Shown: positions 1-64,000 of the stretch, piece by piece | Position numbering within the stretch: the first letter of the stretch is position 1 | How the letters are laid out: the number at the start of each line of letters is the position of its first letter | Virus record (IMG/VR): IMGVR_UViG_2974513524_000001 | Span: 10,896 to 74,895 of that record | DNA: 64,000 bases | Direction: 5' to 3' (one strand) | From: a virus | Taxonomy: Duplodnaviria > Caudoviricetes | Notes under the pieces: generated by a model | Databases searched by the model: none | Told to the model about the DNA's origin: nothing | What the model saw: the letters and a program-made list of their open reading frames with translations, nothing else | Position numbers and translations under genes: made by a program

Positions 1-1
1 G

Positions 2-3000
2 ATTCGCAGCAGCTTCTTCTTTGAAGGCGCCATAAGGCCCGTAGAGAGGTTCTACCAAGTTGGTCATAACATCTTTCAGATGTGCTTGGTGCGCCTCACT
101 GGCGATACGTGGAGAGGCTCCTTCCAGTGCTGTTACCACTTCTTGTGCAGTCATTGCATTGATGTGATCTACAGCATCTTCATAGGCCAAAGTCTTGGCA
201 TCACGAGTCTTACGCAGATCAGCAGCAGCTTTAAACAAGCCAGCTGACTGAGCTACCAGCATACCCAAGCCAGTTTCATTAGCCTTGGTGTTGCTACCAC
301 GGAACAACATACGAGCCAGCGAATCAACGAAGGCACGCATACCGGACCAAAGACCTTTGGCACGGCTTTGAATCTGAATGTTAGCCAGTACTTCTTGTTG
401 GAACCCTTGGTTGGTCAAACCCCAAGCCAGCAGTTCATGTACGTTGCCTACTGCATTCTGGTATTTACCAGACAGGGAGCCATTGGCTTCCATCAGTTCA
501 GCAGCTTTCAATCGCAGAGCTTCCAGATCGGCTACAGCCTGACCTACCGGATTGTTCTTGCCAGTATTTTCATCTACCAAACCAGCCAGAGCAGCATGGA
601 CCAATTCATGGGTCAGCATCTCAGGAGTGATACCCGACTCTACAAAGTCAGGGGATTTGACGTAGATAGCAGCAGCACCGGCTTCTTGGTGATACCAGCC
701 ACGTGCCTTACTCACACCAGTACCCAATGCACCATCAGGGGCAGTGTCTGGAGTGATGTAGTTCACTGGCATGCTTGGCTTAACTGTACGTTTGATCATC
801 TCCAGCAATTTGCCAGTGAATGGATCAGCATTCAGTGCAGCAAGCGAATCAACCAGTTCAGCAGCAGTCAGCTTGTTGGTAGCCAATACGTTGACCAGAT
901 CAACATTCGACTGCACCAGTGGAGTACCAACCTCACCCCAAACACTGAGTTTGCGAGTGTTGTCATTCACTTGATTTACCAGTTCAGCAGCTTGATGCTC
1001 AGGCAATACTGCTTTAGCAGCTTCCAACGTAACGTTGTTAGTCAGCATTGCTTCACGTACAGCTTGTACTTCTGGAGTTTGTTCCAGACGATCAAGAGTG
1101 TTTAGCGTGGTAGCAGGGCTGAGAGTTTCAACAGAGTTACGGCTCAATGCCTTAGCAGCAGCAGCTTTTAGATCAAGTGGCTGAGCTTTAGTCAGTTGAT
1201 CGATGTTAGCAGCAGATTGCTCAGCAGCACTGTCGAAGTTTTCACCAATCGAATCCAGCTGTTTCAGGGCAGCAGTACGGTCTGCATCGGTAACGATGTA
1301 GGAACCACCTTCTGTTGCGTACTGACCTACAGCCTGCATCGAAGCCAGCATGTTCAGCTTCTCGGTATCAGCTGCACGAGCAGTGTCACGAATAGCGGTC
1401 AGCTGTTCTTCAAAGGTGCCCAGCTTCTTCTGTGCCATTTCATTGGCCAGAGTCTTCAGCTTAGGTTGGATACGGGCAGCCAACTCAGGATCTTGCATCA
1501 GGTTGTCCAAGCCAGCCAACACGCGTTCCAGAGTCGAAACCATCTCAGCTGGTGCCGAGTAGTTCAGCATGTTATCGAAGGTGGCTTTGTTCAGCTTCTG
1601 GCCAACTTCTTGTGCTTGGTGCAGGTTTACACCCAAGGCATCGTGCACGTTCAATGCATTCATTTCACCGTATACCGACGAAGCAATCGACGAGTCAGTC
1701 GAGTGAATCGAGGTAATGAACGGTGCTACACCTGGGTCAGTAGCCTTGGTACGCAGACCATTTACCGAAGTGGTTGCACGATTAACTACAGAACCATCTT
1801 CTTGGTAGGTAGGCACTGCATCACCGAAGTAAGCCTGAGAGGTGAATGGGTCGGTACGATCCAGTTCACGTTTCGACTTGCTCATGTTCATACCAGCGGC
1901 CAATTGGTCACTTTGCTTGGACATTGCAGTTTGCAAGATAGGCTGCATATCGGTCAGACGATCATTGATCGCTTTGACCTCAGCAGTACTCAACGAGCTG
2001 AGAGCAGTTTGCTTACCAGTCTTACCGGTACGACGTGCAATGCTAGTCGAGGTTTCCTCAGCTTGTTCAGTCAGAGCTGTGTAAGCAGCATCGTACAGAC
2101 GGAAAGCCAGTTGAGCAGTCTTATTCACAGTGTCACGACGAGCGATGAACAGACCGTAGTTGTCTTTCAGCGAGTCTTCTACTTTGCTACCCAGCATCTC
2201 ATGGAATGTAGCTTTGATTGCGTCCACTTGACCTTGAGTCAGGTTGGTTTGCATTGCTACATCGATACCCATGTTCGCATCAAGGTGCAAACCTTTGAAG
2301 CGAGTCAGAGTGTTCACAGCGTTCAGCAGAGTACGCATTGCCTCAGGATCTTTAGCCTTGGCAGCATCTTCCATTTTCGAGTAGATGGATTCAATGAAAC
2401 CATCTGCCATGCCCTGTACAGCAGTAAGGGTGTTCGAACCGAACATCATTGCAGTCAGTGGCTTTTTGATGACATTACGACCTTTCGAAGATACAGCGCC
2501 TTCTTCTGTCAGCAACTGGCCAGTAACTACCTGCAAAGCGTTAAGCAAAGCTGGGTCAGTACCATCCAGACGCTTAAGAGCATCAGACACAGTAGATTCA
2601 TAGAGGTCATGGTTACCCATGCCTTTGTAGTCGTTGAACTGGATCAGTTCATTGCCATTGGCATCCAACGCACCCTGCGGAATGAAACCACCTTGGGTCA
2701 TTACGTCGAAGCCTTTAGCACCCAGCATCATCAGGGACAGCATTGGACCGTTAGTCAAACCATCCACTTCTGCCATCAGAGTGGTGTTGAACTTACCGTC
2801 TTGTGCGTTCTGCATATGAGCCAGAGATACCAGAGCATCCAGCGAATGCATGTTCTCGCCAGCTTCTGCTACACCAGCAACGATTACATCTTCGTTAGGG
2901 TTGGTTGCTTCACCACGCAGGATTGTAGCCAGCTCGTTTACAGCAGCTTGGATACCCGGAGTGTTGACCTTAGCATCGTACGCAGGTAGCACCAGTGCAG

Positions 3001-6000
3001 TGGACTTGGCTTCAGTTTTCACACCGAAGGCTTCCAGTACACGCAGCTTGAAGTTGTTGAATTGAACTGGATCATTGATATCTACAGACGACTCCCAACC
3101 TTCCATAGCCAGCATATGGCGATGAACCTTGGAGGTCTGTGGGTTGATCACGTTAGTGTTCAGACCTACACGCTGTGGCATCCATACAGAGCGACCGAAG
3201 TACAGAGGTTGCTCAATACCTTCAGTGGTTGGGTCATTAGTCATCTTCTCTACGAAGGACTTGAAGTTATCCACCTGATCAATCAAGCCAGCATTCTTGG
3301 CATCACGCGAAGCCAGGTTATATGCATGGGTTGGGTTGTCAGTAGTGTCGATAACACCAGCAATCTTGTAGAGAGCATCAGACGACAGAACACCAGCAAT
3401 CTGGTTCATATCCTGACGTACGAAGTGCTTTTTAGAGCCTTCTTTGTCCAGAATCTTAGCCAGAGTGGATGGAATCTCACGGTTGGTACGCTTAGCGTAA
3501 GCCTGATCGAATTTCACTGGTTCATAGCTTGGCTCTTTGCCAGCAGCTTCTACAGAGAACAGTTTGTTTACAACAGACTGCGAGCCAGTAGTGGCTTCGC
3601 GAATCTTACGTACAACCTCGTTGGCTACATCACGGTCATTCACTTTCTCACTGGCTACAGTGACGAAGGTGTGTACTGCATTGGAGACAGCAGGATCTTG
3701 AGTGTTCATCAGACGTTGCATGGTTGCATCGCTGATCTCAGTACGCTTGATTAGGCCAGCACGGGCCATTGCACCAATGGCTTGAATGCCAAGTGCAGTT
3801 TCCAGTCGCGCAGTGTCAGACGCCGACGCTTCTGGCTTAGCTCGCAGGCCAAGGGCTTGTGCAATGCGTGCACCAAGTTGGTTGGCAACAACGTCTTCAC
3901 GTGTACCAATCCGACCAAGAGTGCGGTAGGCATCAGGGGATACTTCATCATCAATGTCTCGGTTCAGGATCATATTGATCCCGGCATCAGTGTTGTAGAG
4001 GTTCCCAGCATTTTCGCTCAGCCACGAGAACATGCCGTAGCTGATAGCAGTACGGGCGTTTTCGTCTACCGAACCATCCTCATTAATGAGGTACTGGGCG
4101 TAGTCTTGGAAACGGAACTCAGGGCTACGACGACGAGTGAAACCAGCAACTACGTGCTTATCTACCAGTCGAGCGAAGCCAAAGAAGTTATTGATAGCTG
4201 CACGTTGAGGGCCAGCAATCTCACCTTTCTGAGCCAGGAAGTCTTGCACACGTACTTCACCAGCACGAAGTTTGGAAGCGAAGTTAGGCACCGAAACCAA
4301 TGGTTTATTGGATGCGTCCAGCTCCGATCCAGCGTTCTGAGTGAACAACTCACCTACAAGGTTTACTTGTTGACGATTTTCAGCAGTAACAGCTTCACCA
4401 GTTGATTGCTTAACAGCAGTCAGCTCACCAGTTTCATTTACAACTGGCGCTGGTTCTTCGGTTGTTTGTTGTTCTGCGTTAGGTACAGCAGTGTCAACCC
4501 GCTGATCATCACTGACAGCAGTATCAGTAGGAACGGTAGTAGTTTCAGCATCTGTAGTCTCTTGTACCGGAGCAGCCTGTACTTCTGGCAGCTTAGGAGC
4601 AGCAGTAACCATGGCTTGGAATGCATTGGCATTCTTGGTCAGCACGTCAGCTTCAGCAGCTACGTCAGCAGCCAAGCGGAAAGAGGTTGGACCTACCATC
4701 AGGCCACCAGCTTTACGAGTGTCAGCCGGACCCATATCAGTCTGTACCCAGTTCCCAGTGGAATCAGGTGCAATGCTGATTTGGTTGTTAGTGCCTTTCA
4801 CTTGTTCGTAAGCTTGTGCCAAAGCAGTAGCTTTACTCACACGACTGGTAGCAAAGCTATTCAGGGAATCAACCTGAGCTTGTGCAGCTTCGGTATTGCC
4901 ATCAGTGATGGCCATGCGAATAGCGTTACGGTACTGCTCCAAGCCTTTGAAGCCAGAACCACCGTTGATCACATCCGAACGTACACCTGCCCGACCTTTA
5001 AAAGCATCAGTAGCTTCTTGAGCTTCACTGAACGAAGCCATTGCTTGGCGTTGCTCAGTAGACAAGCTTTCATTACCTGCCATGGCTTGAGCCATCTCAG
5101 TAGTGATAGCGTCCGGGTTGGTCATTGTCAGGGTAAGTACACGGTCAGCAGCTTGTACATCACCAGTGTTGGCTTGCTCTACGAGCGAGTCCACATCAGG
5201 AGTGCTATCCGTAAACAGACGCTGCGAAGCTTCCTGTACAGAATCCAGTTGGTTTTGCAGTTGGAACGCTGTGGCTTCATCAGCTTTACGTTTAGCTGGG
5301 GTGTAAGCCTCTGCTGCTTTGATAGCATCAGCTACTGCTTTCTTATCAGAAGCAGTACCGTTGTTATCTTCAAGCCATTGAGCAGTCTCACGAAGATCAG
5401 CTACGCCTTCCTCAGAGTACATTTCCATACGTGCTTGTACGTTGGACAAGTCACTGTTCAAGTCTTTGTAGATCTGATCTGCTTTAGCAGTGTTAGCGTC
5501 TACAGTGGCTTGGTCAGCATCTTTACTCAGCTCACCCAGAGCTTGTACAGCCCGAGTTGGATCAACCCGAGCAAGATCGCTGATATCGCCAGAAGCAACG
5601 GACTGTTGGAAAAGGTCTTCCACATTTTGGTTAGCCTCAATTTTTTCAGCGGCAGAGTTTGCAGTGCCAGCCGCACGCGAACCACCAGCAGCAGCCAATT
5701 GGAAGTTGCCACCAACCAGTGCACCAATAGTTGCGCCCTCCACGATTTCCTCAATCGTAGGTTCTTCAAGTTTTGCACGAGCTTCTGCATAGGTCTGGTA
5801 ACCCTCAGTTACGCCTTCGCGTGTACCTGCACCAGCAACCGATGCAGCACCTGCTCCAATACCTTTGCCAGAGTTCTTGAACCCTTTGATAAGGGATACG
5901 TCACCAACCATCTCAGCAGCAGCTGCGGATGCGGCAAACAAGCCCATCTCAGCACGCTCAGATTCGTTAGGAAGTTGACCTTCATTCTTGTCTGCGTATT

Positions 6001-6817
6001 CAGTGATACCTTCACGGTAGGCATCGAAGCCATAACCAGCATTGGTTGCAGTGAGTGCAGCAGGGTTGTACATGGCTGCAACGATCTGAGGTACGTTTTC
6101 TACAACGTATTCAGTAACAGCGCCTGGGTCTTGTGCACCAGTGCTGATTGCACTGCCGATAGTACGGAATAAACCAGCAGCACCATCTTTAGCAGCATCT
6201 GTGTACTCACCTTTATCGAACGATTCCTTGGCGTCACGAATTTGCTGAACACTGTCAGCAGTTTCATTACGCAGGTCATCAGACAGGCGATCACGTCGAG
6301 TAGTATCGACAATCCCGGAGATATCAAAGAAGTCAGCGACTTTCTTACCTACTTGCTGCAAGCCAGTAGAGCCTTGCAGACGTTCACGGTAAGTCTGTGG
6401 AATACCGTCATCAAGAGGTGCAGTTTGATCCAACAGTGCATCATCACCCGGCTGAACTTCACCAGTGAGAGAACGGTTATATGCTTGGATTTGAGCTTCT
6501 GGCACAGTGCCTTGAGCCATGCCAGCAATCAGGTCAATTGGCAGAGTAGCCACGTTACCTACAGTACGGCTAGCACCAGACAACAGAGAAGCGCCAAGGT
6601 TAATGCCCTGAGCAGCAGTATCTTCTGCGTCAAGGCCCATCTTACCAATCCAGGCATCTTGCACATTGCGCTCTTTACGAGCCTGCAAGGTAGCCATATC
6701 GGCAAGCTTGATCTCGGCTACATCAGCAAAAAGGGGGCGGTACTCTGTAGCACCAACCCCCTGAGCTTCTTGCACCGGGTCAAGGATGGAAGTGTAACCA
6801 TTTCCAGTCTTGGCCAC
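2..6817 (-). CDS. Virion-encapsidated RNA polymerase (N4 gp50-like), runs off the window start
   Basis: Not in the ORF track because it lacks a stop in the window. GTG start at 6817 with AGGAG 7 nt upstream. The segments I translated by hand are in frame and give motif A AEVDGLTNGP (~2745-2775), motif B RNVIKKPLTAMMFG (2438-2479), motif C NVHDA (~1637-1651) and NPQTSKVHR. Position matches N4-like genomes. Confidence 0.95.
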   Translation of the reverse strand, partial: MAKTGNGYTSILDPVQEAQGVGATEYRPLFADVAEIKLADMATLQARKERNVQDAWIGKMGLDAEDTAAQGINLGASLLSGASRTVGNVATLPIDLIAGMAQGTVPEAQIQAYNRSLTGEVQPGDDALLDQTAPLDDGIPQTYRERLQGSTGLQQVGKKVADFFDISGIVDTTRRDRLSDDLRNETADSVQQIRDAKESFDKGEYTDAAKDGAAGLFRTIGSAISTGAQDPGAVTEYVVENVPQIVAAMYNPAALTATNAGYGFDAYREGITEYADKNEGQLPNESERAEMGLFAASAAAAEMVGDVSLIKGFKNSGKGIGAGAASVAGAGTREGVTEGYQTYAEARAKLEEPTIEEIVEGATIGALVGGNFQLAAAGGSRAAGTANSAAEKIEANQNVEDLFQQSVASGDISDLARVDPTRAVQALGELSKDADQATVDANTAKADQIYKDLNSDLSNVQARMEMYSEEGVADLRETAQWLEDNNGTASDKKAVADAIKAAEAYTPAKRKADEATAFQLQNQLDSVQEASQRLFTDSTPDVDSLVEQANTGDVQAADRVLTLTMTNPDAITTEMAQAMAGNESLSTEQRQAMASFSEAQEATDAFKGRAGVRSDVINGGSGFKGLEQYRNAIRMAITDGNTEAAQAQVDSLNSFATSRVSKATALAQAYEQVKGTNNQISIAPDSTGNWVQTDMGPADTRKAGGLMVGPTSFRLAADVAAEADVLTKNANAFQAMVTAAPKLPEVQAAPVQETTDAETTTVPTDTAVSDDQRVDTAVPNAEQQTTEEPAPVVNETGELTAVKQSTGEAVTAENRQQVNLVGELFTQNAGSELDASNKPLVSVPNFASKLRAGEVRVQDFLAQKGEIAGPQRAAINNFFGFARLVDKHVVAGFTRRRSPEFRFQDYAQYLINEDGSVDENARTAISYGMFSWLSENAGNLYNTDAGINMILNRDIDDEVSPDAYRTLGRIGTREDVVANQLGARIAQALGLRAKPEASASDTARLETALGIQAIGAMARAGLIKRTEISDATMQRLMNTQDPAVSNAVHTFVTVASEKVNDRDVANEVVRKIREATTGSQSVVNKLFSVEAAGKEPSYEPVKFDQAYAKRTNREIPSTLAKILDKEGSKKHFVRQDMNQIAGVLSSDALYKIAGVIDTTDNPTHAYNLASRDAKNAGLIDQVDNFKSFVEKMTNDPTTEGIEQPLYFGRSVWMPQRVGLNTNVINPQTSKVHRHMLAMEGWESSVDINDPVQFNNFKLRVLEAFGVKTEAKSTALVLPAYDAKVNTPGIQAAVNELATILRGEATNPNEDVIVAGVAEAGENMHSLDALVSLAHMQNAQDGKFNTTLMAEVDGLTNGPMLSLMMLGAKGFDVMTQGGFIPQGALDANGNELIQFNDYKGMGNHDLYESTVSDALKRLDGTDPALLNALQVVTGQLLTEEGAVSSKGRNVIKKPLTAMMFGSNTLTAVQGMADGFIESIYSKMEDAAKAKDPEAMRTLLNAVNTLTRFKGLHLDANMGIDVAMQTNLTQGQVDAIKATFHEMLGSKVEDSLKDNYGLFIARRDTVNKTAQLAFRLYDAAYTALTEQAEETSTSIARRTGKTGKQTALSSLSTAEVKAINDRLTDMQPILQTAMSKQSDQLAAGMNMSKSKRELDRTDPFTSQAYFGDAVPTYQEDGSVVNRATTSVNGLRTKATDPGVAPFITSIHSTDSSIASSVYGEMNALNVHDALGVNLHQAQEVGQKLNKATFDNMLNYSAPAEMVSTLERVLAGLDNLMQDPELAARIQPKLKTLANEMAQKKLGTFEEQLTAIRDTARAADTEKLNMLASMQAVGQYATEGGSYIVTDADRTAALKQLDSIGENFDSAAEQSAANIDQLTKAQPLDLKAAAAKALSRNSVETLSPATTLNTLDRLEQTPEVQAVREAMLTNNVTLEAAKAVLPEHQAAELVNQVNDNTRKLSVWGEVGTPLVQSNVDLVNVLATNKLTAAELVDSLAALNADPFTGKLLEMIKRTVKPSMPVNYITPDTAPDGALGTGVSKARGWYHQEAGAAAIYVKSPDFVESGITPEMLTHELVHAALAGLVDENTGKNNPVGQAVADLEALRLKAAELMEANGSLSGKYQNAVGNVHELLAWGLTNQGFQQEVLANIQIQSRAKGLWSGMRAFVDSLARMLFRGSNTKANETGLGMLVAQSAGLFKAAADLRKTRDAKTLAYEDAVDHINAMTAQEVVTALEGASPRIASEAHQAHLKDVMTNLVEPLYGPYGAFKEEAAAN

Positions 6818-6834
6818 TATATAACTCCTATAGG

Positions 6835-8118
6835 TTAATTATCTTCTTCGCGTTCTGGCATCATCTCCAAACCCTGACGGGCCTTGAGATCCCAACTGTT
6901 GTCGGTGCCTGGTGAACGTAGTGTACCCGATAAGTTATCGAGACTGATAGAGCTTCGGCTATTCAGCAAACCAGACTTCTTGTCGCTCAAGCTCTTAGCG
7001 ATATTACGCAAATTGCTCTGTGCTTCACTGGCTTGGATAGCTCGTACACCCAGTTGTGGGTTACGTTCATACATCTCACGGAAGTACGAGTTGATGCTAT
7101 CAGCTGTACCACCAGAGAAGAAGTTGAAGTCTCCTTTATGTACATCAACAAACTGTTGCATTTGGGATGGCGTAATCTTGATTCGTTGAGCTGGAGTATC
7201 TGCATCCAGCTTGACTTCAACACCATCAGTAAGCAGCTTTTGGATAGTTTCCTGAGCTTGTCGCTTACTATTGCTGGTGAAACCAATCAAAGGATTAGCA
7301 GTGTCTTCCAGCTGTTTCATGATAACGCTGGTATCTTTTGGAGCATCCAGGCTGATTTTGCCACCTGGGTTAATGGCTTCAGCTTGTGCCATCTGATTTT
7401 TTACATCAGTCAGTGCACTATCCAACACTTGGTTAGTCCGCTTAAACACACGGTCTTCACGCAAGTCATTGAATTGTTCACGGCGTAGCTCACGGTTTTC
7501 CTTAGCCGCAGACATAGACTCAGCAAACTGAGCCTCGCTACGTCGTTCGCCACGGGCAGCACGAGCTTGACCTTCAGCAGCATACTCACGTTGAGTTTGC
7601 TTATCGAAGACACCATCCAGCTCACTCGCCAGCTTACCTTCTTGCAGGAAGTTCACTTCACCCAGCATCTTGTCTACGCCAGCTTTGTCACCATCGCGTG
7701 CGTATTGATACAGCTGTTCAACCAATGGACGTTGTTCACGCTCAAGGGTCATGTCAGCAAACTGGTTTTGTTGTACTTCCTGTTTCATCAGGTCAGCAGC
7801 ACGCTGATCTACAGCATTACGAGCTGCACCACGATCAATCAGATTGCCGTAGCTCAGTCGTGCGGTATCCAACTGCTGACGAGTCTCAGGATTAGTCAAG
7901 TCACCAGCAGTGCCAATGGCAGCTACTTGATCAAGATAATCCTGAGTGTTGTTGTCTCGCAAAACCTTTTGGTTTCGCACATTGATTGCTTGTTGGTCGG
8001 CGGCTAGGCGTTGCAGAGACTGGAGTCCCTGCTGAATCATTTGCCCACCAGAGGCAGCAAGGTTGCCTGCCCCCATATCACCGCCACCAACGGTACGCCA
8101 TGTGATGGGTCCGGCCAT
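6835..8118 (-). CDS. Virion/ejection protein (N4 gp51-like position)
   Basis: 427 aa helical protein starting MAGPITWR, directly upstream of vRNAP. Confidence 0.7.
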   Translation of the reverse strand: MAGPITWRTVGGGDMGAGNLAASGGQMIQQGLQSLQRLAADQQAINVRNQKVLRDNNTQDYLDQVAAIGTAGDLTNPETRQQLDTARLSYGNLIDRGAARNAVDQRAADLMKQEVQQNQFADMTLEREQRPLVEQLYQYARDGDKAGVDKMLGEVNFLQEGKLASELDGVFDKQTQREYAAEGQARAARGERRSEAQFAESMSAAKENRELRREQFNDLREDRVFKRTNQVLDSALTDVKNQMAQAEAINPGGKISLDAPKDTSVIMKQLEDTANPLIGFTSNSKRQAQETIQKLLTDGVEVKLDADTPAQRIKITPSQMQQFVDVHKGDFNFFSGGTADSINSYFREMYERNPQLGVRAIQASEAQSNLRNIAKSLSDKKSGLLNSRSSISLDNLSGTLRSPGTDNSWDLKARQGLEMMPEREEDN

Positions 8119-8120
8119 GA

Positions 8121-8639
8121 TTAAGTAATCCGATTCTTAGCAAGGTAGGAGTCAACAGACTCGTAAGCGTTCGGGTTAGCAGCTACACGTGCACGCTGAC
8201 GGTCTTCCAACTGAGTGTTGGTAGTCTGCCGTTGTGCGTTGTAGTTGGCATCGAACTGCCGTTTGCTTTCTTTGAACCGATCTTCAGCCATGCTCAGTTG
8301 CTTGTTGCCTTGGATCGCACCAAAGATGGTACTAGCGATACCAGCAGCTGGGCCAACCCAACCACCAGACGCTACACCTTTATCATCCAAGCCACCAAAC
8401 ATGCCCGACTGAGAAAACAGTCCTTTATCCGCAAACAGCGAGCTAAACAGGTTAGCTACACCGGATGCTGGAGCAGCAGCTACAGTTGGACCACCTGCCG
8501 ATGCACCAATATTAGCTGCAAGAGAAGCTGGTGCACCTGAGCCATAGCTCATGCCTGGGAGTCCGTTACCCAATCCAAATTGGAAGGGGCTTTCTTCCTC
8601 CGTGATACCCAAATTAAGATTCGGGAAGTAGTTCGCCAT
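8121..8639 (-). CDS. Small virion/ejection protein (N4 gp52-like)
   Basis: Gly/Ala-rich hydrophobic stretch followed by the C-terminal NTQLEDRQRAR segment typical of N4 gp52; synteny. Confidence 0.75.
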   Translation of the reverse strand: MANYFPNLNLGITEEESPFQFGLGNGLPGMSYGSGAPASLAANIGASAGGPTVAAAPASGVANLFSSLFADKGLFSQSGMFGGLDDKGVASGGWVGPAAGIASTIFGAIQGNKQLSMAEDRFKESKRQFDANYNAQRQTTNTQLEDRQRARVAANPNAYESVDSYLAKNRIT

Positions 8640-10914
8640 TATCAAAATCTCCTTCTACATCAGTGAGTTTAGGCAATTGAAGTGCATATGTATGGTAGTA
8701 CTCCACCAGTTCATACGAAGATGCTCCAATATTACCTGAGTGCACAGTACGAGAGTAGTAATCCTGCGGACTCTCCCCAAATATCGTATCAGGCACCAGT
8801 GCAATCAGATCTAGACCATCTAGACCTTGGAATTGCGGATTCAATCCTAACTGATCTCGTTGTTCCTTCAAGCTATCAAACTGACCAGATGTGTACTCTT
8901 GGAACTCCATGATTTCATCTTGAATATCTTCAACCATTTTGCCCATAGCAGCAGTGGATTGACGTGCAAGACCATTGCCAATGGCAATCAGGGACTCGCC
9001 CCAAGTGCTGTTAGCCGGTGCACCAAAACCAGTGTAAGCACCGTATGCCATAGCAGCTACCGCAGCGATGAAACCAATCTCAGGACCAAACTTTTTCACA
9101 AATAGTTTGATGGCCAATTGGATGATGATGGCATTTAGGATCATAGAGATGATCGTAATAACCAGTGCTGTAGTACTGATTGCAGCAGCTGCAACAATGG
9201 TTTGCCATGCAGTACCAGCTGAGAAGACAGTGATCACCACAGCTACAATGATCATTACCCACTTAAAGATACCGGACTGATACCACTCAGTTTTAATTAC
9301 CTGAACAGTGTTAACCAGCATGTGCATAGCACGGCATACCAGCTGTTCCCGGTTAGGGACAGAGATAGTACGCATGATATTGCGATCTACTGGGATCAAC
9401 AGCTCAGGGTCGGTGCCTTGTGCACCAAAACCCTTTTTATAGTGAACGTTATAGTCAATACGTAACCCGTATACAGCGATCTCTTCATACATAGAATCAA
9501 GCACTTGGCGTCGATAGATGTATGCAGGTTGTCCATTACTCTGTACAGCCATAGCTGTACCAGTAGGGGTAATCTTCATAAAGTTTTGAGCAGTAATAGG
9601 CACCACACCATAGGTGCTAGTGTAAGTACCCACTTTCCCAATGCTGCCCGGAATACGTTTCTTGGTAATACCCGAATACTGTAGGGTCTGACCAAAAGCA
9701 TTATCTGAGATGTACTGAATCTGGCTTGGGCTTGTAGAGAATGCCTGGAACTTTTCATTCAAATTGTCAGCGATTTGAATCTGAGACAGGCTATTCTCAT
9801 GCATCAGAGTGAAGTGCTTAAACAGGTACTCAATACATGCTTTATGTTGATCACCTGGATGTACACCCAGTTGCAGAATGCACTGAGCTACCTGAGCTAC
9901 ATCAGGGTCAGCTTCTACAGCCTCAAGCATCTGATCGTAGTTCACACCCAAGAACTTGGCGTAGCCCTTACAGCTCTTGTAGATCTCCGGCATAAACCGT
10001 TCAGACACAATCTGGTCGCGGATACGGAAGTAAATCCAAGGGTAGTACTCACCAAAACCTTCGCCTAGCTCAAGCTGGTAGATAGCGTCGAGTGCTGGAT
10101 AAGTCCCTGCACCGTTGAGGTATGTAAAGAATGCATCCTTACCATCAGCACGTGTGTACCGTACTTGGTGATAGTCACCCTGCTCTGCAATACCTTCGAT
10201 TGGCACTGTCAGCCCACGTTCAACGAAGTTACCGTCCGCATCGACAAACTCATAGGTCACTGTGACGTAATCTTCTACAGCAGTCGCACTGACCTCGTAC
10301 GCAGGCTGTGGAGCGTACGCACCAATACCCAATGGCTTGAGTGCTGTATATGGCTTGGAAGGCGTCCAGCCTGATTGTGGGGACGGCCCGAGCTGTTCCA
10401 GTACACCCATATCAAACGTCTGCACCATGAAGTCATACGACTCCTGCGTGTAGGTAGCTCGCATGTCTTTCAGATAGCACTTGAAACCAGTGGTCGCACT
10501 GAGTGCTTCGATCTCATTCGTCAGGGTGTTGTACTGGTGGGTATTAACCAACCAAGTCCACCCATAGTGCAATGAGTTCATAGGACCAAAGCGGTAGTAC
10601 CGAGGGCTAATAGCACCACCTTCATTGACTGCAATGAGGCGCATAACTGCGTCACGTGCTGTGATGTTGGAGACTACAGCAGCTCGTGGGATACCTGTGG
10701 CGTAGTTATTCTTTTTAGCCCAAGCCAAGCCAGTATTGATCTTGATACCAATAGAGCTGGACAGTTCTTCCATGATGTACTCATTGATATCCCCTTCCGC
10801 AGTGATGCCTTTCACAATGCCTTGCAAAGCAGAGTGAGGGATCAAGCGTTCTTCGAAAATCTTCTGTACCGTCACGTTGACGACGTACTTCTTCTTGCTA
10901 CTGAACCAACCCAT
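8614..10914 (-). CDS. N4 gp53-like virion protein
   Basis: MGWFSSKKK start with GGAG RBS; C-terminal hydrophobic helices after WYQSGIFK; synteny. Confidence 0.8.
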   Translation of the reverse strand: MGWFSSKKKYVVNVTVQKIFEERLIPHSALQGIVKGITAEGDINEYIMEELSSSIGIKINTGLAWAKKNNYATGIPRAAVVSNITARDAVMRLIAVNEGGAISPRYYRFGPMNSLHYGWTWLVNTHQYNTLTNEIEALSATTGFKCYLKDMRATYTQESYDFMVQTFDMGVLEQLGPSPQSGWTPSKPYTALKPLGIGAYAPQPAYEVSATAVEDYVTVTYEFVDADGNFVERGLTVPIEGIAEQGDYHQVRYTRADGKDAFFTYLNGAGTYPALDAIYQLELGEGFGEYYPWIYFRIRDQIVSERFMPEIYKSCKGYAKFLGVNYDQMLEAVEADPDVAQVAQCILQLGVHPGDQHKACIEYLFKHFTLMHENSLSQIQIADNLNEKFQAFSTSPSQIQYISDNAFGQTLQYSGITKKRIPGSIGKVGTYTSTYGVVPITAQNFMKITPTGTAMAVQSNGQPAYIYRRQVLDSMYEEIAVYGLRIDYNVHYKKGFGAQGTDPELLIPVDRNIMRTISVPNREQLVCRAMHMLVNTVQVIKTEWYQSGIFKWVMIIVAVVITVFSAGTAWQTIVAAAAISTTALVITIISMILNAIIIQLAIKLFVKKFGPEIGFIAAVAAMAYGAYTGFGAPANSTWGESLIAIGNGLARQSTAAMGKMVEDIQDEIMEFQEYTSGQFDSLKEQRDQLGLNPQFQGLDGLDLIALVPDTIFGESPQDYYSRTVHSGNIGASSYELVEYYHTYALQLPKLTDVEGDFDNGELLPES

Positions 10915-10925
10915 TTTGTACTCCA

Positions 10926-10952
10926 AAGAAAAAGGGGACTCGAAAGTCCCCT
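10926..10952 (-). terminator. Rho-independent terminator
   Basis: Minus strand AGGGGACT-TTCG-AGTCCCCT followed by TTTTCTTT. Confidence 0.8.
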
Positions 10953-10969
10953 CATGTTAGCAACTAGTG

Positions 10970-11719
10970 CTACGCCTCGATACCGTCCAATACTTTGGTT
11001 ACTGCACGCCCGATAGTGGCATCGCTCAACTTGTTCGTTTCGTCGGCAATAGTGCCTTCATCTGTAGTACGACGAATGTTCCAAGTATCAATGAGCATTT
11101 TGGCAGCTTTTTGCTCGGCATCTCGTTTGAAGCCGTCAGTTTGGGCCTTATACAGGGCTTTCTGACGACCGATTACAGAGTTCTCATCGATACCGATATC
11201 AACTGTTTGAGCTTTCTCTGTAGCAATCTTCTGCTGTACGAGCGAAGTCTGAGCAGTAGTTTGCAGTTTCTGGACCATAGTTAGGTCATATTGTGCTTTA
11301 AGCAAGCATTGCTGAGCCAACAGAGAGTCATTCTCGGTAATGATGTTGACTGTTTCTGCTCGTACCTTAGCGGCTTGGGCTTCCAACAAATCACGAGTGA
11401 GCAGCTCGCGATCAATTTCCTTTTGAAGCAATTCAGCTTGTAGCTTGGTGAGATCAATTTGTGCTTGAACCAAGAGAGCTTTATTCGCTGCCTCATCCTT
11501 CTGCAAGAGGAACACAGAGGAGTTCTGTAGCACATACTGCATCGCAGTGAGGTAGACCTGAGCGTAATCCTGACCCTTGATGCGGTTCTTATCGAACTCC
11601 CGCTGGACGTGTAGCCCAGCGGTTTCCATCAGTACGTCAAAGACCCCAGTGCCTCCGATCTTACCCTCGGTAAGATCTTTCAGTGTAATCAGCGGAACTG
11701 TGACAACTGGGTCGGCCAT
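10970..11719 (-). CDS. Structural protein (N4 gp54-like)
   Basis: GTGVFDVLM...RIKGQDYAQVY N-terminus and coiled coil; synteny. Confidence 0.8.
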   Translation of the reverse strand: MADPVVTVPLITLKDLTEGKIGGTGVFDVLMETAGLHVQREFDKNRIKGQDYAQVYLTAMQYVLQNSSVFLLQKDEAANKALLVQAQIDLTKLQAELLQKEIDRELLTRDLLEAQAAKVRAETVNIITENDSLLAQQCLLKAQYDLTMVQKLQTTAQTSLVQQKIATEKAQTVDIGIDENSVIGRQKALYKAQTDGFKRDAEQKAAKMLIDTWNIRRTTDEGTIADETNKLSDATIGRAVTKVLDGIEA

Positions 11720-11722
11720 TTA

Positions 11723-12433
11723 TCAATCCTCGTCGGCTTGAGTACCAGCAGCCATGGCTTGACGTTGGGCCAGTTCTTTCAGCTCTTTCTCAGTCAGCGG
11801 TGGCAGGATTGCAATTTGTAGTTCCTTGATGGTACGTGGAGTCTTCACTTCCTGGCCGGTTTGACGGTCTTTACGAGTGGTGAAGATCTGGCACTTACGT
11901 TCTTCCATGACGTTCAGCAGAGCTTGCTCAACGTGCCAATCAGTATTGAACGGTACATAACGTTTGATCGTACCGATCACGCCATTACCTACACAGTAGG
12001 TGTCACCTTCCCATTCCTTACGGAAAGGGTTCATGTTCATGACGTTGACACGTACCAGTTTGGTAGCTTCTTTGCGCAGACGATAGCGCTTAGCTTCTTT
12101 GGTTTCCTGCACGGCAGCAGCCAGTACAGTAGTAGCCAAATCCGAAGCCAGCTTGGTATCAGCTACAGCTTGTTCCAGTGCTTCTTTGGTGATCAATGGA
12201 GTCTGCTCGTTAATCAGTGCAGAAGGAGCAGGAATTTCTTCGACTGGTTCTTCAACAGGGGTTTCTTGAACAACGGCGGGAGCAGGGAAGGCAGCATCAA
12301 TGCGCTCTTTCAGCTTCTCCAGGCCAATGTTTGGATGGAATTCAATGCCGAGACCGGTTGCGTACTCTTTGAGTTTATCCAGTTCGGTCTGTTCTACTTC
12401 TTCTACTACAGGAGTTTCAGTTACTTCGGTCAT
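11723..12433 (-). CDS. N4 gp55-like protein
   Basis: LGIEFHPNIGLEKLKERI and LPPLTEKELKELAQRQ segments; directly downstream of the capsid gene. Confidence 0.8.
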   Translation of the reverse strand: MTEVTETPVVEEVEQTELDKLKEYATGLGIEFHPNIGLEKLKERIDAAFPAPAVVQETPVEEPVEEIPAPSALINEQTPLITKEALEQAVADTKLASDLATTVLAAAVQETKEAKRYRLRKEATKLVRVNVMNMNPFRKEWEGDTYCVGNGVIGTIKRYVPFNTDWHVEQALLNVMEERKCQIFTTRKDRQTGQEVKTPRTIKELQIAILPPLTEKELKELAQRQAMAAGTQADED

Positions 12434-12455
12434 TTGGGTATTCCTTAGGGTAGGC

Positions 12456-12481
12456 AAAGAAGGGGCAGACTAGCTGCCCCC
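12456..12481 (-). terminator. Terminator after major capsid gene
   Basis: Minus strand GGGGCAG-CTAGT-CTGCCCC followed by TTCTTT. Confidence 0.7.
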
Positions 12482-12490
12482 TCAGTTAGC

Positions 12491-13681
12491 TTAGATGAAA
12501 GCCAGGGTCTTGATGATACCGATGCGTTCTGGACGCAGGACCATGAAGCCGTAGTACCACTTGATGGACATGAAGCCCATTTCGCCGTACGGGTCCAGAC
12601 GGTCCGCAGTTTCACGGCCTGGTTTCTTGCTGGTGATCACAAACTTGGTGGTCTTGCCATCAGTTTGGAAGCCAATGGTGGTGAACGACTCGTTACCGAT
12701 AGTCAGCATCGGGAACACGTCGTAGTTCGCACCGTTGTCGTAGTGGCTAGCATCGCCAGCTTCTACAGCAGCACCAGCGCCACCCCACTTGAACATCTGC
12801 GGAACAATGACGATGCGGAATGGGCCGATAGAGCCGATCTCGCCAGTCAGGGTGTTACCAGCAGCTGCGTACTTCTCGATGGATACGAAAGCTGGAACGC
12901 CGTGCAGATCTTTCATCGCCAACAGAGTTGGGATCAGTTCCGAACCGCAGTACAGCACACGGGCACCCATGATGGTGCGAGTGTCGATCATGCGAGAGCC
13001 AGTGATCATGGTGATCTTACGTGGCGACAGGTTCTCAGTCAGGGTGATATCCAGACGGATCAGGTCATCGTAAGTAACTACATCACCTTTGGTCAACTGG
13101 TTGGTAGCAGTAGCACCACCAGCGAAGCGGATCACACCAGCAGCGTTCAGCAAGTCGATCTGAAGCAGTGCTTCAGTCATCTCGTTGGCGCCGTTCACCA
13201 TTTCACGGGTGATGTGCATATCCAGCTCAGCATCGCTATCGAAATCCAGCGATTCCTGAGTGTATTCGCGGAAGAAGCCGTACTTCTCAAGCGAACCTTC
13301 GATCATCTTCCGGGTGAAACCAACACGGTTTACTCGGCCACCGACTTCAGTCAGCAGAGGCATTTTGCCTGGGATTACACCAACGTCCTTGCTGGAACCC
13401 CACAGGTTACCGTTAGCAATGACTGCACCGTTCGCATCAATACCTTGGTCGTTGATGTTACGGTCGTCGAGCAGTGGCATGTAGTGGTACTTGGTGATCT
13501 TCTTGCCGTAGTGTTTCGGCATGTCGGTCACGTCAGCCAGTTGGCTGAAGTACTGTTCTTTACGGGCTTCGATCAGCGCCGTCTTCTGGTGGTACTCGGT
13601 ATAAGCCTGAGGACCAATCGAGGAAGGCGAGCCTGGAGGGGCGTTGTACTTACCCGGTTTGTAGGTATCTGGAGCAGCCAT
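12491..13681 (-). CDS. Major capsid protein (N4 gp56 family)
   Basis: 396 aa; [18 protein letters not shown] and [16 protein letters not shown] motifs of the N4-gp56 family. Confidence 0.95.
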
Positions 13682-13696
13682 TTGAATCTCCTAGTT

Positions 13697-14866
13697 TTAA
13701 TATGTTTCTTTGGCTAGTTTTTCGAATTCTTCGTCCGAAAGTGCCAATGGATTGAATGACGGTTTTGCAGACTTCCCAGTAGGGGTTGTCTTTGCCGGAG
13801 CGGCTGCTGCTTTCGCTGCTGCGACTGCCGGATCTACAGGCTTCGGAGCCTTTGGTTGTACAACTACTGGAGGCTTCTCGACAGCTGGCGTCTTTTGCAG
13901 GTGGTTGAAGGCTCCCTTCTCAGCGAGATGCTTGCCAACTGCGTCATATGCCTGAATGTCGTTCAGACCTTTCAGATTGCCCAACACTTTCTGCTTTGCA
14001 AGTTCCGCTTGGATCACATCGAAGACGCCGGATTCTACCTGCTCTGCGAAGTGCATAAGCACATGCGGATTCTTGATAATCAGTTGCTTAGAAGCGTTGT
14101 CGATCTGGTTGCCAGCGAAATTGATAACTCGGTCGTAAGCTGGTGTCTGCTTAAGTTCAGACATTACATCTTCGAGTGCGGTCTCAGTCTCACTAAGTCC
14201 ATATTGATCGGGCTTATACGCTGCAACTTGCTTGTCATCGATATCCAGCAGGTCAACGCCAGAATCTTTAACAAGTTTCGCGATAGCTTCAGGCTTTTTC
14301 TTATACAAGTCAATAAGTTCATTGATCTTGTTTGGATCAAGCAAGCCTTCGCGTTCCAAAGTACGCACAATGTTCAGACTTGGCTTTAAGCCAGCCATCT
14401 TATCGTGGTAATTCAGACCTTTTTGTGCGAGCTGAATAGCTTCTTCCACAGAAGAGATTTGTAGAGTGCGACCGCTAGCTTTAATCGGCGCAAAGAGCTT
14501 AGCCAACTGGTCTTCAGCAGAGACGACAGGAGCTTGTTCAACTTCTGGAACCTTACCAGTAGTTTCCTTGCCTTGGTCGGCAGTGGGCTCGGGCTTAACA
14601 TCAGCTGTAGCCTCCACTGGCTTAACTGGTTGAGACTGATCGTCATCAACATCGTCAGGGTCATCAACATTATCTGCTGGTTGCTGATCGGCAGGCTTAT
14701 TACCTTGTTCTTGTTCTTCTTCAACATGTTGGTCGTCATCTTGGACAACCTCCGGTTGTTCTTGGGGCGGTTGCTCTACTGGTTTTTCAGCAGGAGCTTC
14801 GTCAAAAGACTGTGGACCCAGCGCCAGCAAGTCTTCGTCAGACATTGCGAGGATGTTTTTGTCCAT
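13697..14866 (-). CDS. N4 gp57-like protein (scaffold or 'tape measure'-annotated)
   Basis: Acidic N-terminus, MSDED/LSDEEF termini, AQKGLNY motif; synteny. Confidence 0.8.
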   Translation of the reverse strand: MDKNILAMSDEDLLALGPQSFDEAPAEKPVEQPPQEQPEVVQDDDQHVEEEQEQGNKPADQQPADNVDDPDDVDDDQSQPVKPVEATADVKPEPTADQGKETTGKVPEVEQAPVVSAEDQLAKLFAPIKASGRTLQISSVEEAIQLAQKGLNYHDKMAGLKPSLNIVRTLEREGLLDPNKINELIDLYKKKPEAIAKLVKDSGVDLLDIDDKQVAAYKPDQYGLSETETALEDVMSELKQTPAYDRVINFAGNQIDNASKQLIIKNPHVLMHFAEQVESGVFDVIQAELAKQKVLGNLKGLNDIQAYDAVGKHLAEKGAFNHLQKTPAVEKPPVVVQPKAPKPVDPAVAAAKAAAAPAKTTPTGKSAKPSFNPLALSDEEFEKLAKETY

Positions 14867-14872
14867 GGTTTG

Positions 14873-15208
14873 TTACTCCGAGATTTCTTGACGGGCCAAT
14901 TCTTGTTCAGCTTCGTAGTTAGCTAGCTGTACACGAACGTCTTGCCCAACGAGGTTGATAGTGCGGAACCAGGAAACCAAACCAGCAATCATGTCGAGAT
15001 CCTTAACGATCTTGGCACGAGCTTCTTCGGATTGGTGGGCTGGGTCTGCCAGAAGATGTGCGAGTCGCACAGGTTCTTGTTGGAACAGTTTCTTTTCGAT
15101 GAGATGGAGGAAGTCACGGTTCTTATACAAACGATCCAATGCCTCAGAGTCTTTGGCAATTGTCTTGGCTGTATCGATTTGCAGTTGAATTTGTTGGACG
15201 TCGTTCAT
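14873..15208 (-). CDS. N4 gp58-like hypothetical protein
   Basis: ALDRLYKNRDF segment; lies between portal and gp57. Confidence 0.75.
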   Translation of the reverse strand: MNDVQQIQLQIDTAKTIAKDSEALDRLYKNRDFLHLIEKKLFQQEPVRLAHLLADPAHQSEEARAKIVKDLDMIAGLVSWFRTINLVGQDVRVQLANYEAEQELARQEISE

Positions 15209-15229
15209 TTCTATTCCTGTTAAGTGGTA

Positions 15230-15262
15230 TATGGCCACAAGAGTGTGTGGCCATACTATATC
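15230..15262 (-). promoter_or_regulatory. Inverted repeat plus -10-like element upstream of the capsid operon
   Basis: Perfect 10-bp stem TATGGCCACA/TGTGGCCATA; TATAGT on the minus strand just upstream. Confidence 0.4.
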
Positions 15263-15276
15263 GTGTGATTATCGGT

Positions 15277-17427
15277 TTAGCTACTTGGTTTTGCCATTTG
15301 CCCAGGTTCGTTTTGTCGTACTACCGACTCAACTACCTTCAAAGCAGCCTGAGATTCAGCTTGTGCACGCGTAGATTGCAGGTTTCGCTCTTGAGTTACA
15401 CCTGTGGATTGTTCTACGAAGTCCAAGTTTGTCTTATCGGCAGAGGCATCCAGTGCCTTAGCTTTAGCAACCTCAGTACCCTGTTTAACAGTGCTGAGAT
15501 TAGCACCTGCACCAAAGGATGCAGCTCGTGCGTACTCTGTAGCAATCTGAGCTTCAAGCAACTTGATCTCTAGCTGAGCTTTCGCTTCAGCAAGCGGATC
15601 TGGAGTTGGCTGGAAATCCATAATTTTCTTGGCTACGTCAGGCATCTTACGAAGCTTGGCAATATCAGCCATAACCATCTTGGTCAGATCGATACCCATT
15701 ACTGGACCAGCAGTTTGCAGAATGAAAGCCAGCTCTTGAGCTTTGGCGTTATCTTCTTCAGCAGTGCTGATAGTCAATGCAAGGTCGAATGCACCTTCCA
15801 AGTCATCGCGTCGTACGGTGGTGAAGTGTTCGTTAGTAATACGGACCACTTCTTCCTCATCAAGCCAAGCTTGGTTCATGGCAATGATCTTACGACCTAC
15901 CTTAACCACGCCAGACGAGATACGACGGAGCAAACCAAGTTCACGCTTGGATGCAGCGTCCAACGCACCACGAATACCTGTTGCAGTGTCACCAAGAGCC
16001 TGTCCTGCGATACCAGTACTGAATGCTTTCACACCAGTAATGGATTCAGCTTCAAGGTTGTTGGTGTTGATCATGTATTCCGCGCTGGACGGAATGTTTG
16101 GGAACTCGTGTTGGTGGATAGCAGCTCGTGGATCTGCACCTGGGTTCCATTCGTAGTCTTCACCACGCTCAAACTTGCGTCGGTTGACCGTATCCAGTGT
16201 ACCTTTCATTACACCAGTCTGGCCGTTGGCAGATTTGGCGAAACTATCGATCAAACCACGGGTTACTGCACCAACTACCTTCTGATTATCAATCAGTAGT
16301 GAACCATCAGATTCACCGTAGATGCTATTACGCACTGGCAAGTACGGAATAGTCACAAATGGCAGCTGTTTATCAGGGAATGGGTTTTCTTCCATCCGAA
16401 TCTTGATATCACCTACCCATGTAGCCACAAATGGCTTAACAATCCCGCTGCCATCAATGTCACGGAAGCCCCAGTACTCGTAAACAATGAATTTACGGCG
16501 TGCCTTGTCCTTGAAATTGAAGTTTTTAGTGCCAGTAGAGGTAGGTGCATAGTCAGGTTCACCCAAAATCGACTGGTTTTCAGCGTTGATGTACTCCAAA
16601 TTGCTATATCGACCGTCTGCTTTCAGGTCAGACAGCGAACTTTCCCATTTGTGGATCACAAATTGGGCTTTGTTAATGTCTCCAGCAGCAGATGGATCAA
16701 TGATGATGTTCCGATAGTCACAAACCTCCACAGTTGGCTGGTTTTTGATCGTCTTTTCCACCTCAATAGGGGTGTAAGACGTGACTAACGGCACATGAAT
16801 CATGTCAGTCTCCACACTTGCAGTGTGTGCAGCGCGCCATTCTTCAGGTAACTCGTTGTATTGGCTAGGACTTTGCTTGAACAGCTGGTCAATGGCCATG
16901 ATTTGTTCTTCACCGGCTGGATCAGGAACAATCGTGTACACAGGTTGCTGTTCAGTGACAGTTTCAGTCCGATATTCCCAACCAGTTTTGAGAATCGCAG
17001 TACCTTCATCCACCGCAGCACGAACCAAGTTGTCGATAAACACTTGTTTATCCAACCGGTTGTTGAACTGGTGGTTAAGTACCAGACTATTCTGGATCGC
17101 AGCTTCACGATCTTCCCAAGTAACTGGCTTGACCTCGAAAATGTCAGGCGAAGAAAGGAAAGGCTCACTCAGGTTGGTGTAACGCCATTCGGCTTGCTTG
17201 CGAATGAGCTTAGGCTGAACGCTAGACCGGTTAGGTTCTGGCTTCAGTTTCTGAGCATCACGGATAAACAGATGATCAAGCCATTCAGAGATCTGAGTTA
17301 CTTGTGCATCGTGCGAAGATCGGGCATCTTCGTAATCCGCCTTCAGCTCTTTGAGCGTAGGCTCTTTCGCCCACTCTGTGAGCTTGTTGTCCTCCTGCCC
17401 AGGAGGTAGTTCCATTGTTTCGGCCAT
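15277..17427 (-). CDS. Portal protein (N4 gp59-like)
   Basis: 716 aa; PKLIRKQAEWRY, VYEYWG and EENPFPD motifs. Confidence 0.93.
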   Translation of the reverse strand: MAETMELPPGQEDNKLTEWAKEPTLKELKADYEDARSSHDAQVTQISEWLDHLFIRDAQKLKPEPNRSSVQPKLIRKQAEWRYTNLSEPFLSSPDIFEVKPVTWEDREAAIQNSLVLNHQFNNRLDKQVFIDNLVRAAVDEGTAILKTGWEYRTETVTEQQPVYTIVPDPAGEEQIMAIDQLFKQSPSQYNELPEEWRAAHTASVETDMIHVPLVTSYTPIEVEKTIKNQPTVEVCDYRNIIIDPSAAGDINKAQFVIHKWESSLSDLKADGRYSNLEYINAENQSILGEPDYAPTSTGTKNFNFKDKARRKFIVYEYWGFRDIDGSGIVKPFVATWVGDIKIRMEENPFPDKQLPFVTIPYLPVRNSIYGESDGSLLIDNQKVVGAVTRGLIDSFAKSANGQTGVMKGTLDTVNRRKFERGEDYEWNPGADPRAAIHQHEFPNIPSSAEYMINTNNLEAESITGVKAFSTGIAGQALGDTATGIRGALDAASKRELGLLRRISSGVVKVGRKIIAMNQAWLDEEEVVRITNEHFTTVRRDDLEGAFDLALTISTAEEDNAKAQELAFILQTAGPVMGIDLTKMVMADIAKLRKMPDVAKKIMDFQPTPDPLAEAKAQLEIKLLEAQIATEYARAASFGAGANLSTVKQGTEVAKAKALDASADKTNLDFVEQSTGVTQERNLQSTRAQAESQAALKVVESVVRQNEPGQMAKPSS

Positions 17428-17461
17428 TTCGTGGTCCTATTAATCAAGTGAGACAATCATA

Positions 17462-17896
17462 ATGCAATTCAAGAAACTACACGCTAACTTCCAACTGCCT
17501 CAACGTAGCTCTGAGCAGGCTGGTGGTTATGATCTGTTCATGCCAGAAGCTGGTATCGTGCATCAACACGACATTCCAGATCAGGGCAAGTTGGTAGGAC
17601 TGGGCTTTTCAGCAGCAGTACCTACTGGTTTTGTTGCGCTTATACTCCCACGTTCTGGCGCTGGTGCCAAACACGGAGTAGAACTACGTAACACCGTTGG
17701 TGTAATTGACGCCGACTACCGTGGTGAATGGATGGTTGCTGTTAAAACCAAAGGTGGTACTGAATTCGGTTGGGCCGAGGGCGAACGCCTGTTCCAATAC
17801 GTACTTGTACCAGCAGGTATCAGCGAGCCAGTGCTTGTAGAAGAACTGGATGCTACTGCACGTGGTGAAGGTGGTTTCGGGAGTTCAGGCAAATGA
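17462..17896 (+). CDS. dut: Trimeric dUTPase
   Basis: AGGYDL, PRSG, GVIDADYRGE and RGEGGFGSSG motifs. Confidence 0.95.
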   Translation: MQFKKLHANFQLPQRSSEQAGGYDLFMPEAGIVHQHDIPDQGKLVGLGFSAAVPTGFVALILPRSGAGAKHGVELRNTVGVIDADYRGEWMVAVKTKGGTEFGWAEGERLFQYVLVPAGISEPVLVEELDATARGEGGFGSSGK

Positions 17897-18051
17897 GTAC
17901 TGATCGGGCTATTGCAGACATTCTATCCTCGCTGACAGCATTCAAACGGTATCTGGACAAAGGCCATGTTGATTCAGCACTGGTCTACTTGGACTCCACT
18001 ACCGAGAAGCTCCAAGCCTTGAAACAAAAACTGGAAGAAGCCAATGATTAA
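17893..18051 (+). CDS. Small hypothetical protein (52 aa, MSTDRAIADILSS...)
   Basis: Hand-translated; ATGA overlap with the dut stop and overlap with the next start. Confidence 0.6.
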   Translation: MSTDRAIADILSSLTAFKRYLDKGHVDSALVYLDSTTEKLQALKQKLEEAND

Positions 18052-18340
18052 GGTTCAACGAACCAGTCCAGTGTATCTGGCTATCCAGTACACCGGTAAC
18101 ATCGAAGAACTACAGACTGCTTTGGCAGACATCAAAGTAAAAACCCGTGTCACCTCGCATCAGCGTATTGGTGATGACGAAGCTTTGTATGCCATGGTGG
18201 AGTTTGACGGCCAGGACCAGCCTACTTTTGTACAGAAAGGTGAATGGCTGTTGTTCAATGAAGCCAGCAACAATCTTGTGAGTACTATCTCACAATATGG
18301 TTTCAGCTTCGCTTTCAAGGAGGTTACCAATGAAACCTAA
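18044..18340 (+). CDS. Hypothetical protein
   Basis: 98 aa ORF, translationally coupled; AIQYTG...GEWLL pattern. Confidence 0.65.
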   Translation: MIKVQRTSPVYLAIQYTGNIEELQTALADIKVKTRVTSHQRIGDDEALYAMVEFDGQDQPTFVQKGEWLLFNEASNNLVSTISQYGFSFAFKEVTNET

Positions 18341-18448
18341 TGACGAACACGACGCTTTGATTTAAAGTAGCGTCGGACACCAAAGTATTCCTAACGGGAT
18401 GTTGTAAACATAGTGATTCAAAATGCCGGGAGCGGCGAGCGTCATAAT

Positions 18449-18475
18449 AAGGGGACCAGAAATGGTCCCCTTTTC
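18449..18475. terminator. Terminator between convergent genes
   Basis: GGGGACCA-GAAA-TGGTCCCC followed by TTTT, preceded by AATAA. Confidence 0.75.
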
Positions 18476-18481
18476 TATTTC

Positions 18482-19207
18482 TTACGGGAAGCCTTTTTGA
18501 CGGCGCTTCCAGTTATCAGCTACATCATCGATATCAGTACCATCAGCTTCCAAGCGTTGGCACTCGGCAAGGTACTTGCCCCAGTAGTTGTTACCCTCGT
18601 GCACTGTCTCAGGGCCAAAGCCCTGTGGGTTGTGCAAGCGACTGGCTACGAACAAGCACAGTGCATGCATGTACACGTAGTCCAATTCTACGTAGATGGT
18701 TTCAAAGTCTGTCTCCCAGTTATTACACGACTGCAAGAGATCAGCATTCATTCGATACGTGACAAACAGTTCACGTACACCACGATCATTCCAATGAGCT
18801 TCAGGCACACCGAGTACGTGAGTACTTTGGGTGTAGACACTAAAGCGTCCGTCATGACCATTGAGGCTGAGTTGTCGCCCGTGGTAGTCGGTAACCTCTG
18901 TGATCTTTAACAGGTTTTGTTTAACCCGCGTACCTTCTGCATCAATGAACTGCACAGTACCTGGTGGTGCTGGGTTACCTTCTTGGAACATAGGCAGAAT
19001 AGGGTAGGTCACCTGCCCAGGAATCAAGTTGATCTTGATCTTACCTTTCTTGAGCAAGAATCGCGTATGCAGATCTGTCAAAGCCAAGTTGATACTGGTG
19101 CGCAGCTTAGCTTGGTGCTCTACCTTCAGCTTACCCAATTCATCGAACAGGGAAAGGTTGTTAAGCTCCCCTGCTTGTAGCGTAGTGAGAATATCACTGA
19201 GTTTCAT
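18482..19207 (-). CDS. Head-tail adaptor / 30 kDa virion protein (N4 gp67-like)
   Basis: INLALTDLHTRF and ALCLFVASR segments; next to terminase. Confidence 0.8.
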   Translation of the reverse strand: MKLSDILTTLQAGELNNLSLFDELGKLKVEHQAKLRTSINLALTDLHTRFLLKKGKIKINLIPGQVTYPILPMFQEGNPAPPGTVQFIDAEGTRVKQNLLKITEVTDYHGRQLSLNGHDGRFSVYTQSTHVLGVPEAHWNDRGVRELFVTYRMNADLLQSCNNWETDFETIYVELDYVYMHALCLFVASRLHNPQGFGPETVHEGNNYWGKYLAECQRLEADGTDIDDVADNWKRRQKGFP

Positions 19208-19209
19208 AT

Positions 19210-20850
19210 CTACCCTCCGAGGTAGCTCTTAAGTGGGGATGGATTATCTGTAGGTTTGCTGGCACCCCAGTAACCGCCGAAGTCATTGTACTCCAGATCC
19301 TCAGAGCCACTCGGTGCAAATGGTTTCATTACACTGAGCATACTGATCGTATCCAAGAAGTCATCTTTCTTGGAACGGAAGCCAGAAGGCGAGGCCAGTG
19401 ATACCTCGTTGTACATCTCCAGCATGATTGGCTGTTGCTGCTTCTCTTTAGGGAAGTAGATCTTCTTCAGCTTGAACAACGGAACCACTGTGTGGAATCG
19501 TTGAATCTTGTTCGTCAGTGGTCGAATACCCGGCGAGTTGCTATTGCTATCTGAAGCCAGATTGAAATAGATATTACGACGGTTCATCTCAGACATAATC
19601 CAGTCAACGAACGCACCTTGCTGACCAGACACCTCAATGCCTACAGACATTGGCTTCCACTTGGAAACAAAGGTGAATAGATCATTAATGTTTGAGTTCA
19701 TGTCCTGTCGAACACATACCCCGTCACACCAAAACCAGTCGCCATTATTGTTGTACGCCCATACGCTGATCACCGAGAAGTCGTTAGCTGTCTTGCTTGT
19801 AGTAGCGAAGTCAGTGGTGATGTAGAAGTTAAAGTTGCTTCGGTTCTCAAAGAAATTTCGAGACTGGTACCACTGGATATCACTATCCAGAACCATACGA
19901 TCTTCATCCGACATGATTCGCAGCATAAGTTCTTGGTTGAATGTATCGACCTTGCCGGCTAGCACAGACTTACGATACTTCTCTTCAACGTGTCGGTAGT
20001 TGAAACGATCAGGCCACGCCCCCACGAATTCATCTTCGTTGACGGGGAAGGACTCGCATACCGGGTACACGTTTACTTCCCACGCCCCACTTTCTACTGC
20101 TTTGTACAGTGGATCTTTTGCGTTAAAGGGGGTACCAGACCATACAATCATGTTCTTCTTAGGGTGAAGCGCGTAATCAATAGCCTTGTACACAGTATCC
20201 TCAATAGAGGCGATTACTGTAGCGGATCGTGCATCTTCATCGGATAGTAAGTCATCGAGTACTGCAAGTTGTGGTCGAGTACCCTGCTCTTTACTACCCC
20301 GGACCCCTGTCTTGGCACCGTAGCCTTTGATGATGAATGTGTTCCCCATAATATTGGTGAACTCCCAGCGAATGTCTGTGAACTTGACGCCATCGCTGCC
20401 ATCCTTCTTCTTCTTGGGCAAATACTTCTGTAAAAACGCGGAGTTCTCCCAACGATACTCCAAGTTCTTACGCATGTTCTTCACGCCGTTCTCAATAGAG
20501 TCCGATACGTACAGTGCTAGGTTGATCTTGCCAAACCCCGGCAGCTTCCCGTACACAGCGATGTACAGAAACAAATACTCGCCAAGCACAGTGGTCTTGC
20601 CAGAACCCCGGAACACCATGTTGGCAATACGTCGTTGATCACTGTCATTACTGACTAGTGTGTCCAACATCCGCATATGTAGTACAGGTGTCTTGTTTTC
20701 CTCACCTTCGCCTCCGTTCACCAGCTTGATAAACGTAATGAACTCCAAAGCAAACAGACTCGGAACATAATCCGGGTCTTCTTTGTAGTCTACATTACGT
20801 AACCATTCCTCAACCGTAGGGAAGATCTGGTCTTCTAGAGCTGTGCTCAT
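19210..20850 (-). CDS. Terminase large subunit (N4 gp68-like)
   Basis: FRGSGKTT Walker A, LAVLDDLL Walker B, TTDFA and DDFLDTISML nuclease motifs. Confidence 0.95.
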   Translation of the reverse strand: MSTALEDQIFPTVEEWLRNVDYKEDPDYVPSLFALEFITFIKLVNGGEGEENKTPVLHMRMLDTLVSNDSDQRRIANMVFRGSGKTTVLGEYLFLYIAVYGKLPGFGKINLALYVSDSIENGVKNMRKNLEYRWENSAFLQKYLPKKKKDGSDGVKFTDIRWEFTNIMGNTFIIKGYGAKTGVRGSKEQGTRPQLAVLDDLLSDEDARSATVIASIEDTVYKAIDYALHPKKNMIVWSGTPFNAKDPLYKAVESGAWEVNVYPVCESFPVNEDEFVGAWPDRFNYRHVEEKYRKSVLAGKVDTFNQELMLRIMSDEDRMVLDSDIQWYQSRNFFENRSNFNFYITTDFATTSKTANDFSVISVWAYNNNGDWFWCDGVCVRQDMNSNINDLFTFVSKWKPMSVGIEVSGQQGAFVDWIMSEMNRRNIYFNLASDSNSNSPGIRPLTNKIQRFHTVVPLFKLKKIYFPKEKQQQPIMLEMYNEVSLASPSGFRSKKDDFLDTISMLSVMKPFAPSGSEDLEYNDFGGYWGASKPTDNPSPLKSYLGG

Positions 20851-21290
20851 TTCTTCTCCCCGAGACCCCAAAATTTCTTATAGCCCCCCTCGGCATACGC
20901 CTTGGCTTCGTCCTCAGTCTTGAAACTACGATACTCACCAGACTTCATGGCGTACTCAAAAGCGTCACGATCACCCAACTCCACAAGCTCATTGGCTTTC
21001 TTGGGTTGCACGATAGTTGGATACGCTACATAACGCCCATCAGTCTCACCATATGCCATACGATGTGTAGACACACTACCGTCGTCATTGGGTATTGCAG
21101 GATATTCATTTGGTTTCAGTACCCGCTTCTCAAAGTTCAGCTTGGTATTGAGATCAATAGTCGGACTTTGAATCCGACTACCTCCATCACGAATCTGATT
21201 GTCTTCCTCAGTACCCCACTTGGCCAACATACCAAGAGGCTTATCGTCATCTTCTACCAGCCCAGTAGGGCGCCATTGGTTAGGAGTCAT
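20847..21290 (-). CDS. Hypothetical protein
   Basis: 147 aa ORF coupled to both neighbours. Confidence 0.7.
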   Translation of the reverse strand: MTPNQWRPTGLVEDDDKPLGMLAKWGTEEDNQIRDGGSRIQSPTIDLNTKLNFEKRVLKPNEYPAIPNDDGSVSTHRMAYGETDGRYVAYPTIVQPKKANELVELGDRDAFEYAMKSGEYRSFKTEDEAKAYAEGGYKKFWGLGEKK

Positions 21291-22003
21291 ACCTGTTTCC
21301 CTGTGTCATTATCAAAAGTCAGAGAATGCTCGGCCACCCCCACTGCTGTGGTGCGCTTCTGACGTATCTGCTCTTGCTGCATCTCTACCAATGCCATAGT
21401 AGATTCGTGCAAAGCCTTGATAGCATCGTTGGCTTCAGTACTAACATCAAGTTCAACCTTAGCTTTCTCAGGCATCTTCAGGTGCGTGAGGATACTATTA
21501 GCCGCATCAGTACGAACCTTCTCACTCTGTGCACTGACCATCAGTTCAGCCTGCACATTGAGCGCCTTCTGATACATATCTTGGTTTAAGATCCAAGATG
21601 GGATCAGACTCTGCTCCATAATGGCAGACACAAGCTTGCCCTTGTTATAGGCAGTCACGTAGCTGGCAATATCCTTCGGGCTAACACCACGATTCACGAA
21701 GTCCTGATAACGATCAGGAAACGTAAGGGTATACGCCTCAATGTTGGTCTTACCCATAACCTTATACGTGCAGTACTTAACAGCATTCACATAGCTCTCA
21801 AGCTTGTGCTTACCATCGTTCATTACACTCGTGTAACCGATCAGGTTCTCACGAAAGGTTTCATGCAAGTTCACATCGCTGATCATGTTGATCACACCAG
21901 CAACAACCTCCTTCGACACAGACTTCTTCATCTTGTCAGGCAGAGCAGCCTTGAACTGTTCAACAGTCATCTGTTGTTCAGGGGTATACGGTACAAGGCT
22001 CAT
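21287..22003 (-). CDS. N4 gp69-like protein (putative terminase small subunit)
   Basis: YVNAVKYC, TFPDRY, AYNKGKLV and SEKVRTDAANSILTHL segments. Confidence 0.8.
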   Translation of the reverse strand: MSLVPYTPEQQMTVEQFKAALPDKMKKSVSKEVVAGVINMISDVNLHETFRENLIGYTSVMNDGKHKLESYVNAVKYCTYKVMGKTNIEAYTLTFPDRYQDFVNRGVSPKDIASYVTAYNKGKLVSAIMEQSLIPSWILNQDMYQKALNVQAELMVSAQSEKVRTDAANSILTHLKMPEKAKVELDVSTEANDAIKALHESTMALVEMQQEQIRQKRTTAVGVAEHSLTFDNDTGKQV

Positions 22004-22275
22004 ACAGCCTCCTTGAATTCAAATAGATTATGTACGTCGGCATCATCAATGTGCCAGACAGTGCAGCTTGCAGTACAGATCACCCAGTCTCCAGCGTACA
22101 CAGGCCACCACCTGCCGGTGATTACCTTCACCTCAAAGGGGCTTCGCTCAGTAGGCAGCTTGGCATTGCCAGCCTTCACCACAGCTTCAAACCATGGAGG
22201 AATGGGGCCTAGTGGTCCCTTGTACTGGAAGCCCGTCATAACCTGCCCAGTGCGCTTAGAAGTAAAGGCAGTCAT
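22000..22275 (-). CDS. Hypothetical protein
   Basis: 91 aa, coupled; GDWVI motif. Confidence 0.65.
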   Translation of the reverse strand: MTAFTSKRTGQVMTGFQYKGPLGPIPPWFEAVVKAGNAKLPTERSPFEVKVITGRWWPVYAGDWVICTASCTVWHIDDADVHNLFEFKEAV

Positions 22276-22454
22276 TTGTATGGCTTCTGAAAAGTAAGTA
22301 CATCGTCTTCAACAGTGAAGACAACACCAACAGGTACAAGCTCACCCTTGTAGGTCAGCTTACCTCGTTCATCGTAGTCAAAGTCTGTAGACCACATAGC
22401 CAGTATCTTGGTCACGGACTCAGCTGTGCCTGTGTATTCAACAGTAGTAGTCAT
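22272..22454 (-). CDS. Hypothetical protein
   Basis: 60 aa, coupled. Confidence 0.6.
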   Translation of the reverse strand: MTTTVEYTGTAESVTKILAMWSTDFDYDERGKLTYKGELVPVGVVFTVEDDVLTFQKPYK

Positions 22455-22672
22455 TTGACCACCACTAGCACAGACGTGCGCTTAATCCAGACAGTCTGGC
22501 CAGGTTCAACATATAGGTCACCAGCAGGCAGCTCTATACGAACATGACCAGTAGAACCTAGCTTAACGATGGACCAACCCTTACCAGCAGGGCCAAACCA
22601 TTCAGTTAGGCAGTCAGTCAGGGCACTGAAGTTATCAGCAGAATACTGAAGTGTAGAAGCTGCGTGAGTCAT
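22451..22672 (-). CDS. Hypothetical protein
   Basis: 73 aa, AGGT RBS. Confidence 0.6.
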   Translation of the reverse strand: MTHAASTLQYSADNFSALTDCLTEWFGPAGKGWSIVKLGSTGHVRIELPAGDLYVEPGQTVWIKRTSVLVVVK

Positions 22673-22900
22673 AGTTAACCTATAGGTAGAACATAGTTCG
22701 CCATAGTGTACAGGATTAAAAAAATTTTATGGGGAAATCGGGTTAGGGGAAATTTTATTGTTGGAAGACGAATGCAGTACTTAAGGTATGGGACCGTAAA
22801 ACCGAAACCGTCCCCCCCTACCTCATCGTGAATGAGTTTTCTCATTACCCTACCCCACCTACGGTGCTGTCATGACTACCACCTCATGGATGTACTACCT
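22673..22900. other. Probable genome-end / terminal-repeat junction
   Basis: Non-coding strand-switch region between gp69-side genes and the first early genes. Has A/T tracts, a C7 run and the first vRNAP hairpin promoter, which is where N4-like termini lie. Confidence 0.6.
22856..22874 (+). promoter_or_regulatory. vRNAP hairpin promoter (GTA triloop on template)
   Basis: CACC-TAC-GGTG-CTGT; template strand reads C-GTA-G, matching the N4 C-GDA-G hairpin consensus. Confidence 0.6.
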
Positions 22901-22975
22901 ATGAACTACTACGCTATTGCTGGTGCCTGTGCGCTAGCTACTGTGTGTGTACTGTTGTACCTCATCGTACTGTAA
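22901..22975 (+). CDS. 24-aa hydrophobic peptide MNYYAIAGACALATVCVLLYLIVL
   Basis: Hand-translated; shares the upstream sequence GTACTACCTATG with the gene at 23031; lies after a hairpin promoter. Confidence 0.5.
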   Translation: MNYYAIAGACALATVCVLLYLIVL

Positions 22976-22993
22976 GGCTACGCCTATGTAGTG
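22975..22993 (+). promoter_or_regulatory. vRNAP hairpin promoter
   Basis: AGGC-TAC-GCCT-ATGT. Confidence 0.7.
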
Positions 22994-23030
22994 GATACCA
23001 TGTGGTGTCTACTACTCTGGAGTACTACCT

Positions 23031-23321
23031 ATGTTTGCAATGATCCGTCAATTCTTCGCTATGTTCTCTTCCCTGTTCTCCGCAGGTGAGAAGCTGGCTA
23101 ACGGCCTCAACCATGCTGCATCCTTCGTCGAAGGTGAAGCTGCTGGCTTCAACGAACGTACCTCTCTGGCTCGCTCCCAAGAGCTGAAGAAACTCCGTTC
23201 CATGTACACCATCGAAGATCGTGAGCTTGCTGCTGCTGACGCTATCTCCGCTCGTGACCTCGACAAAACCCTGCGTGAAACTGCCGTAAAACAAGGTAAA
23301 GCCGCTACTGCTGCTGCCTAA
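23031..23321 (+). CDS. First early protein (hypothetical)
   Basis: 96 aa with GGAG RBS and an amphipathic N-terminus. Confidence 0.8.
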   Translation: MFAMIRQFFAMFSSLFSAGEKLANGLNHAASFVEGEAAGFNERTSLARSQELKKLRSMYTIEDRELAAADAISARDLDKTLRETAVKQGKAATAAA

Positions 23322-23328
23322 TCCACCT

Positions 23329-23350
23329 TAGGGGGACTTCGGTCCTCCTA
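23329..23350 (+). terminator. UUCG hairpin (weak terminator or processing site)
   Basis: TAGGGGGAC-TTCG-GTCCTCCTA with no clear U-tract. Confidence 0.45.
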
Positions 23351-23372
23351 TCCATAATCTAGGAGTATATCC

Positions 23373-23564
23373 ATGCGTACTATCATCGCTATCCTTGCTG
23401 GCATTGCTATCTTCATGTATGCCGATCTCGCTCTATCCTATGAGCTTATTGGCTATGGCCTCACACCTTACATCGCTGTACCTGCAATCATCGCTATCTT
23501 AGCCATGACTACCTTTGCGTTCTGCGCTGAACACAAACGCTTCATGTTCAACCTCTCCAACTAA
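23373..23564 (+). CDS. Small two-TM membrane protein
   Basis: 63 aa, AGGAG RBS, two hydrophobic segments. Confidence 0.75.
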   Translation: MRTIIAILAGIAIFMYADLALSYELIGYGLTPYIAVPAIIAILAMTTFAFCAEHKRFMFNLSN

Positions 23565-23597
23565 CCTCATTCCTTCGGGAGTGGGGTTATCCCTTTT
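23562..23597 (+). terminator. Rho-independent terminator
   Basis: TAACCTCATTCC-TTCG-GGAGTGGGGTTA followed by TCCCTTTT. Confidence 0.65.
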
Positions 23598-23815
23598 AAA
23601 AGCACACAACACGTCACACAACCAACACACATCGTAGACAGTAGGATTATCAAGGGGATAGTTATTCATAAGTCATCTCCTAATCACTCTAGTGATCCTA
23701 CATACGAGAGATAGGTAGGGATATTCGGGGCAAAGTAGTACTTGTGTGGTACATCCTCCCAATTCCGATATCCTACCTATGTACATCCTCAATTCCGGTA
23801 TTCACCGATAAACTA

Positions 23816-23834
23816 AAGCTACGCTTCTGTAATG
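23816..23834 (+). promoter_or_regulatory. vRNAP hairpin promoter
   Basis: AAGC-TAC-GCTT-CTGT. Confidence 0.7.
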
Positions 23835-23868
23835 GTATTTATATAGTCCATTCTGAGGTGTTATCACT

Positions 23869-24081
23869 ATGTCTTTGACTCTTATCCTCCTGCCTTGCAT
23901 TCATGCATCCGATACAACCATTGAGCTGCCGGTCTCTGATCGTGCTCAAGCTGTTGCAGTGGTTCAGGCATATGGTATTGACCGTCTGGATCATGCGGCT
24001 CTTGTGCGCTATCACAAGGACGTTACAGACGGTTCTCCATACGAAGAACTCATGACCCTTCACGATTTCATTACTGCTTAA
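23869..24081 (+). CDS. Hypothetical early protein
   Basis: 70 aa, GAGGTG RBS. Confidence 0.7.
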   Translation: MSLTLILLPCIHASDTTIELPVSDRAQAVAVVQAYGIDRLDHAALVRYHKDVTDGSPYEELMTLHDFITA

Positions 24082-24090
24082 GAGGTGTAT

Positions 24091-24372
24091 ATGTCCACTC
24101 TTCCAGATGTACCAAATAACAAGATCGTATCCATTCACGTGCAAACCACGCGTCTTACTGGCGCTGGTGTTGAGGTCATCTCTTATCGTGATAAGGGTGA
24201 TAAGGCTACTCACTGGTCTATCTATCTGCGTAAGGCAGATGGTTCGGTAGTGTGGGTAAGTGACATTCCAATTGGTACTGGTCACCGTGCCAATAACTAC
24301 TACAGTGAAGCCGTGCTTGCAGCTGCCAAGTTGTCTATGGAGCATAAGGCGTTCATAGAACAAATCCAATAA
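24091..24372 (+). CDS. Hypothetical early protein
   Basis: GAGGTG RBS; ATHWSIYLR segment. Confidence 0.7.
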   Translation: MSTLPDVPNNKIVSIHVQTTRLTGAGVEVISYRDKGDKATHWSIYLRKADGSVVWVSDIPIGTGHRANNYYSEAVLAAAKLSMEHKAFIEQIQ

Positions 24373-24377
24373 GTCTT

Positions 24378-24596
24378 ATGGCTAAGACTAAATGGTATTT
24401 CATTGACGACAATGGGGATGTTCAAGTTAGTTATGACTTGAATTCCTTATGCCATACAGGCTACAGACAAGCTATGCATGGAGCTACTTACGATCCACAT
24501 TGGCGTCGTAAGGACATAGACAGAATATCTTCTGTTTATATAGAAAATACTGAAGTCCCTCAACTAATCTTAATGGCTCATTTAATAGGTGTATAA
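24378..24596 (+). CDS. Small early protein, PxxPhixMxxLPhiG family member 1
   Basis: Ends EVPQLILMAHLIGV. Confidence 0.7.
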   Translation: MAKTKWYFIDDNGDVQVSYDLNSLCHTGYRQAMHGATYDPHWRRKDIDRISSVYIENTEVPQLILMAHLIGV

Positions 24597-24598
24597 CC

Positions 24599-25036
24599 AT
24601 GGCTGCTCGCGTAAATAACTATCACGTTGTAATCACCACTGCTATTGCTACCTTTGCAATGTCACGCCCTATTCAGGATAGTCCTGATATGGTCAATTGG
24701 GTGGCTAAGCAGATTTCTGAAACCAACAATGCTGATGTAAGCATTTACCTTAATGGTGTGTGCAAGGCTCAGCATAAAGTATTTGCAGATGGTCATGTAC
24801 CAGCTGTATGGACTCACACTCCACTGCCTGTTGGTATGGCCGCTGCTGCACTTCAAACCAAGTTTGAAGAACGCGCTGCTGTTGTACTGGGTGATGCTGA
24901 CTCAGGCACCAACTTCGCTTTGTGGAAGTCAGGAACTCATAGCAATGCGGACAATCGTTACATTGATCCAACTGTGCGTGCTGCTTGGATGATGTATGTC
25001 GATCAAGCCATCGAACACTTCGTCGCTACTAAATAA
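24599..25036 (+). CDS. Hypothetical protein
   Basis: 145 aa; YIDPTVRAAW segment. Confidence 0.7.
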   Translation: MAARVNNYHVVITTAIATFAMSRPIQDSPDMVNWVAKQISETNNADVSIYLNGVCKAQHKVFADGHVPAVWTHTPLPVGMAAAALQTKFEERAAVVLGDADSGTNFALWKSGTHSNADNRYIDPTVRAAWMMYVDQAIEHFVATK

Positions 25037-25047
25037 GGAGATACACC

Positions 25048-25368
25048 ATGGTTGCTACTCAATTGCCTAAAGGCTGCAAGTTCGTTCGTATGGAAGATGC
25101 CGGTCGCTTTGCGCTGCCTCCTGAAGCCATCGTGGTACATGCTGGTCTCATTGATGAATTGGTGAAAGGTGATTATGTAAAGATCACCGTTGACTTCGGT
25201 GAAGCCAGTGAGAAGTTCTGGTGTGACCTGATGGGTTATGACCCTGAAACAGGGCTCATGGAACTGCGTGTAGCCAATGATTTGGTGTACGCCAAGTTCC
25301 ATGGGCTTGATGATGGTCACATCATCATAGTTGAAAAACAATACCTCTGTGCTGCTATCAAGGAGTAA
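25048..25368 (+). CDS. Hypothetical protein
   Basis: 106 aa, AAGGAG RBS; GDYVKI...EKFW...VANDL pattern. Confidence 0.75.
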   Translation: MVATQLPKGCKFVRMEDAGRFALPPEAIVVHAGLIDELVKGDYVKITVDFGEASEKFWCDLMGYDPETGLMELRVANDLVYAKFHGLDDGHIIIVEKQYLCAAIKE

Positions 25369-25371
25369 ACC

Positions 25372-25665
25372 ATGATCCTGTCTGCCCTGATGTATGTCTG
25401 CATTCAAACTGCGGATGGCAACCGTGAGTGTGATGTTCGTGCTTCGCGTCGAGTTGACGTAGTAAGTGAAGACAGTTGCACTAAGCAACTCAACACTGCT
25501 GTAGTTGAGTTAGTTAAACATACACTCAAAGAAGAAGGAGGTACTGTAATTACCAAGACGTATGTTAAATGCATGCGGATTGGAGACTATACAGCCTCAC
25601 TCCGTGAGGTTCCTGTAACGCTGGAGAGCTTAGGCTACTCCACAGTCGTACTATCCTTCTTCTGA
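25372..25665 (+). CDS. Hypothetical protein (possibly exported)
   Basis: 97 aa, AAGGAG RBS, Cys-containing. Confidence 0.7.
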   Translation: MILSALMYVCIQTADGNRECDVRASRRVDVVSEDSCTKQLNTAVVELVKHTLKEEGGTVITKTYVKCMRIGDYTASLREVPVTLESLGYSTVVLSFF

Positions 25666-25675
25666 GGTACTTAAT

Positions 25676-25876
25676 ATGGATGCCGGTAAAATACTTTTGT
25701 TCGGGGTACTTATGTGCCTCGGACTGGTAGCCTCTACCATCGAAGTTCAAAAAGTGGATGCAGGTGGCAATAAACCAATTGAGTTGGTGTATGGCCCTGA
25801 TATCCACGGTGTAGTTTGTTATCGCGATGCGCGTAACTCCTACGGTGATCCACTTTCCTGCGTAAAAGCGTACTAA
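25676..25876 (+). CDS. Small signal-anchored protein
   Basis: 66 aa; N-terminal TM and GVVCY...LSCVK. Confidence 0.7.
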   Translation: MDAGKILLFGVLMCLGLVASTIEVQKVDAGGNKPIELVYGPDIHGVVCYRDARNSYGDPLSCVKAY

Positions 25877-25877
25877 G

Positions 25878-26057
25878 ATGGTTACTGCAATTTGCGTAGG
25901 ACTACTACTCTGGCTGATATTCATCGGCTGGGTAGTAGTCACTGGTGATGATCGGCCAGAGGATGTTCCTTCAATCTTCCTGTTGTTGGTTATCAGCGTC
26001 TCATTCTGTGTTGTTGTTCAACACTTCGGTTCAATGCTTATTGGAGCAATAGCATGA
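25878..26057 (+). CDS. Small two-TM membrane protein (59 aa)
   Basis: Hand-translated MVTAICVGLLLWLIFIGW...; fills the gap and overlaps the next start (ATGA). Confidence 0.6.
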   Translation: MVTAICVGLLLWLIFIGWVVVTGDDRPEDVPSIFLLLVISVSFCVVVQHFGSMLIGAIA

Positions 26058-26434
26058 TCTTCGTATTCGGTAGTAACTTGGCTGGTCGCCATGGTGCAGG
26101 TGCAGCAGCGTATGCATATAACCATGAGGGTGCTGTATATGGTCAAGGCATTGGCCACTTTGGTAATAGCTATGCTATTCCAACCAAAGACCACAACATC
26201 CAAACCATGGAGCTGGTGGACATTCAACAATGTGTTGAGTTGTTCATTCAGTATGCTGAGTTGAACCCTGACCTTAAGTTCAAGGTAACTCGCATTGGCT
26301 GTGGTCTGGCTGGCTACAAGGACGAGGACATTGCACCAATGTTCTCTAAAGCACCATCCAACTGCTGGTTCGATCAAGTATGGTTTACGCACTTGCCTGA
26401 ACCTAACAGCCGTAACTACTGGGGCACCATGTAA
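26054..26434 (+). CDS. A1S_2505-like phage protein (macro-domain-like fold)
   Basis: IFVFGSNLAGRHGAGAA, SYAIPTK and FKVTRIGCGLAG motifs. Confidence 0.8.
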   Translation: MIFVFGSNLAGRHGAGAAAYAYNHEGAVYGQGIGHFGNSYAIPTKDHNIQTMELVDIQQCVELFIQYAELNPDLKFKVTRIGCGLAGYKDEDIAPMFSKAPSNCWFDQVWFTHLPEPNSRNYWGTM

Positions 26435-26637
26435 TGGATAAAGCCCACATAGTTATGTATGCCTTAGCGGTGTACGGTCTGTTAACCATGATCCTAAGTT
26501 TTCTTGTATGGCTGGGTGAGTGCAATAACTTCGAAGAAGCCAAACCAGATGTATGCATGAGCAACTTCTGGAAATGGGGATTTGTGATCACTTTGATCAT
26601 CATTGTGATCGCATTCCTCATTGGCCCACCGGAGTAA
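26434..26637 (+). CDS. Small two-TM membrane protein
   Basis: 67 aa with two hydrophobic helices. Confidence 0.65.
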   Translation: MDKAHIVMYALAVYGLLTMILSFLVWLGECNNFEEAKPDVCMSNFWKWGFVITLIIIVIAFLIGPPE

Positions 26638-26639
26638 AT

Positions 26640-26921
26640 ATGCAGCTACCTCAGTTGTACAGCAAGCTCACGTACGTACAGAGACGTATGGTGCGTGAGC
26701 AGTACATGGAGTTGCAGCATAACCTGTGCTACTGGTGTCGTGGCCACTTGTGGGAACCACCACCAGAGCGCATCTTGAACACGCCAATTAACTTGGCATT
26801 GTTCCCGCCCAACTTCCTCAAACATCCAATTCATTTACAACATAACCACAAGACTGACGAGACAGAAGGTGCAGTTCATGCACGCTGTAACGCAGTGATG
26901 TGGCAATACCATGGGAGATAA
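26640..26921 (+). CDS. Zn-finger / endonuclease VII-like small protein
   Basis: CYWC ... HLQHNH ... GAVHARCN; GGAG RBS. Confidence 0.65.
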   Translation: MQLPQLYSKLTYVQRRMVREQYMELQHNLCYWCRGHLWEPPPERILNTPINLALFPPNFLKHPIHLQHNHKTDETEGAVHARCNAVMWQYHGR

Positions 26922-26924
26922 ACC

Positions 26925-27338
26925 ATGATTCATTGCAACTGTGCTACCTGCCGATTGAATGGCTATCAAGGGCGTTCATACATTGAGTACAGTGGGCAGA
27001 ATTACTGTACTGCCCATCCTCAATACATCAGCATCAAGCGTTACAAGCAGGCTCTTGATCTGCTTGGTGCACCTAAACCAGACACTGACTGGTATTCGAA
27101 GGTACATGTACCTGTGGTACAGACGCCTAAACCCAAACCTAAACCAGTGTTACACACCTACGTGTTGAGCTTTCGTGATGCTCGTGGAGTAGAGCAAGAC
27201 TGGTTCATTAAGTCTGACTGTGACGAAGATGCTTGTAATCAAGCACAAGCTTTCATGAAGTGCCTACCCTTCTGTAACTCACCTTTCACTCTCATTCGTG
27301 AGACTGAAGTACGGCTACTTCAAGTACTCAACCGATAA
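26925..27338 (+). CDS. Hypothetical protein
   Basis: 137 aa with a Cys-rich N-terminus. Confidence 0.65.
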   Translation: MIHCNCATCRLNGYQGRSYIEYSGQNYCTAHPQYISIKRYKQALDLLGAPKPDTDWYSKVHVPVVQTPKPKPKPVLHTYVLSFRDARGVEQDWFIKSDCDEDACNQAQAFMKCLPFCNSPFTLIRETEVRLLQVLNR

Positions 27339-27432
27339 TATAAAGTACTCAAAATGAGTATTTTTGACTAAGAATCCGATAGGGCAACCGAGGTAGTTTC
27401 GGTTGTCGGAGATACTCTAAATGGGGTGTGTT

Positions 27433-27705
27433 ATGACCGTAATGAAGAACGACTTTGCTTGTGCTGAGTTGAACAACCGTAAGATTGAGTTGATCGAACT
27501 GCTGCAACGTCATATGGAAGCACGTCGTCGCTTCCGTAAAGTGTCTGTGGCAACCATGGGCGAAGAACTGGGTGTCGGTGAACGTACTGCTGCCAAGGTA
27601 CTGGCTGGCCACTTTCTCGACTTGTCGATGGATATCCTGTTCTGCATGAGTGTTCGTGCAGGACTCACTGTAACCGTAAGCACTCGTGCAATCGTAAGGA
27701 GCTAA
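27433..27705 (+). CDS. XRE-type HTH protein
   Basis: SVATMGEELGVGERTAAKVLAG helix-turn-helix followed by LSMDIL...AGLTV. Confidence 0.65.
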   Translation: MTVMKNDFACAELNNRKIELIELLQRHMEARRRFRKVSVATMGEELGVGERTAAKVLAGHFLDLSMDILFCMSVRAGLTVTVSTRAIVRS

Positions 27706-27708
27706 ACC

Positions 27709-27936
27709 ATGCTTGTTCAATATGTACTGGCGTTCGTCGCAGTGATCCAGATGTTCCTGATCTTGGCACTGTTCAAGCGTGTAGAGCTTCATCGTAAGCT
27801 TCATATGCGTGGTGCTGAAGCTGGTGTAAAACTGGCCATGGCCTGTATGGCTATGGGTGCCGATGTAATTAAACTCAAGAAAAAGGTTGGTATCGATGGC
27901 GATCAACAACAAAGCACTACAGATCATAAAGAATAA
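27709..27936 (+). CDS. Small membrane protein
   Basis: 75 aa, AAGGAG RBS, N-terminal TM. Confidence 0.65.
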   Translation: MLVQYVLAFVAVIQMFLILALFKRVELHRKLHMRGAEAGVKLAMACMAMGADVIKLKKKVGIDGDQQQSTTDHKE

Positions 27937-28156
27937 CACCCACCTGCCTCCAAGCATTCTTCAGAATGTGCTGCAAGCACAGGGACAGATCGTGCCATTG
28001 GGCCAGATCTCCGAGATCATTGAAGCCATCAAAGAGCACGATCAAGTGCACACAGTGACCTCACCGAAAGGTCTTAAGGTGAACATCAGTGACATGGATA
28101 CCATCCTCCAATACGCATTGGCTGGTGGTATGCCTCGAGAACTGTTGCGTAAGTGA
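27896..28156 (+). CDS. Hypothetical protein
   Basis: ORF with AAGGT RBS. Confidence 0.6.
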   Translation: MAINNKALQIIKNNTHLPPSILQNVLQAQGQIVPLGQISEIIEAIKEHDQVHTVTSPKGLKVNISDMDTILQYALAGGMPRELLRK

Positions 28157-28163
28157 TATCGCT

Positions 28164-28183
28164 GGGGCTACGCCCCTGTAAAG
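28164..28183 (+). promoter_or_regulatory. vRNAP hairpin promoter
   Basis: GGGGC-TAC-GCCCC-TGTA, upstream of the gp2-like gene. Confidence 0.7.
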
Positions 28184-28224
28184 GCAATCATGCCATCAAA
28201 TATTTATCCGTAAGGAGAGCCATC

Positions 28225-28530
28225 ATGGCCGTAGCAAAGAAAGGCGCCACTCGTACCACTTCGACTCAAGCCGCTCAGGGCAACCAGTGGGAAAAAGCTT
28301 CTGCGTTCCTCAACATCTCGCTGCCGACTGCCGGTGGCGACAACGTGCGTGTTGACTCGATCAAACTGAAAGAGTCCAACGTCGTGCACGCACAGATCAT
28401 CAGCAAGTTGTCCGACCCAGCGTTGTCTGCTGAAGAACGCGCTGAAAAGCTGAAAGCTCTCACCGGCCTGCTGATCATCGACTTCCAGGTCGTCCGCAGC
28501 GACGAAGAAAAAGAGCTGGTCGATTTCTGA
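28225..28530 (+). CDS. Putative N4 gp2/Drc-like ssDNA-binding RNAP II cofactor
   Basis: WEKASAFLNISLPT resembles N4 gp2 KAQYWLNI...SLPT; aromatic C-terminal residue; own promoter and terminator. Confidence 0.55.
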   Translation: MAVAKKGATRTTSTQAAQGNQWEKASAFLNISLPTAGGDNVRVDSIKLKESNVVHAQIISKLSDPALSAEERAEKLKALTGLLIIDFQVVRSDEEKELVDF

Positions 28531-28536
28531 TTCCCC

Positions 28537-28572
28537 ATGGTCACTACCTTCGGGTGGTGGCCATCCTTTTTT
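28537..28572 (+). terminator. Rho-independent terminator
   Basis: ATGGTCACTACC-TTCG-GGTGGTGGCCAT followed by CCTTTTTT. Confidence 0.75.
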
Positions 28573-28584
28573 CAAGGGCACACC

Positions 28585-29061
28585 ATGAAAAAGAAGTTCC
28601 TCGGCCTCAGTGATGATGGCTTCCGGGTGTACACCATGTGGACGCCGGGTGAGAAAGGTGACTGCGGCATCGTTATGACGATTGGTTATCGAGACGATGA
28701 GTTCATGGTCTATGAATCTGAGCCTTGGGCAAACCAACAAGAACAAGAGATAGAGCGTATTGCTCTGTCCGCTGCTGATGAAATGCGCAATCTTCAAACC
28801 ATGATGATGAGTAGCGTCACATTTGGTTATGGAGCACGTGGTTTCGGTAAAAGAAGTATTGGTCAGCTAGATCAGATTACAAAGGGTAGCTTTGCTGATC
28901 TTGAAGCCAGGGCTAAGCGTTCACATAGCAAATCGCTCATGTTTATTGATGAGTATAAAGCAAGGAACCCCAAAATTACGGTTACTCCTGATCAACAGGG
29001 GCAACCAAAGCGTAAACCTCAACCTAATCGTGGCCCAAGAGGCCGTAAGGACTGGAAATGA
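28585..29061 (+). CDS. Hypothetical protein
   Basis: ORF with a basic C-terminal tail (NRGPRGRKDWK). Confidence 0.7.
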   Translation: MKKKFLGLSDDGFRVYTMWTPGEKGDCGIVMTIGYRDDEFMVYESEPWANQQEQEIERIALSAADEMRNLQTMMMSSVTFGYGARGFGKRSIGQLDQITKGSFADLEARAKRSHSKSLMFIDEYKARNPKITVTPDQQGQPKRKPQPNRGPRGRKDWK

Positions 29062-29351
29062 ACATTACTCCTAATGAAATGCTGGGTTTGCTGATTGTTG
29101 TTGTGGTTCTCTTGATGCTTCTGCTGCTTGGTGCAGCAAAGCGTCGTAAGCACACAAAGATCTATCCAATGTGTGTCGTATTCTGGTGTGCACACAGTAA
29201 TGAGCAATTCATTACACCTGTGCGCAATCTTGGTGCAGCTCAGACACTGATTAACAAAATTAATCTGTTGTCTGTAGTAGAGCCACATATTGATGTGGCA
29301 GGCACTGCAACCCATCGCCTTGAGCGTGGTATCTGGAAGATGATCGAATGA
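29058..29351 (+). CDS. Membrane-anchored hypothetical protein
   Basis: 97 aa with N-terminal TM, coupled. Confidence 0.65.
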   Translation: MNITPNEMLGLLIVVVVLLMLLLLGAAKRRKHTKIYPMCVVFWCAHSNEQFITPVRNLGAAQTLINKINLLSVVEPHIDVAGTATHRLERGIWKMIE

Positions 29352-29605
29352 GATACCAACTGTTCTTTAAGTGTGGCGATGAAATAGAGGTTCTCCAGTC
29401 GGATAACCTCGACGACTCAGAAACACAGAAGAATGCTGGTCTTAAGTGGTTTTCAGGTGGTGATAAAGAGCTTTATATCCATGACAGTCGTTTCGACTTC
29501 TGGCAACAAGCTCGTGTAAATCACCAAGACAAGATCAGTACACTCGGTGTAGTACGTACTGAATACATTCCTCCATTGGTGCGTATGCGCCACCTCATTG
29601 GGTGA
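29348..29605 (+). CDS. PxxPhixMxxLPhiG family member 2
   Basis: Ends IPPLVRMRHLIG. Confidence 0.7.
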   Translation: MRYQLFFKCGDEIEVLQSDNLDDSETQKNAGLKWFSGGDKELYIHDSRFDFWQQARVNHQDKISTLGVVRTEYIPPLVRMRHLIG

Positions 29606-29609
29606 AACC

Positions 29610-29891
29610 ATGGCCGTAGTATTCGTAGTAAAGAATGATGCTGTCGTGCATCGTGAAGAGATAGATCTTGCTAATCGCAAGAAGCTTCTCGGAGCTTTAT
29701 ACCGTAAATACGGTACTAACAGGCTGTTTATACGTGGTGTAAACAGCTCAGGAGATAGAACTAAGTGGGCTCGTGTCGAGTTTGTATGGAACTCAGGCTG
29801 CACTGAGATCAAACATGCCCACATGTACTTCTTACCTGTTAAGGAGTTACCACCAGTGCTTCAGATGATGCAGCTGGTAGGTGCAGCATGA
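29610..29891 (+). CDS. PxxPhixMxxLPhiG family member 3
   Basis: Ends LPPVLQMMQLVGAA. Confidence 0.7.
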   Translation: MAVVFVVKNDAVVHREEIDLANRKKLLGALYRKYGTNRLFIRGVNSSGDRTKWARVEFVWNSGCTEIKHAHMYFLPVKELPPVLQMMQLVGAA

Positions 29892-30148
29892 TGGAAATAA
29901 ATCCGGTTACGAAGAAGTTTGGCTTCAAACTTGGGTACTACTCATTCATCAACGGTGAATGGAAGTACCTGTCTGCGTATGTGAGTTCTGTGGAAGTTCA
30001 CATGGCTTACAAAGCCAACAATGGCGTCTGGTGGTACACCAGTGCTATGAGCAAACCATGGCGTGAAATGATCGTACCCGGTCGTTGGCGCCCACTGGAT
30101 GGAGAACCTAAACCGTTGCAGATGCTGCGACTTGTAGGTGCATTGTGA
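29888..30148 (+). CDS. PxxPhixMxxLPhiG family member 4
   Basis: Ends EPKPLQMLRLVGAL. Confidence 0.7.
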   Translation: MMEINPVTKKFGFKLGYYSFINGEWKYLSAYVSSVEVHMAYKANNGVWWYTSAMSKPWREMIVPGRWRPLDGEPKPLQMLRLVGAL

Positions 30149-30402
30149 GTACTGAAGAATGTACTGACTATTATCTGGATGAAAATGAAATTCCAATAAG
30201 CAAGTACAGTCATGCGTACTCTGAAGACACTTCATTAAAAGATGGTGCTTGGTGTGAAAATACCACTAGAACTATCTATTCCGTGGATAACAAGAATAAA
30301 ACATGGATAAAGGTGTTCTATGAGCAGAAACAATTTGTTGTTAAACGAGTAGAAGAACCTCCAAAGACACTTCAAATGGCTTTATTAATAGGTGCTATAT
30401 GA
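30145..30402 (+). CDS. PxxPhixMxxLPhiG family member 5
   Basis: Ends PPKTLQMALLIGAI. Confidence 0.7.
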   Translation: MSTEECTDYYLDENEIPISKYSHAYSEDTSLKDGAWCENTTRTIYSVDNKNKTWIKVFYEQKQFVVKRVEEPPKTLQMALLIGAI

Positions 30403-30833
30403 AACTCATGGTTGGAAACATGATGGATGTGTTCCCGTTAGTGGACCACTTCATCGTATGTGTCGGTACGAATCTCAAGCGTACTACTGGTGAGTTGATC
30501 ATGCCTGACGGCATGTATAAGCAGCTCGCGGACAAGCATCCTGAACTACCCAAAACCATTGGTGCTTGGGTACGTGAGCAGGATCTTGATGGTGGCATCT
30601 TCGGTCTGAAGTGCACCAGTAAGGTGGGCCTGTTCCAGAACACCATTGTGCTTGCTGACAGGCCAGCACTAGGGGTTATCTCCATGTCTGCCAAGATGCT
30701 AAAAGCCAAGGCTGAGATGCATCCTGACAAGACCTTTGCCCTTGAAGCACCGAATGCCAAGGAACCTTGGTTCTTGATTGAGGGCATAATGCAAACACTA
30801 CCTGACAACGTTCAGGTATGGAGGCCGGAGTGA
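30399..30833 (+). CDS. Divergent macro-domain-like protein
   Basis: MKLMVGNMMD...IVCVGTN...GELIMPDGMYKQLADKHPEL resembles the phage macro-domain N-terminus (G.aVMG.G.A...aD..P.L) but is degenerate. Confidence 0.55.
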   Translation: MKLMVGNMMDVFPLVDHFIVCVGTNLKRTTGELIMPDGMYKQLADKHPELPKTIGAWVREQDLDGGIFGLKCTSKVGLFQNTIVLADRPALGVISMSAKMLKAKAEMHPDKTFALEAPNAKEPWFLIEGIMQTLPDNVQVWRPE

Positions 30834-31132
30834 GTCTGTACGTTGTAGAAAACAATGTCACACGGAAAGCCACAACCAATGGTTTTGGCTCTAGTGCAGT
30901 TATTCCATGCAAAGACTGGCGTAACTGTAAACCTAACCGTTTTATATACGCAGAAGCTAAAGGTCTCTGGTACATCATGAGTGCAGGTGGCTTCTGGAAT
31001 GTTTTACCAAAGAAGCCAGATGTAATCTCTATGGCTGAACTTGTTGGTGCCGTAGGCAAAGTTAGTCTTAAGGAAATCAAAGATGAAATATCGTCTGATT
31101 CGTTTTTCGAGAACCAACGAAGTCGTACTTGA
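30830..31132 (+). CDS. PxxPhixMxxLPhiG family member 6 (C-terminally extended)
   Basis: Contains KPDVISMAELVGAV followed by a ~25-aa extension. Confidence 0.7.
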   Translation: MSLYVVENNVTRKATTNGFGSSAVIPCKDWRNCKPNRFIYAEAKGLWYIMSAGGFWNVLPKKPDVISMAELVGAVGKVSLKEIKDEISSDSFFENQRSRT

Positions 31133-31343
31133 TGTTAAGTGCCAAGCTCCAAACCAGTTTGGTGATAACGAGTTGTTCGCTCAGACTACAGGAGGTACTG
31201 CTGTACTCTACGACTACTCAGTACAGCGTTGGTATGAACTAAACCCAAGTGAGTCTAAACGATTCACAACTTGGTGGGAGTATCCCAAGGATAAGGAGCT
31301 TCCCGGTTACGTCAAGATGATCCAGTTGGTTGGACAAATATGA
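31083..31343 (+). CDS. PxxPhixMxxLPhiG family member 7
   Basis: Ends LPGYVKMIQLVGQI. Confidence 0.7.
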   Translation: MKYRLIRFSRTNEVVLDVKCQAPNQFGDNELFAQTTGGTAVLYDYSVQRWYELNPSESKRFTTWWEYPKDKELPGYVKMIQLVGQI

Positions 31344-31600
31344 GGACAACCAACTTCTACTTCAATGCTGACGGTTCCCTAGATCATACAGATGACGCAG
31401 AAACTGCGATATTTAGATGTAGGGCATGGGTTAAATCTGACAAAGATAGGAGTGTGCTTCAGTACAGACACGAATCTAAGATTCTGTACATCTACCGTAA
31501 TGAAGAAACAAAGAATCCAAACATGATGATTTGGCGTCCGCCGACACCATCAGAAATACCCGATCACATCAAGATGATGAAACTGATAGGAGCAATCTAA
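31340..31600 (+). CDS. PxxPhixMxxLPhiG family member 8
   Basis: Ends IPDHIKMMKLIGAI. Confidence 0.7.
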   Translation: MRTTNFYFNADGSLDHTDDAETAIFRCRAWVKSDKDRSVLQYRHESKILYIYRNEETKNPNMMIWRPPTPSEIPDHIKMMKLIGAI

Positions 31601-32523
31601 TGCAACTAATGCGTACCTATGACATGCAGCTGGCGAATGAATATCGCTTCGCTCGTGCCCACATCGACAAGTATATGCGTGACTACGTTAGGAATGACGT
31701 TGAAGTGCAGCCTCTGCTTGCTGAGGGGCTTGAACTGCTGAGTGCGTACGTATGGGCTGAATACGATTACACCTCTAAGAACCTGCGTGTAGCTCAGCTA
31801 CGCAACATGGATCTTGAAGAACTGGTGTTCGAAATTGTTGTAGCCAGTGCTTACTGTCAGTATGAAGAAATGCTTTCAAGCTTCTGTGCCAAGTTGGCCG
31901 GTACTCTGAAGTTCTCTGACAAGGTAGACAGCATTCAAACCATCAGTGAGATGGTTGCTGTGCTGTGGGATACAGGTCTTTATGAGCTGATCAAGAATGA
32001 CAAGTTCGATAGCTGGCATATTCAGTCAAACATCGAGCTGAGTCATGAACTTGAGCAGTACATTGTGAACTGTTCCTACCTCCCGCCTATGGTTCATAAG
32101 CCTGAACCACTCAACAGCAATCGTGACACTCCGTACCATACCATCGGTATGGATAGTGTCATTCTGAACAAAGGTCACCACGAGGGTGACGTATGTTTGG
32201 ATGTTCTTGACCGCATGAACATGACTGCACTATCACTCAATATTGAGTTCCTGTGCAGAGTTGAAGAAGAACCTAATGCCGATATGTCGTCGGCTGATAA
32301 GCAAGCCAACTGGCTTAGCATGAAGGCTCAGAGCCACGAGCATTACAAGCTCATGGTTTCACAGGGTAATCGCTTCTGGCTTGGCCACAAGTGTGACCGT
32401 CGTGGTCGTGGTTATGCTCAGGGTTATCACATCTCCACTCAAGGGAGCCCATACAAGAAAGCCATGATCGACTTCGCTGATAAGGAAGTTGCTACAGGCG
32501 TACCTCAGGAGTACATGCTTTGA
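31600..32523 (+). CDS. RNA polymerase II subunit 1 (N4 gp15-like)
   Basis: YLPPMVHKP, HHEGDVCLD and HKCDRRGRGYAQGYHISTQG (DxxGR) motifs. Confidence 0.92.
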   Translation: MQLMRTYDMQLANEYRFARAHIDKYMRDYVRNDVEVQPLLAEGLELLSAYVWAEYDYTSKNLRVAQLRNMDLEELVFEIVVASAYCQYEEMLSSFCAKLAGTLKFSDKVDSIQTISEMVAVLWDTGLYELIKNDKFDSWHIQSNIELSHELEQYIVNCSYLPPMVHKPEPLNSNRDTPYHTIGMDSVILNKGHHEGDVCLDVLDRMNMTALSLNIEFLCRVEEEPNADMSSADKQANWLSMKAQSHEHYKLMVSQGNRFWLGHKCDRRGRGYAQGYHISTQGSPYKKAMIDFADKEVATGVPQEYML

Positions 32524-33089
32524 ATATAAAACCAGTAGTTAGCATTAGCCTCAGTGCACCAAAAGTTATTGATCATGACTTCTTTGTGTTCACTAGTCAG
32601 GTGCGTTACAAAGAATCAAATCAGTATTGGCTTGTTAAATGCATTTTCACCAGCTTCGAAGGTGCTAGGCGCCTAAAGGAATTCCATTCTATGTACAAAG
32701 CTAAAGCTTTGTACGAAGCCTATGAATGGCTGAAAGAGCAGAAAGGGCTGGACGATAAGATTCAACGTGAGTTGAAGAAAAAGAAAGACCATCGCAGTTC
32801 TAGTTACATGACCAAGATGCGTCTGCGTCAAACTGTTATCAAAAGCACGATGGGCGACAAACGTTATCGTCTTACTTACAGAGATGTAAGTGATGAGAAT
32901 GCTCTGTACTTTGGGTACGGTGATACACCACAAGAAGCCTATATGGCTTTGGTTGACGCAATGTCTGCCGTATACAACAAACCTCCACGTCGTCGTAATG
33001 AACATGGCGTTGTAATCGGCCTGACTCCTACCAATGACACAACAAAATACCGCCAACACTGGTGGCAATTCTGGAGACCAAAACTGTGA
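32520..33089 (+). CDS. Hypothetical protein
   Basis: 189 aa basic protein between the RNAP II subunits, ending WWQFWRPKL. Confidence 0.65.
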   Translation: MNIKPVVSISLSAPKVIDHDFFVFTSQVRYKESNQYWLVKCIFTSFEGARRLKEFHSMYKAKALYEAYEWLKEQKGLDDKIQRELKKKKDHRSSSYMTKMRLRQTVIKSTMGDKRYRLTYRDVSDENALYFGYGDTPQEAYMALVDAMSAVYNKPPRRRNEHGVVIGLTPTNDTTKYRQHWWQFWRPKL

Positions 33090-33460
33090 GTTCATCACAA
33101 GAGTTTCGCTTAATAGTTGCTGGTGGTCGTGACTTCACGGACGTTGATCGTATCGTCCAAGAAGTCTATGGCTTGATGGTCAATGAGTTGAAAGACTTTG
33201 AGATCGTCATTGTACAAGGCGAAGCCAGAGGTGCTGACAAGTCTGCAAAGATTGCAGCACAGCGTCTCAAGTTAAAATGTGAATCCTTCCCTGCTGAGTG
33301 GGACTTGCATGGCAAGGCTGCTGGTCCGATACGTAACAGAGCAATGGCAGAAGTTGCTGATGGTTTACTGGCTTTTTGGGACGGTGAATCCAAGGGCACT
33401 GCCAACATGATCCAAGTTATGCGTACGCATGGCAAAAACGTACGTGTTCGTAGTTATTAA
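33086..33460 (+). CDS. DUF2493 / YspA-SLOG family protein
   Basis: RLIVAGGRDF, GEARGAD, AGPIRNRAM and SKGTANMI motifs. Confidence 0.85.
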   Translation: MSSSQEFRLIVAGGRDFTDVDRIVQEVYGLMVNELKDFEIVIVQGEARGADKSAKIAAQRLKLKCESFPAEWDLHGKAAGPIRNRAMAEVADGLLAFWDGESKGTANMIQVMRTHGKNVRVRSY

Positions 33461-33474
33461 TTGAGAGAGTCCAT

Positions 33475-34725
33475 ATGAAAGCTTACTCCGCGTTCGAAAT
33501 GATCTGCATTGATATCGCCAACCAAGGTTGGGACGATAAGAAGCTGTTTGAAGAACGCATTCAGTGGACTCTTGATAACTTCCGTCGTCTGACGGTTATC
33601 GATACTCCAAAGAAGGAGCGTCCTCTGTATGTTAAGGCCGTAATGGCCTTGTTCGACTGCTGCCGTGGCATTGCCATCGGTCACATGGTTGGCTTGGATG
33701 CAACCTGCTCAGGCATGTCCATCATGTCTGTGCTGACCAAGTGCTACAACGGTTGCTATGCAACCAACCTGATTGACCCCAACGTACGTAACGATGCCTA
33801 CACCATGGTAACTGACCACGCGTCAGAGAACCTTGGTGGTGGTCTGATCGTAACCCGTCAGGATGCCAAAGATGCAACCATGAAAGGTCTGTATGGCTCT
33901 CAGGCTGAACCAAAGAAAATCTTCGGTGAAGATACACCTGAGCTGGCTGCGTTCTACGTTGGCTTGACCAAGACTGCACCGGGTGCTGTAGAGCTGCTGG
34001 GTGACCTGCGTCATGCATGGCAAGCAGGTGCATTGTTCCACGCTTGGACCTTGCCTGACTGCTACCGTGCACACGTCAAGGTCATGGTTATGCAGGAAGC
34101 TCGTATTGAAGTAGACGAGCTGGATCACTCTACTTTCACTCACATCTTCTATGTGAACGAAGGTACTCAGGGTGACCTGAAACTGATTGCAAACGTGACC
34201 CACAGCTTCGATGCATACCTGCTTCGCTGCTTGGTTCGCCGCTGCAACTACAACGAGGAGCGTATCACTAAGTCCGATGCAATCCTCGTTGCAGAAGCTC
34301 AGGCACGTCGTGCTGGCAAGTCGTACGAGCTGGTCATGGAAGAAGCTGAAACCATCGAAGATAACCTGATTGAACGTTGGTTCAGCTCAGGTGTTCCAGA
34401 TGCTCGGCTGTTGGACTACCTGACCAAGGAAGGTGTTAAGTTCATGTCTGATCTGCACATTAAGCAGATGATCCGCATCGCTAACGAGATGCTCTCCTAC
34501 CCGTCATTCCCAGTGGTAACAGTCCATGACGAATTCAAGTGTCACCCAAACAACAGCACGCAAATGCGTAAACACTACGTCTCGATCCTTGCAGATCTTG
34601 CTCGCGGTAGCGCATTGGAAGATGTGTATGAACAGATCACCGGTGATGTTCCGACTTATGCCGGTGGTATGGATGGCGATGAACTCGCTGAACTGATCCT
34701 GGAGTCTAACTATGCAATTTCGTAA
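33475..34725 (+). CDS. RNA polymerase II subunit 2 (N4 gp16-like)
   Basis: Motif A GLDATCSG, motif B RQDAKDATMKGLYGS, motif C VHDEF. Confidence 0.93.
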   Translation: MKAYSAFEMICIDIANQGWDDKKLFEERIQWTLDNFRRLTVIDTPKKERPLYVKAVMALFDCCRGIAIGHMVGLDATCSGMSIMSVLTKCYNGCYATNLIDPNVRNDAYTMVTDHASENLGGGLIVTRQDAKDATMKGLYGSQAEPKKIFGEDTPELAAFYVGLTKTAPGAVELLGDLRHAWQAGALFHAWTLPDCYRAHVKVMVMQEARIEVDELDHSTFTHIFYVNEGTQGDLKLIANVTHSFDAYLLRCLVRRCNYNEERITKSDAILVAEAQARRAGKSYELVMEEAETIEDNLIERWFSSGVPDARLLDYLTKEGVKFMSDLHIKQMIRIANEMLSYPSFPVVTVHDEFKCHPNNSTQMRKHYVSILADLARGSALEDVYEQITGDVPTYAGGMDGDELAELILESNYAIS

Positions 34726-34828
34726 CAAGCTTGCCTTAGCAATCTACTACGCCTACAACAAAAACATGTGGGAGCACGTACGAGTAGTACGTGAACCATC
34801 TTGGTTTGATGTAAGGCGAATTAGTTGA
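34712..34828 (+). CDS. Small hypothetical protein (38 aa)
   Basis: Hand-translated MQFRNKLALAIYY...; GGAG RBS inside the RNAP2 3' end. Confidence 0.4.
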   Translation: MQFRNKLALAIYYAYNKNMWEHVRVVREPSWFDVRRIS

Positions 34829-34848
34829 GCTAGCGTCACTCCGTGACG

Positions 34849-34891
34849 ATCCTTGATCCCTCCATTAGGAGGGGTTGAGGATAATTTTTTT
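34849..34891 (+). terminator. Terminator after the RNAP II operon
   Basis: ATCCTTGATCCCTCC-ATTA-GGAGGGGTTGAGGAT followed by AATTTTTTT. Confidence 0.6.
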
Positions 34892-34906
34892 CTAGTAGAG
34901 GTAGTT

Positions 34907-35116
34907 ATGCCGCAAGCCTATGAAATGCTTAGCAACAGTAAGATTGAGCCGGAAGCAACCATCGGAAAGACAGTCTACAAGTGCGCTCGGCACGATTACG
35001 GCTGTGCCGGTGATGACACCCGTACCACTGGTGTGGAACACATCAGTTTGTCTTTGAAACCGGACGGTGATTATCCGTTCTTTACACACCGTGTTAGCGA
35101 ACTAAAAAAGCTGTAA
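34907..35116 (+). CDS. Hypothetical protein
   Basis: GAGGT RBS; DYGCAGDDTR...GDYPFFT. Confidence 0.7.
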   Translation: MPQAYEMLSNSKIEPEATIGKTVYKCARHDYGCAGDDTRTTGVEHISLSLKPDGDYPFFTHRVSELKKL

Positions 35117-35144
35117 CACAGACAGTCAGTCAGGAGAGTCCCAA

Positions 35145-37655
35145 GTGGAAGTAACTCAAAAAGATGACCACATTACCCATGCGGTAGCTGGTCAGCACGA
35201 ATCCGTTGAAATGGGTATGAGTAGCAGTGCTGCACTCATGCACATCATGTCCGCAGCGTTGTATACGCACCCGGAGCTGGCAACTGTACGTGAGCCTATC
35301 TGCAACGCTTGGGATGCTCACATCACTGCTGGCAAGACAGATCAACCCATCATTATCAATGTTACTGAGCGCGCTTTCAGCGTTCAGGACTTTGGTTCTG
35401 GTATCCCGCATCACAAGATCGGCCAGATCTATGGCACCTATGGTGACTCCACCAAACGTGAAGACAGCGATGTAACCGGTGGCTTCGGCCTGGGTTCTAA
35501 AGCCCCATTCGCGTACACAGACCTCTTTGAAGTGGTCTCGTGCAACGAAGGTACGAAGACTATATACCGTGTCTCCAAGTCGTCTATGGAGAAGGGTGGC
35601 AAACCAGCCATCCACAAGGTAGTAGACATGCCTACAGAGGACACGGGTATTACTGTGTCCTTTGGCTTGAAAGAAGGCCACCGTAGCAAGTTCCTGAAGC
35701 TGGTCAAAGAAGTGGTTGCACTTGGTGCAATCAAAGCTGTGATCAACGAAGGTGCTGACGACGTTGACATTCTTCCGCTAGAAGACAGTCCGACCGGCTA
35801 CATCATTAGCAGTGTATCAGGCACTGTTACTGACACGATCAACCTGCGTTATGGCAATGTGGTTTATCCCATCCCTTGCCGAGAGGAATATGCGCACGAG
35901 TTTAAGATCGTGATGAAATTCATGGACCATCTGTGGGGTGACGCCAATATCATTTTCATGGCTGCACCAAACACTGTGTCTATCGCACCAAGTCGTGAGA
36001 ACTTGATTCTCACAGACTGTACGGTAGCTACCATCAAGAAAGCTCTTGGTCAATTTGACCCTAAGCTGATTGAGCGAGTAGAAGAAACCAACAAGCAGAA
36101 CCTCAACCAGTTGCGTAACAAGACGTTGGAACTGGAAAAGATTCCTACGAGTTACTCTGACATAAACCAGGCAGTGACAATCGACATTACTGGTAAAGAA
36201 GGTAAGCGTCTTGGTTTGCTTCCATATGCCTATACGGTTAAAGAAGCACACCAACAGCAGTTCCTGCGCAACACTGACAAAGATGTTCCCACTGATCTCG
36301 CGTTGATGCGTCGAATCAAGAAACTCGTTGACAGCCGCCAGTGTAACTCTGTGCTTGGTAAAGAAATCATCAAGTATTTGAAAGTTGAAAAGCGCCAGCT
36401 TGAAAACTTTTATAAAGCACCTGTACGCGGTATGAAGCCTTCTCGCGTTATACGCAACAAAGAGGTAATCAACTCAGTTCGTAAGCATGTTTTCTTGCCA
36501 GTGTATGAAGCCATCAAGGCTGAACCACGTGTAAGTAAAGATCGCTTTCAATGCGTTGAATCCTTCAGCTGGGGTGGCCCTACGTTCTGTAGACCAAAAG
36601 ACTTCCGCATTAGCGATTACTCTACTGCGGCTGGCTTCCTGTTTCCTCGTGTGATTATTGGTACAACGAATGCGCGTATTGGTCAGTATCTGAAAGATCA
36701 GAACCAAAATCGTTATTCGCATGACCGTGATCATTCTTGGATGGTCTATCGCAGCTCTACGCAACCAGCTTCAATACAAGCAGCTGTGGATATGTTCCAG
36801 AAGCTTGGTTTCGAAGTGCATAACGTAGCTGTGGCGGCTGCACCACGTAAGAAGCTTGCTGACTTTGTTGGCCCTATGTTGCCTAGTGCACCAAAGGCTA
36901 AACCAAGGAAGAAGCTTCTGAGCTTGAATCAGAGCTATGACCGTAGTTCACGGACATACTTGCTCTCTACAGCTCGTGGGCATAAAGAGGGTGAATGTGA
37001 GAGCCCTCTGGCTTGGGTAATACTGCGTAGCAAATCAGCAGGTGGACCCGGCCCTAAACGTATTGGTTATATGAGCATCGAGCAGTCAGCAATTGTTCGT
37101 AAATTGCTAGGTGATCGCATTGCTGTGGTAACCAGTGCACAAGCTGACGCGCTTAAGTTAAAAGGAGTTGTTTCCGTGCAAGAAATGATCAACAAGTACG
37201 TTAACGACAAAGTGGCTGAATCGCCATTGTTCAAACGTTATATGGCGTTTGGTTTCCATGCATCAGAGCGTTCTGAGTATGGAAACGGTGCTGATCAGCG
37301 TATCTATAAGTTAATGCATCAGTTATCGGTGCAGAAAAATTTCATGGACAGTATCGGCCTGCGTTTCAGCGTGGATGCAGAAACTGCAATGCTGGTTAAG
37401 TTCATGGAACACGAGGACGACGAATGTTTCCCAGCACTCGAAGAAGTGAAGAAACAGGTTAAGCCTCACGAAATGTTCACGAAGATGTATCAGCTGATTA
37501 AAACATCTGAGTGGGCACCCTTTATCAACATGGGCGCGCTGGGAACAGCGTTGGAAATGGCTGGTAAAGATTTGAGTGAGGATTCTATCCCGCTCAAAAT
37601 CATACGGGAACTAGTCCCGTTCAAGAAACTCCACTCTCGACAGGTAGCTACCTAA
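35145..37655 (+). CDS. rIIA: rIIA-like protein
   Basis: N-terminal GHKL ATPase motifs (VREPICNAWDAH, DFGSGI, GGFGLGSKAPFAY); paired with rIIB. Confidence 0.9.
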   Translation: MEVTQKDDHITHAVAGQHESVEMGMSSSAALMHIMSAALYTHPELATVREPICNAWDAHITAGKTDQPIIINVTERAFSVQDFGSGIPHHKIGQIYGTYGDSTKREDSDVTGGFGLGSKAPFAYTDLFEVVSCNEGTKTIYRVSKSSMEKGGKPAIHKVVDMPTEDTGITVSFGLKEGHRSKFLKLVKEVVALGAIKAVINEGADDVDILPLEDSPTGYIISSVSGTVTDTINLRYGNVVYPIPCREEYAHEFKIVMKFMDHLWGDANIIFMAAPNTVSIAPSRENLILTDCTVATIKKALGQFDPKLIERVEETNKQNLNQLRNKTLELEKIPTSYSDINQAVTIDITGKEGKRLGLLPYAYTVKEAHQQQFLRNTDKDVPTDLALMRRIKKLVDSRQCNSVLGKEIIKYLKVEKRQLENFYKAPVRGMKPSRVIRNKEVINSVRKHVFLPVYEAIKAEPRVSKDRFQCVESFSWGGPTFCRPKDFRISDYSTAAGFLFPRVIIGTTNARIGQYLKDQNQNRYSHDRDHSWMVYRSSTQPASIQAAVDMFQKLGFEVHNVAVAAAPRKKLADFVGPMLPSAPKAKPRKKLLSLNQSYDRSSRTYLLSTARGHKEGECESPLAWVILRSKSAGGPGPKRIGYMSIEQSAIVRKLLGDRIAVVTSAQADALKLKGVVSVQEMINKYVNDKVAESPLFKRYMAFGFHASERSEYGNGADQRIYKLMHQLSVQKNFMDSIGLRFSVDAETAMLVKFMEHEDDECFPALEEVKKQVKPHEMFTKMYQLIKTSEWAPFINMGALGTALEMAGKDLSEDSIPLKIIRELVPFKKLHSRQVAT

Positions 37656-39544
37656 TGTCCACAATCCGCATCATCTTTGCCGACTTGAATAAGCAAGAAC
37701 TGCTTATGTATCGTCAGGACGGCAGCAAAATCATCATTCACCAAGGCGATCCTCGTATCGCTGCACTGGTGGATAAAGTGTTCCCCGACATGCGCAAGCA
37801 GAACTACTGCGATCTGCCAGAAGCTCTGCTGGACAAGTCGAACCCATTCAGCGACACCGAGAAGAAAATGAACGGCTTCGTTCGCTTCTTCAAGATGGCG
37901 AAGGCGAAGTTCGATGAAATCATTGGCAATACTAAGGAAGAGGTTAAACCAGACCTCCCACCTCAGAAAGCCGGTGACCTCAGCGCATTGCAGTCGATCC
38001 TGCATCCTGTTGCACCCACTGTTAAAAAAGTGGTGAAGGACCAAAATGAGCCGGGTGATCAAGACCCGCTCACCAAGTCCGAACAGGCAGTAAAAGAAAT
38101 CATGGCTCACGCCACGCCGTCGAGTGATCGTAGCTTCCAGGAAGAATCTGTTGGCACTCAAGCCACAGTGGCTGTACTGGAAGATGGTACGATCATCGAA
38201 AACGCTGACAAGCTGAAAGTGCAGCTGGAAGCGGTGAATGCCGGTTTGGCCAGCGAAACAGGGTTGAAAAACTTCCTGAATCGCATGGCTTCGGTAAGCC
38301 GTGCCCACAGCGCTCAAGACCTCCTGACCTTCATGGAAAAGGGCGAACTGCCCATTGCCGATGACGGTACGGTTCTGGTCTACAAGCGCCTGCGCAGCAC
38401 CACAGCGAAAGGCGTATACGTAGACTGCTACAGCGGTAACGTGAAACAGAAAGTAGGCTCCCATGTCTTCATGGATGCCTCGCTGGTTGATCCAAACCGT
38501 AGCACCGAGTGCAGTAGCGGTCTGCATGTGGCCCGACGTGACTACCTCACCGCCTTCAGTGGCGATATCTGTGTGCTGGCCAAGCTGGCACCAGAAGACG
38601 TGATTGCCGTGCCTCACGGTGACCCACGTAAGCTGCGTGCAAAGGGCTACCACATCATCGCGGTCCTCTCCCAAGAAGACCATGATCGTGTGGTGCGTAA
38701 CCAACCGCTGAAAGATGAAAACCTGCTGGGCAATGCCATTGCAGGTAATCACGTTGGCGTGTTGCAGACCGTGCAGATCACCCAGCACCGAGGCGGTGGT
38801 GTTATCTACACCGACGTTGCTGGTAAAGCTGAGTTCGTCTCCGACGAATCGCTCAAGTCCAAGTCTCTCGATACCCTGCCAACTGAAGGCAAGGTAAACG
38901 TTGACGCAGTGGCTGTAGCGAAAGCCGACGAGCTGTTCAAAGCTGAGCCAGCTGGCCCTGTAAGCGAGCCATTGGGCGTAGCTGAGCCTGTTCCAGAGCC
39001 GGTGTTTACCGAGGTTGCTCAAACCAAGGCAGCACCGAAACCAGCTAACAAACTGTACAGCTTGCTGGCAGCTTACGCTGATGCTGAACCTGGCTCTGTG
39101 GCCGAGCATGTCGCCGCGACTAAATTGGTGGACTTTAAAAAGTCTTCCCGTAAGTCGTGGACTGCATTGGGCGTCTCTTTGGATGTGCACAGTGCAGTGG
39201 TTGAGCTGGCTGCTAAGCCTTCTCCTGTTGAGGCTACCAAGCCTCAGAAGAAGACCAGCAAGCCAGTGAAGGCTAAACCAGCAGCTGCAAAGCCTGCTGC
39301 GAAGAAACCAAAAGCAGCGGCTAAGCCAGTAGTGAAAGCGACCCGCAACATCGGTCCTGTCACCAAGGTGACTGATACTCCGGCTGAAACTGTTCAACAG
39401 CTCGTTATTCGTGCTGTTAAGAACAAATCTCAGGCGCTTGCACTGCAAGCCTTCGAAGCTAAAAAAGCTAAGAAGAAAAGCTGGGATGCATTGGGCGTAG
39501 CACCATCTGATGTGGTGACTCTGACCAAACTGGCCGGTAAGTAA
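37655..39544 (+). CDS. rIIB: rIIB-like protein
   Basis: LPIADDG..LVYK, CSSGLHVA and DVIAVP...KLR motifs. Confidence 0.9.
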   Translation: MSTIRIIFADLNKQELLMYRQDGSKIIIHQGDPRIAALVDKVFPDMRKQNYCDLPEALLDKSNPFSDTEKKMNGFVRFFKMAKAKFDEIIGNTKEEVKPDLPPQKAGDLSALQSILHPVAPTVKKVVKDQNEPGDQDPLTKSEQAVKEIMAHATPSSDRSFQEESVGTQATVAVLEDGTIIENADKLKVQLEAVNAGLASETGLKNFLNRMASVSRAHSAQDLLTFMEKGELPIADDGTVLVYKRLRSTTAKGVYVDCYSGNVKQKVGSHVFMDASLVDPNRSTECSSGLHVARRDYLTAFSGDICVLAKLAPEDVIAVPHGDPRKLRAKGYHIIAVLSQEDHDRVVRNQPLKDENLLGNAIAGNHVGVLQTVQITQHRGGGVIYTDVAGKAEFVSDESLKSKSLDTLPTEGKVNVDAVAVAKADELFKAEPAGPVSEPLGVAEPVPEPVFTEVAQTKAAPKPANKLYSLLAAYADAEPGSVAEHVAATKLVDFKKSSRKSWTALGVSLDVHSAVVELAAKPSPVEATKPQKKTSKPVKAKPAAAKPAAKKPKAAAKPVVKATRNIGPVTKVTDTPAETVQQLVIRAVKNKSQALALQAFEAKKAKKKSWDALGVAPSDVVTLTKLAGK

Positions 39545-39545
39545 C

Positions 39546-39818
39546 ATGAAGAAGCTCAACGAAGGTCAGCGTTTCACAACTGACCCCGTTGATGCCTCTC
39601 GCACTGCCTATGTAGTCGAGGAAAGTGATGTTGGTAAACAACAAATCAACTACCTCGGCTACAACCAAGCATACACATTTCAAAAGGACGACGTAGGTCG
39701 TCTGATTGAAGTAGTACGCAATATGTCCCCAGGCAGCGTGAGTTGGTACTTCGGGTCAATGTTCTCGGAACTGCGTAAGCAGTATCCCGATCCAAAGCCA
39801 TACATTAAACAAGAGTGA
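39546..39818 (+). CDS. Hypothetical protein
   Basis: 90 aa ORF in operon. Confidence 0.65.
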   Translation: MKKLNEGQRFTTDPVDASRTAYVVEESDVGKQQINYLGYNQAYTFQKDDVGRLIEVVRNMSPGSVSWYFGSMFSELRKQYPDPKPYIKQE

Positions 39819-40009
39819 ATGGCATGAACTGGATTTTAGCGTTAATTGTCGTGTTTTCGATCGGTTTCGCCGCCGGTCGATACACACCCAACAGCGATAT
39901 CTTGAATGAGTGCGTCACCAAAGGTGAAACCACTCTGAAAGGTACTCGTATCTCCTGTAAACCAGTTGCTACCACGGTGGGCAACGAAGAAGTCGAGATC
40001 AAGCAATGA
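39815..40009 (+). CDS. Small signal-anchored protein
   Basis: N-terminal TM plus a Cys pair. Confidence 0.6.
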   Translation: MNGMNWILALIVVFSIGFAAGRYTPNSDILNECVTKGETTLKGTRISCKPVATTVGNEEVEIKQ

Positions 40010-40320
40010 GCGAAATGGAACGTGTTCCTGAGAAGGTCGAAGATACTCCAGATGACCTGAAGTATCTTCATGACGCTGCTTTCAAGCAATTGCTGACAAT
40101 AGCAGAGCAAATGGAAGTTTCGGTTGGTAATCGTATTGATTTCGATACGCAGACCACAGAAGCTTTTGTGTTCTTCCACTATGGCGACGGCACTCCCGAC
40201 GAAATCTTGGCCAAAGCGACTCACGAAAACCCAATCGAAGCAACCCGGCAAGCATTGCTGGCTACCGCCGAACTGCTGGAAGCTCGACAAGAAGCCAAGC
40301 AAAACAAGACGTTGCACTAA
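40006..40320 (+). CDS. Hypothetical protein
   Basis: 104 aa acidic, coupled. Confidence 0.65.
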   Translation: MSEMERVPEKVEDTPDDLKYLHDAAFKQLLTIAEQMEVSVGNRIDFDTQTTEAFVFFHYGDGTPDEILAKATHENPIEATRQALLATAELLEARQEAKQNKTLH

Positions 40321-40670
40321 TGGAAGTCTTGTCTGATCGTCGGAATGAAATCATTCTGCGAATCCATGAACGTGTGGACGTAGTAGACACTGGTTTCGTA
40401 CTTGATGGTAAGGCAAGCCCTTGCCATCTGTGGACCGGTCCTGATTCAGGTACTGGTCGTGGTGGTGGCTACGGTCGAATGTCCTTGGGCAGTCAGACTG
40501 TAGCCGTTCACCTTGTTGTATTCACCCACTTCTACGGATACATACCCGGCAAGAAGCAAGTGGATCACAAGTGTAACAATCGCTTGTGCTGTAATCCTGC
40601 TCATCTTGAGCTGGTTACCCATCTCAAAAACCAACGACTTCGCGCTAAGCGTGCTAAGTCTGGATCTTAG
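40320..40670 (+). CDS. HNH endonuclease family protein
   Basis: CHLWTG...YG...VDHKCNNRLCCNPAHL. Confidence 0.85.
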   Translation: MEVLSDRRNEIILRIHERVDVVDTGFVLDGKASPCHLWTGPDSGTGRGGGYGRMSLGSQTVAVHLVVFTHFYGYIPGKKQVDHKCNNRLCCNPAHLELVTHLKNQRLRAKRAKSGS

Positions 40671-40809
40671 GCGCACTCCGTGCGCTTTTGCGTTGAATAG
40701 AACTGGTTAATTGTTAATCGGTATGTTCAGGCAGCCTCCGGCTGCTTTTGTGCGTTGTTAAAACTCAATTGCCAATTTCGGCACACTCTCGTTTGAAAGG
40801 AATAAGTCA

Positions 40810-42282
40810 ATGTCCCGTTCTGCCCCTGCTCTGTCCCGCAATCTGTCCGACGAAGACAAACGCGTCCAAGTTGCCGAAGTTGTTCACCACGAAGGTCAAC
40901 TGGCGATCCCGAACGGCATGTCCGTCCGCCAAGCCATCAACCTGCTGGAACGTCGCGAGAGCTATCTCGAAGAAGACGTGCAAGTTTCCCGTACCTTCAA
41001 CGTCTTCCCGTGGGACGGCGCCAACGCCCTGAACATCGCGTTGAAGGACAAGTTCGGCTGGGCTGCTGCTGAAGCCACTCCTGGTTTCTTCGGCCCTACC
41101 CCTCCGAAAATGATCACCATCGAAGTCGGCTTCGGCATGACCCGCACCATCCCGTGGGGCCGTTTCAGCCTGCCCGGTATCACTGGTTTCCTGCAAACCG
41201 GCGCCAATCGCAAAGATGGCCGTGTGATCTTCGAATGCCATGCCATCGTCAAGCGTCAAGACGAAGCGACCATCGAAGACCTGTACGACCGCATCGGTGC
41301 GTACCTGAACGACAACAGCATCTACGCCGGTCAAGCGGTGAAGATCCGTTTCCGTGACGACGACGGCGACCTGCTCGACATGCCTGAACCCAAGTTCATG
41401 GACACGTCGTTCATCAGCCGCGACATGCTGGTCTACTCGAAAGACGTGACCGAAGCCATCGAAACCAACTTGTTCGCTCCAATCGAGCGTATCAAGGACT
41501 GCGTTGCCAACGGCATCCCGGTCAAGCGTGGCGTTCTGCTGGGTGGCCCATACGGCACCGGTAAGACCATGGCTGCAACTGTTGCATCGCGTCTGGCCGT
41601 GGATAACGGGGTTACCTACCTGTACATCCCACACGCCGACGAGCTGTCCGACGCCATCGAATTCGCGAAGCAATACGAGCGTAACGCTTGTGTGATCTTC
41701 TGCGAAGACATCGACCGCGCCATCAACGGCGAGCGTTCGGTAGCGATGGACGATATCCTGAACATTCTCGATGGCATCGACACCAAGAATGCTCAGATCA
41801 TCACCGTCCTGACCACCAACCACCTGGAAAACATCAACCCGGCCATGCTGCGCCCAGGCCGTCTGGATGCGATCATCAACGTGAACGCCCCTGACGCCGA
41901 AGCAGTGCAACGCCTGATCCGCCTGTACGGCAAAGGCACCATCGCTGAAGAAACCGACCTGTCCGCAGCCGGTGAAATTCTCGATGGCGCTATCCCTGCC
42001 GTGATTGCCGAAGTAGTTAAGCGTGCCAAGCTCGCTCAGCTGCGCCGTCAAGAGCCAGGCACCAAGGTCGAAAACATCACTGCTGAAGCGGTGGTGGACG
42101 CGGCCAAGTCGATGCAAAGCCAGATCGACCTGCTCAACGAGCAGTCGAAGAAGAAGCACATCGAACCTACGTTCAAGGACGTAATGGGCGATGCAGTTCT
42201 TCACGCGCTGGGCAAAGACGCCGGTGAGCTGTTGGCCCGTCAAGGCAAGCAAGTTGCTGAGTTGCACGAACGCATCATGTAA
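40810..42282 (+). CDS. Classic-clade AAA+ ATPase
   Basis: GPYGTGKT Walker A, IFCEDID Walker B, TTNH...PAMLRPGRLD second region of homology. Confidence 0.9.
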   Translation: MSRSAPALSRNLSDEDKRVQVAEVVHHEGQLAIPNGMSVRQAINLLERRESYLEEDVQVSRTFNVFPWDGANALNIALKDKFGWAAAEATPGFFGPTPPKMITIEVGFGMTRTIPWGRFSLPGITGFLQTGANRKDGRVIFECHAIVKRQDEATIEDLYDRIGAYLNDNSIYAGQAVKIRFRDDDGDLLDMPEPKFMDTSFISRDMLVYSKDVTEAIETNLFAPIERIKDCVANGIPVKRGVLLGGPYGTGKTMAATVASRLAVDNGVTYLYIPHADELSDAIEFAKQYERNACVIFCEDIDRAINGERSVAMDDILNILDGIDTKNAQIITVLTTNHLENINPAMLRPGRLDAIINVNAPDAEAVQRLIRLYGKGTIAEETDLSAAGEILDGAIPAVIAEVVKRAKLAQLRRQEPGTKVENITAEAVVDAAKSMQSQIDLLNEQSKKKHIEPTFKDVMGDAVLHALGKDAGELLARQGKQVAELHERIM

Positions 42283-42303
42283 CTCACCCGCAACAACAGA
42301 AAA

Positions 42304-42329
42304 AGCCCTTCTTCGGAAGGGCTTTTTTT
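42304..42329 (+). terminator. Rho-independent terminator
   Basis: AGCCCTTC-TTCG-GAAGGGCT followed by a T-run. Confidence 0.85.
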
Positions 42330-42363
42330 ATTCGACACTCAGTTGCTAACAGGAGGCAACACC

Positions 42364-42735
42364 ATGCGACAAGTACGTAAAGGTAATGTCGGTCTTCCTC
42401 TAGCGGTTGTCGAGGCTTATATCAAAGCCATGGATAACCCTACAGACCCGGCGTCAGCGGAAGCAGCTGCGAATATGCATCGTGCAATTTTGCATGGTTA
42501 TACGCAGATTCAACAAGGTGTAGAACAAGCCACACTGAAGGTATGCATTGGCAAGGTCGGTTACTTAGACCCTGACGATGTACGGCGTTTCCTGTCTAAA
42601 GAGATCCCGCGCTTGACGCTGTATCGTGACAAGAAATCTCACCACAATATGCCGTTGTACTTCGCGCAGAAGCCTTCTTACTACAAGAAGAATCAGGCGC
42701 CGAAGACGAAAGCCCCGGCCAAGAAAAAGAAGTAG
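42364..42735 (+). CDS. Hypothetical protein
   Basis: AGGAGG RBS; Lys-rich C-terminus. Confidence 0.7.
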   Translation: MRQVRKGNVGLPLAVVEAYIKAMDNPTDPASAEAAANMHRAILHGYTQIQQGVEQATLKVCIGKVGYLDPDDVRRFLSKEIPRLTLYRDKKSHHNMPLYFAQKPSYYKKNQAPKTKAPAKKKK

Positions 42736-42744
42736 GTAATTACC

Positions 42745-42945
42745 ATGGCCACTCAAGAAAAAGCTAAAACTCGTGATCAACGCCACTTGCGTATCACATC
42801 TGACAAGCTGCGTGCATTGCTGCATGAAGCCTGGAAGAAAGGTAACGATAGTTACCTCGACCACGCCAAGCCAGATGGCACCGACGAACGTTACGCCTAT
42901 GTTGATCAAGTGATGATCGACAAGGGCTATAAACGTCCAGAATAA
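42745..42945 (+). CDS. Hypothetical protein
   Basis: 66 aa, AGGT RBS. Confidence 0.65.
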   Translation: MATQEKAKTRDQRHLRITSDKLRALLHEAWKKGNDSYLDHAKPDGTDERYAYVDQVMIDKGYKRPE

Positions 42946-43046
42946 ATTCATATCCCTCAGTTATGAGCTGGGGGATCTGATATTCATTTCAAAAGCATCA
43001 ATTGCCTAAGATGGTGTTTTTAATATGAATATTTAACCAGCGGGGC

Positions 43047-43256
43047 ATGAATGTCCTGCTAAGGATTCTCATGCAGTCTAAAGAGATACCTACCGAGCCA
43101 TTACCTATCCACGACACGATGGACAGTCTGCTTGGTGTAGTAAACCTAGCTTTAGCCAGTATTAAAACAGATACCCCAAACCAGATCACCACTATGTTGA
43201 TGATCTATCACAATACCTTGCTCCACCTGTTAAAAGAGCAAGGCAAACTGAAATAG
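43047..43256 (+). CDS. Hypothetical protein (start uncertain)
   Basis: MIYHNTLL segment; directly upstream of the MoxR-like ATPase. Confidence 0.6.
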   Translation: MNVLLRILMQSKEIPTEPLPIHDTMDSLLGVVNLALASIKTDTPNQITTMLMIYHNTLLHLLKEQGKLK

Positions 43257-43267
43257 GAGCGTTACCC

Positions 43268-44335
43268 ATGTTTAAGAAGGAATTCCACGTTACTCTCAGT
43301 CAAGCAGCACAATTGGTTAAGGAATCCTTCCTTGCAAGTGTGGTGCCTATGCTGCGTGGTAGCCCAGGTATCGGTAAGTCAGCAATCATCCATTGGGTAG
43401 CCAAGGAGATGAACCTGCTGGTGATCGACGCACGTTTTGCGGGCTATGACCCAACTGACGTGAACGGATTCCCAGGTCTGGTTATCGAAGAGGGTATTGC
43501 AAAATACTACCCACTCGAAACCTTCCCACTGGAAGGCCAAGAACTGCCTATCAACCCACTCACTGGCGAGCAATATGCCGGTTGGGTTCTGTTCATGGAC
43601 GAGTTCAACTCGGCTCCGCGAGCAGTACAGGCAGCTTCGTACAAGCTCGTACTGGACCGCATGGTTGGCCAGCGTAAGCTGCATGCTGCCGTGTACATGT
43701 GCGCAGCTGGTAACTTGGACAGCGACCAAGCCATCACTGAAGAAATGTCCACTGCGATGGTCAGCCGTATCTGCAACTTGCAGGTGAAGGAAGACCTGAA
43801 ATCGTGGATGGAGTGGGCAAACCATGCCAACGTGGATACGTTGATTACCTCGTACTTGCAATTCCGCAAGGACAAGTTCTACACGTTCGATCCAGAAACC
43901 CCAGATCGTCCGTTTGCATCGCCACGGACCTGGGAATTTACCCACAGCTACCTGAAGGTGTGGAAGGACAACAACGTCAACATCAAGGATCGTCTGCCAA
44001 TCTTGGCTGGCTTGCTTGATGAAGCCGTAGCACTGGACTTCAAGGCATTTGCCATGATCCGTGACGGCCTGCCACGCAAGGAAGACATTCTGTCTAACCC
44101 TGCTAACGCCATGCTGCCTTCTGACCTCGGACCACTGTATGCCCTTACAGGTGCATTGGCGGACTGGGCCAACGAAGACAACCTGCAACAAATCATCGAC
44201 TACACCAGTCGTATGACTCCATCCGACTTCCAAGTAGCCACGCTGCGTAGCATCAACGCACGTAATCCTCAGTTCTCCAACCACCCAGTTCTCACGAAGT
44301 GGATGACGGATAACATGAGCAAGTTCTTGGGATGA
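43268..44335 (+). CDS. MoxR-like AAA ATPase (N4 gp24-like)
   Basis: GSPGIGKS, LFMDEFNSA, AAGN and FASPRTW motifs. Confidence 0.9.
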   Translation: MFKKEFHVTLSQAAQLVKESFLASVVPMLRGSPGIGKSAIIHWVAKEMNLLVIDARFAGYDPTDVNGFPGLVIEEGIAKYYPLETFPLEGQELPINPLTGEQYAGWVLFMDEFNSAPRAVQAASYKLVLDRMVGQRKLHAAVYMCAAGNLDSDQAITEEMSTAMVSRICNLQVKEDLKSWMEWANHANVDTLITSYLQFRKDKFYTFDPETPDRPFASPRTWEFTHSYLKVWKDNNVNIKDRLPILAGLLDEAVALDFKAFAMIRDGLPRKEDILSNPANAMLPSDLGPLYALTGALADWANEDNLQQIIDYTSRMTPSDFQVATLRSINARNPQFSNHPVLTKWMTDNMSKFLG

Positions 44336-44826
44336 GCCTGGACTGGAACAGCTACGTAGACGACAGCGAGGAGTTGAATATGCACATATTGGCAATACCA
44401 ACCTCAGCTGTCAAAAGCGTAGAAGATCTGATCCCAGCAGCGCATAAGCAAGCAATCGTAGGTGATGTGACGTTGCTAGTTTTCTTGCCTCATAACGGTG
44501 GGGCAGACCGAATTGCTATAAAAGACCTGCTTGAGTTTGTTTTGAACGAGAGCATTTCGCACAACTATGTCTATTTCAACAGTAGATCGAAAATGCCTGA
44601 TGCTGGACATTCGATACGGTACACCGCACAAGGTGAACTGGATGAAAGGCATGCCTTCTATGCAGACCCTGCTCTGCTTGAAGTGCTGGAACAACTGTTG
44701 AAGAAGGTTTACTTGGGTAAAGAGGTCTTACAGCTGGCCCACTGCTACGCCATGAATGCTGATTGGGACAACCATGAAGCCAATGGCAAGATGAACAAGA
44801 TGCGTAAGCTCATAGGAGGCTTGTGA
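44332..44826 (+). CDS. Hypothetical protein
   Basis: 164 aa, coupled between the ATPase and vWA genes. Confidence 0.65.
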   Translation: MSLDWNSYVDDSEELNMHILAIPTSAVKSVEDLIPAAHKQAIVGDVTLLVFLPHNGGADRIAIKDLLEFVLNESISHNYVYFNSRSKMPDAGHSIRYTAQGELDERHAFYADPALLEVLEQLLKKVYLGKEVLQLAHCYAMNADWDNHEANGKMNKMRKLIGGL

Positions 44827-46052
44827 TGGAAATCGTTTCCCCTGATAAAGCCGAGAAGATCGATGCAGCGTTTACACAAGCTCGTATCGAGCTGATGCGT
44901 CACGATAAGTGGACGTTCTTCTCAGCTCTGACAATGCTGCTCAAACAAGAGGTTGATACAAACCCCAACGTTAAAGATGCAGCTGTGTCCGACACGCATA
45001 CTTACTACAACTCAGATTACATGCTGGGTTTGACGAAGATGCAGCGTGTCACTGTTATGGCCCATTTGGCCATGCACGTAGCCCTGAAACATGGGCTGCG
45101 TCAAGGTGATTGCGATCCGGCTTTGTACAACGAAGCATGTGATCACGTAACAAACCTGGCTTTGGCTGGTGCTGGTTTCGACCCGATTCCAGAATGGAAA
45201 TGTGATTCACGTTTCCGTGACATGACCGTCCCGCAGGTCTACAAGATCTTGCTGGAAGAACAGCCGCCACAACCTCCGCAAAGCCAGCCAGACCCTGATT
45301 CTGGTGATGGGCAAGGCCAGCCTCAGCAAAGCGAGGGCGATAAACCTTACCCAATGTCTGGTGACATTCTCCCACCTGAAAAGGGTGAGGATGGTGAAGC
45401 CAAGGATGAAATCGAAGTCTCTGCCGAGATTGACAGCAAGCTGATGCAGGCTGCTCAAATGGTCGAGATGGGTAGCAATCCAGGCAGCATACCAAAGGAC
45501 ATTCAGGTCTATCTTGATAGCCTGTTGAAGCCTAAGTTGCCAATGGCTTACTACCTACGTCGGTTCTTCCGCAAGCTCGATAAAAGCGATTACAGCTGGA
45601 AGAAGATCAACCGTCGGTTCGCACCGATGATGATCCCTGGCTTGTCCAGTGAAAACAAGCTTGATGACCTCGTGTTCGCATACGACATGTCGTGTTCGGT
45701 CACGATGGAGGACATTAAGCGTTACAACTCAGAAATGGTGGGTGTAACCCGCCAGCTGAGGCCGGATTCGGTCAAGATCGTCCAGTTTGATACGCAGATT
45801 AAATCTGTGGATACCGTCAAGTCTGTTAAAGACCTGATGGCACTCAAGCTGGTTGGTCGGGGTGGTACGAACATCGAACCACTCATGCAGTGGGCAAAGA
45901 AACATAAGCCCAAAGCATTGGTCGTCTTTACGGATGGTGAATATCGCCATCCTGAAACCAACCCCGGTTGTCCTGTGCTGTGGATGATCCACGGCCGTAG
46001 TCGTGAACGTTTCAAGTGCGACTTCGGGACGATCATTCGTTTTGAGGTGTAA
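44823..46052 (+). CDS. Metallopeptidase-like / vWA domain protein (N4 gp25-like)
   Basis: HxxxH-like HLAMH and NEACD; vWA MIDAS DMSCS, GRGGT and FTDG. Confidence 0.85.
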   Translation: MMEIVSPDKAEKIDAAFTQARIELMRHDKWTFFSALTMLLKQEVDTNPNVKDAAVSDTHTYYNSDYMLGLTKMQRVTVMAHLAMHVALKHGLRQGDCDPALYNEACDHVTNLALAGAGFDPIPEWKCDSRFRDMTVPQVYKILLEEQPPQPPQSQPDPDSGDGQGQPQQSEGDKPYPMSGDILPPEKGEDGEAKDEIEVSAEIDSKLMQAAQMVEMGSNPGSIPKDIQVYLDSLLKPKLPMAYYLRRFFRKLDKSDYSWKKINRRFAPMMIPGLSSENKLDDLVFAYDMSCSVTMEDIKRYNSEMVGVTRQLRPDSVKIVQFDTQIKSVDTVKSVKDLMALKLVGRGGTNIEPLMQWAKKHKPKALVVFTDGEYRHPETNPGCPVLWMIHGRSRERFKCDFGTIIRFEV

Positions 46053-47300
46053 ATGACAGATATCGTTTATACACCGGGGCAGTTGAAAGGGTGGGAGAAA
46101 TTCGCGTCCTTCTACTTGTCCCCGTTGGAAAACGTGATGCTGCTGAAAGGTTATGCAGGGACTGGTAAATCCACGCTTGTGCGTATGTTCGCAGAGAAGA
46201 CACACAAGCTGGATGAAATGAGGAAGCTGGTGGACCCCAATTGGGCTGGCATGACTATCATGTACACAGCTACCACCAACCAAGCGGCTACGTCGCTGGC
46301 GCAAGCCATGGGAGGTGGGGTTAAAACCAGTACAGTGCACACTGCATTGCAGTTAAAGCTGATTACTGAAGACTACAGGACAAAGAAGAAGAAGCTGATT
46401 CCGTACGGCGAGAAGGTACGCAATGCGTTAATTTTTGTTGACGAAGCCAGCTATATCGACCAAGCCTTGCTCAGTCTGATCTTCCATCAAACCGAAAACT
46501 GCAAAATCGTTTTCATCGGTGACCCAGCTCAGCTGACACCGGTAGGTAGTACGTTTATGCCTGCCTTTGAGATGAATAGGAACGAAATCGAGCTGACCGA
46601 TCTGGTTCGCTTCGATGAAGGCCCTATCTCCACAATGGTAAGCAATCTGCGGGACACAGTGCTGACTAATACTTGGCACAAGTTCCAGCTAGCCGATGGC
46701 ATCATCGAACATGTGAGCCGTGCAGACTTTGACATGCTGGCACACAGGGCGTTTATGAATGAAAAGGAATGGGGTGTGACCAAGATCCTTGGTTATCACA
46801 ACGACCGAGTAGTTCACTTCAACAATAAGCTGTCTGAACAGGTGATCGGTACTTCCGAACTCCAAGTAGGTCAGCGTGTTGCAAGCAATACCGCCGCCAG
46901 CAATGGCAGTAGCCGCGTGTACAACAACGAGGAAGTCTTGATTGAGGAACTCGAAGAAACGCGTAGCTATGGTTTCGATGGCTGGATGGTTCGACTAGCG
47001 AACAAAGAAGGCATCTATTTCATGCCGAAGGAACGTCATTACAAGAACGAAGCCCACAAGGTTGCTGTTCGTGAGGACGACTACGACGCCATGAAATACA
47101 TTGACGAAGAATGGGTTGATCTACGGCCAGCATTCAGCTGCACCGTAAACAAGTCTCAGGGTTCTACCTATGACACTGCGTTCATTGACCTTGACGATAT
47201 CAATGCTGGTGCCCGTACGGCAAACCAACTGGCTCGCCTGCTCTATGTAGGCAATGGCCGGTGCCGTTCTCGCTGCATCATGACTGGGGACGTAGGATGA
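46053..47300 (+). CDS. SF1B (Dda/RecD-like) DNA helicase
   Basis: GYAGTGKS, VDEAS, GDPAQL and TVNKSQGST motifs. Confidence 0.92.
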   Translation: MTDIVYTPGQLKGWEKFASFYLSPLENVMLLKGYAGTGKSTLVRMFAEKTHKLDEMRKLVDPNWAGMTIMYTATTNQAATSLAQAMGGGVKTSTVHTALQLKLITEDYRTKKKKLIPYGEKVRNALIFVDEASYIDQALLSLIFHQTENCKIVFIGDPAQLTPVGSTFMPAFEMNRNEIELTDLVRFDEGPISTMVSNLRDTVLTNTWHKFQLADGIIEHVSRADFDMLAHRAFMNEKEWGVTKILGYHNDRVVHFNNKLSEQVIGTSELQVGQRVASNTAASNGSSRVYNNEEVLIEELEETRSYGFDGWMVRLANKEGIYFMPKERHYKNEAHKVAVREDDYDAMKYIDEEWVDLRPAFSCTVNKSQGSTYDTAFIDLDDINAGARTANQLARLLYVGNGRCRSRCIMTGDVG

Positions 47301-47812
47301 AAACCCTAACTACCACGAACATAAGGTTCGTTATCCTGAAAAAACTAGAGGAATATATCTATATGCCGGTTTACCTGCGTATGGGAAAAGACCTCGAAAA
47401 TATAGTAAGGCGTAACGATGCGTTCAGTAACTCTGACAAGCGCGTGTTCTGGTACAGGGGTGAGAAATGGTCATCTGATATGGTATTTAACAGTCAGGGT
47501 GTGCCTCGGTTACACGAGGAATTGCACCCTGTAATGGACAAGTACGTAGATGAACGTAACTACATCCGTAACGTAGAAGGCCCGCTTGTATCTGGCTTCC
47601 TGCGTTGTATCCTCAATCACAGCAAAGACGCCAGAGAGATGCTGAGCCTTATACCGGTGTCTTTACAAGACCCGATCATGGGCCTCCTGAAGGACACCTT
47701 TGACGAGATACCTTGCCTATCCACGGATCAGGTAGCGGAAATCGTTAAAGCCCCTCAGAACGCAACAGAGGCTATCAAAACGCGGATGATGCGCAACATG
47801 CTGGAGGGATAG
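47297..47812 (+). CDS. Hypothetical protein (N4 gp38-like position)
   Basis: Between helicase and polymerase; FWYRGE segment. Confidence 0.7.
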   Translation: MKTLTTTNIRFVILKKLEEYIYMPVYLRMGKDLENIVRRNDAFSNSDKRVFWYRGEKWSSDMVFNSQGVPRLHEELHPVMDKYVDERNYIRNVEGPLVSGFLRCILNHSKDAREMLSLIPVSLQDPIMGLLKDTFDEIPCLSTDQVAEIVKAPQNATEAIKTRMMRNMLEG

Positions 47813-50439
47813 TGTTCCATCACATATTCCAGAAAAAACCAGACAACAAGTACAAGGTTGCGATCCTGTTAAAGGAACACGCCTTTGACCAGTCTCGGAT
47901 ACGCAGTACATACGTTGATAAATTCGTTGAAGGGGGCATTGCCCTCGACGACGTAATTGCGTTCACGTTGCAGTATGACGACCCTAAAAAGGTCTCTGCA
48001 AAGACAGTAAAGGCATACGTGCCCAAGCTGTTACCTGTGTTGAAGAACCTGGAAACCAAGTACTTATACGTGGCGGACTCCACGTACTTCAAAGCACTGA
48101 CGGGCGAAAAGAAAGCTGAACCCCATTTGGGGTACATCATGAATTGCTGCCACCAAGGCTACGAAGATATCAAAATTGTCTATGGCATCAATTACCAGCA
48201 ATTAGTGTTTGACCCCGCAAAGGCTCCACTACTGACTGCTGGTATCAAAGCCATAATCTCCGACGACACAGGTACTTATGTACCTCCGGGAGACGGGATC
48301 ATTCATAGCGAGTGGTATCCCGACACAGCAGAGGAAATTGCCAAGGCTCTTGAGTTCTTGAAGCAGTTTCCGAAACTCACCTGTGACATTGAAGCGTTTG
48401 ACCTGAAGCTGGAAGGTGCCGGAATCGGCACCATTCAGTTCGCATGGGATAAGCACAACTTTGTTGCGTTTAAGGTAGACCTGCAAGAGTTGGCTGCTAG
48501 GGACGACGACAAAAACTACAGTCGCCGTGTAGACAACCCTGTCCGCCGTAAGCTCTTACGTGAGTTCTTTGAGAGCTATCACGGTGCAATGATCTACCAC
48601 TCTGCGACATTTGACGTTAAGCACTTGATTTACAACCTGTTCATGAAAGATCCATTGGATCGAGTGGGTTTGGTTGATGGGCTTCACGTCATGTGCCGCA
48701 ACCTGCACTGCACAAAGGTAATGGCCTATTTGGCCACCAACTCATGTGCAGGGAACACACTGGGCCTGAAATTTCTGGCACAGGAGTTCGCAGGTAACTG
48801 GGCAGTAGATGACATTGTGGATATACGGAAAATTCCGGTCCACGAATTGCTCAGGTACAACGGGGTTGACGGGCTGTCTACGTTCTACGTGGCAGAAAAG
48901 ATGTACCCCATCATGATCGCGGATAAACAGATCGACCTGTACAACGGGTTGTTCAGGGCATCGCTCAAACTGCTCATACACACCGAGCTGGTTGGCATGC
49001 CGATGTGTCCGAAGAAGATTGTGGAAACCAAGGTAAAACTTGAGGCTCTGCAAAGGGACTACAAGAAGATTATCGATGACCATCCGATGGTTCAGAAGCT
49101 CAACCAAGTGTTGCAGCTGAAAGAGCAAACCAAGGTGAATAGTAAGCTCAAGGTGAAGCAGCATCCGCTGTCGCACTTTGCAGGCACGCTGTTCAACCCA
49201 GGCAGTCCACTGCAATTGCAGGAGCTGCTATATGGTTTGATGGGTCTACCAGTCCTTGAGGTGACGGGTACCAAGCAACCGGCAACGGGAACGAAGGTAA
49301 TCAAGAAGCTCATGGAACACGAACGAGCCAAGCCCTATAAGGACTTGATGCAGGCTCTACGTGACTTCTCTGCGGTCTCTAAAATCATCTCTGCATTCAT
49401 TCCTGCCTTTGAAAATGGGCAGCTGAAAGCAGATGGTATGCGCTACCTACATGGTTGCTTCAACCTTGGCGGTACAGTCAGTGGACGCCTATCCAGTTCA
49501 GATCCAAACATGCAGAACATCCCAGCAGGCTCTGCCTACGGCAAGCTGATTAAGGAGATGTTTATGGCACCACCCGGATGGTTATTCGTGGGTGCCGACT
49601 TTGCATCATTGGAAGACCGGATCAGTGCACTACTGACCAAAGACCCAAACAAGCTAAAGGTATATACCGATGGCTTCGACGGTCACGCACTGCGAGCAGT
49701 GTCGTACTGGCCAGATGAAATGCCTGACATTGACCCTAACTCTGTAGCTAGCGTTAACGCACTCAGTGAGAAAGGTCATAAGTATGGGCACTTCAGGCAA
49801 GACTCCAAGACCCCAACATTCTTGTTGACCTATGGTGGTACACACCACGGGATGATGAGGCAGCTGGGCTGGGATAAAGCCAAATCCATAGAGGTAGAGA
49901 AACGCTATCACGACCTTTACAAAGTGTCGGATGAATTCATTGCAGAACGCATTGAGCGAGCAACGCGAGACGGCTACGTAGAAGTTGCATTCGGTCTACG
50001 TGTTCGTACCCCGTTGTTAGCCAAGTCGATCTTGAATACCAAGAGTACTCCCTACGAAGCAGCCGCTGAGGGGCGTACAGCCGGTAACGCAATGGGCCAG
50101 TCATATGGTCTGTTGAACAACCGTGCTGGTATCGACTTCATGGAACGTGTCTACGCAAGTGAGTGGCGTTACTCCATTCACCCGGTCGCATGGATTCATG
50201 ATGCGGGTTACTACATCCTTGAGCAGAACCTTTCATGCTTGAAGTTCGCCAATGACGGTATTGTCGATGCGATGAGCTGGCAGGAATTGCCGGAAATTGC
50301 ACACGACGAAGTAAAACTAGGTGCTGACTTAGACCTGTTCTACCCATCATGGGCACAAGCTTGCACGCTTCCCAATGGAGCGAGCGAAGCAGAACTGAAA
50401 GCTGTTTGTAACGCCCACGCAGAGAAGTGTGCTGCATGA
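47812..50439 (+). CDS. Family A DNA polymerase
   Basis: Exo CDIE, GTVSGRLSSSDPNMQN, motif A DFASLEDR, motif B RQDSKTPTFLLTYGG, motif C IHDA. Confidence 0.95.
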   Translation: MFHHIFQKKPDNKYKVAILLKEHAFDQSRIRSTYVDKFVEGGIALDDVIAFTLQYDDPKKVSAKTVKAYVPKLLPVLKNLETKYLYVADSTYFKALTGEKKAEPHLGYIMNCCHQGYEDIKIVYGINYQQLVFDPAKAPLLTAGIKAIISDDTGTYVPPGDGIIHSEWYPDTAEEIAKALEFLKQFPKLTCDIEAFDLKLEGAGIGTIQFAWDKHNFVAFKVDLQELAARDDDKNYSRRVDNPVRRKLLREFFESYHGAMIYHSATFDVKHLIYNLFMKDPLDRVGLVDGLHVMCRNLHCTKVMAYLATNSCAGNTLGLKFLAQEFAGNWAVDDIVDIRKIPVHELLRYNGVDGLSTFYVAEKMYPIMIADKQIDLYNGLFRASLKLLIHTELVGMPMCPKKIVETKVKLEALQRDYKKIIDDHPMVQKLNQVLQLKEQTKVNSKLKVKQHPLSHFAGTLFNPGSPLQLQELLYGLMGLPVLEVTGTKQPATGTKVIKKLMEHERAKPYKDLMQALRDFSAVSKIISAFIPAFENGQLKADGMRYLHGCFNLGGTVSGRLSSSDPNMQNIPAGSAYGKLIKEMFMAPPGWLFVGADFASLEDRISALLTKDPNKLKVYTDGFDGHALRAVSYWPDEMPDIDPNSVASVNALSEKGHKYGHFRQDSKTPTFLLTYGGTHHGMMRQLGWDKAKSIEVEKRYHDLYKVSDEFIAERIERATRDGYVEVAFGLRVRTPLLAKSILNTKSTPYEAAAEGRTAGNAMGQSYGLLNNRAGIDFMERVYASEWRYSIHPVAWIHDAGYYILEQNLSCLKFANDGIVDAMSWQELPEIAHDEVKLGADLDLFYPSWAQACTLPNGASEAELKAVCNAHAEKCAA

Positions 50440-50627
50440 CAACACATTACGTGTTGGTGGCTATTAGCACTCCCGGAATGGACGATCATGAACTTGCCGC
50501 TGAGATGGTCTCTGAGATCCTCGAAAATGATGAGTTGCTTTATATGATCGGTCATTCCGGTGGTCCTAACCCACCTTATGAACGCCATGCTGAGATTATC
50601 AGCGTGACACCTGAAACCTTGGGGTAA
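50436..50627 (+). CDS. Hypothetical protein
   Basis: ATGA-coupled small acidic ORF. Confidence 0.55.
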   Translation: MTTHYVLVAISTPGMDDHELAAEMVSEILENDELLYMIGHSGGPNPPYERHAEIISVTPETLG

Positions 50628-50630
50628 ACC

Positions 50631-51074
50631 ATGCTCAAACCACTGAAAGAAAAGTACTGGCCGATGTACATGAACATGGCTTATGCAGCGGAAGCTCAAA
50701 CTGCTGCTCGGCGTGAACAAGTCGGCTGTGTGATTGTCACTCAGACTGGTTTGATCTTGCCCGGTTACAACGGTCAGCCTGCTGGCCACCACACCAACTG
50801 TTGCGAAAACACGCCTGTCGTCGAACACGGTGTACAGCGTATGAAAACAGATCCCACTGTCATTCATGCCGAGGACAATGCTTTGCGTAAAGCCAAGCTA
50901 TCTGGAGTTGATATGGAAGGGGCTCACCTGTTCGTAACTGTGTCGCCTTGCCCAACGTGCTGCGCACTCATTGCTGAAACAGGCATTGAAGCTGTGCATT
51001 ACCATCGGCATCACGATGACATGTCGGGGTTCCAAATCCTCGATGAGGCTGGGATCGCAATCATTCCCTCATAG
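50631..51074 (+). CDS. dCMP deaminase
   Basis: VGCVIV, GYNG, HAE and SPCPTC zinc motifs. Confidence 0.92.
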   Translation: MLKPLKEKYWPMYMNMAYAAEAQTAARREQVGCVIVTQTGLILPGYNGQPAGHHTNCCENTPVVEHGVQRMKTDPTVIHAEDNALRKAKLSGVDMEGAHLFVTVSPCPTCCALIAETGIEAVHYHRHHDDMSGFQILDEAGIAIIPS

Positions 51075-51083
51075 GAGTGTTGT

Positions 51084-51329
51084 TTGATCTTTGCTCACAA
51101 TGTCAACGGAACACCCTGCCTTGTGCAGGTAACACACTACTCAGCACCCTGCCCAATGCGGATTACCGGCACTGGCTTTGGTGATGCTGAGCCGCCTGAA
51201 CACGAAGAATTTGAGTACAACATCCTTGACTGTGACAACCGTCACTGGCCGGAGATGGAAGACCAGATGACTCGTGATGACCACGCCAAAGTTCTCGCTG
51301 CCTACAAGGATAAGCGGGGGCTTCGATAG
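51084..51329 (+). CDS. Hypothetical protein
   Basis: AGGAG RBS; GTPCLVQV...AEPPE..EFEY. Confidence 0.7.
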   Translation: MIFAHNVNGTPCLVQVTHYSAPCPMRITGTGFGDAEPPEHEEFEYNILDCDNRHWPEMEDQMTRDDHAKVLAAYKDKRGLR

Positions 51330-51338
51330 GAGCCAACC

Positions 51339-51779
51339 ATGGCCTATGAACGAACACCGCATACACCGGGTATCTACGGCCATGCACCTGTCAACGGTAA
51401 ATGGTTCTTCATCCACGAAGCCAGTCGTATGGTTCGCGTGGATGACTTACAAACCCAACCAGTCCCAATTAATGCGGGCTGGAAACAAGTCTCGCTGGCA
51501 GAGTGGGTAGAGTTCCGTAAGGAAACTGCCGCTATGTCGCCGGTTAAACGTAACAAAATGCACAGGAGTCTGTACGCATGCAATACATTCGACAAACCGT
51601 CACCATCAGCCACTACATCGCGGCAGACGACACCCTCACAGAAGAAGTCCAGCAGCAAATCGCAGCAGATGTCCGGCTGCTCCTCAAAACCCAAGGCGAA
51701 AACGTCATCGCCCAAATCGGTGGATACCTCAACCTCCAAGCCGGTCGCGACGAAGAAGCGCGGCCAGAAATCCTCGTAA
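51339..51779 (+). CDS. Hypothetical protein (3' half overlaps the next gene)
   Basis: AGGAG RBS; the last ~65 aa are low-complexity S/K/T. Confidence 0.55.
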   Translation: MAYERTPHTPGIYGHAPVNGKWFFIHEASRMVRVDDLQTQPVPINAGWKQVSLAEWVEFRKETAAMSPVKRNKMHRSLYACNTFDKPSPSATTSRQTTPSQKKSSSKSQQMSGCSSKPKAKTSSPKSVDTSTSKPVATKKRGQKSS

Positions 51780-51838
51780 CTGTTACGAGCGAAGAAATCT
51801 GTGACGTATCAGCGGAGTCAGGATATGGCCAGGACTAA
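51578..51838 (+). CDS. Hypothetical protein
   Basis: AGGAG RBS upstream; normal globular composition. Confidence 0.55.
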   Translation: MQYIRQTVTISHYIAADDTLTEEVQQQIAADVRLLLKTQGENVIAQIGGYLNLQAGRDEEARPEILVTVTSEEICDVSAESGYGQD

Positions 51839-52154
51839 AGGTTTTCGTCAGATCAAGTTTACCGACGAACAGTTGGCTGAACTTAAGAAACGATATGAAG
51901 CCGGGGAATCAACCACTAAATTGTCGAGAATTTATGGTATGCACCCGACTACAACAGTTACGTACCTACGTCAGTTAGGTGCAGTAATTAAACCAGCACA
52001 TGCCCCTTCGGCAGTTACAGAAGCACAACTGGGCCAGGTTGCAGACCTTAAATCAAAAGGTTACACCTGGGCACAGATGGGCGAACTGTTTAAGGTAAAC
52101 GATAAGACACTTCGTCATGCTTATTACCGTTACCTGAAAAGAGACGAACAGTAA
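51825..52154 (+). CDS. Tandem HTH DNA-binding protein
   Basis: GESTTKLSRIYGMHPTT and GYTWAQMGELFKVNDKTL helix-turn-helix units. Confidence 0.7.
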   Translation: MARTKGFRQIKFTDEQLAELKKRYEAGESTTKLSRIYGMHPTTTVTYLRQLGAVIKPAHAPSAVTEAQLGQVADLKSKGYTWAQMGELFKVNDKTLRHAYYRYLKRDEQ

Positions 52155-52225
52155 ACTGTATAGACTCCGTATTGGTATGTATCATGGCACTCGGCTTCCA
52201 TGTATATCATTAACGGAGTTTCAAC

Positions 52226-52552
52226 ATGCCGGGGACTAGTGATCCGAATGTCTGGAGCGTTATCGCTGCGATCATTGTCACCTTAATCAGTGGCTTGTTA
52301 GCAATTGCGCACAGACTGACTGATGGCCAACAGAAATTCAGTTGGCTTTGGTTTCTAACGCAGATGGGTGGTGCCGTTTTAGCCGGATACTTGATGTGGG
52401 ATCTCTATCCCTTGGTCAAAGACCAATTGCCAGTGTGGTGTACCCAACCGATTATGATCAGCTTGTCTGCTCACTACGGTGGTAAGTTCTTCTCACTAGC
52501 AGAATTTGTATTCAAGAAGCGCTACAACCTACCTCTCTCAGGAGGTAGTTAA
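52226..52552 (+). CDS. Putative holin (LydA-like)
   Basis: 108 aa, about three TM segments, FSW.WFL...SAHYGG pattern, basic C-terminus; near spanins and endolysin. Confidence 0.65.
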   Translation: MPGTSDPNVWSVIAAIIVTLISGLLAIAHRLTDGQQKFSWLWFLTQMGGAVLAGYLMWDLYPLVKDQLPVWCTQPIMISLSAHYGGKFFSLAEFVFKKRYNLPLSGGS

Positions 52553-52569
52553 AACCATCGAACAACCCT

Positions 52570-52597
52570 AAGCCTCGCATTCGCGGGGCTTTTTATT
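52570..52597 (+). terminator. Rho-independent terminator
   Basis: AAGCCTCGC-ATTC-GCGGGGCTT followed by TTTATT. Confidence 0.75.
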
Positions 52598-52609
52598 GGA
52601 GACACTCAA

Positions 52610-52888
52610 ATGAATTTGCAGACGGTCGTATACGACGAAGATGAAGAGTATTCAAAATCCATTATTATGGATCTGTGTAATACAGGAGCTGTCACAGCTT
52701 GCTGCGAAGGTGACGCTATCCAGCAACGTGATGAAGCATTGGCTTGGGCTACTGCTGTAACCGAAGCCAATAAGGTTGCTCACCTGTTTAACAGTGGCAG
52801 TGGGATGATGATGCATTTGCAGCAAGAATATGGCAAAGCCCTTATGGCTTTGGAAGAAAGTATGAAAAAGGAGCCTAACGGCTCCTGA
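52610..52888 (+). CDS. Hypothetical protein
   Basis: 92 aa, GGAG RBS. Confidence 0.65.
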   Translation: MNLQTVVYDEDEEYSKSIIMDLCNTGAVTACCEGDAIQQRDEALAWATAVTEANKVAHLFNSGSGMMMHLQQEYGKALMALEESMKKEPNGS

Positions 52889-53378
52889 TATCATCGTAGA
52901 AGGCAGTGCATTGCGTTGCCTTTACGTACCACTCGTCAGCTGTTCCTGCCACCCTTTGAAGTTCTTCTGTTGCCTCTCCGAACAGCTTGGTAAGCACCAA
53001 TGCGGTTTGGATTGTACCCTCATGGATTCCGGCATCGCGGGCAAGCTGGCTGGCTTTACGAAGGCGGGACTCGGTTCCGGCGAGCGTACTCCGCAAGCTG
53101 TCAGCGTCCCTAGCAAGATTGTCACGCTCAGCAAGAACAGCAGCCATTCGAGCGCTTTGAAGTTTTTCTTGTTCTTCTCGCACCAAATTGAAGCTTTGTT
53201 CGCGTTCCCGCTGTGTTGTTTCGGCTGTACGTGCATTTCGTTCATCCTCAAGGACATGCTCTGCCATGGCCTTAGCGTGTACTTTGTCTGACGCAGCCCC
53301 ACCTTTGTTATAACTCACAATAGCTGTGAGAGCAAAGGCAGAGGCAAGCAGAATCAATTTCCACTTGGCCGTTAGCAT
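52875..53378 (-). CDS. i-spanin (Rz-like)
   Basis: N-terminal TM, periplasmic coiled coil, C-terminal ADEW...QCTAFYD; follows endolysin. Confidence 0.8.
   Translation of the reverse strand: MLTAKWKLILLASAFALTAIVSYNKGGAASDKVHAKAMAEHVLEDERNARTAETTQREREQSFNLVREEQEKLQSARMAAVLAERDNLARDADSLRSTLAGTESRLRKASQLARDAGIHEGTIQTALVLTKLFGEATEELQRVAGTADEWYVKATQCTAFYDDIRSR
52922..53236 (-). CDS. o-spanin (Rz1-like), embedded in the i-spanin
   Basis: +1 frame; hydrophobic signal with lipobox LTAC followed by a Pro-rich segment; start uncertain. Confidence 0.75.
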   Translation of the reverse strand: MHVQPKQHSGNANKASIWCEKNKKNFKALEWLLFLLSVTILLGTLTACGVRSPEPSPAFVKPASLPAMPESMRVQSKPHWCLPSCSERQQKNFKGWQEQLTSGT

Positions 53379-53875
53379 TACACACCCAATTCCTTGCGAG
53401 CTTGGGCGTAGAAACCATCCCAAGTAGCACGATGTGGTTTACCAGGACGCCACGTACGTTTCGCGTAGCATTCCCATGCATCTTCGACAGCACCTACCTT
53501 GGGTAGTGCCTTAGCGTCAGCCAGAAGTAGCAAACGAGCGAAGCCAGCAGCCAATACATCATTGGTTTCCATGGCTCGCCATACAGTCTTAGGATCAGCT
53601 GCAATACCCAGCTGACGGCAGAATTGCTTAGCCAATGGGCCTACACGGTAGTGGTTGAGTACACCCCAAACCCCACCTTTAGATTTCTCGTTGCCTTCTT
53701 CAAACTGCCAGAAGCCACGAGCAGGACCACCACCTAACTGGGCACGATACTGAAACCGAGACTCCTGCAAACCAATGGTAAGCAGTAGCAGTCGTGCGGC
53801 TGAAGTGTCGTAACCCGTTGGAAAGTAAGTAAACATACTGTCCAAAATAGTTTTATTTACTGTGCTGAGTTCCAT
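53378..53875 (-). CDS. Endolysin (lysozyme-like fold)
   Basis: LLTIGLQES...GPARGFWQFE...RTWRPGKPH motifs; AAGGA RBS. Confidence 0.85.
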   Translation of the reverse strand: MELSTVNKTILDSMFTYFPTGYDTSAARLLLLTIGLQESRFQYRAQLGGGPARGFWQFEEGNEKSKGGVWGVLNHYRVGPLAKQFCRQLGIAADPKTVWRAMETNDVLAAGFARLLLLADAKALPKVGAVEDAWECYAKRTWRPGKPHRATWDGFYAQARKELGV

Positions 53876-53887
53876 AATGTTCCTTGA

Positions 53888-53910
53888 ATAGGCCCCTTTC
53901 GGGGCCATTT
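53888..53910 (-). terminator. Hairpin after the tail fibre gene
   Basis: Minus strand GGCCCC-GAAA-GGGGCC with a weak U-tract. Confidence 0.45.
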
Positions 53911-53912
53911 AT

Positions 53913-56900
53913 TTATTGGTTCCAGGGCATAGCGAAAAGTTGAGCAGTGTTTTCGTATACACCCGCCGAAGGGGTTTCAAACAAACCTTTCTGTGAGTTG
54001 TTACCCCAAGCTACAACTGTACCTTTGGCACTCACACAAACAAAAGTAGCTCCGCCTGCTTCCGAAGCCTCTGTGTTCAATTGGCCAAGCAATTCTGGAT
54101 CAAATGGAGACCCATCAAGATCGAGTCCAGGAAGCATAGTACGAACTGGGACAGTGGCATCTGTAAGATTACCAGTGCAAGTCTGACCTAAACCAGACCG
54201 CCCAATAGACCACACTGCAATGCTTCCATTGACTGGTTTCATCTTAACAAAGCTAGAGTGTCCGTAAGCATAAGTATTTCGTGAAAAACCTCGGTTAAGC
54301 ATACGGTCAACGCCCCCAGCGCTAAATGCTGGTACAGCCGTAGGAGCAAATTTATTGCCTGCTGTGCCTGTACCATCTTGCCCCTGGCCGTTATGCCCCC
54401 ATACATATAGCTTGTCGTCTTGACCAACTACAAAGACGTTGCAAGGGCCATCACCTGCTACCACACAGTCTTTTGGTAAAGAAACCAAAGGAACATTGAA
54501 TGGTGTAGTCACATCACCGGCAGAACCTTTACCAACCTGTCCATATTCATTAGAACCTGAAGTACGAACCCATTTGTTCGCTGCAAATACAACAGTGCAA
54601 CCTCGGCTATTAACAGAAGTGCTTTGGAAGCCATACCCACCTGTAATTTCAGTGATTTCTGCTACAGCAGCGGAGCCACCCCAGTTTGTAGTTACATCAA
54701 CAAAGTTTAACTTGTTGGCAGCGTCACCAGTACCAAGCTGGCCTTGAAGGTTGTAGCCACAAGCGAACAGACGGTTGTCTGTAGTTTGCAAGAATGTGCA
54801 GCCATACAGTGCACCCAAGTTCCACAGGTTTTTAACTGTGCCAGTGGCAACAGGGAAACACAGCGTCCAGTTAAGGACTTGTGCGGTACTACCTACCCCA
54901 GCTGCACCATACTGGTTGTTACCAGCCGAATAGATACCATCTGCTTTTTTAATGAAGAAACGAGTTTCACCAGTGCTAAGAGAAGAGTTGGTAATGTGAG
55001 AATACGCGTCTAAAACAGCAGTATTACTCAGTACAGGAACACCTTGAGCAGTGGTGTTACCGATACCAAACTGCCCGCCAGATTGGTTACCCCAAGAATA
55101 CAGGTTGCCATTGGCGCACAACGCAAAGTTACAGATTCCGTTACCACCAATTTTTACTACTGGGGAACCATCAGGAATAGGCACTTTAGAGCAACCCGGC
55201 AAACCAAAGCGCCAAGAACTAGCATTAGTATTACCAGCTTGGAAACCACGAGCTGCACCAGTAGTCGCGTAAGTGGTTGGTAAGCCCATAATCGAGTACA
55301 CAGATCCATTAACCAAGAAGTTCAGTACACCATGACCAGCACCTAATAGCTGAGTCACTTTACGTTGCTGAAGCTTAGCAATGTCAGCAGTGTGCTGAAC
55401 CACAGTAGTAGCAAGAGCTGTTACGTCAACGCTACCAGTGTTTACTTCTTTAGCTGCACCGTGGGTACACCAAATTACAGTTTCATTTGAACCACGGGTT
55501 TCAGCACCAAATCGTGGTGTACCGTTAGCTCCATCCGCCGAGAATTTCGGCAGACTGAAGTAGTTGATGCCTACTTGCTGAAAATACGCACCAAACAGCG
55601 AAGCACTGTTAGAGGCACCCGGATAACCGGAATTCAACCCTTGAAGCATATAGTTAGGTTTCAGGGAATGTTCCAAACGGAAACCCTGGAATTGGTCAGT
55701 CTGGTGCAAACCAGCAGACCCAGCCGAGTTACGCCCATCACCACGCAAGGTCATTGCCGAGATAGTGAAACCATCAGCAGCTTTACCGTTGGTGTCTGGC
55801 ATACGGAACGTAGTAGTACCGTTACCTTTAGATGGCAAGCCTCGCTTGTCATACGGCGCTGCAAGCCATACCGAATCATCGATAGCTACTGTCGAGTACA
55901 GTGCCCATAGGTCTGGCCAAGTAGCACGGTCAAGCAATTGACCATCACGAGGTACAGAGCCAGCGGGGATGGTTGCACGGGATACCGTCCATGGGTAAGT
56001 AGTACCCACAGCCATACCTGCACCACCACCAGATTTAATTTCTACCCATTCACCCCATACACCAGCAGTCTTGAACCGCTGACGGCGAGTGACTTCAGGA
56101 TCAATACTGATCCAGCTTTGGAATGCATAGTCAGTGGCAGTCCAGTTATCGTGTTGCAAGTAACCTTGGTTACGAGAATCAGCACCTGGGAACACAGAAC
56201 CAGTCCAAGTACCTGAAGTGGTGTACTTACCGTTATTCAGTGGATCATTGGCAGAGGCTTTAGACTCACCAACCAAAGCACCATTACCACCCTGTGCAAT
56301 AGACAGAGGGGTAGTGAGCCCACTCAAGGAAGTGATATCGCTATTAGCACCTTTCATTGCCCGGTTATTGATATCAGCAGCCGAGGAAGTGATCTGTGCT
56401 TGGAGTTTGCCCAAGGCAACCAACACAGTATCCAGTGCAGTAACAGCAGTAGCTGTATCAGTAACGAAGCCAGTAAGCGAAGCTGCACGTACCGAAGCGT
56501 AGATAGATACCCACTGCTTAAGACCGTTCAGGTACTGGAGTTCAGTACCAGCTGCAATGACAGGTTCCTTGCTAGCAATGGCAGTAGCTTGAGGGCCAGA
56601 TACTGGCTTAGCGTTATCTGGTGTGTTGTCCACCAAAGGCAGTCCAATGGATGCCTTGGTAAGCACCACCACACCTGTTTCCCCGTTTACGGACGAAACA
56701 GATTCAGTATTGTCAATCTTGTAGAACTGATCTTCAGTCTTGGAATAGACCAGAGTGTCGCCTACACCGTAGTCGATACCATCTACTACACCACCAACAG
56801 TTACCTTCCAGAAACCAGCATTGTTGGGTTTAGGTGGGTAAGTGTTAGAAGACAGATCAATAGAGCCGTATTCAATGAGAGCGCCTGTGATAGCGCTGGC

Positions 56901-58010
56901 AGCGTCTACAGCTTCATCCCGAGCAGCCTTAGCCTCAGTAGCAGCTTGTTCACTGGCAGCACGATCCAGGGCTACCTGCCCAGCATCAGTCGCTACTTGT
57001 GCAGCAGCTTGACTAACAGCTGTACGATCCAAAGCAGTTTGGTTTGCAGCAGTGGTAGCAGCCAATTCAGAAGACGCAGCTGCATCCTTGGACAAACCAG
57101 CAGCAATAGCATCGTTATGAGCGTTTGCAGCGTCTTCAACTACCTGATCTTTAGCAGCTACAGCAGTTTGAGCCGCTGCCACAGTGATATCTTCACTGGC
57201 TTTAGCAGCATCCTGAGAAGTCTTTGCAGCATTTTTGCTATCAAGAGCAGAAGCAGCATCAGCTGCTGTTGCGTTAGCAGCAGTTACTGCAATGGCAGCT
57301 TTCTCCGATGCAGTGTGAGATGCAGTGGTGGCCGATTCTTCGGACGCAGTAGCAGACTCAGCATTCTGAGAAGTGGTAACCACTGCTAGATCAGTTGCTT
57401 CCTTGTTAGCCAGTGCTTGTGCAGCAGCTTCTTGAGCAGCCAACGCAGAGGCAGCAGACTCATCAATAGCACCTTGAGCCAATGCAGCGGCGTCGGATGC
57501 AATCTTGGCATCAGCCTTAGCAGAGATAGCTGCTTCACGAGCATCGTCTGCATCACCTTCAATGGTGGTAGCAGCCAGCTCAGCTCGATCAGCAGATTCT
57601 TTAGCTTGGGTAGCAGCATTTACAGCAGCTACTTTGGCTTCGGTGATAAGTCGAATGGCTTCTTCATCGTAAGCAGTAGTGCTTGGTGGCACCTGAATAA
57701 ACAAATCTTGCGCCTTAACCAATTCATTGGTAACAGGCACATAGAACTTGAAACGCGCCAAATCTGGTACGCAGCAATCGTTATAGGAAATTTCATCAGA
57801 CGGCACGTGTACAAAGTACGGCGTGGACGTAGGCATGATTTCTACGATGGCTTTGCCAAATTCATCGGTTACAGCATAGATAGTGTCAGGTAATACAACA
57901 CCATCCTGTTCTTCAATGAACCCGGCATTAGCAAGCTTGATAACGAACGGTTTGTTCGTGTAAGCGGCGCCATCCGGGTCGTAGAATTCAAACTCTACGC
58001 GGGTTGTCAT
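53913..58010 (-). CDS. Tail fibre protein with collar domain and C-terminal RCC1-like repeats
   Basis: GGAG RBS; Ala-rich shaft; VSSVNGETG and GANSDITSL motifs; tail-collar GQLLDRATWPDLW...FRMPD; G-N-x-x-G-Q-L-G repeats. Confidence 0.9.
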   Translation of the reverse strand: MTTRVEFEFYDPDGAAYTNKPFVIKLANAGFIEEQDGVVLPDTIYAVTDEFGKAIVEIMPTSTPYFVHVPSDEISYNDCCVPDLARFKFYVPVTNELVKAQDLFIQVPPSTTAYDEEAIRLITEAKVAAVNAATQAKESADRAELAATTIEGDADDAREAAISAKADAKIASDAAALAQGAIDESAASALAAQEAAAQALANKEATDLAVVTTSQNAESATASEESATTASHTASEKAAIAVTAANATAADAASALDSKNAAKTSQDAAKASEDITVAAAQTAVAAKDQVVEDAANAHNDAIAAGLSKDAAASSELAATTAANQTALDRTAVSQAAAQVATDAGQVALDRAASEQAATEAKAARDEAVDAASAITGALIEYGSIDLSSNTYPPKPNNAGFWKVTVGGVVDGIDYGVGDTLVYSKTEDQFYKIDNTESVSSVNGETGVVVLTKASIGLPLVDNTPDNAKPVSGPQATAIASKEPVIAAGTELQYLNGLKQWVSIYASVRAASLTGFVTDTATAVTALDTVLVALGKLQAQITSSAADINNRAMKGANSDITSLSGLTTPLSIAQGGNGALVGESKASANDPLNNGKYTTSGTWTGSVFPGADSRNQGYLQHDNWTATDYAFQSWISIDPEVTRRQRFKTAGVWGEWVEIKSGGGAGMAVGTTYPWTVSRATIPAGSVPRDGQLLDRATWPDLWALYSTVAIDDSVWLAAPYDKRGLPSKGNGTTTFRMPDTNGKAADGFTISAMTLRGDGRNSAGSAGLHQTDQFQGFRLEHSLKPNYMLQGLNSGYPGASNSASLFGAYFQQVGINYFSLPKFSADGANGTPRFGAETRGSNETVIWCTHGAAKEVNTGSVDVTALATTVVQHTADIAKLQQRKVTQLLGAGHGVLNFLVNGSVYSIMGLPTTYATTGAARGFQAGNTNASSWRFGLPGCSKVPIPDGSPVVKIGGNGICNFALCANGNLYSWGNQSGGQFGIGNTTAQGVPVLSNTAVLDAYSHITNSSLSTGETRFFIKKADGIYSAGNNQYGAAGVGSTAQVLNWTLCFPVATGTVKNLWNLGALYGCTFLQTTDNRLFACGYNLQGQLGTGDAANKLNFVDVTTNWGGSAAVAEITEITGGYGFQSTSVNSRGCTVVFAANKWVRTSGSNEYGQVGKGSAGDVTTPFNVPLVSLPKDCVVAGDGPCNVFVVGQDDKLYVWGHNGQGQDGTGTAGNKFAPTAVPAFSAGGVDRMLNRGFSRNTYAYGHSSFVKMKPVNGSIAVWSIGRSGLGQTCTGNLTDATVPVRTMLPGLDLDGSPFDPELLGQLNTEASEAGGATFVCVSAKGTVVAWGNNSQKGLFETPSAGVYENTAQLFAMPWNQ

Positions 58011-58036
58011 GTTTAATCTCCAGTGAAAGTGGCAGT

Positions 58037-58753
58037 TTACATGCCTGTCAAGTCTAAAACCATATGAGTTGTATACCGATACGTCGCTTGTGGTGGCATA
58101 GGGAAACCCGGAGGGTAATGAGCTTGATCCATAAGCGTAGTTTGTAGGTAAGCAGTAGCACCTGAACTCTTGACACAAACACGACCATAAATGCTACCCC
58201 AAGCCATGTTACCTGGATCAGTAGGGTCGCCTTCTGGCACAGCCTGAAGGTAGTAACCTGTAACACCCTGAACAAAACCAGGGTTAGGAGTAGACATAGG
58301 GTAGGTAGACTGCCCAGGCCAAGCAGCCGGAAAGTCATTAATAGTCAACATTTGTACGACACGCATGTACTTATATCGCGAATCAAATGCGACTTTACCT
58401 GTCACCTTGTTTTTCACAATTAATCCGTACTTATCAGTACGGGGCGGGCAGTACTCAATTTCATCAAAGATGTAGTAGGTGACAGTAGTCCCTGGGTCAA
58501 CAATCCAGACATAGGTACGAGTACCGTTACCGTTGTCTATGACGTTGGCAAGGTAGGTATACCCATTAGTTTTAACGGCAACCATAGAGGTAGGCGAAGC
58601 ACCAGTAGTAATACGGGCATAACGCATACCAGTAGAACCAGACGCTTCGCCAAGAACGGCAGTACCTTTCGAACGAAATGCTAGATTATTGAAATTACCA
58701 TCAATTTGAACGACGTTCGCTACGTTCTTAATCTCTAATCCATACTCAGCCAT
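58037..58753 (-). CDS. Minor tail protein
   Basis: YGLEIKN...QID and YGLIVKN...FDSR duplicated pattern typical of tail-tip accessory proteins. Confidence 0.7.
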   Translation of the reverse strand: MAEYGLEIKNVANVVQIDGNFNNLAFRSKGTAVLGEASGSTGMRYARITTGASPTSMVAVKTNGYTYLANVIDNGNGTRTYVWIVDPGTTVTYYIFDEIEYCPPRTDKYGLIVKNKVTGKVAFDSRYKYMRVVQMLTINDFPAAWPGQSTYPMSTPNPGFVQGVTGYYLQAVPEGDPTDPGNMAWGSIYGRVCVKSSGATAYLQTTLMDQAHYPPGFPMPPQATYRYTTHMVLDLTGM

Positions 58754-59040
58754 CAGTAAACCCCATAAACAAAGGGAATTGCAGCCCGGTTACCGGGCAA
58801 GTATTCCCATGTCCATGAGAGATTACGGCCATTTACTGTGAATACAGGCTGTTCACCATCAAGAACATAAGGGTTATTGGGGTAAGCAAAATACCAAACT
58901 GTTCCAGACACAGGAATCTGGATGTTGCCGGGTTGTGTGCCAGTATTGCTAGTGCCGATCACACGAGTGATGCGGTCAGTAACACGCAAGATTGGCGAAC
59001 CATCCACATCATCAATCACAAGTCCGAAAGTATCTGCCAT
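58753..59040 (-). CDS. Small tail protein
   Basis: FGLVI...DRITR...YGVY pattern typical of genes following J-like tip proteins. Confidence 0.7.
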   Translation of the reverse strand: MADTFGLVIDDVDGSPILRVTDRITRVIGTSNTGTQPGNIQIPVSGTVWYFAYPNNPYVLDGEQPVFTVNGRNLSWTWEYLPGNRAAIPFVYGVY

Positions 59041-60326
59041 TACAGCAACCGTCCTAAAGTAACAACGAGAACGTTGCCCGAGTAGATACGGAATCCGTTC
59101 TCATTAAGTAGTACACGTCCATCGGCGCCACCATTGCCGTTGAACTCCATAGTACCGTTAGCATTAAGTGCCCAACCTTGCTGACCTGCAATGTAGTTGT
59201 CAGATTTAGCGTTGTTGAACTCAATAGTGTCAACTTCAAGGTACTGAGCTTGAATTTTCCCATTTTGTACGAGGAAAGCACCAGTTTCATCACGAAGCTT
59301 GCTAAACGTGAGGTTCTTAATGGCGGCTTCGTCGATATACACAATGCCTTCATCAATAATGAATGGTTTGCGCTTATCACCATCAGTTCGACCAATCCAG
59401 AATCGGTCTACGTCAAAACCAGCTTCTACAGTGGTACCGTCGTTATAGACACCGAAACCACCAATCAATCCATTGACGTTAACCTGTGCAGTGAAACGCG
59501 CACCAATGTCAGTGACCTTGCCATTTACAGTATCAACCTGCGTCTGCAAGGTGAGCTGTACTTGTGCAAGATCTTCGCCCCATTGAGTTTCAACGTTGGT
59601 GATCTGCTCAGCCAAGGCATTGACCTTGGTAGTCAGAGCAGTGGTTGTCACTTGGATGGCAGCAATGTTGCCATTCAGCTCTGAGTAGAGCGTGTTGACT
59701 GTGGAGACGAATGCCTCACCTTGGCTTGCCCGAGCTACAACTTCTTCTTGAAGCAGCGCACGCGTCTCACCAGAGTGTGCTGTGACCTCGTTAATTCGAA
59801 CACCTAAGCCATCGTCATTCTGTGCACGATCAAGCATCTCTTGGGTAATACCCAGCTTGTTCATGGTGATCTGATCAATCTCAAGCTTGAGAGACTGGGA
59901 TAACACACCCAAGTCAATCTTACCGGTGAGTTGCTCAATCATTTCATCAATGAGAGGCTTTGGCTGTGACCAAGCCGGTCCAATCATTTCACTGAACGTG
60001 CCGTTAACCGACATAATCCGAACCCAGTAGTAATACGTGGGTTTAGTTACGTCATCTACGCGGTCATAGTAGAAAGTGCCAGTAAACTGATCGTGGATAG
60101 CAGCAGACTCAGGATCAGGCAACAGACTACGATACAAGGACACATAAGCCACAGCTTGTGGGTTAATTTGTGGCCAAGTGATGTTTACATCAATACCACC
60201 GAATGCAGGAGTAGCAGTGATATAAACATCACTGGTACTTGGATCTCCAGGAACTGGTCCAACCCACCCGCCTGTACCGCAAGTCGGTGTCCCAGTAGCA
60301 GACAGGCTGCAAGTTTCGCCAAACAT
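59040..60326 (-). CDS. Tail tip / host-specificity J-like protein (DUF1983-like)
   Basis: FnIII-like YYYWVR, coiled coil, FDVDRFWI...PFIIDEGIVYIDEAAI. Confidence 0.8.
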   Translation of the reverse strand: MFGETCSLSATGTPTCGTGGWVGPVPGDPSTSDVYITATPAFGGIDVNITWPQINPQAVAYVSLYRSLLPDPESAAIHDQFTGTFYYDRVDDVTKPTYYYWVRIMSVNGTFSEMIGPAWSQPKPLIDEMIEQLTGKIDLGVLSQSLKLEIDQITMNKLGITQEMLDRAQNDDGLGVRINEVTAHSGETRALLQEEVVARASQGEAFVSTVNTLYSELNGNIAAIQVTTTALTTKVNALAEQITNVETQWGEDLAQVQLTLQTQVDTVNGKVTDIGARFTAQVNVNGLIGGFGVYNDGTTVEAGFDVDRFWIGRTDGDKRKPFIIDEGIVYIDEAAIKNLTFSKLRDETGAFLVQNGKIQAQYLEVDTIEFNNAKSDNYIAGQQGWALNANGTMEFNGNGGADGRVLLNENGFRIYSGNVLVVTLGRLL

Positions 60327-60444
60327 AGAAATACCCCTATTTAATTACCCCGTAGTCTATATCAAGCGAGCTTTGCAGCGTAGTACCAAGGGGAACGTAG
60401 CGCAGCGAGGCTCCCCGTCAGGTACTAAAGCTGCAAAGAGAGCG

Positions 60445-60473
60445 TTGACATAGAGAATCAATTTATCTAATCT
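60445..60473 (+). promoter_or_regulatory. sigma70-type promoter
   Basis: TTGACA (60445-50), 17-nt spacer, TAATCT (60468-73). Confidence 0.6.
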
Positions 60474-60479
60474 CATTAA

Positions 60480-60568
60480 CAGGTTACGGACAAACCCCAC
60501 AACTCAACCCTACCTTTGATACCGTTACCTGACTAACCCCCTTACCTTTGGTTTGGGGGTTTTTTATT
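60480..60568 (+). ncRNA. Candidate ~90-nt small RNA
   Basis: Lies between the promoter and a terminator; no ATG-initiated ORF; 5' stem CAGGTTACGG/CCGTTACCTG. Confidence 0.45.
60535..60568 (+). terminator. Rho-independent terminator
   Basis: AACCCCC...GGGGGTT followed by TTTTATT. Confidence 0.6.
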
Positions 60569-60777
60569 GTCTGATGTTCGGTCTCCACCTTGGGCATCCT
60601 GCGGCGCTGCCGCTGGCGCGGACGCCTTGGCGCCCCGGTGTCGACCTCACCATAGGAGATGAGTAGAGGGAGTAGGGGATTCCCTCCGGGAATTTCGATC
60701 CTCGAAAGGGGAGAGGGAGTCCCCCTTATATATAGGGACCGTTTCGTTTTGATCATTTTTTAACCAATGGAGGCTTT

Positions 60778-61194
60778 ATGCACATCCGTGAGTACCCGAA
60801 CCTGTGCGCCTCCCTTGGAGCTGCCAAGGTGGACACCATAGCGTTCCACCAAGCAGACGTGTACGCGCCAACCAAGCGTGCCCGTATCGTGAACAACCCC
60901 CACCGTAAACGGCTGATGTGGAAGCCATTCGGTGAAGACAAAGCCGTGGACGATATCCTCAGTGGGATCGCTCGCCTCGACTATGGTACTGAGCAGGGCT
61001 TAAACCCTGTGAGGTTGTACGTTCTATTGCAGTCCGCAGAACGTATCAGCTCTGAGCTGATCGTTGACGTTATGGGCTTACAGGAGCGTCAAGGCCGCCG
61101 TTACTTGGCTGCCGCAAGACTGGCGATCACTCAGCTGACTCGCCATTTCGAAAACAATCCACTAGAGGTAGGGGATGACACAACAGAAGATTGA
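60778..61194 (+). CDS. Hypothetical protein with possible C-terminal HTH
   Basis: GGAGG RBS; ISSELIVDVMGLQERQGRRYL. Confidence 0.7.
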   Translation: MHIREYPNLCASLGAAKVDTIAFHQADVYAPTKRARIVNNPHRKRLMWKPFGEDKAVDDILSGIARLDYGTEQGLNPVRLYVLLQSAERISSELIVDVMGLQERQGRRYLAAARLAITQLTRHFENNPLEVGDDTTED

Positions 61195-61978
61195 CAATTT
61201 ACCGATTGCTGAGATGGCCAATATGGTCATTATTAAGCAACCTGATACCTATTGGCGTATAGGATATGTACTAGATGGTGTTTTATTTGTACATAAACAC
61301 CGTCATAGCGGAACGTTCAATTCTGTACGTGAAAAAATTCCACAGTATATGAACGTCGGTTGCGCAATCGTTAACTGGGAAACCCAGTGGTACGGCGCAG
61401 ATGAAGATACCAGTAATCTGGAAATATTCAGCCATGAAAATGGGTGGAAAACCTCATTGCTGGAAATTCAGCAAGCTGAAGCCATTGAACGGATCAAAAG
61501 CCAAGAGGTGCGTGGCCCACAGTCACATATCCTAAGTAGTAACGCTGCTAAAGATCCAAGCCCAATCCTGTCTAAGTCCGATGAAGAAATCATCGCTGAC
61601 ATTCAGGCTGGTGTGCTTACCAACAAACAAAAGCCATACCTGATACACATGGAAGAGGTGGATGAACCACCTATCATGGCAGCTGGGGCATTGGCTGATG
61701 CTGGCTTGCTTAACAACCAGAAGATTGGTCTGCCTTCAGACCTGCTGCGAGCAGCCCAATGGCCAGCTTACTGGAAGTTCATTCCACCTGGGTGGAATGC
61801 TGTAGATACTTACCGTATCGGGCAGCTGTTTCCTGTAGACGATCCATCTGGTCGTATCATCCATGCACGCAAAAAATTGCTTGTACCGGGTGTACGTACT
61901 GGTGGTAAATCGATGTTCAAGGATATCAAGGAAGCTCGCGATACCCTGACACAATGGCTGGAGGACAATCCAGAATGA
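61175..61978 (+). CDS. Hypothetical protein with a conserved phage C-terminal domain
   Basis: VDTYRI..LF.V.DP...HARKKLL.PGVR..KS...DIKEARDTL pattern. Confidence 0.7.
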   Translation: MTQQKIDNLPIAEMANMVIIKQPDTYWRIGYVLDGVLFVHKHRHSGTFNSVREKIPQYMNVGCAIVNWETQWYGADEDTSNLEIFSHENGWKTSLLEIQQAEAIERIKSQEVRGPQSHILSSNAAKDPSPILSKSDEEIIADIQAGVLTNKQKPYLIHMEEVDEPPIMAAGALADAGLLNNQKIGLPSDLLRAAQWPAYWKFIPPGWNAVDTYRIGQLFPVDDPSGRIIHARKKLLVPGVRTGGKSMFKDIKEARDTLTQWLEDNPE

Positions 61979-62175
61979 GTGAATTCAAACTGGAAGATCG
62001 TTATCTGGTTATCAAGCGTAGCCATTTGTCTCAACGACAGATTTACCAGCTACAGAAACTGTTGGGCGCTGAAAGCATACCTACAGTGGAATGTCTGGTG
62101 CTTGAACCTGACTGGCCTGAACATCAGGTAGCACTGGCAGCTATTGCTGAACGTGTTAACGGTGAAAGCCAATGA
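61975..62175 (+). CDS. Hypothetical protein
   Basis: EDRYLVIKRS...CLVLEPDWPE; GGAGG RBS. Confidence 0.7.
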   Translation: MSEFKLEDRYLVIKRSHLSQRQIYQLQKLLGAESIPTVECLVLEPDWPEHQVALAAIAERVNGESQ

Positions 62176-63167
62176 GCCAGCGCTATACCAACAATACGGG
62201 CTTAAGCCTGTTTGCACAGGTGTATCTGGCTACTGATCATTATGACCACAGCAATGCTGGTCTATCTGCTACATCACTACTGAAACCAATCAAGCAAGTT
62301 CTCCTGCCCCATCGGGTGCCTGAGAGCGAGCGTGTGGTAGACGTTAGTGAGATGGTGGGCAACCGGACTGGTTCGTCTATTCACGATGGCTTCGAAGCTG
62401 CGTGGAAGGATGACAGGCTACCTGAGACACTCAAGTCTCTTGGCTACCCACCGGGCGTGATCAGCAAGATACGTGTAAACCCAACCAAGGATGAGGTTGC
62501 CAAAGGCGACATTATCCCTGTGTACATGGAGCAACGACTGTCTAAGAACGTGCAGGGCATTAAGGTGACCGGCAAGTTCGACGCAGTGGTGAACGGAGAG
62601 GTCGAAGACCTCAAGAACACCTCCGTGTGGAAATACATGTCTGGTAAGGATGCGGAATACATCATGCAAGGCAGCATCTATCGCTGGCTTGGTCCTGACA
62701 TCATTACCAAAGACTGGATGAACCTCACTTTCCATATCAAGAACTGGGAACGTAGTGGTGCTGCGCGGTTTGGTCCAAACTATCCGCCTGCACAAATGCT
62801 TACCAAACGTCTGAAACTCCATTCATTGGAGGCTACAGAGGCGTATGTTCAGCAGCGCGTTTCAGACCTGATACGGCTGCGGGATGTGAGTGAAGACCTT
62901 ATGCCGCCATGCTCAGATTATGACTTATGGCGTAAGGAACCTCAGTGGCGTTACTTTAAAAACCCTGCCAAGGCTTATGAGCCGGGTGCACGGAGTACCA
63001 AGAACTTCGATAACGCAGCAGATGCTGCAATCCAGTTATCTAAGGACGGCAACGTAGGTGTAGTAATGCACCGTCTTGGTCAAGTAACTGCCTGCAAGTT
63101 CTGTTCAGCAGCCCCAGTCTGTCAACAGCGCTTAGCTCTGATCGCCTCCGGCGATTTGATTGTATAA
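62172..63167 (+). CDS. PD-(D/E)XK / Cas4-like exonuclease (N4 gp42-like)
   Basis: SATSLLKP, EQRL, TGKFD..DLK, QGSIYRWL and C-terminal CKFCSAAPVC. Confidence 0.85.
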   Translation: MSQRYTNNTGLSLFAQVYLATDHYDHSNAGLSATSLLKPIKQVLLPHRVPESERVVDVSEMVGNRTGSSIHDGFEAAWKDDRLPETLKSLGYPPGVISKIRVNPTKDEVAKGDIIPVYMEQRLSKNVQGIKVTGKFDAVVNGEVEDLKNTSVWKYMSGKDAEYIMQGSIYRWLGPDIITKDWMNLTFHIKNWERSGAARFGPNYPPAQMLTKRLKLHSLEATEAYVQQRVSDLIRLRDVSEDLMPPCSDYDLWRKEPQWRYFKNPAKAYEPGARSTKNFDNAADAAIQLSKDGNVGVVMHRLGQVTACKFCSAAPVCQQRLALIASGDLIV

Positions 63168-63184
63168 CCCACTGAGAGGAACCC

Positions 63185-64000
63185 ATGGCACTTCGTCCAT
63201 TTGATGAAATGAGCTTTCATCCCGATATGGAGCGCGTGGTAAATATTCTGTGTGAGAAGACGCAAAGTCAGAATCACCTATTTTTTCGAGTGTTGACCAC
63301 GTTCCACTTCTCGATGATGGCTTCGCAGATGCGAACCAAAATCCGTACGCATGAGAGGGGAGATATCCCTGTAAATATGTACGCCTGTAATCTGGCAACG
63401 TCAGGTGCAGGTAAAGGTTTCAGCCAGAACATTCTGGAAAATGAAATCACTCACCACTTCCGTGAGCAGTTCCTGGAATCCTTCGGCACTATTGCTGATG
63501 TAGAACTGGAACGTATCGCCTTCAAGCGTGCACAACGGAACAATGAGCCAGAAGACGAAGTAAAGCTTCGTGTACTGAAAGAGTTCGAATCGCTGGGTAA
63601 GTACATCTACAGCTTCGACTCTGGCACCACACCAGCTGTTAAACAGATGCGGCATAAGCTGCTTATGGCTAACGCTGGCTCAGTGAACCTGATCATTGAT
63701 GAAATCGGATCTAACCTGCTCGGAAACCAAGAGGTGTTGACCACCTATCTTGAGCTGTTCGACGTAGGGGCAGTACGAGAGAAACTGATTAAGAACACTG
63801 CTGAGAGCGTTCGTAGCGAAGAAATCATCGGTCGCACACCTACAAACCTGCTGATGTTCGGTACGCCGAATAAACTGCTGGATGGTGGCAAGATCGAAGA
63901 AGAATTTATCTCGATGCTCGAAACGGGCTATGCCCGTCGGTGCTTCTTCAGCTATGGCCGAGACACCAACAAAGACTTGTCTATGACGGCTCAAGAGGTC
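63185..64000 (+). CDS. DNA primase/helicase (N4 gp43-like), truncated by the window end
   Basis: Hand-translated MALRPFDEMSFHP...NLATSGAGKG...FDSGTTPAVKQMRHKLL...DEIGSNL. Confidence 0.88.
   Translation, partial: MALRPFDEMSFHPDMERVVNILCEKTQSQNHLFFRVLTTFHFSMMASQMRTKIRTHERGDIPVNMYACNLATSGAGKGFSQNILENEITHHFREQFLESFGTIADVELERIAFKRAQRNNEPEDEVKLRVLKEFESLGKYIYSFDSGTTPAVKQMRHKLLMANAGSVNLIIDEIGSNLLGNQEVLTTYLELFDVGAVREKLIKNTAESVRSEEIIGRTPTNLLMFGTPNKLLDGGKIEEEFISMLETGYARRCFFSYGRDTNKDLSMTAQEV

Follow-up and report, generated by a model that had tools for sequence, protein, structure and literature searches.

The gene array and its surroundings

The stretch of DNA analysed here, from an N4-like Pseudomonas phage, 64,000 nucleotides long and referred to below as the window, carries eight small ORFs on the + strand that share a C-terminal motif, P..[LIVM].M..L[IV]G. 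Member 1 (24378..24596, 72 aa, ending PQLILMAHLIGV*) belongs to the preceding transcription unit, 4.7 kb upstream of where the array starts. The array itself holds the other seven: member 2 (29348..29605, 85 aa, ending PPLVRMRHLIG*), member 3 (29610..29891, ending PPVLQMMQLVGAA*, 93 aa counted from the ATG at 29610, with an alternative TTG start at 29598), member 4 (29888..30148, 86 aa, ending PKPLQMLRLVGAL), member 5 (30145..30402, 85 aa from a GTG start, ending PKTLQMALLIGAI), member 6 (30830..31132, 100 aa), member 7 (31083..31343, 86 aa, ending PGYVKMIQLVGQI) and member 8 (31340..31600, 86 aa, ending PDHIKMMKLIGAI). In member 6 the protein continues for 27 residues past the motif, PDVISMAELVG, and the gene thereby overlaps member 7 by 50 nt; this extension is conserved in the relative 98PfluR60PP and also in locus L004, where it is 22 residues long. 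A preliminary description of this DNA had called the array tightly packed and mostly overlapping, as is indeed seen from the 4-nt overlaps between neighbours at 29348, 29888, 30145, 30399, 30830 and 31340 and the 1-nt overlap at 31600. It had also described one interrupting gene as macro-like. One non-member does interrupt the array (30399..30833, + strand, 144 aa), but a macro-like nature found no support: it matches phrog_335 'phosphatase' (E 4.1e-12) and has neither a Pfam match nor a solved-structure sequence match below E 0.5.

Directly downstream of the array is the gene for the phage RNA polymerase II small subunit (N4 gp15-like; 31600..32523, + strand), which matched 467 phage records by tblastn, the annotations among the matches listed including 'N4 gp15-like protein', 'RNA polymerase small subunit' and 'hypothetical protein'. 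The large subunit gene (33475..34725, + strand), 99% identical to a 98PfluR60PP gene annotated 'DNA-directed RNA polymerase', is the last of the unit. The array and both RNA polymerase II genes are flanked by two terminator-like hairpins on the + strand, both found by a consensus scan only: one just after a Drc-like gene (28537..28564; 12-bp stem, 4-nt loop, T-run) and one after the large subunit gene (34849..34882; 15-bp stem, 4-nt loop, T-run). They probably form the left and right boundaries, respectively, of the unit that holds the seven-gene array. For the related phage LUZ7, PMC9163698 describes RNA polymerase II as an early product of the injected polymerase. The family genes would be transcribed by the injected virion polymerase in the first minutes of infection.

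One small protein family with a conserved C-terminal motif

Six-frame translation returned exactly eight matches to the motif expression, both in the window and in the whole 74,895-bp genome, all on the + strand and in the ORFs singled out in the preliminary description. The motif P codons are at 24558, 29570, 29850, 30107, 30361, 31016, 31302 and 31559, and a stop codon follows 0-2 residues past the motif G in seven of the eight ORFs. In comparison, 100 mononucleotide shuffles of the genome gave a mean of 0.01 matches and a maximum of 1. A motif profile was then iterated over all ORFs of at least 40 aa from the source genome and 11 related loci, with a cut-off of i-E<1. It matched 55 + strand ORFs, 53 of them no more than 12 residues from the C-terminus, and none of the 1,067 minus-strand ORFs.

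The motif consists of Pro, usually followed by an acidic residue, hydrophobic residues at positions 3, 4, 6, 7, 9 and 10, and one basic residue at position 5. We aligned 66 non-identical members from the source genome, 8 IMG/VR contigs and 3 database proteins, leaving out 4 members with C-terminal extensions. Pro is conserved in all 66 and a body Trp in 64; the Trp is 13-38 residues upstream of the Pro (median 22), and the protein ends 11-13 residues past Pro in 65 of the 66. Family members are 65-125 aa long, and in those extended at the N-terminus (113-123 aa) the whole profile is matched by the C-terminal 80 residues. They have in common an N-terminal hairpin turning at [DN]-G, and their pI ranges from 4.9 to 9.8. 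Full-length family profile E-values are 5.9e-13 for member 1, 1.7e-10 for member 2, 4.9e-14 for member 3 and 2.6e-17 for member 5. The bodies of the eight members show no similarity to each other by BLASTP (best pairwise E 0.24) and are 10-16% aromatic, in agreement with their earlier characterisation as barely alignable and rich in Trp/Tyr. Against 98PfluR60PP, the dN/dS of the eight members is 0.08-0.29, including 0.08 for member 2, 0.13 for members 3 and 4, 0.27 for member 6 and 0.29 for member 1 (63% identical to its ortholog), and that of 21 neighbouring genes with an ortholog is 0.04-0.44. Judged by these comparisons of sequence, the eight ORFs are real, constrained genes. They are diverged copies of one small early protein family.

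The third positions of the P, hydrophobic (position 4), L (position 9) and G (position 11) codons carry 0.09-1.05 bits, compared to 2.0 bits at first and second positions, and five different L codons are in use (TTA, CTC, CTG, CTT and TTG). Because the third positions vary, the motif is conserved at the protein level, as had been proposed. Could a DNA or RNA signal, such as a ribosome-binding site, translational coupling or a promoter hairpin, keep the motif instead of the protein? The [IV]-G codons read TAGGTG, TAGGAG or TTGGA, 7-9 nt upstream of the following start codon, and 4-nt overlaps link most neighbouring genes, so that these codons do double as the ribosome-binding site of the next gene; the overlap is found only at [IV]-G. 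Set against this are the varying third positions, the choice of L codons, the dN/dS values given above, and the phCDa-type members, whose tails have no final Gly (VP[ED]x[VI][KR][ML]Ax[ML][LVM]) and still keep P, the hydrophobic positions and M or L. A constraint on the nucleic acid is thus already refuted for all motif positions except the final [IV]-G, and we give it practically no chance as an account of the motif. In this phage lineage the final Gly is probably retained in part for its codon, which serves as ribosome-binding site for the following gene, coupled to it in translation.

The family has no match in Pfam, PHROG or solved structures, and literature searches found no description of it, consistent with the earlier statement that no named family covers these proteins. 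It is rare, with 44 clusters among 1.84 billion proteins, and the contigs examined that carry it are ~73-kb N4-like Pseudomonas phage contigs. The searches found no family homolog of known function and no fused form, the latter being weak evidence. The proteins nearest in kind are hypothetical small early proteins of Littlefixvirus and Shizishanvirus, all annotated 'hypothetical protein', which belong to the same family and differ in nothing of kind; phage Littlefix encodes a protein with 100% identity to one from the window. In 98PfluR60PP the members are gp65, gp66, gp81-83, gp85, gp86 and unannotated ORFs (the strict motif is present in 9 copies), and in phCDa they are gp27-29, gp39, gp40 and gp42-48 (13 found with the family profile, no fewer than 12 on inspection). 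Like those of the source phage, they are upstream of the RNA polymerase II small subunit gene and have the same predicted fold. The claim of an expanded paralog family, conserved at the protein level and set in an early operon that ends in RNA polymerase II genes, is supported.

Predicted fold and exchange of bodies

AF2 models of two mutually dissimilar members show the same order of elements, strand-strand-helix-strand-strand-strand-helix, pointing to a common fold. In member 4 (pLDDT 86.8, pTM 0.72) the strands span residues 15-21, 24-29, 47-51, 58-63 and 66-69 and the helices 34-43 and 75-83; in member 7 (pLDDT 86.4, pTM 0.78) the strands span 3-8, 14-20, 39-44, 49-53 and 64-66 and the helices 29-36 and 75-82. 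The second helix is the motif in both models, with a pLDDT of 87-95. An independent BFVD model of member 7 superimposes with a TM of 0.93 (rmsd 1.6 Å, 86 columns). Searches of BFVD with the two models retrieve the family, namely Littlefix paralogs (TM 0.50-0.62) and phCDa proteins (TM 0.34-0.73), where a TM near 0.5 is borderline and most Foldseek E-values between paralog models exceed 0.001. Unrelated bodies sharing a tag are rejected in view of the Trp in 64 of 66 members, the common N-terminal [DN]-G hairpin and the single predicted order of secondary-structure elements.

In close relatives, whole bodies have been exchanged while the tail-coding DNA and the flanks were kept, an observation new to this analysis. 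For member 5, a contig of a close relative keeps both flanks and has 210 different letters between the equivalents of positions 30141 and 30355. For member 8, whose body is replaced in 98PfluR60PP, DNA similarity to that phage breaks off at 31343 and picks up again at 31550, 9 nt short of the P codon; the proteins are only 38-40% identical, compared to 96.7% for the adjacent RNA polymerase subunit. Over 11 loci, gene-by-pair cases with the tail kept and the body lost number 21 versus 3 of the opposite kind, and both flanks are kept in 4 distinct genes. The order of the array is syntenic with L004, and copy number varies, with 8 matches to the motif expression in the source genome and 9 in 98PfluR60PP, and 8-13 copies per locus by the family profile (11 loci counted). 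The earlier picture of a variable body and a constant tail thus stands as an evolutionary pattern, but not in the sense that the bodies are unrelated.

Such a pattern, with boundaries at the motif start, would be expected if a constant C-terminal helix plugged all members into one common partner (a host protease or chaperone, host or phage RNA polymerase, or a phage ATPase) and the bodies acted as variable adaptors. Conservation in the family is also highest in the helix, which ends 1-3 residues short of the stop in 65 of 66 aligned members and, by our reading of column counts, is hydrophobic on more than one face, and surface charge varies widely (pI 4.9-9.8). We nevertheless regard a docking handle as unlikely. 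An independent tag would not need the body Trp that is conserved alongside the motif, no partner is known, the residues past the helix are not conserved in phCDa-type members, and the motif is internal in member 6 in three genomes. Furthermore, the helix is modelled with confidence within a compact chain in two members and in the independent BFVD model. Because its pLDDT is 87-95 within a chain of pTM 0.72-0.78, the motif looks like the last element of the fold and not like a detachable tag. Most likely, on these models, it is the last helix of the common fold; the confidence scores and the superposition suggest that the helix is buried, although AlphaFold tends to dock amphipathic helices onto sheets anyway.

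The preliminary description had also considered a degron or export tag, which would direct the proteins to a host protease or into a secretion route and so time or localise them. The extreme C-terminal position in most members and the hydrophobic ends in this phage (GAI, GAL, GAA) would suit such a tag. However, because the motif of member 6 lies 22-27 residues from the end in three genomes, a free C-terminus is not required. The conserved residues are within the helix and not at the carboxyl end, the terminal residues of phCDa-type members vary freely (e.g. MLE, MLR, LMQ, MRD, LID), and no signal-peptide-like feature was seen, all of which makes this explanation very improbable.

By our own helical-wheel count, hydrophobic residues cover roughly 220 degrees of the circumference of the motif helix. 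This arc exceeds the needs of packing on one sheet, so that some of the helix may serve as an interface. The conserved helix and Trp could then form a common interface through which members pair with themselves or each other, giving mixed dimers or larger assemblies. This would explain the constancy of the element across old paralogs, and all members would be co-expressed from one operon. As small phage proteins commonly dimerise, the idea draws largely on a generic prior, and we rate it as rather improbable.

Two further observations count against the motif being an element of the fold: the position of the protein end is tight (65 of 66), as a terminal tag would show, and the replacement boundaries fall at the motif start, as a modular 'payload plus handle' predicts.

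Proposed role and comparable systems

The best explanation, to which we assign a probability of roughly 0.6, is that one lineage-specific small protein domain, with the motif as its last helix, gave rise to all eight ORFs as paralogs that diverged long ago, perhaps forming a repertoire of early host-factor binders. The motif helix, which would start with a Pro cap, and the near-invariant Trp of the fourth strand would make up the conserved core, leaving the rest of the domain (pI 4.9-9.8) free to vary. Duplication, loss and the replacement of whole bodies between conserved tail-coding segments would drive the evolution of the family. Each copy may bind a different host factor or host-defence protein via its variable surface, which would make the array a collection of host-takeover or counter-defence binders. 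For the function of the family, a repertoire of early host-factor binders is our best guess.

Small proteins of similar size and genome position adjoin or lie between the RNA polymerase II genes of P. aeruginosa N4-like phages (LIT1 gp18 and gp20-22, their phi176 homologs and LUZ7 gp21), with motif-like tails, EEIPKELQALLTIYGL* and SVPKEVRLMKTLT... among them. Two phi176 proteins are among the BFVD matches of both models (TM 0.42-0.59, prob 0.84-0.97). In hhalign comparisons with the 66-member profile, LIT1 gp22 gave E 0.002 (probability 14%), LUZ7 gp21 gave E 0.0047 (probability 7%) and LIT1 gp21 gave nothing; sequence support for these proteins as candidate family members is weak.

Among solved structures, the top PDB Foldseek match of member 7 is Dmd of T4 and RB69 (PDB 5hy3, 5i8j), the antitoxin of RnlA and LsoA, which is likewise small and early and combines an antiparallel sheet with a helix. 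The match is not significant (E 0.45-0.83, TM 0.32-0.47 over 46-48 columns; VIA Z 2.7), comes with no sequence similarity and spans only residues 1-54 of member 7, the motif helix being outside.

T4-type phages have hyperplastic loci of small early or internal proteins that are divergent and carry a common short targeting sequence. The evolutionary pattern is the same as that reported here, with many divergent small proteins in one locus, a short segment that stays constant and cassette-like exchange between relatives. The constant segment of T4 is a capsid-targeting peptide at the N-terminus of proteins made late, whereas here it lies at the C-terminus of early proteins, as a helix that is apparently part of the fold.

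The C-terminal motif as a protein feature

The eight ORFs that start at 24378 (member 1, which stands apart) and at 29348, 29610, 29888, 30145, 30830, 31083 and 31340 (members 2 to 8, the array) all carry the motif P-x-x-[LIV]-x-M-x-x-L-[IV]-G where the preliminary description had placed it. A six-frame search with the pattern P..[LIVM].M..L[IV]G returned exactly eight matches in the window and in the whole genome, all on the plus strand, compared with a mean of 0.01 matches in 100 shuffles of the genome. An iterated profile of the motif was also run on all ORFs of this genome and of 11 related loci that reach 40 aa or more (2,159 in total). At i-E<1 it picked out 55 plus-strand ORFs, and in 53 of these the match lay no further than 12 residues from the C-terminus; the 1,067 minus-strand ORFs of the set yielded no match. 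Across the wider family, represented by an alignment of 66 members (A3), the tail reads [VLI]-P-[ED]-x-[VIL]-[RK]-[ML]-A-x-[LM]-[VLM], and the defining criterion places its end 1-3 residues before the stop; all eight window ORFs carry the tail in the form [VLI]-P-[EDK]-x-[VIL]-[RKQL]-[ML]-x-x-[LM]-[VLMI].

Third codon positions within the motif vary freely, and its conservation is therefore at the level of the protein and not that of a DNA repeat, as was originally proposed. At the [IV]-G codons the DNA is TAGGTG, TAGGAG or TTGGA, 7-9 nt upstream of the next start, which usually overlaps the preceding stop by 4 nt. In relatives of the phCDa type (phCDa is a Shizishanvirus) the glycine is absent and the remaining motif is kept. 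As was suggested earlier, the [IV]-G codons double as the Shine-Dalgarno sequence of the next gene, which leaves the other motif positions unexplained. Overlap with the ribosome-binding site accounts for part of the glycine only and, that overlap excepted, the tail is not a nucleic-acid signal.

The stop codon follows the glycine by 0-2 residues in seven of the eight members, which raises the possibility of a tag that acts through a free chain end. Member 6 (30830-31132) and its orthologs, at 7793-8101 in the locus of Pseudomonas phage 98PfluR60PP and at 9149-9466 in the IMG/VR contig L004, instead continue past the motif with a conserved extension of 22-27 residues (27 in the window), showing that a free C-terminus is not required. 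This extension ends in KEIKDEISSDSFFENQRSRT before the stop in the window and in KEIRNDLPVDTFFD before the stop in L004, and its coding sequence shares 50 nt with the next family gene, which is read in a different frame. Three genomes keep the acidic D-x-FF terminus of the extension. The export or degron tag that had been put forward is made unlikely by this internal position and by the carboxyl-end residues, which are not conserved among the 66 members. A C-terminal protease degron of the ssrA type has the form LAA-COOH; it was rejected because the last 1-3 residues vary freely in the family and because member 6 reads on beyond the motif. Beta-clamp-binding peptides follow the consensus QL[SD]LF or QLxLxL and were likewise rejected, as L9 can be preceded by E, Q, R, M, H, A or Y, and position 11 holds Gly or a variable residue in place of Leu or Phe.

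One family with a common predicted fold

Once the motif is removed, BLASTP detects no similarity between any two of the eight bodies (best E 0.24), in keeping with the initial impression that they can hardly be aligned. In an alignment of 32 members from the window phage and its relatives, however, a Trp located some 24 residues ahead of the Pro is invariant, and the N-terminal part contains a hairpin that turns at [DN]-G. The A3 alignment comprises 66 non-identical members of at most 125 aa and excludes four proteins with C-terminal extensions, including member 6 of the window. In it the Pro is present in 66/66 and the Trp in 64/66, the distance between them is 13-38 residues (median 22), and the chain ends 11-13 residues past the Pro in 65/66. 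Member 8 has a Leu in the Trp column and a Trp 9 residues before its Pro, so that the absence of the Trp may be a misalignment. The full-length 32-member profile matches all eight window members at E 1.9e-20 to 3.7e-09, values that are partly circular because these members helped to build the profile, and it meets minus-strand ORFs only above E 0.8.

AlphaFold2 models built with the family alignments cover two of the eight members, member 4 (29888; pLDDT 86.8, pTM 0.72) and member 7 (31083; pLDDT 86.4, pTM 0.78). These two dissimilar proteins are predicted to share the order strand-strand-helix-strand-strand-strand-helix, and in both models the motif is the final helix, 8-9 residues long, lying in blocks with a pLDDT of 87-95. 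An independent model of member 7 in BFVD superposes on ours with a TM of 0.93 over all 86 residues, which indicates that the position of the helix is reproducible. Other BFVD matches of the models are to two or three further paralogs from phage Littlefix (TM 0.50-0.62), to phCDa proteins (TM 0.34-0.73) and to two phi176 proteins (TM 0.42-0.59), with E-values mostly above 0.001.

The models thus place the motif as the last helix of a common predicted fold, and they give a positive answer to whether structure prediction would find one, in the two members folded. We infer that this helix and the Trp form a hydrophobic core in which the helix would be buried. The shared Trp, the hairpin with its [DN]-G turn and the common order of elements in the two models speak against reading the bodies as unrelated, and the whole-protein profile and the near-invariant Pro and Trp confirm the expanded paralog family of the preliminary description. 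That interpretation is partly supported: the expanded family conserved at the protein level stands, and the free-end tag is unlikely. All eight genes are members of a single expanded family that is under constraint and has a common predicted fold.

Could the helix do more than complete the core? It might also act as a common interface, either towards one shared partner or among the members themselves, because a helical-wheel count over the A3 columns finds the helix hydrophobic on more than one face and because the chain end that follows it is very regular. We consider such a role rather unlikely, and prefer to read the motif as the last helix of the fold.

The fold of the models was compared with known structures by several routes. 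No PDB entry was matched by Foldseek at E <= 0.001. The antitoxin Dmd of T4/RB69 ranked first, at a best E of 0.45 over no more than the first 54 residues; the likeness of the T4 Dmd fold to a member model is slight (Foldseek E 0.45-0.83, TM 0.32-0.47, VIA Z 2.7). VIA-align of both models against 48,161 chains reached best Z scores of 4.6 and 3.6 and no nameable fold, a profile search of PDB sequences reached a best E of 0.13, and the ESM Atlas gave no lead, with a best feature score of 0.78, a structure TM of <=0.56 and unnamed clusters.

Selection, exchange of bodies and distribution

The values of dN/dS against 98PfluR60PP are 0.08-0.29 for the eight members and 0.04-0.44 for the 21 neighbouring genes with an ortholog, which indicates that the members are constrained coding genes and not decaying ORFs. 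Their protein identity to the 98PfluR60PP orthologs is 38-92%, compared with 96.7% for the adjacent polymerase subunit. The order of the array is syntenic with that in L004, whose polymerase is 80% identical and which holds extra copies; members there are 26-55% identical to those of the window, often over part of the protein. Synteny combined with such low identity indicates that the duplications are old.

Replacement of bodies beneath a conserved tail is a new observation. In member 8, DNA similarity to 98PfluR60PP ends at 31343, at the start of the gene, and returns at 31550, which is 9 nt ahead of the Pro codon; the gene's final 40 nt and the start of the polymerase gene are identical in both. 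Four runs were compared with the window, X1 and X3 among them; they consist of contigs and are uninformative on transcription. In a close-relative contig of X1, position 30141 is followed by 210 other letters and then by 30355, so that the body of member 5 is replaced and its tail and both flanks are kept, and loose ends at 31580 in X1 and X3 translate as SEVPEYLRMR, the 98PfluR60PP-type allele of member 8. Across all pairs of the 11 loci, the tail was kept and the body lost in 21 gene-by-pair cases and the body kept and the tail lost in 3; body and tail were both kept in 78 further cases and neither in 402, and 56 were partial. Both flanks were kept in 5 of the 21 tail-kept rows, which represent 4 distinct genes. 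This asymmetry partly reflects the stronger conservation of the tail. The comparisons show that bodies are exchanged between relatives. These observations also invite a reading of the array as a cassette library, in which the tail would serve both as a protein handle that docks all members to a single partner or to each other and as a DNA recombination anchor through which phages of this clade exchange entire target-binding bodies. We hold this to be improbable; if it were true, these phages would have a set of adaptors, directed at host factors or defence systems, that could be reshuffled rapidly. A gene-for-gene replacement is found beside member 1, where 23862-24377 of the window corresponds to 795-1544 of the 98PfluR60PP locus: the window has a non-family gene (24085-24372, phrog_28861) and 98PfluR60PP has an extra family member (1319-1543 of its locus) that ends in PKAIIMAHLIGM before the stop.

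By the strict motif there are 8 copies in the window phage and 9 in 98PfluR60PP; counted with the family profile, each of the 11 loci has 8-13, and phCDa has 13. None of the 32 members matched Pfam-A or PHROG at E <= 0.01, in agreement with the earlier failure to recognise a named family; below that cut-off, DUF629 (E 0.16), phrog_37606 (E 0.043) and phrog_18142 (E 0.077) appeared as weak rows in searches with the 8 proteins and then the 32 members. The profile search recommended at the outset as a check on copy number was carried out with A3 in HMMER against 1.84 billion representative proteins and gave 44 matches at E <= 0.001. Two of these are long proteins matched at profile positions 26-57 only and were taken as spurious. 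The remaining 42, of 71-120 aa, all end in the motif (41 were fetched, and P0002 is in the 32-member alignment). Among 5.8 billion proteins searched through a word index, 26 matched, on contigs of up to 78 kb, all unnamed or labelled 'hypothetical protein'; a word search with member 7 as query gave only 3 homologs. No fused or longer forms were seen among 7,092 candidates, which is weak evidence. A degenerate DNA pattern for VPE[IV]VRMA, one common tail variant, occurs at 6 places in IMG/VR: 2 are true family loci, one of them phCDa as recorded in IMG/VR and the other a contig of 72.9 kb that carries 11 members; the remaining 4 are unrelated internal matches.

In more distant phages, LIT1 gp22 and LUZ7 gp21 resemble the family in tail and position, yet their hhalign matches to A3 are weak (E 0.002 with probability 14%, and E 0.0047 with probability 7%); LIT1 gp21 gave no match to A3 in hhalign. 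N4 gp8, the reported clamp loader inhibitor, reached E 0.68 over 1 aligned column. We found no published description of the family for Littlefix, phCDa, the early paralogs of N4-like phages or the ORFans of LIT1 and LUZ7; a mention in the literature on LIT1/LUZ7 early ORFans is possible.

A ninth candidate, the plus-strand ORF 44332-44826 (164 aa), was rejected: it has no Pro, scores E 3.2 with the motif profile and is absent from the full-length profile matches. Its end, KMNKMRKLIGGL before the stop, corresponds to the final six residues of the motif and lacks the Pro; the LIG in it may reflect a ribosome-binding site for the next gene, which overlaps the ORF. The ORF lies between a MoxR-like ATPase gene (43268-44335) and a gene for a 409-aa protein (44823-46052).

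Genomic setting and possible function

The window spans positions 10,896-74,895 of a single contig of 74,895 bp. It derives from an N4-like phage of fluorescent pseudomonads, because its 29000-33000 region has 86% DNA identity to Pseudomonas phage 98PfluR60PP (Schitoviridae, Littlefixvirus), one of its family proteins is 100% identical to a phage Littlefix protein in BFVD, and the small subunit of RNA polymerase II (31600-32523) is 96.7% identical to that of 98PfluR60PP, 61.5% to that of phCDa and 55% to those of the LIT1/PEV2 group. A hairpin scan suggests that three terminator-like hairpins on the plus strand, at 23562-23589, 28537-28564 (strong, with a TTCG loop) and 34849-34882, bracket two units. 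The first contains member 1 and ends after a plus-strand gene at 28153-28530, which the second hairpin directly follows; the second comprises the seven-gene array, the phrog_335 gene within it (30399-30833) and both RNA polymerase II subunit genes. The product of 28153-28530 matches phrog_6271, labelled 'toxin' in PHROGs, and is an ortholog of the Drc-type single-strand-DNA-binding cofactor of RNA polymerase II in LUZ7; the gene is 97% identical to its 98PfluR60PP counterpart, with a dN/dS of 0.10.

For LUZ7, a related phage, a passage of PMC9163698 describes RNA polymerase II and Drc as early products, transcribed by the injected virion polymerase. As the small proteins are encoded in the same units as these genes, they too would be early by analogy with LUZ7. 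Between 21000 and 35500, sigma-70-like promoter matches are depleted (6 observed, 21.9 expected from shuffles) and terminator-like hairpins are enriched (22 versus 10.0), a combination consistent with a region transcribed by phage polymerases and not by the host enzyme.

With regard to function, the variable surfaces of the members, whose pI ranges from 4.9 to 9.8, would bind different host targets, and the array would form a repertoire of early host-takeover or counter-defence binders. Probable early timing with the RNA polymerase, purifying selection and exchange of whole bodies are what would be expected of proteins that meet variable host targets, be they defence systems or takeover targets. 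About 3% of the phage genome is devoted to a single family that is absent from catalogues and lacks a match to a solved fold, and the family offers a well-delimited set of candidates for testing. The phage group concerned serves as a model for N4-type transcription and has therapeutic Pseudomonas phages among its relatives. Should the tail prove to be a common handle, the array would stand as a compact, naturally occurring case of a modular repertoire of binders; should it be a core helix only, the array would be a new but ordinary lineage-specific ORFan expansion. The family itself is new; lineage-specific expansions of small early phage proteins are already known.

Between the two RNA polymerase II subunit genes sits a further plus-strand gene (33062-33460) for a protein of 132 aa, and possible family members occupy this position in the LIT1 group. 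In the window its product (..VAGGRDFTD..VQGEARGADK..) looked like a nucleotide-binding protein of the Rossmann type (SLOG-like).
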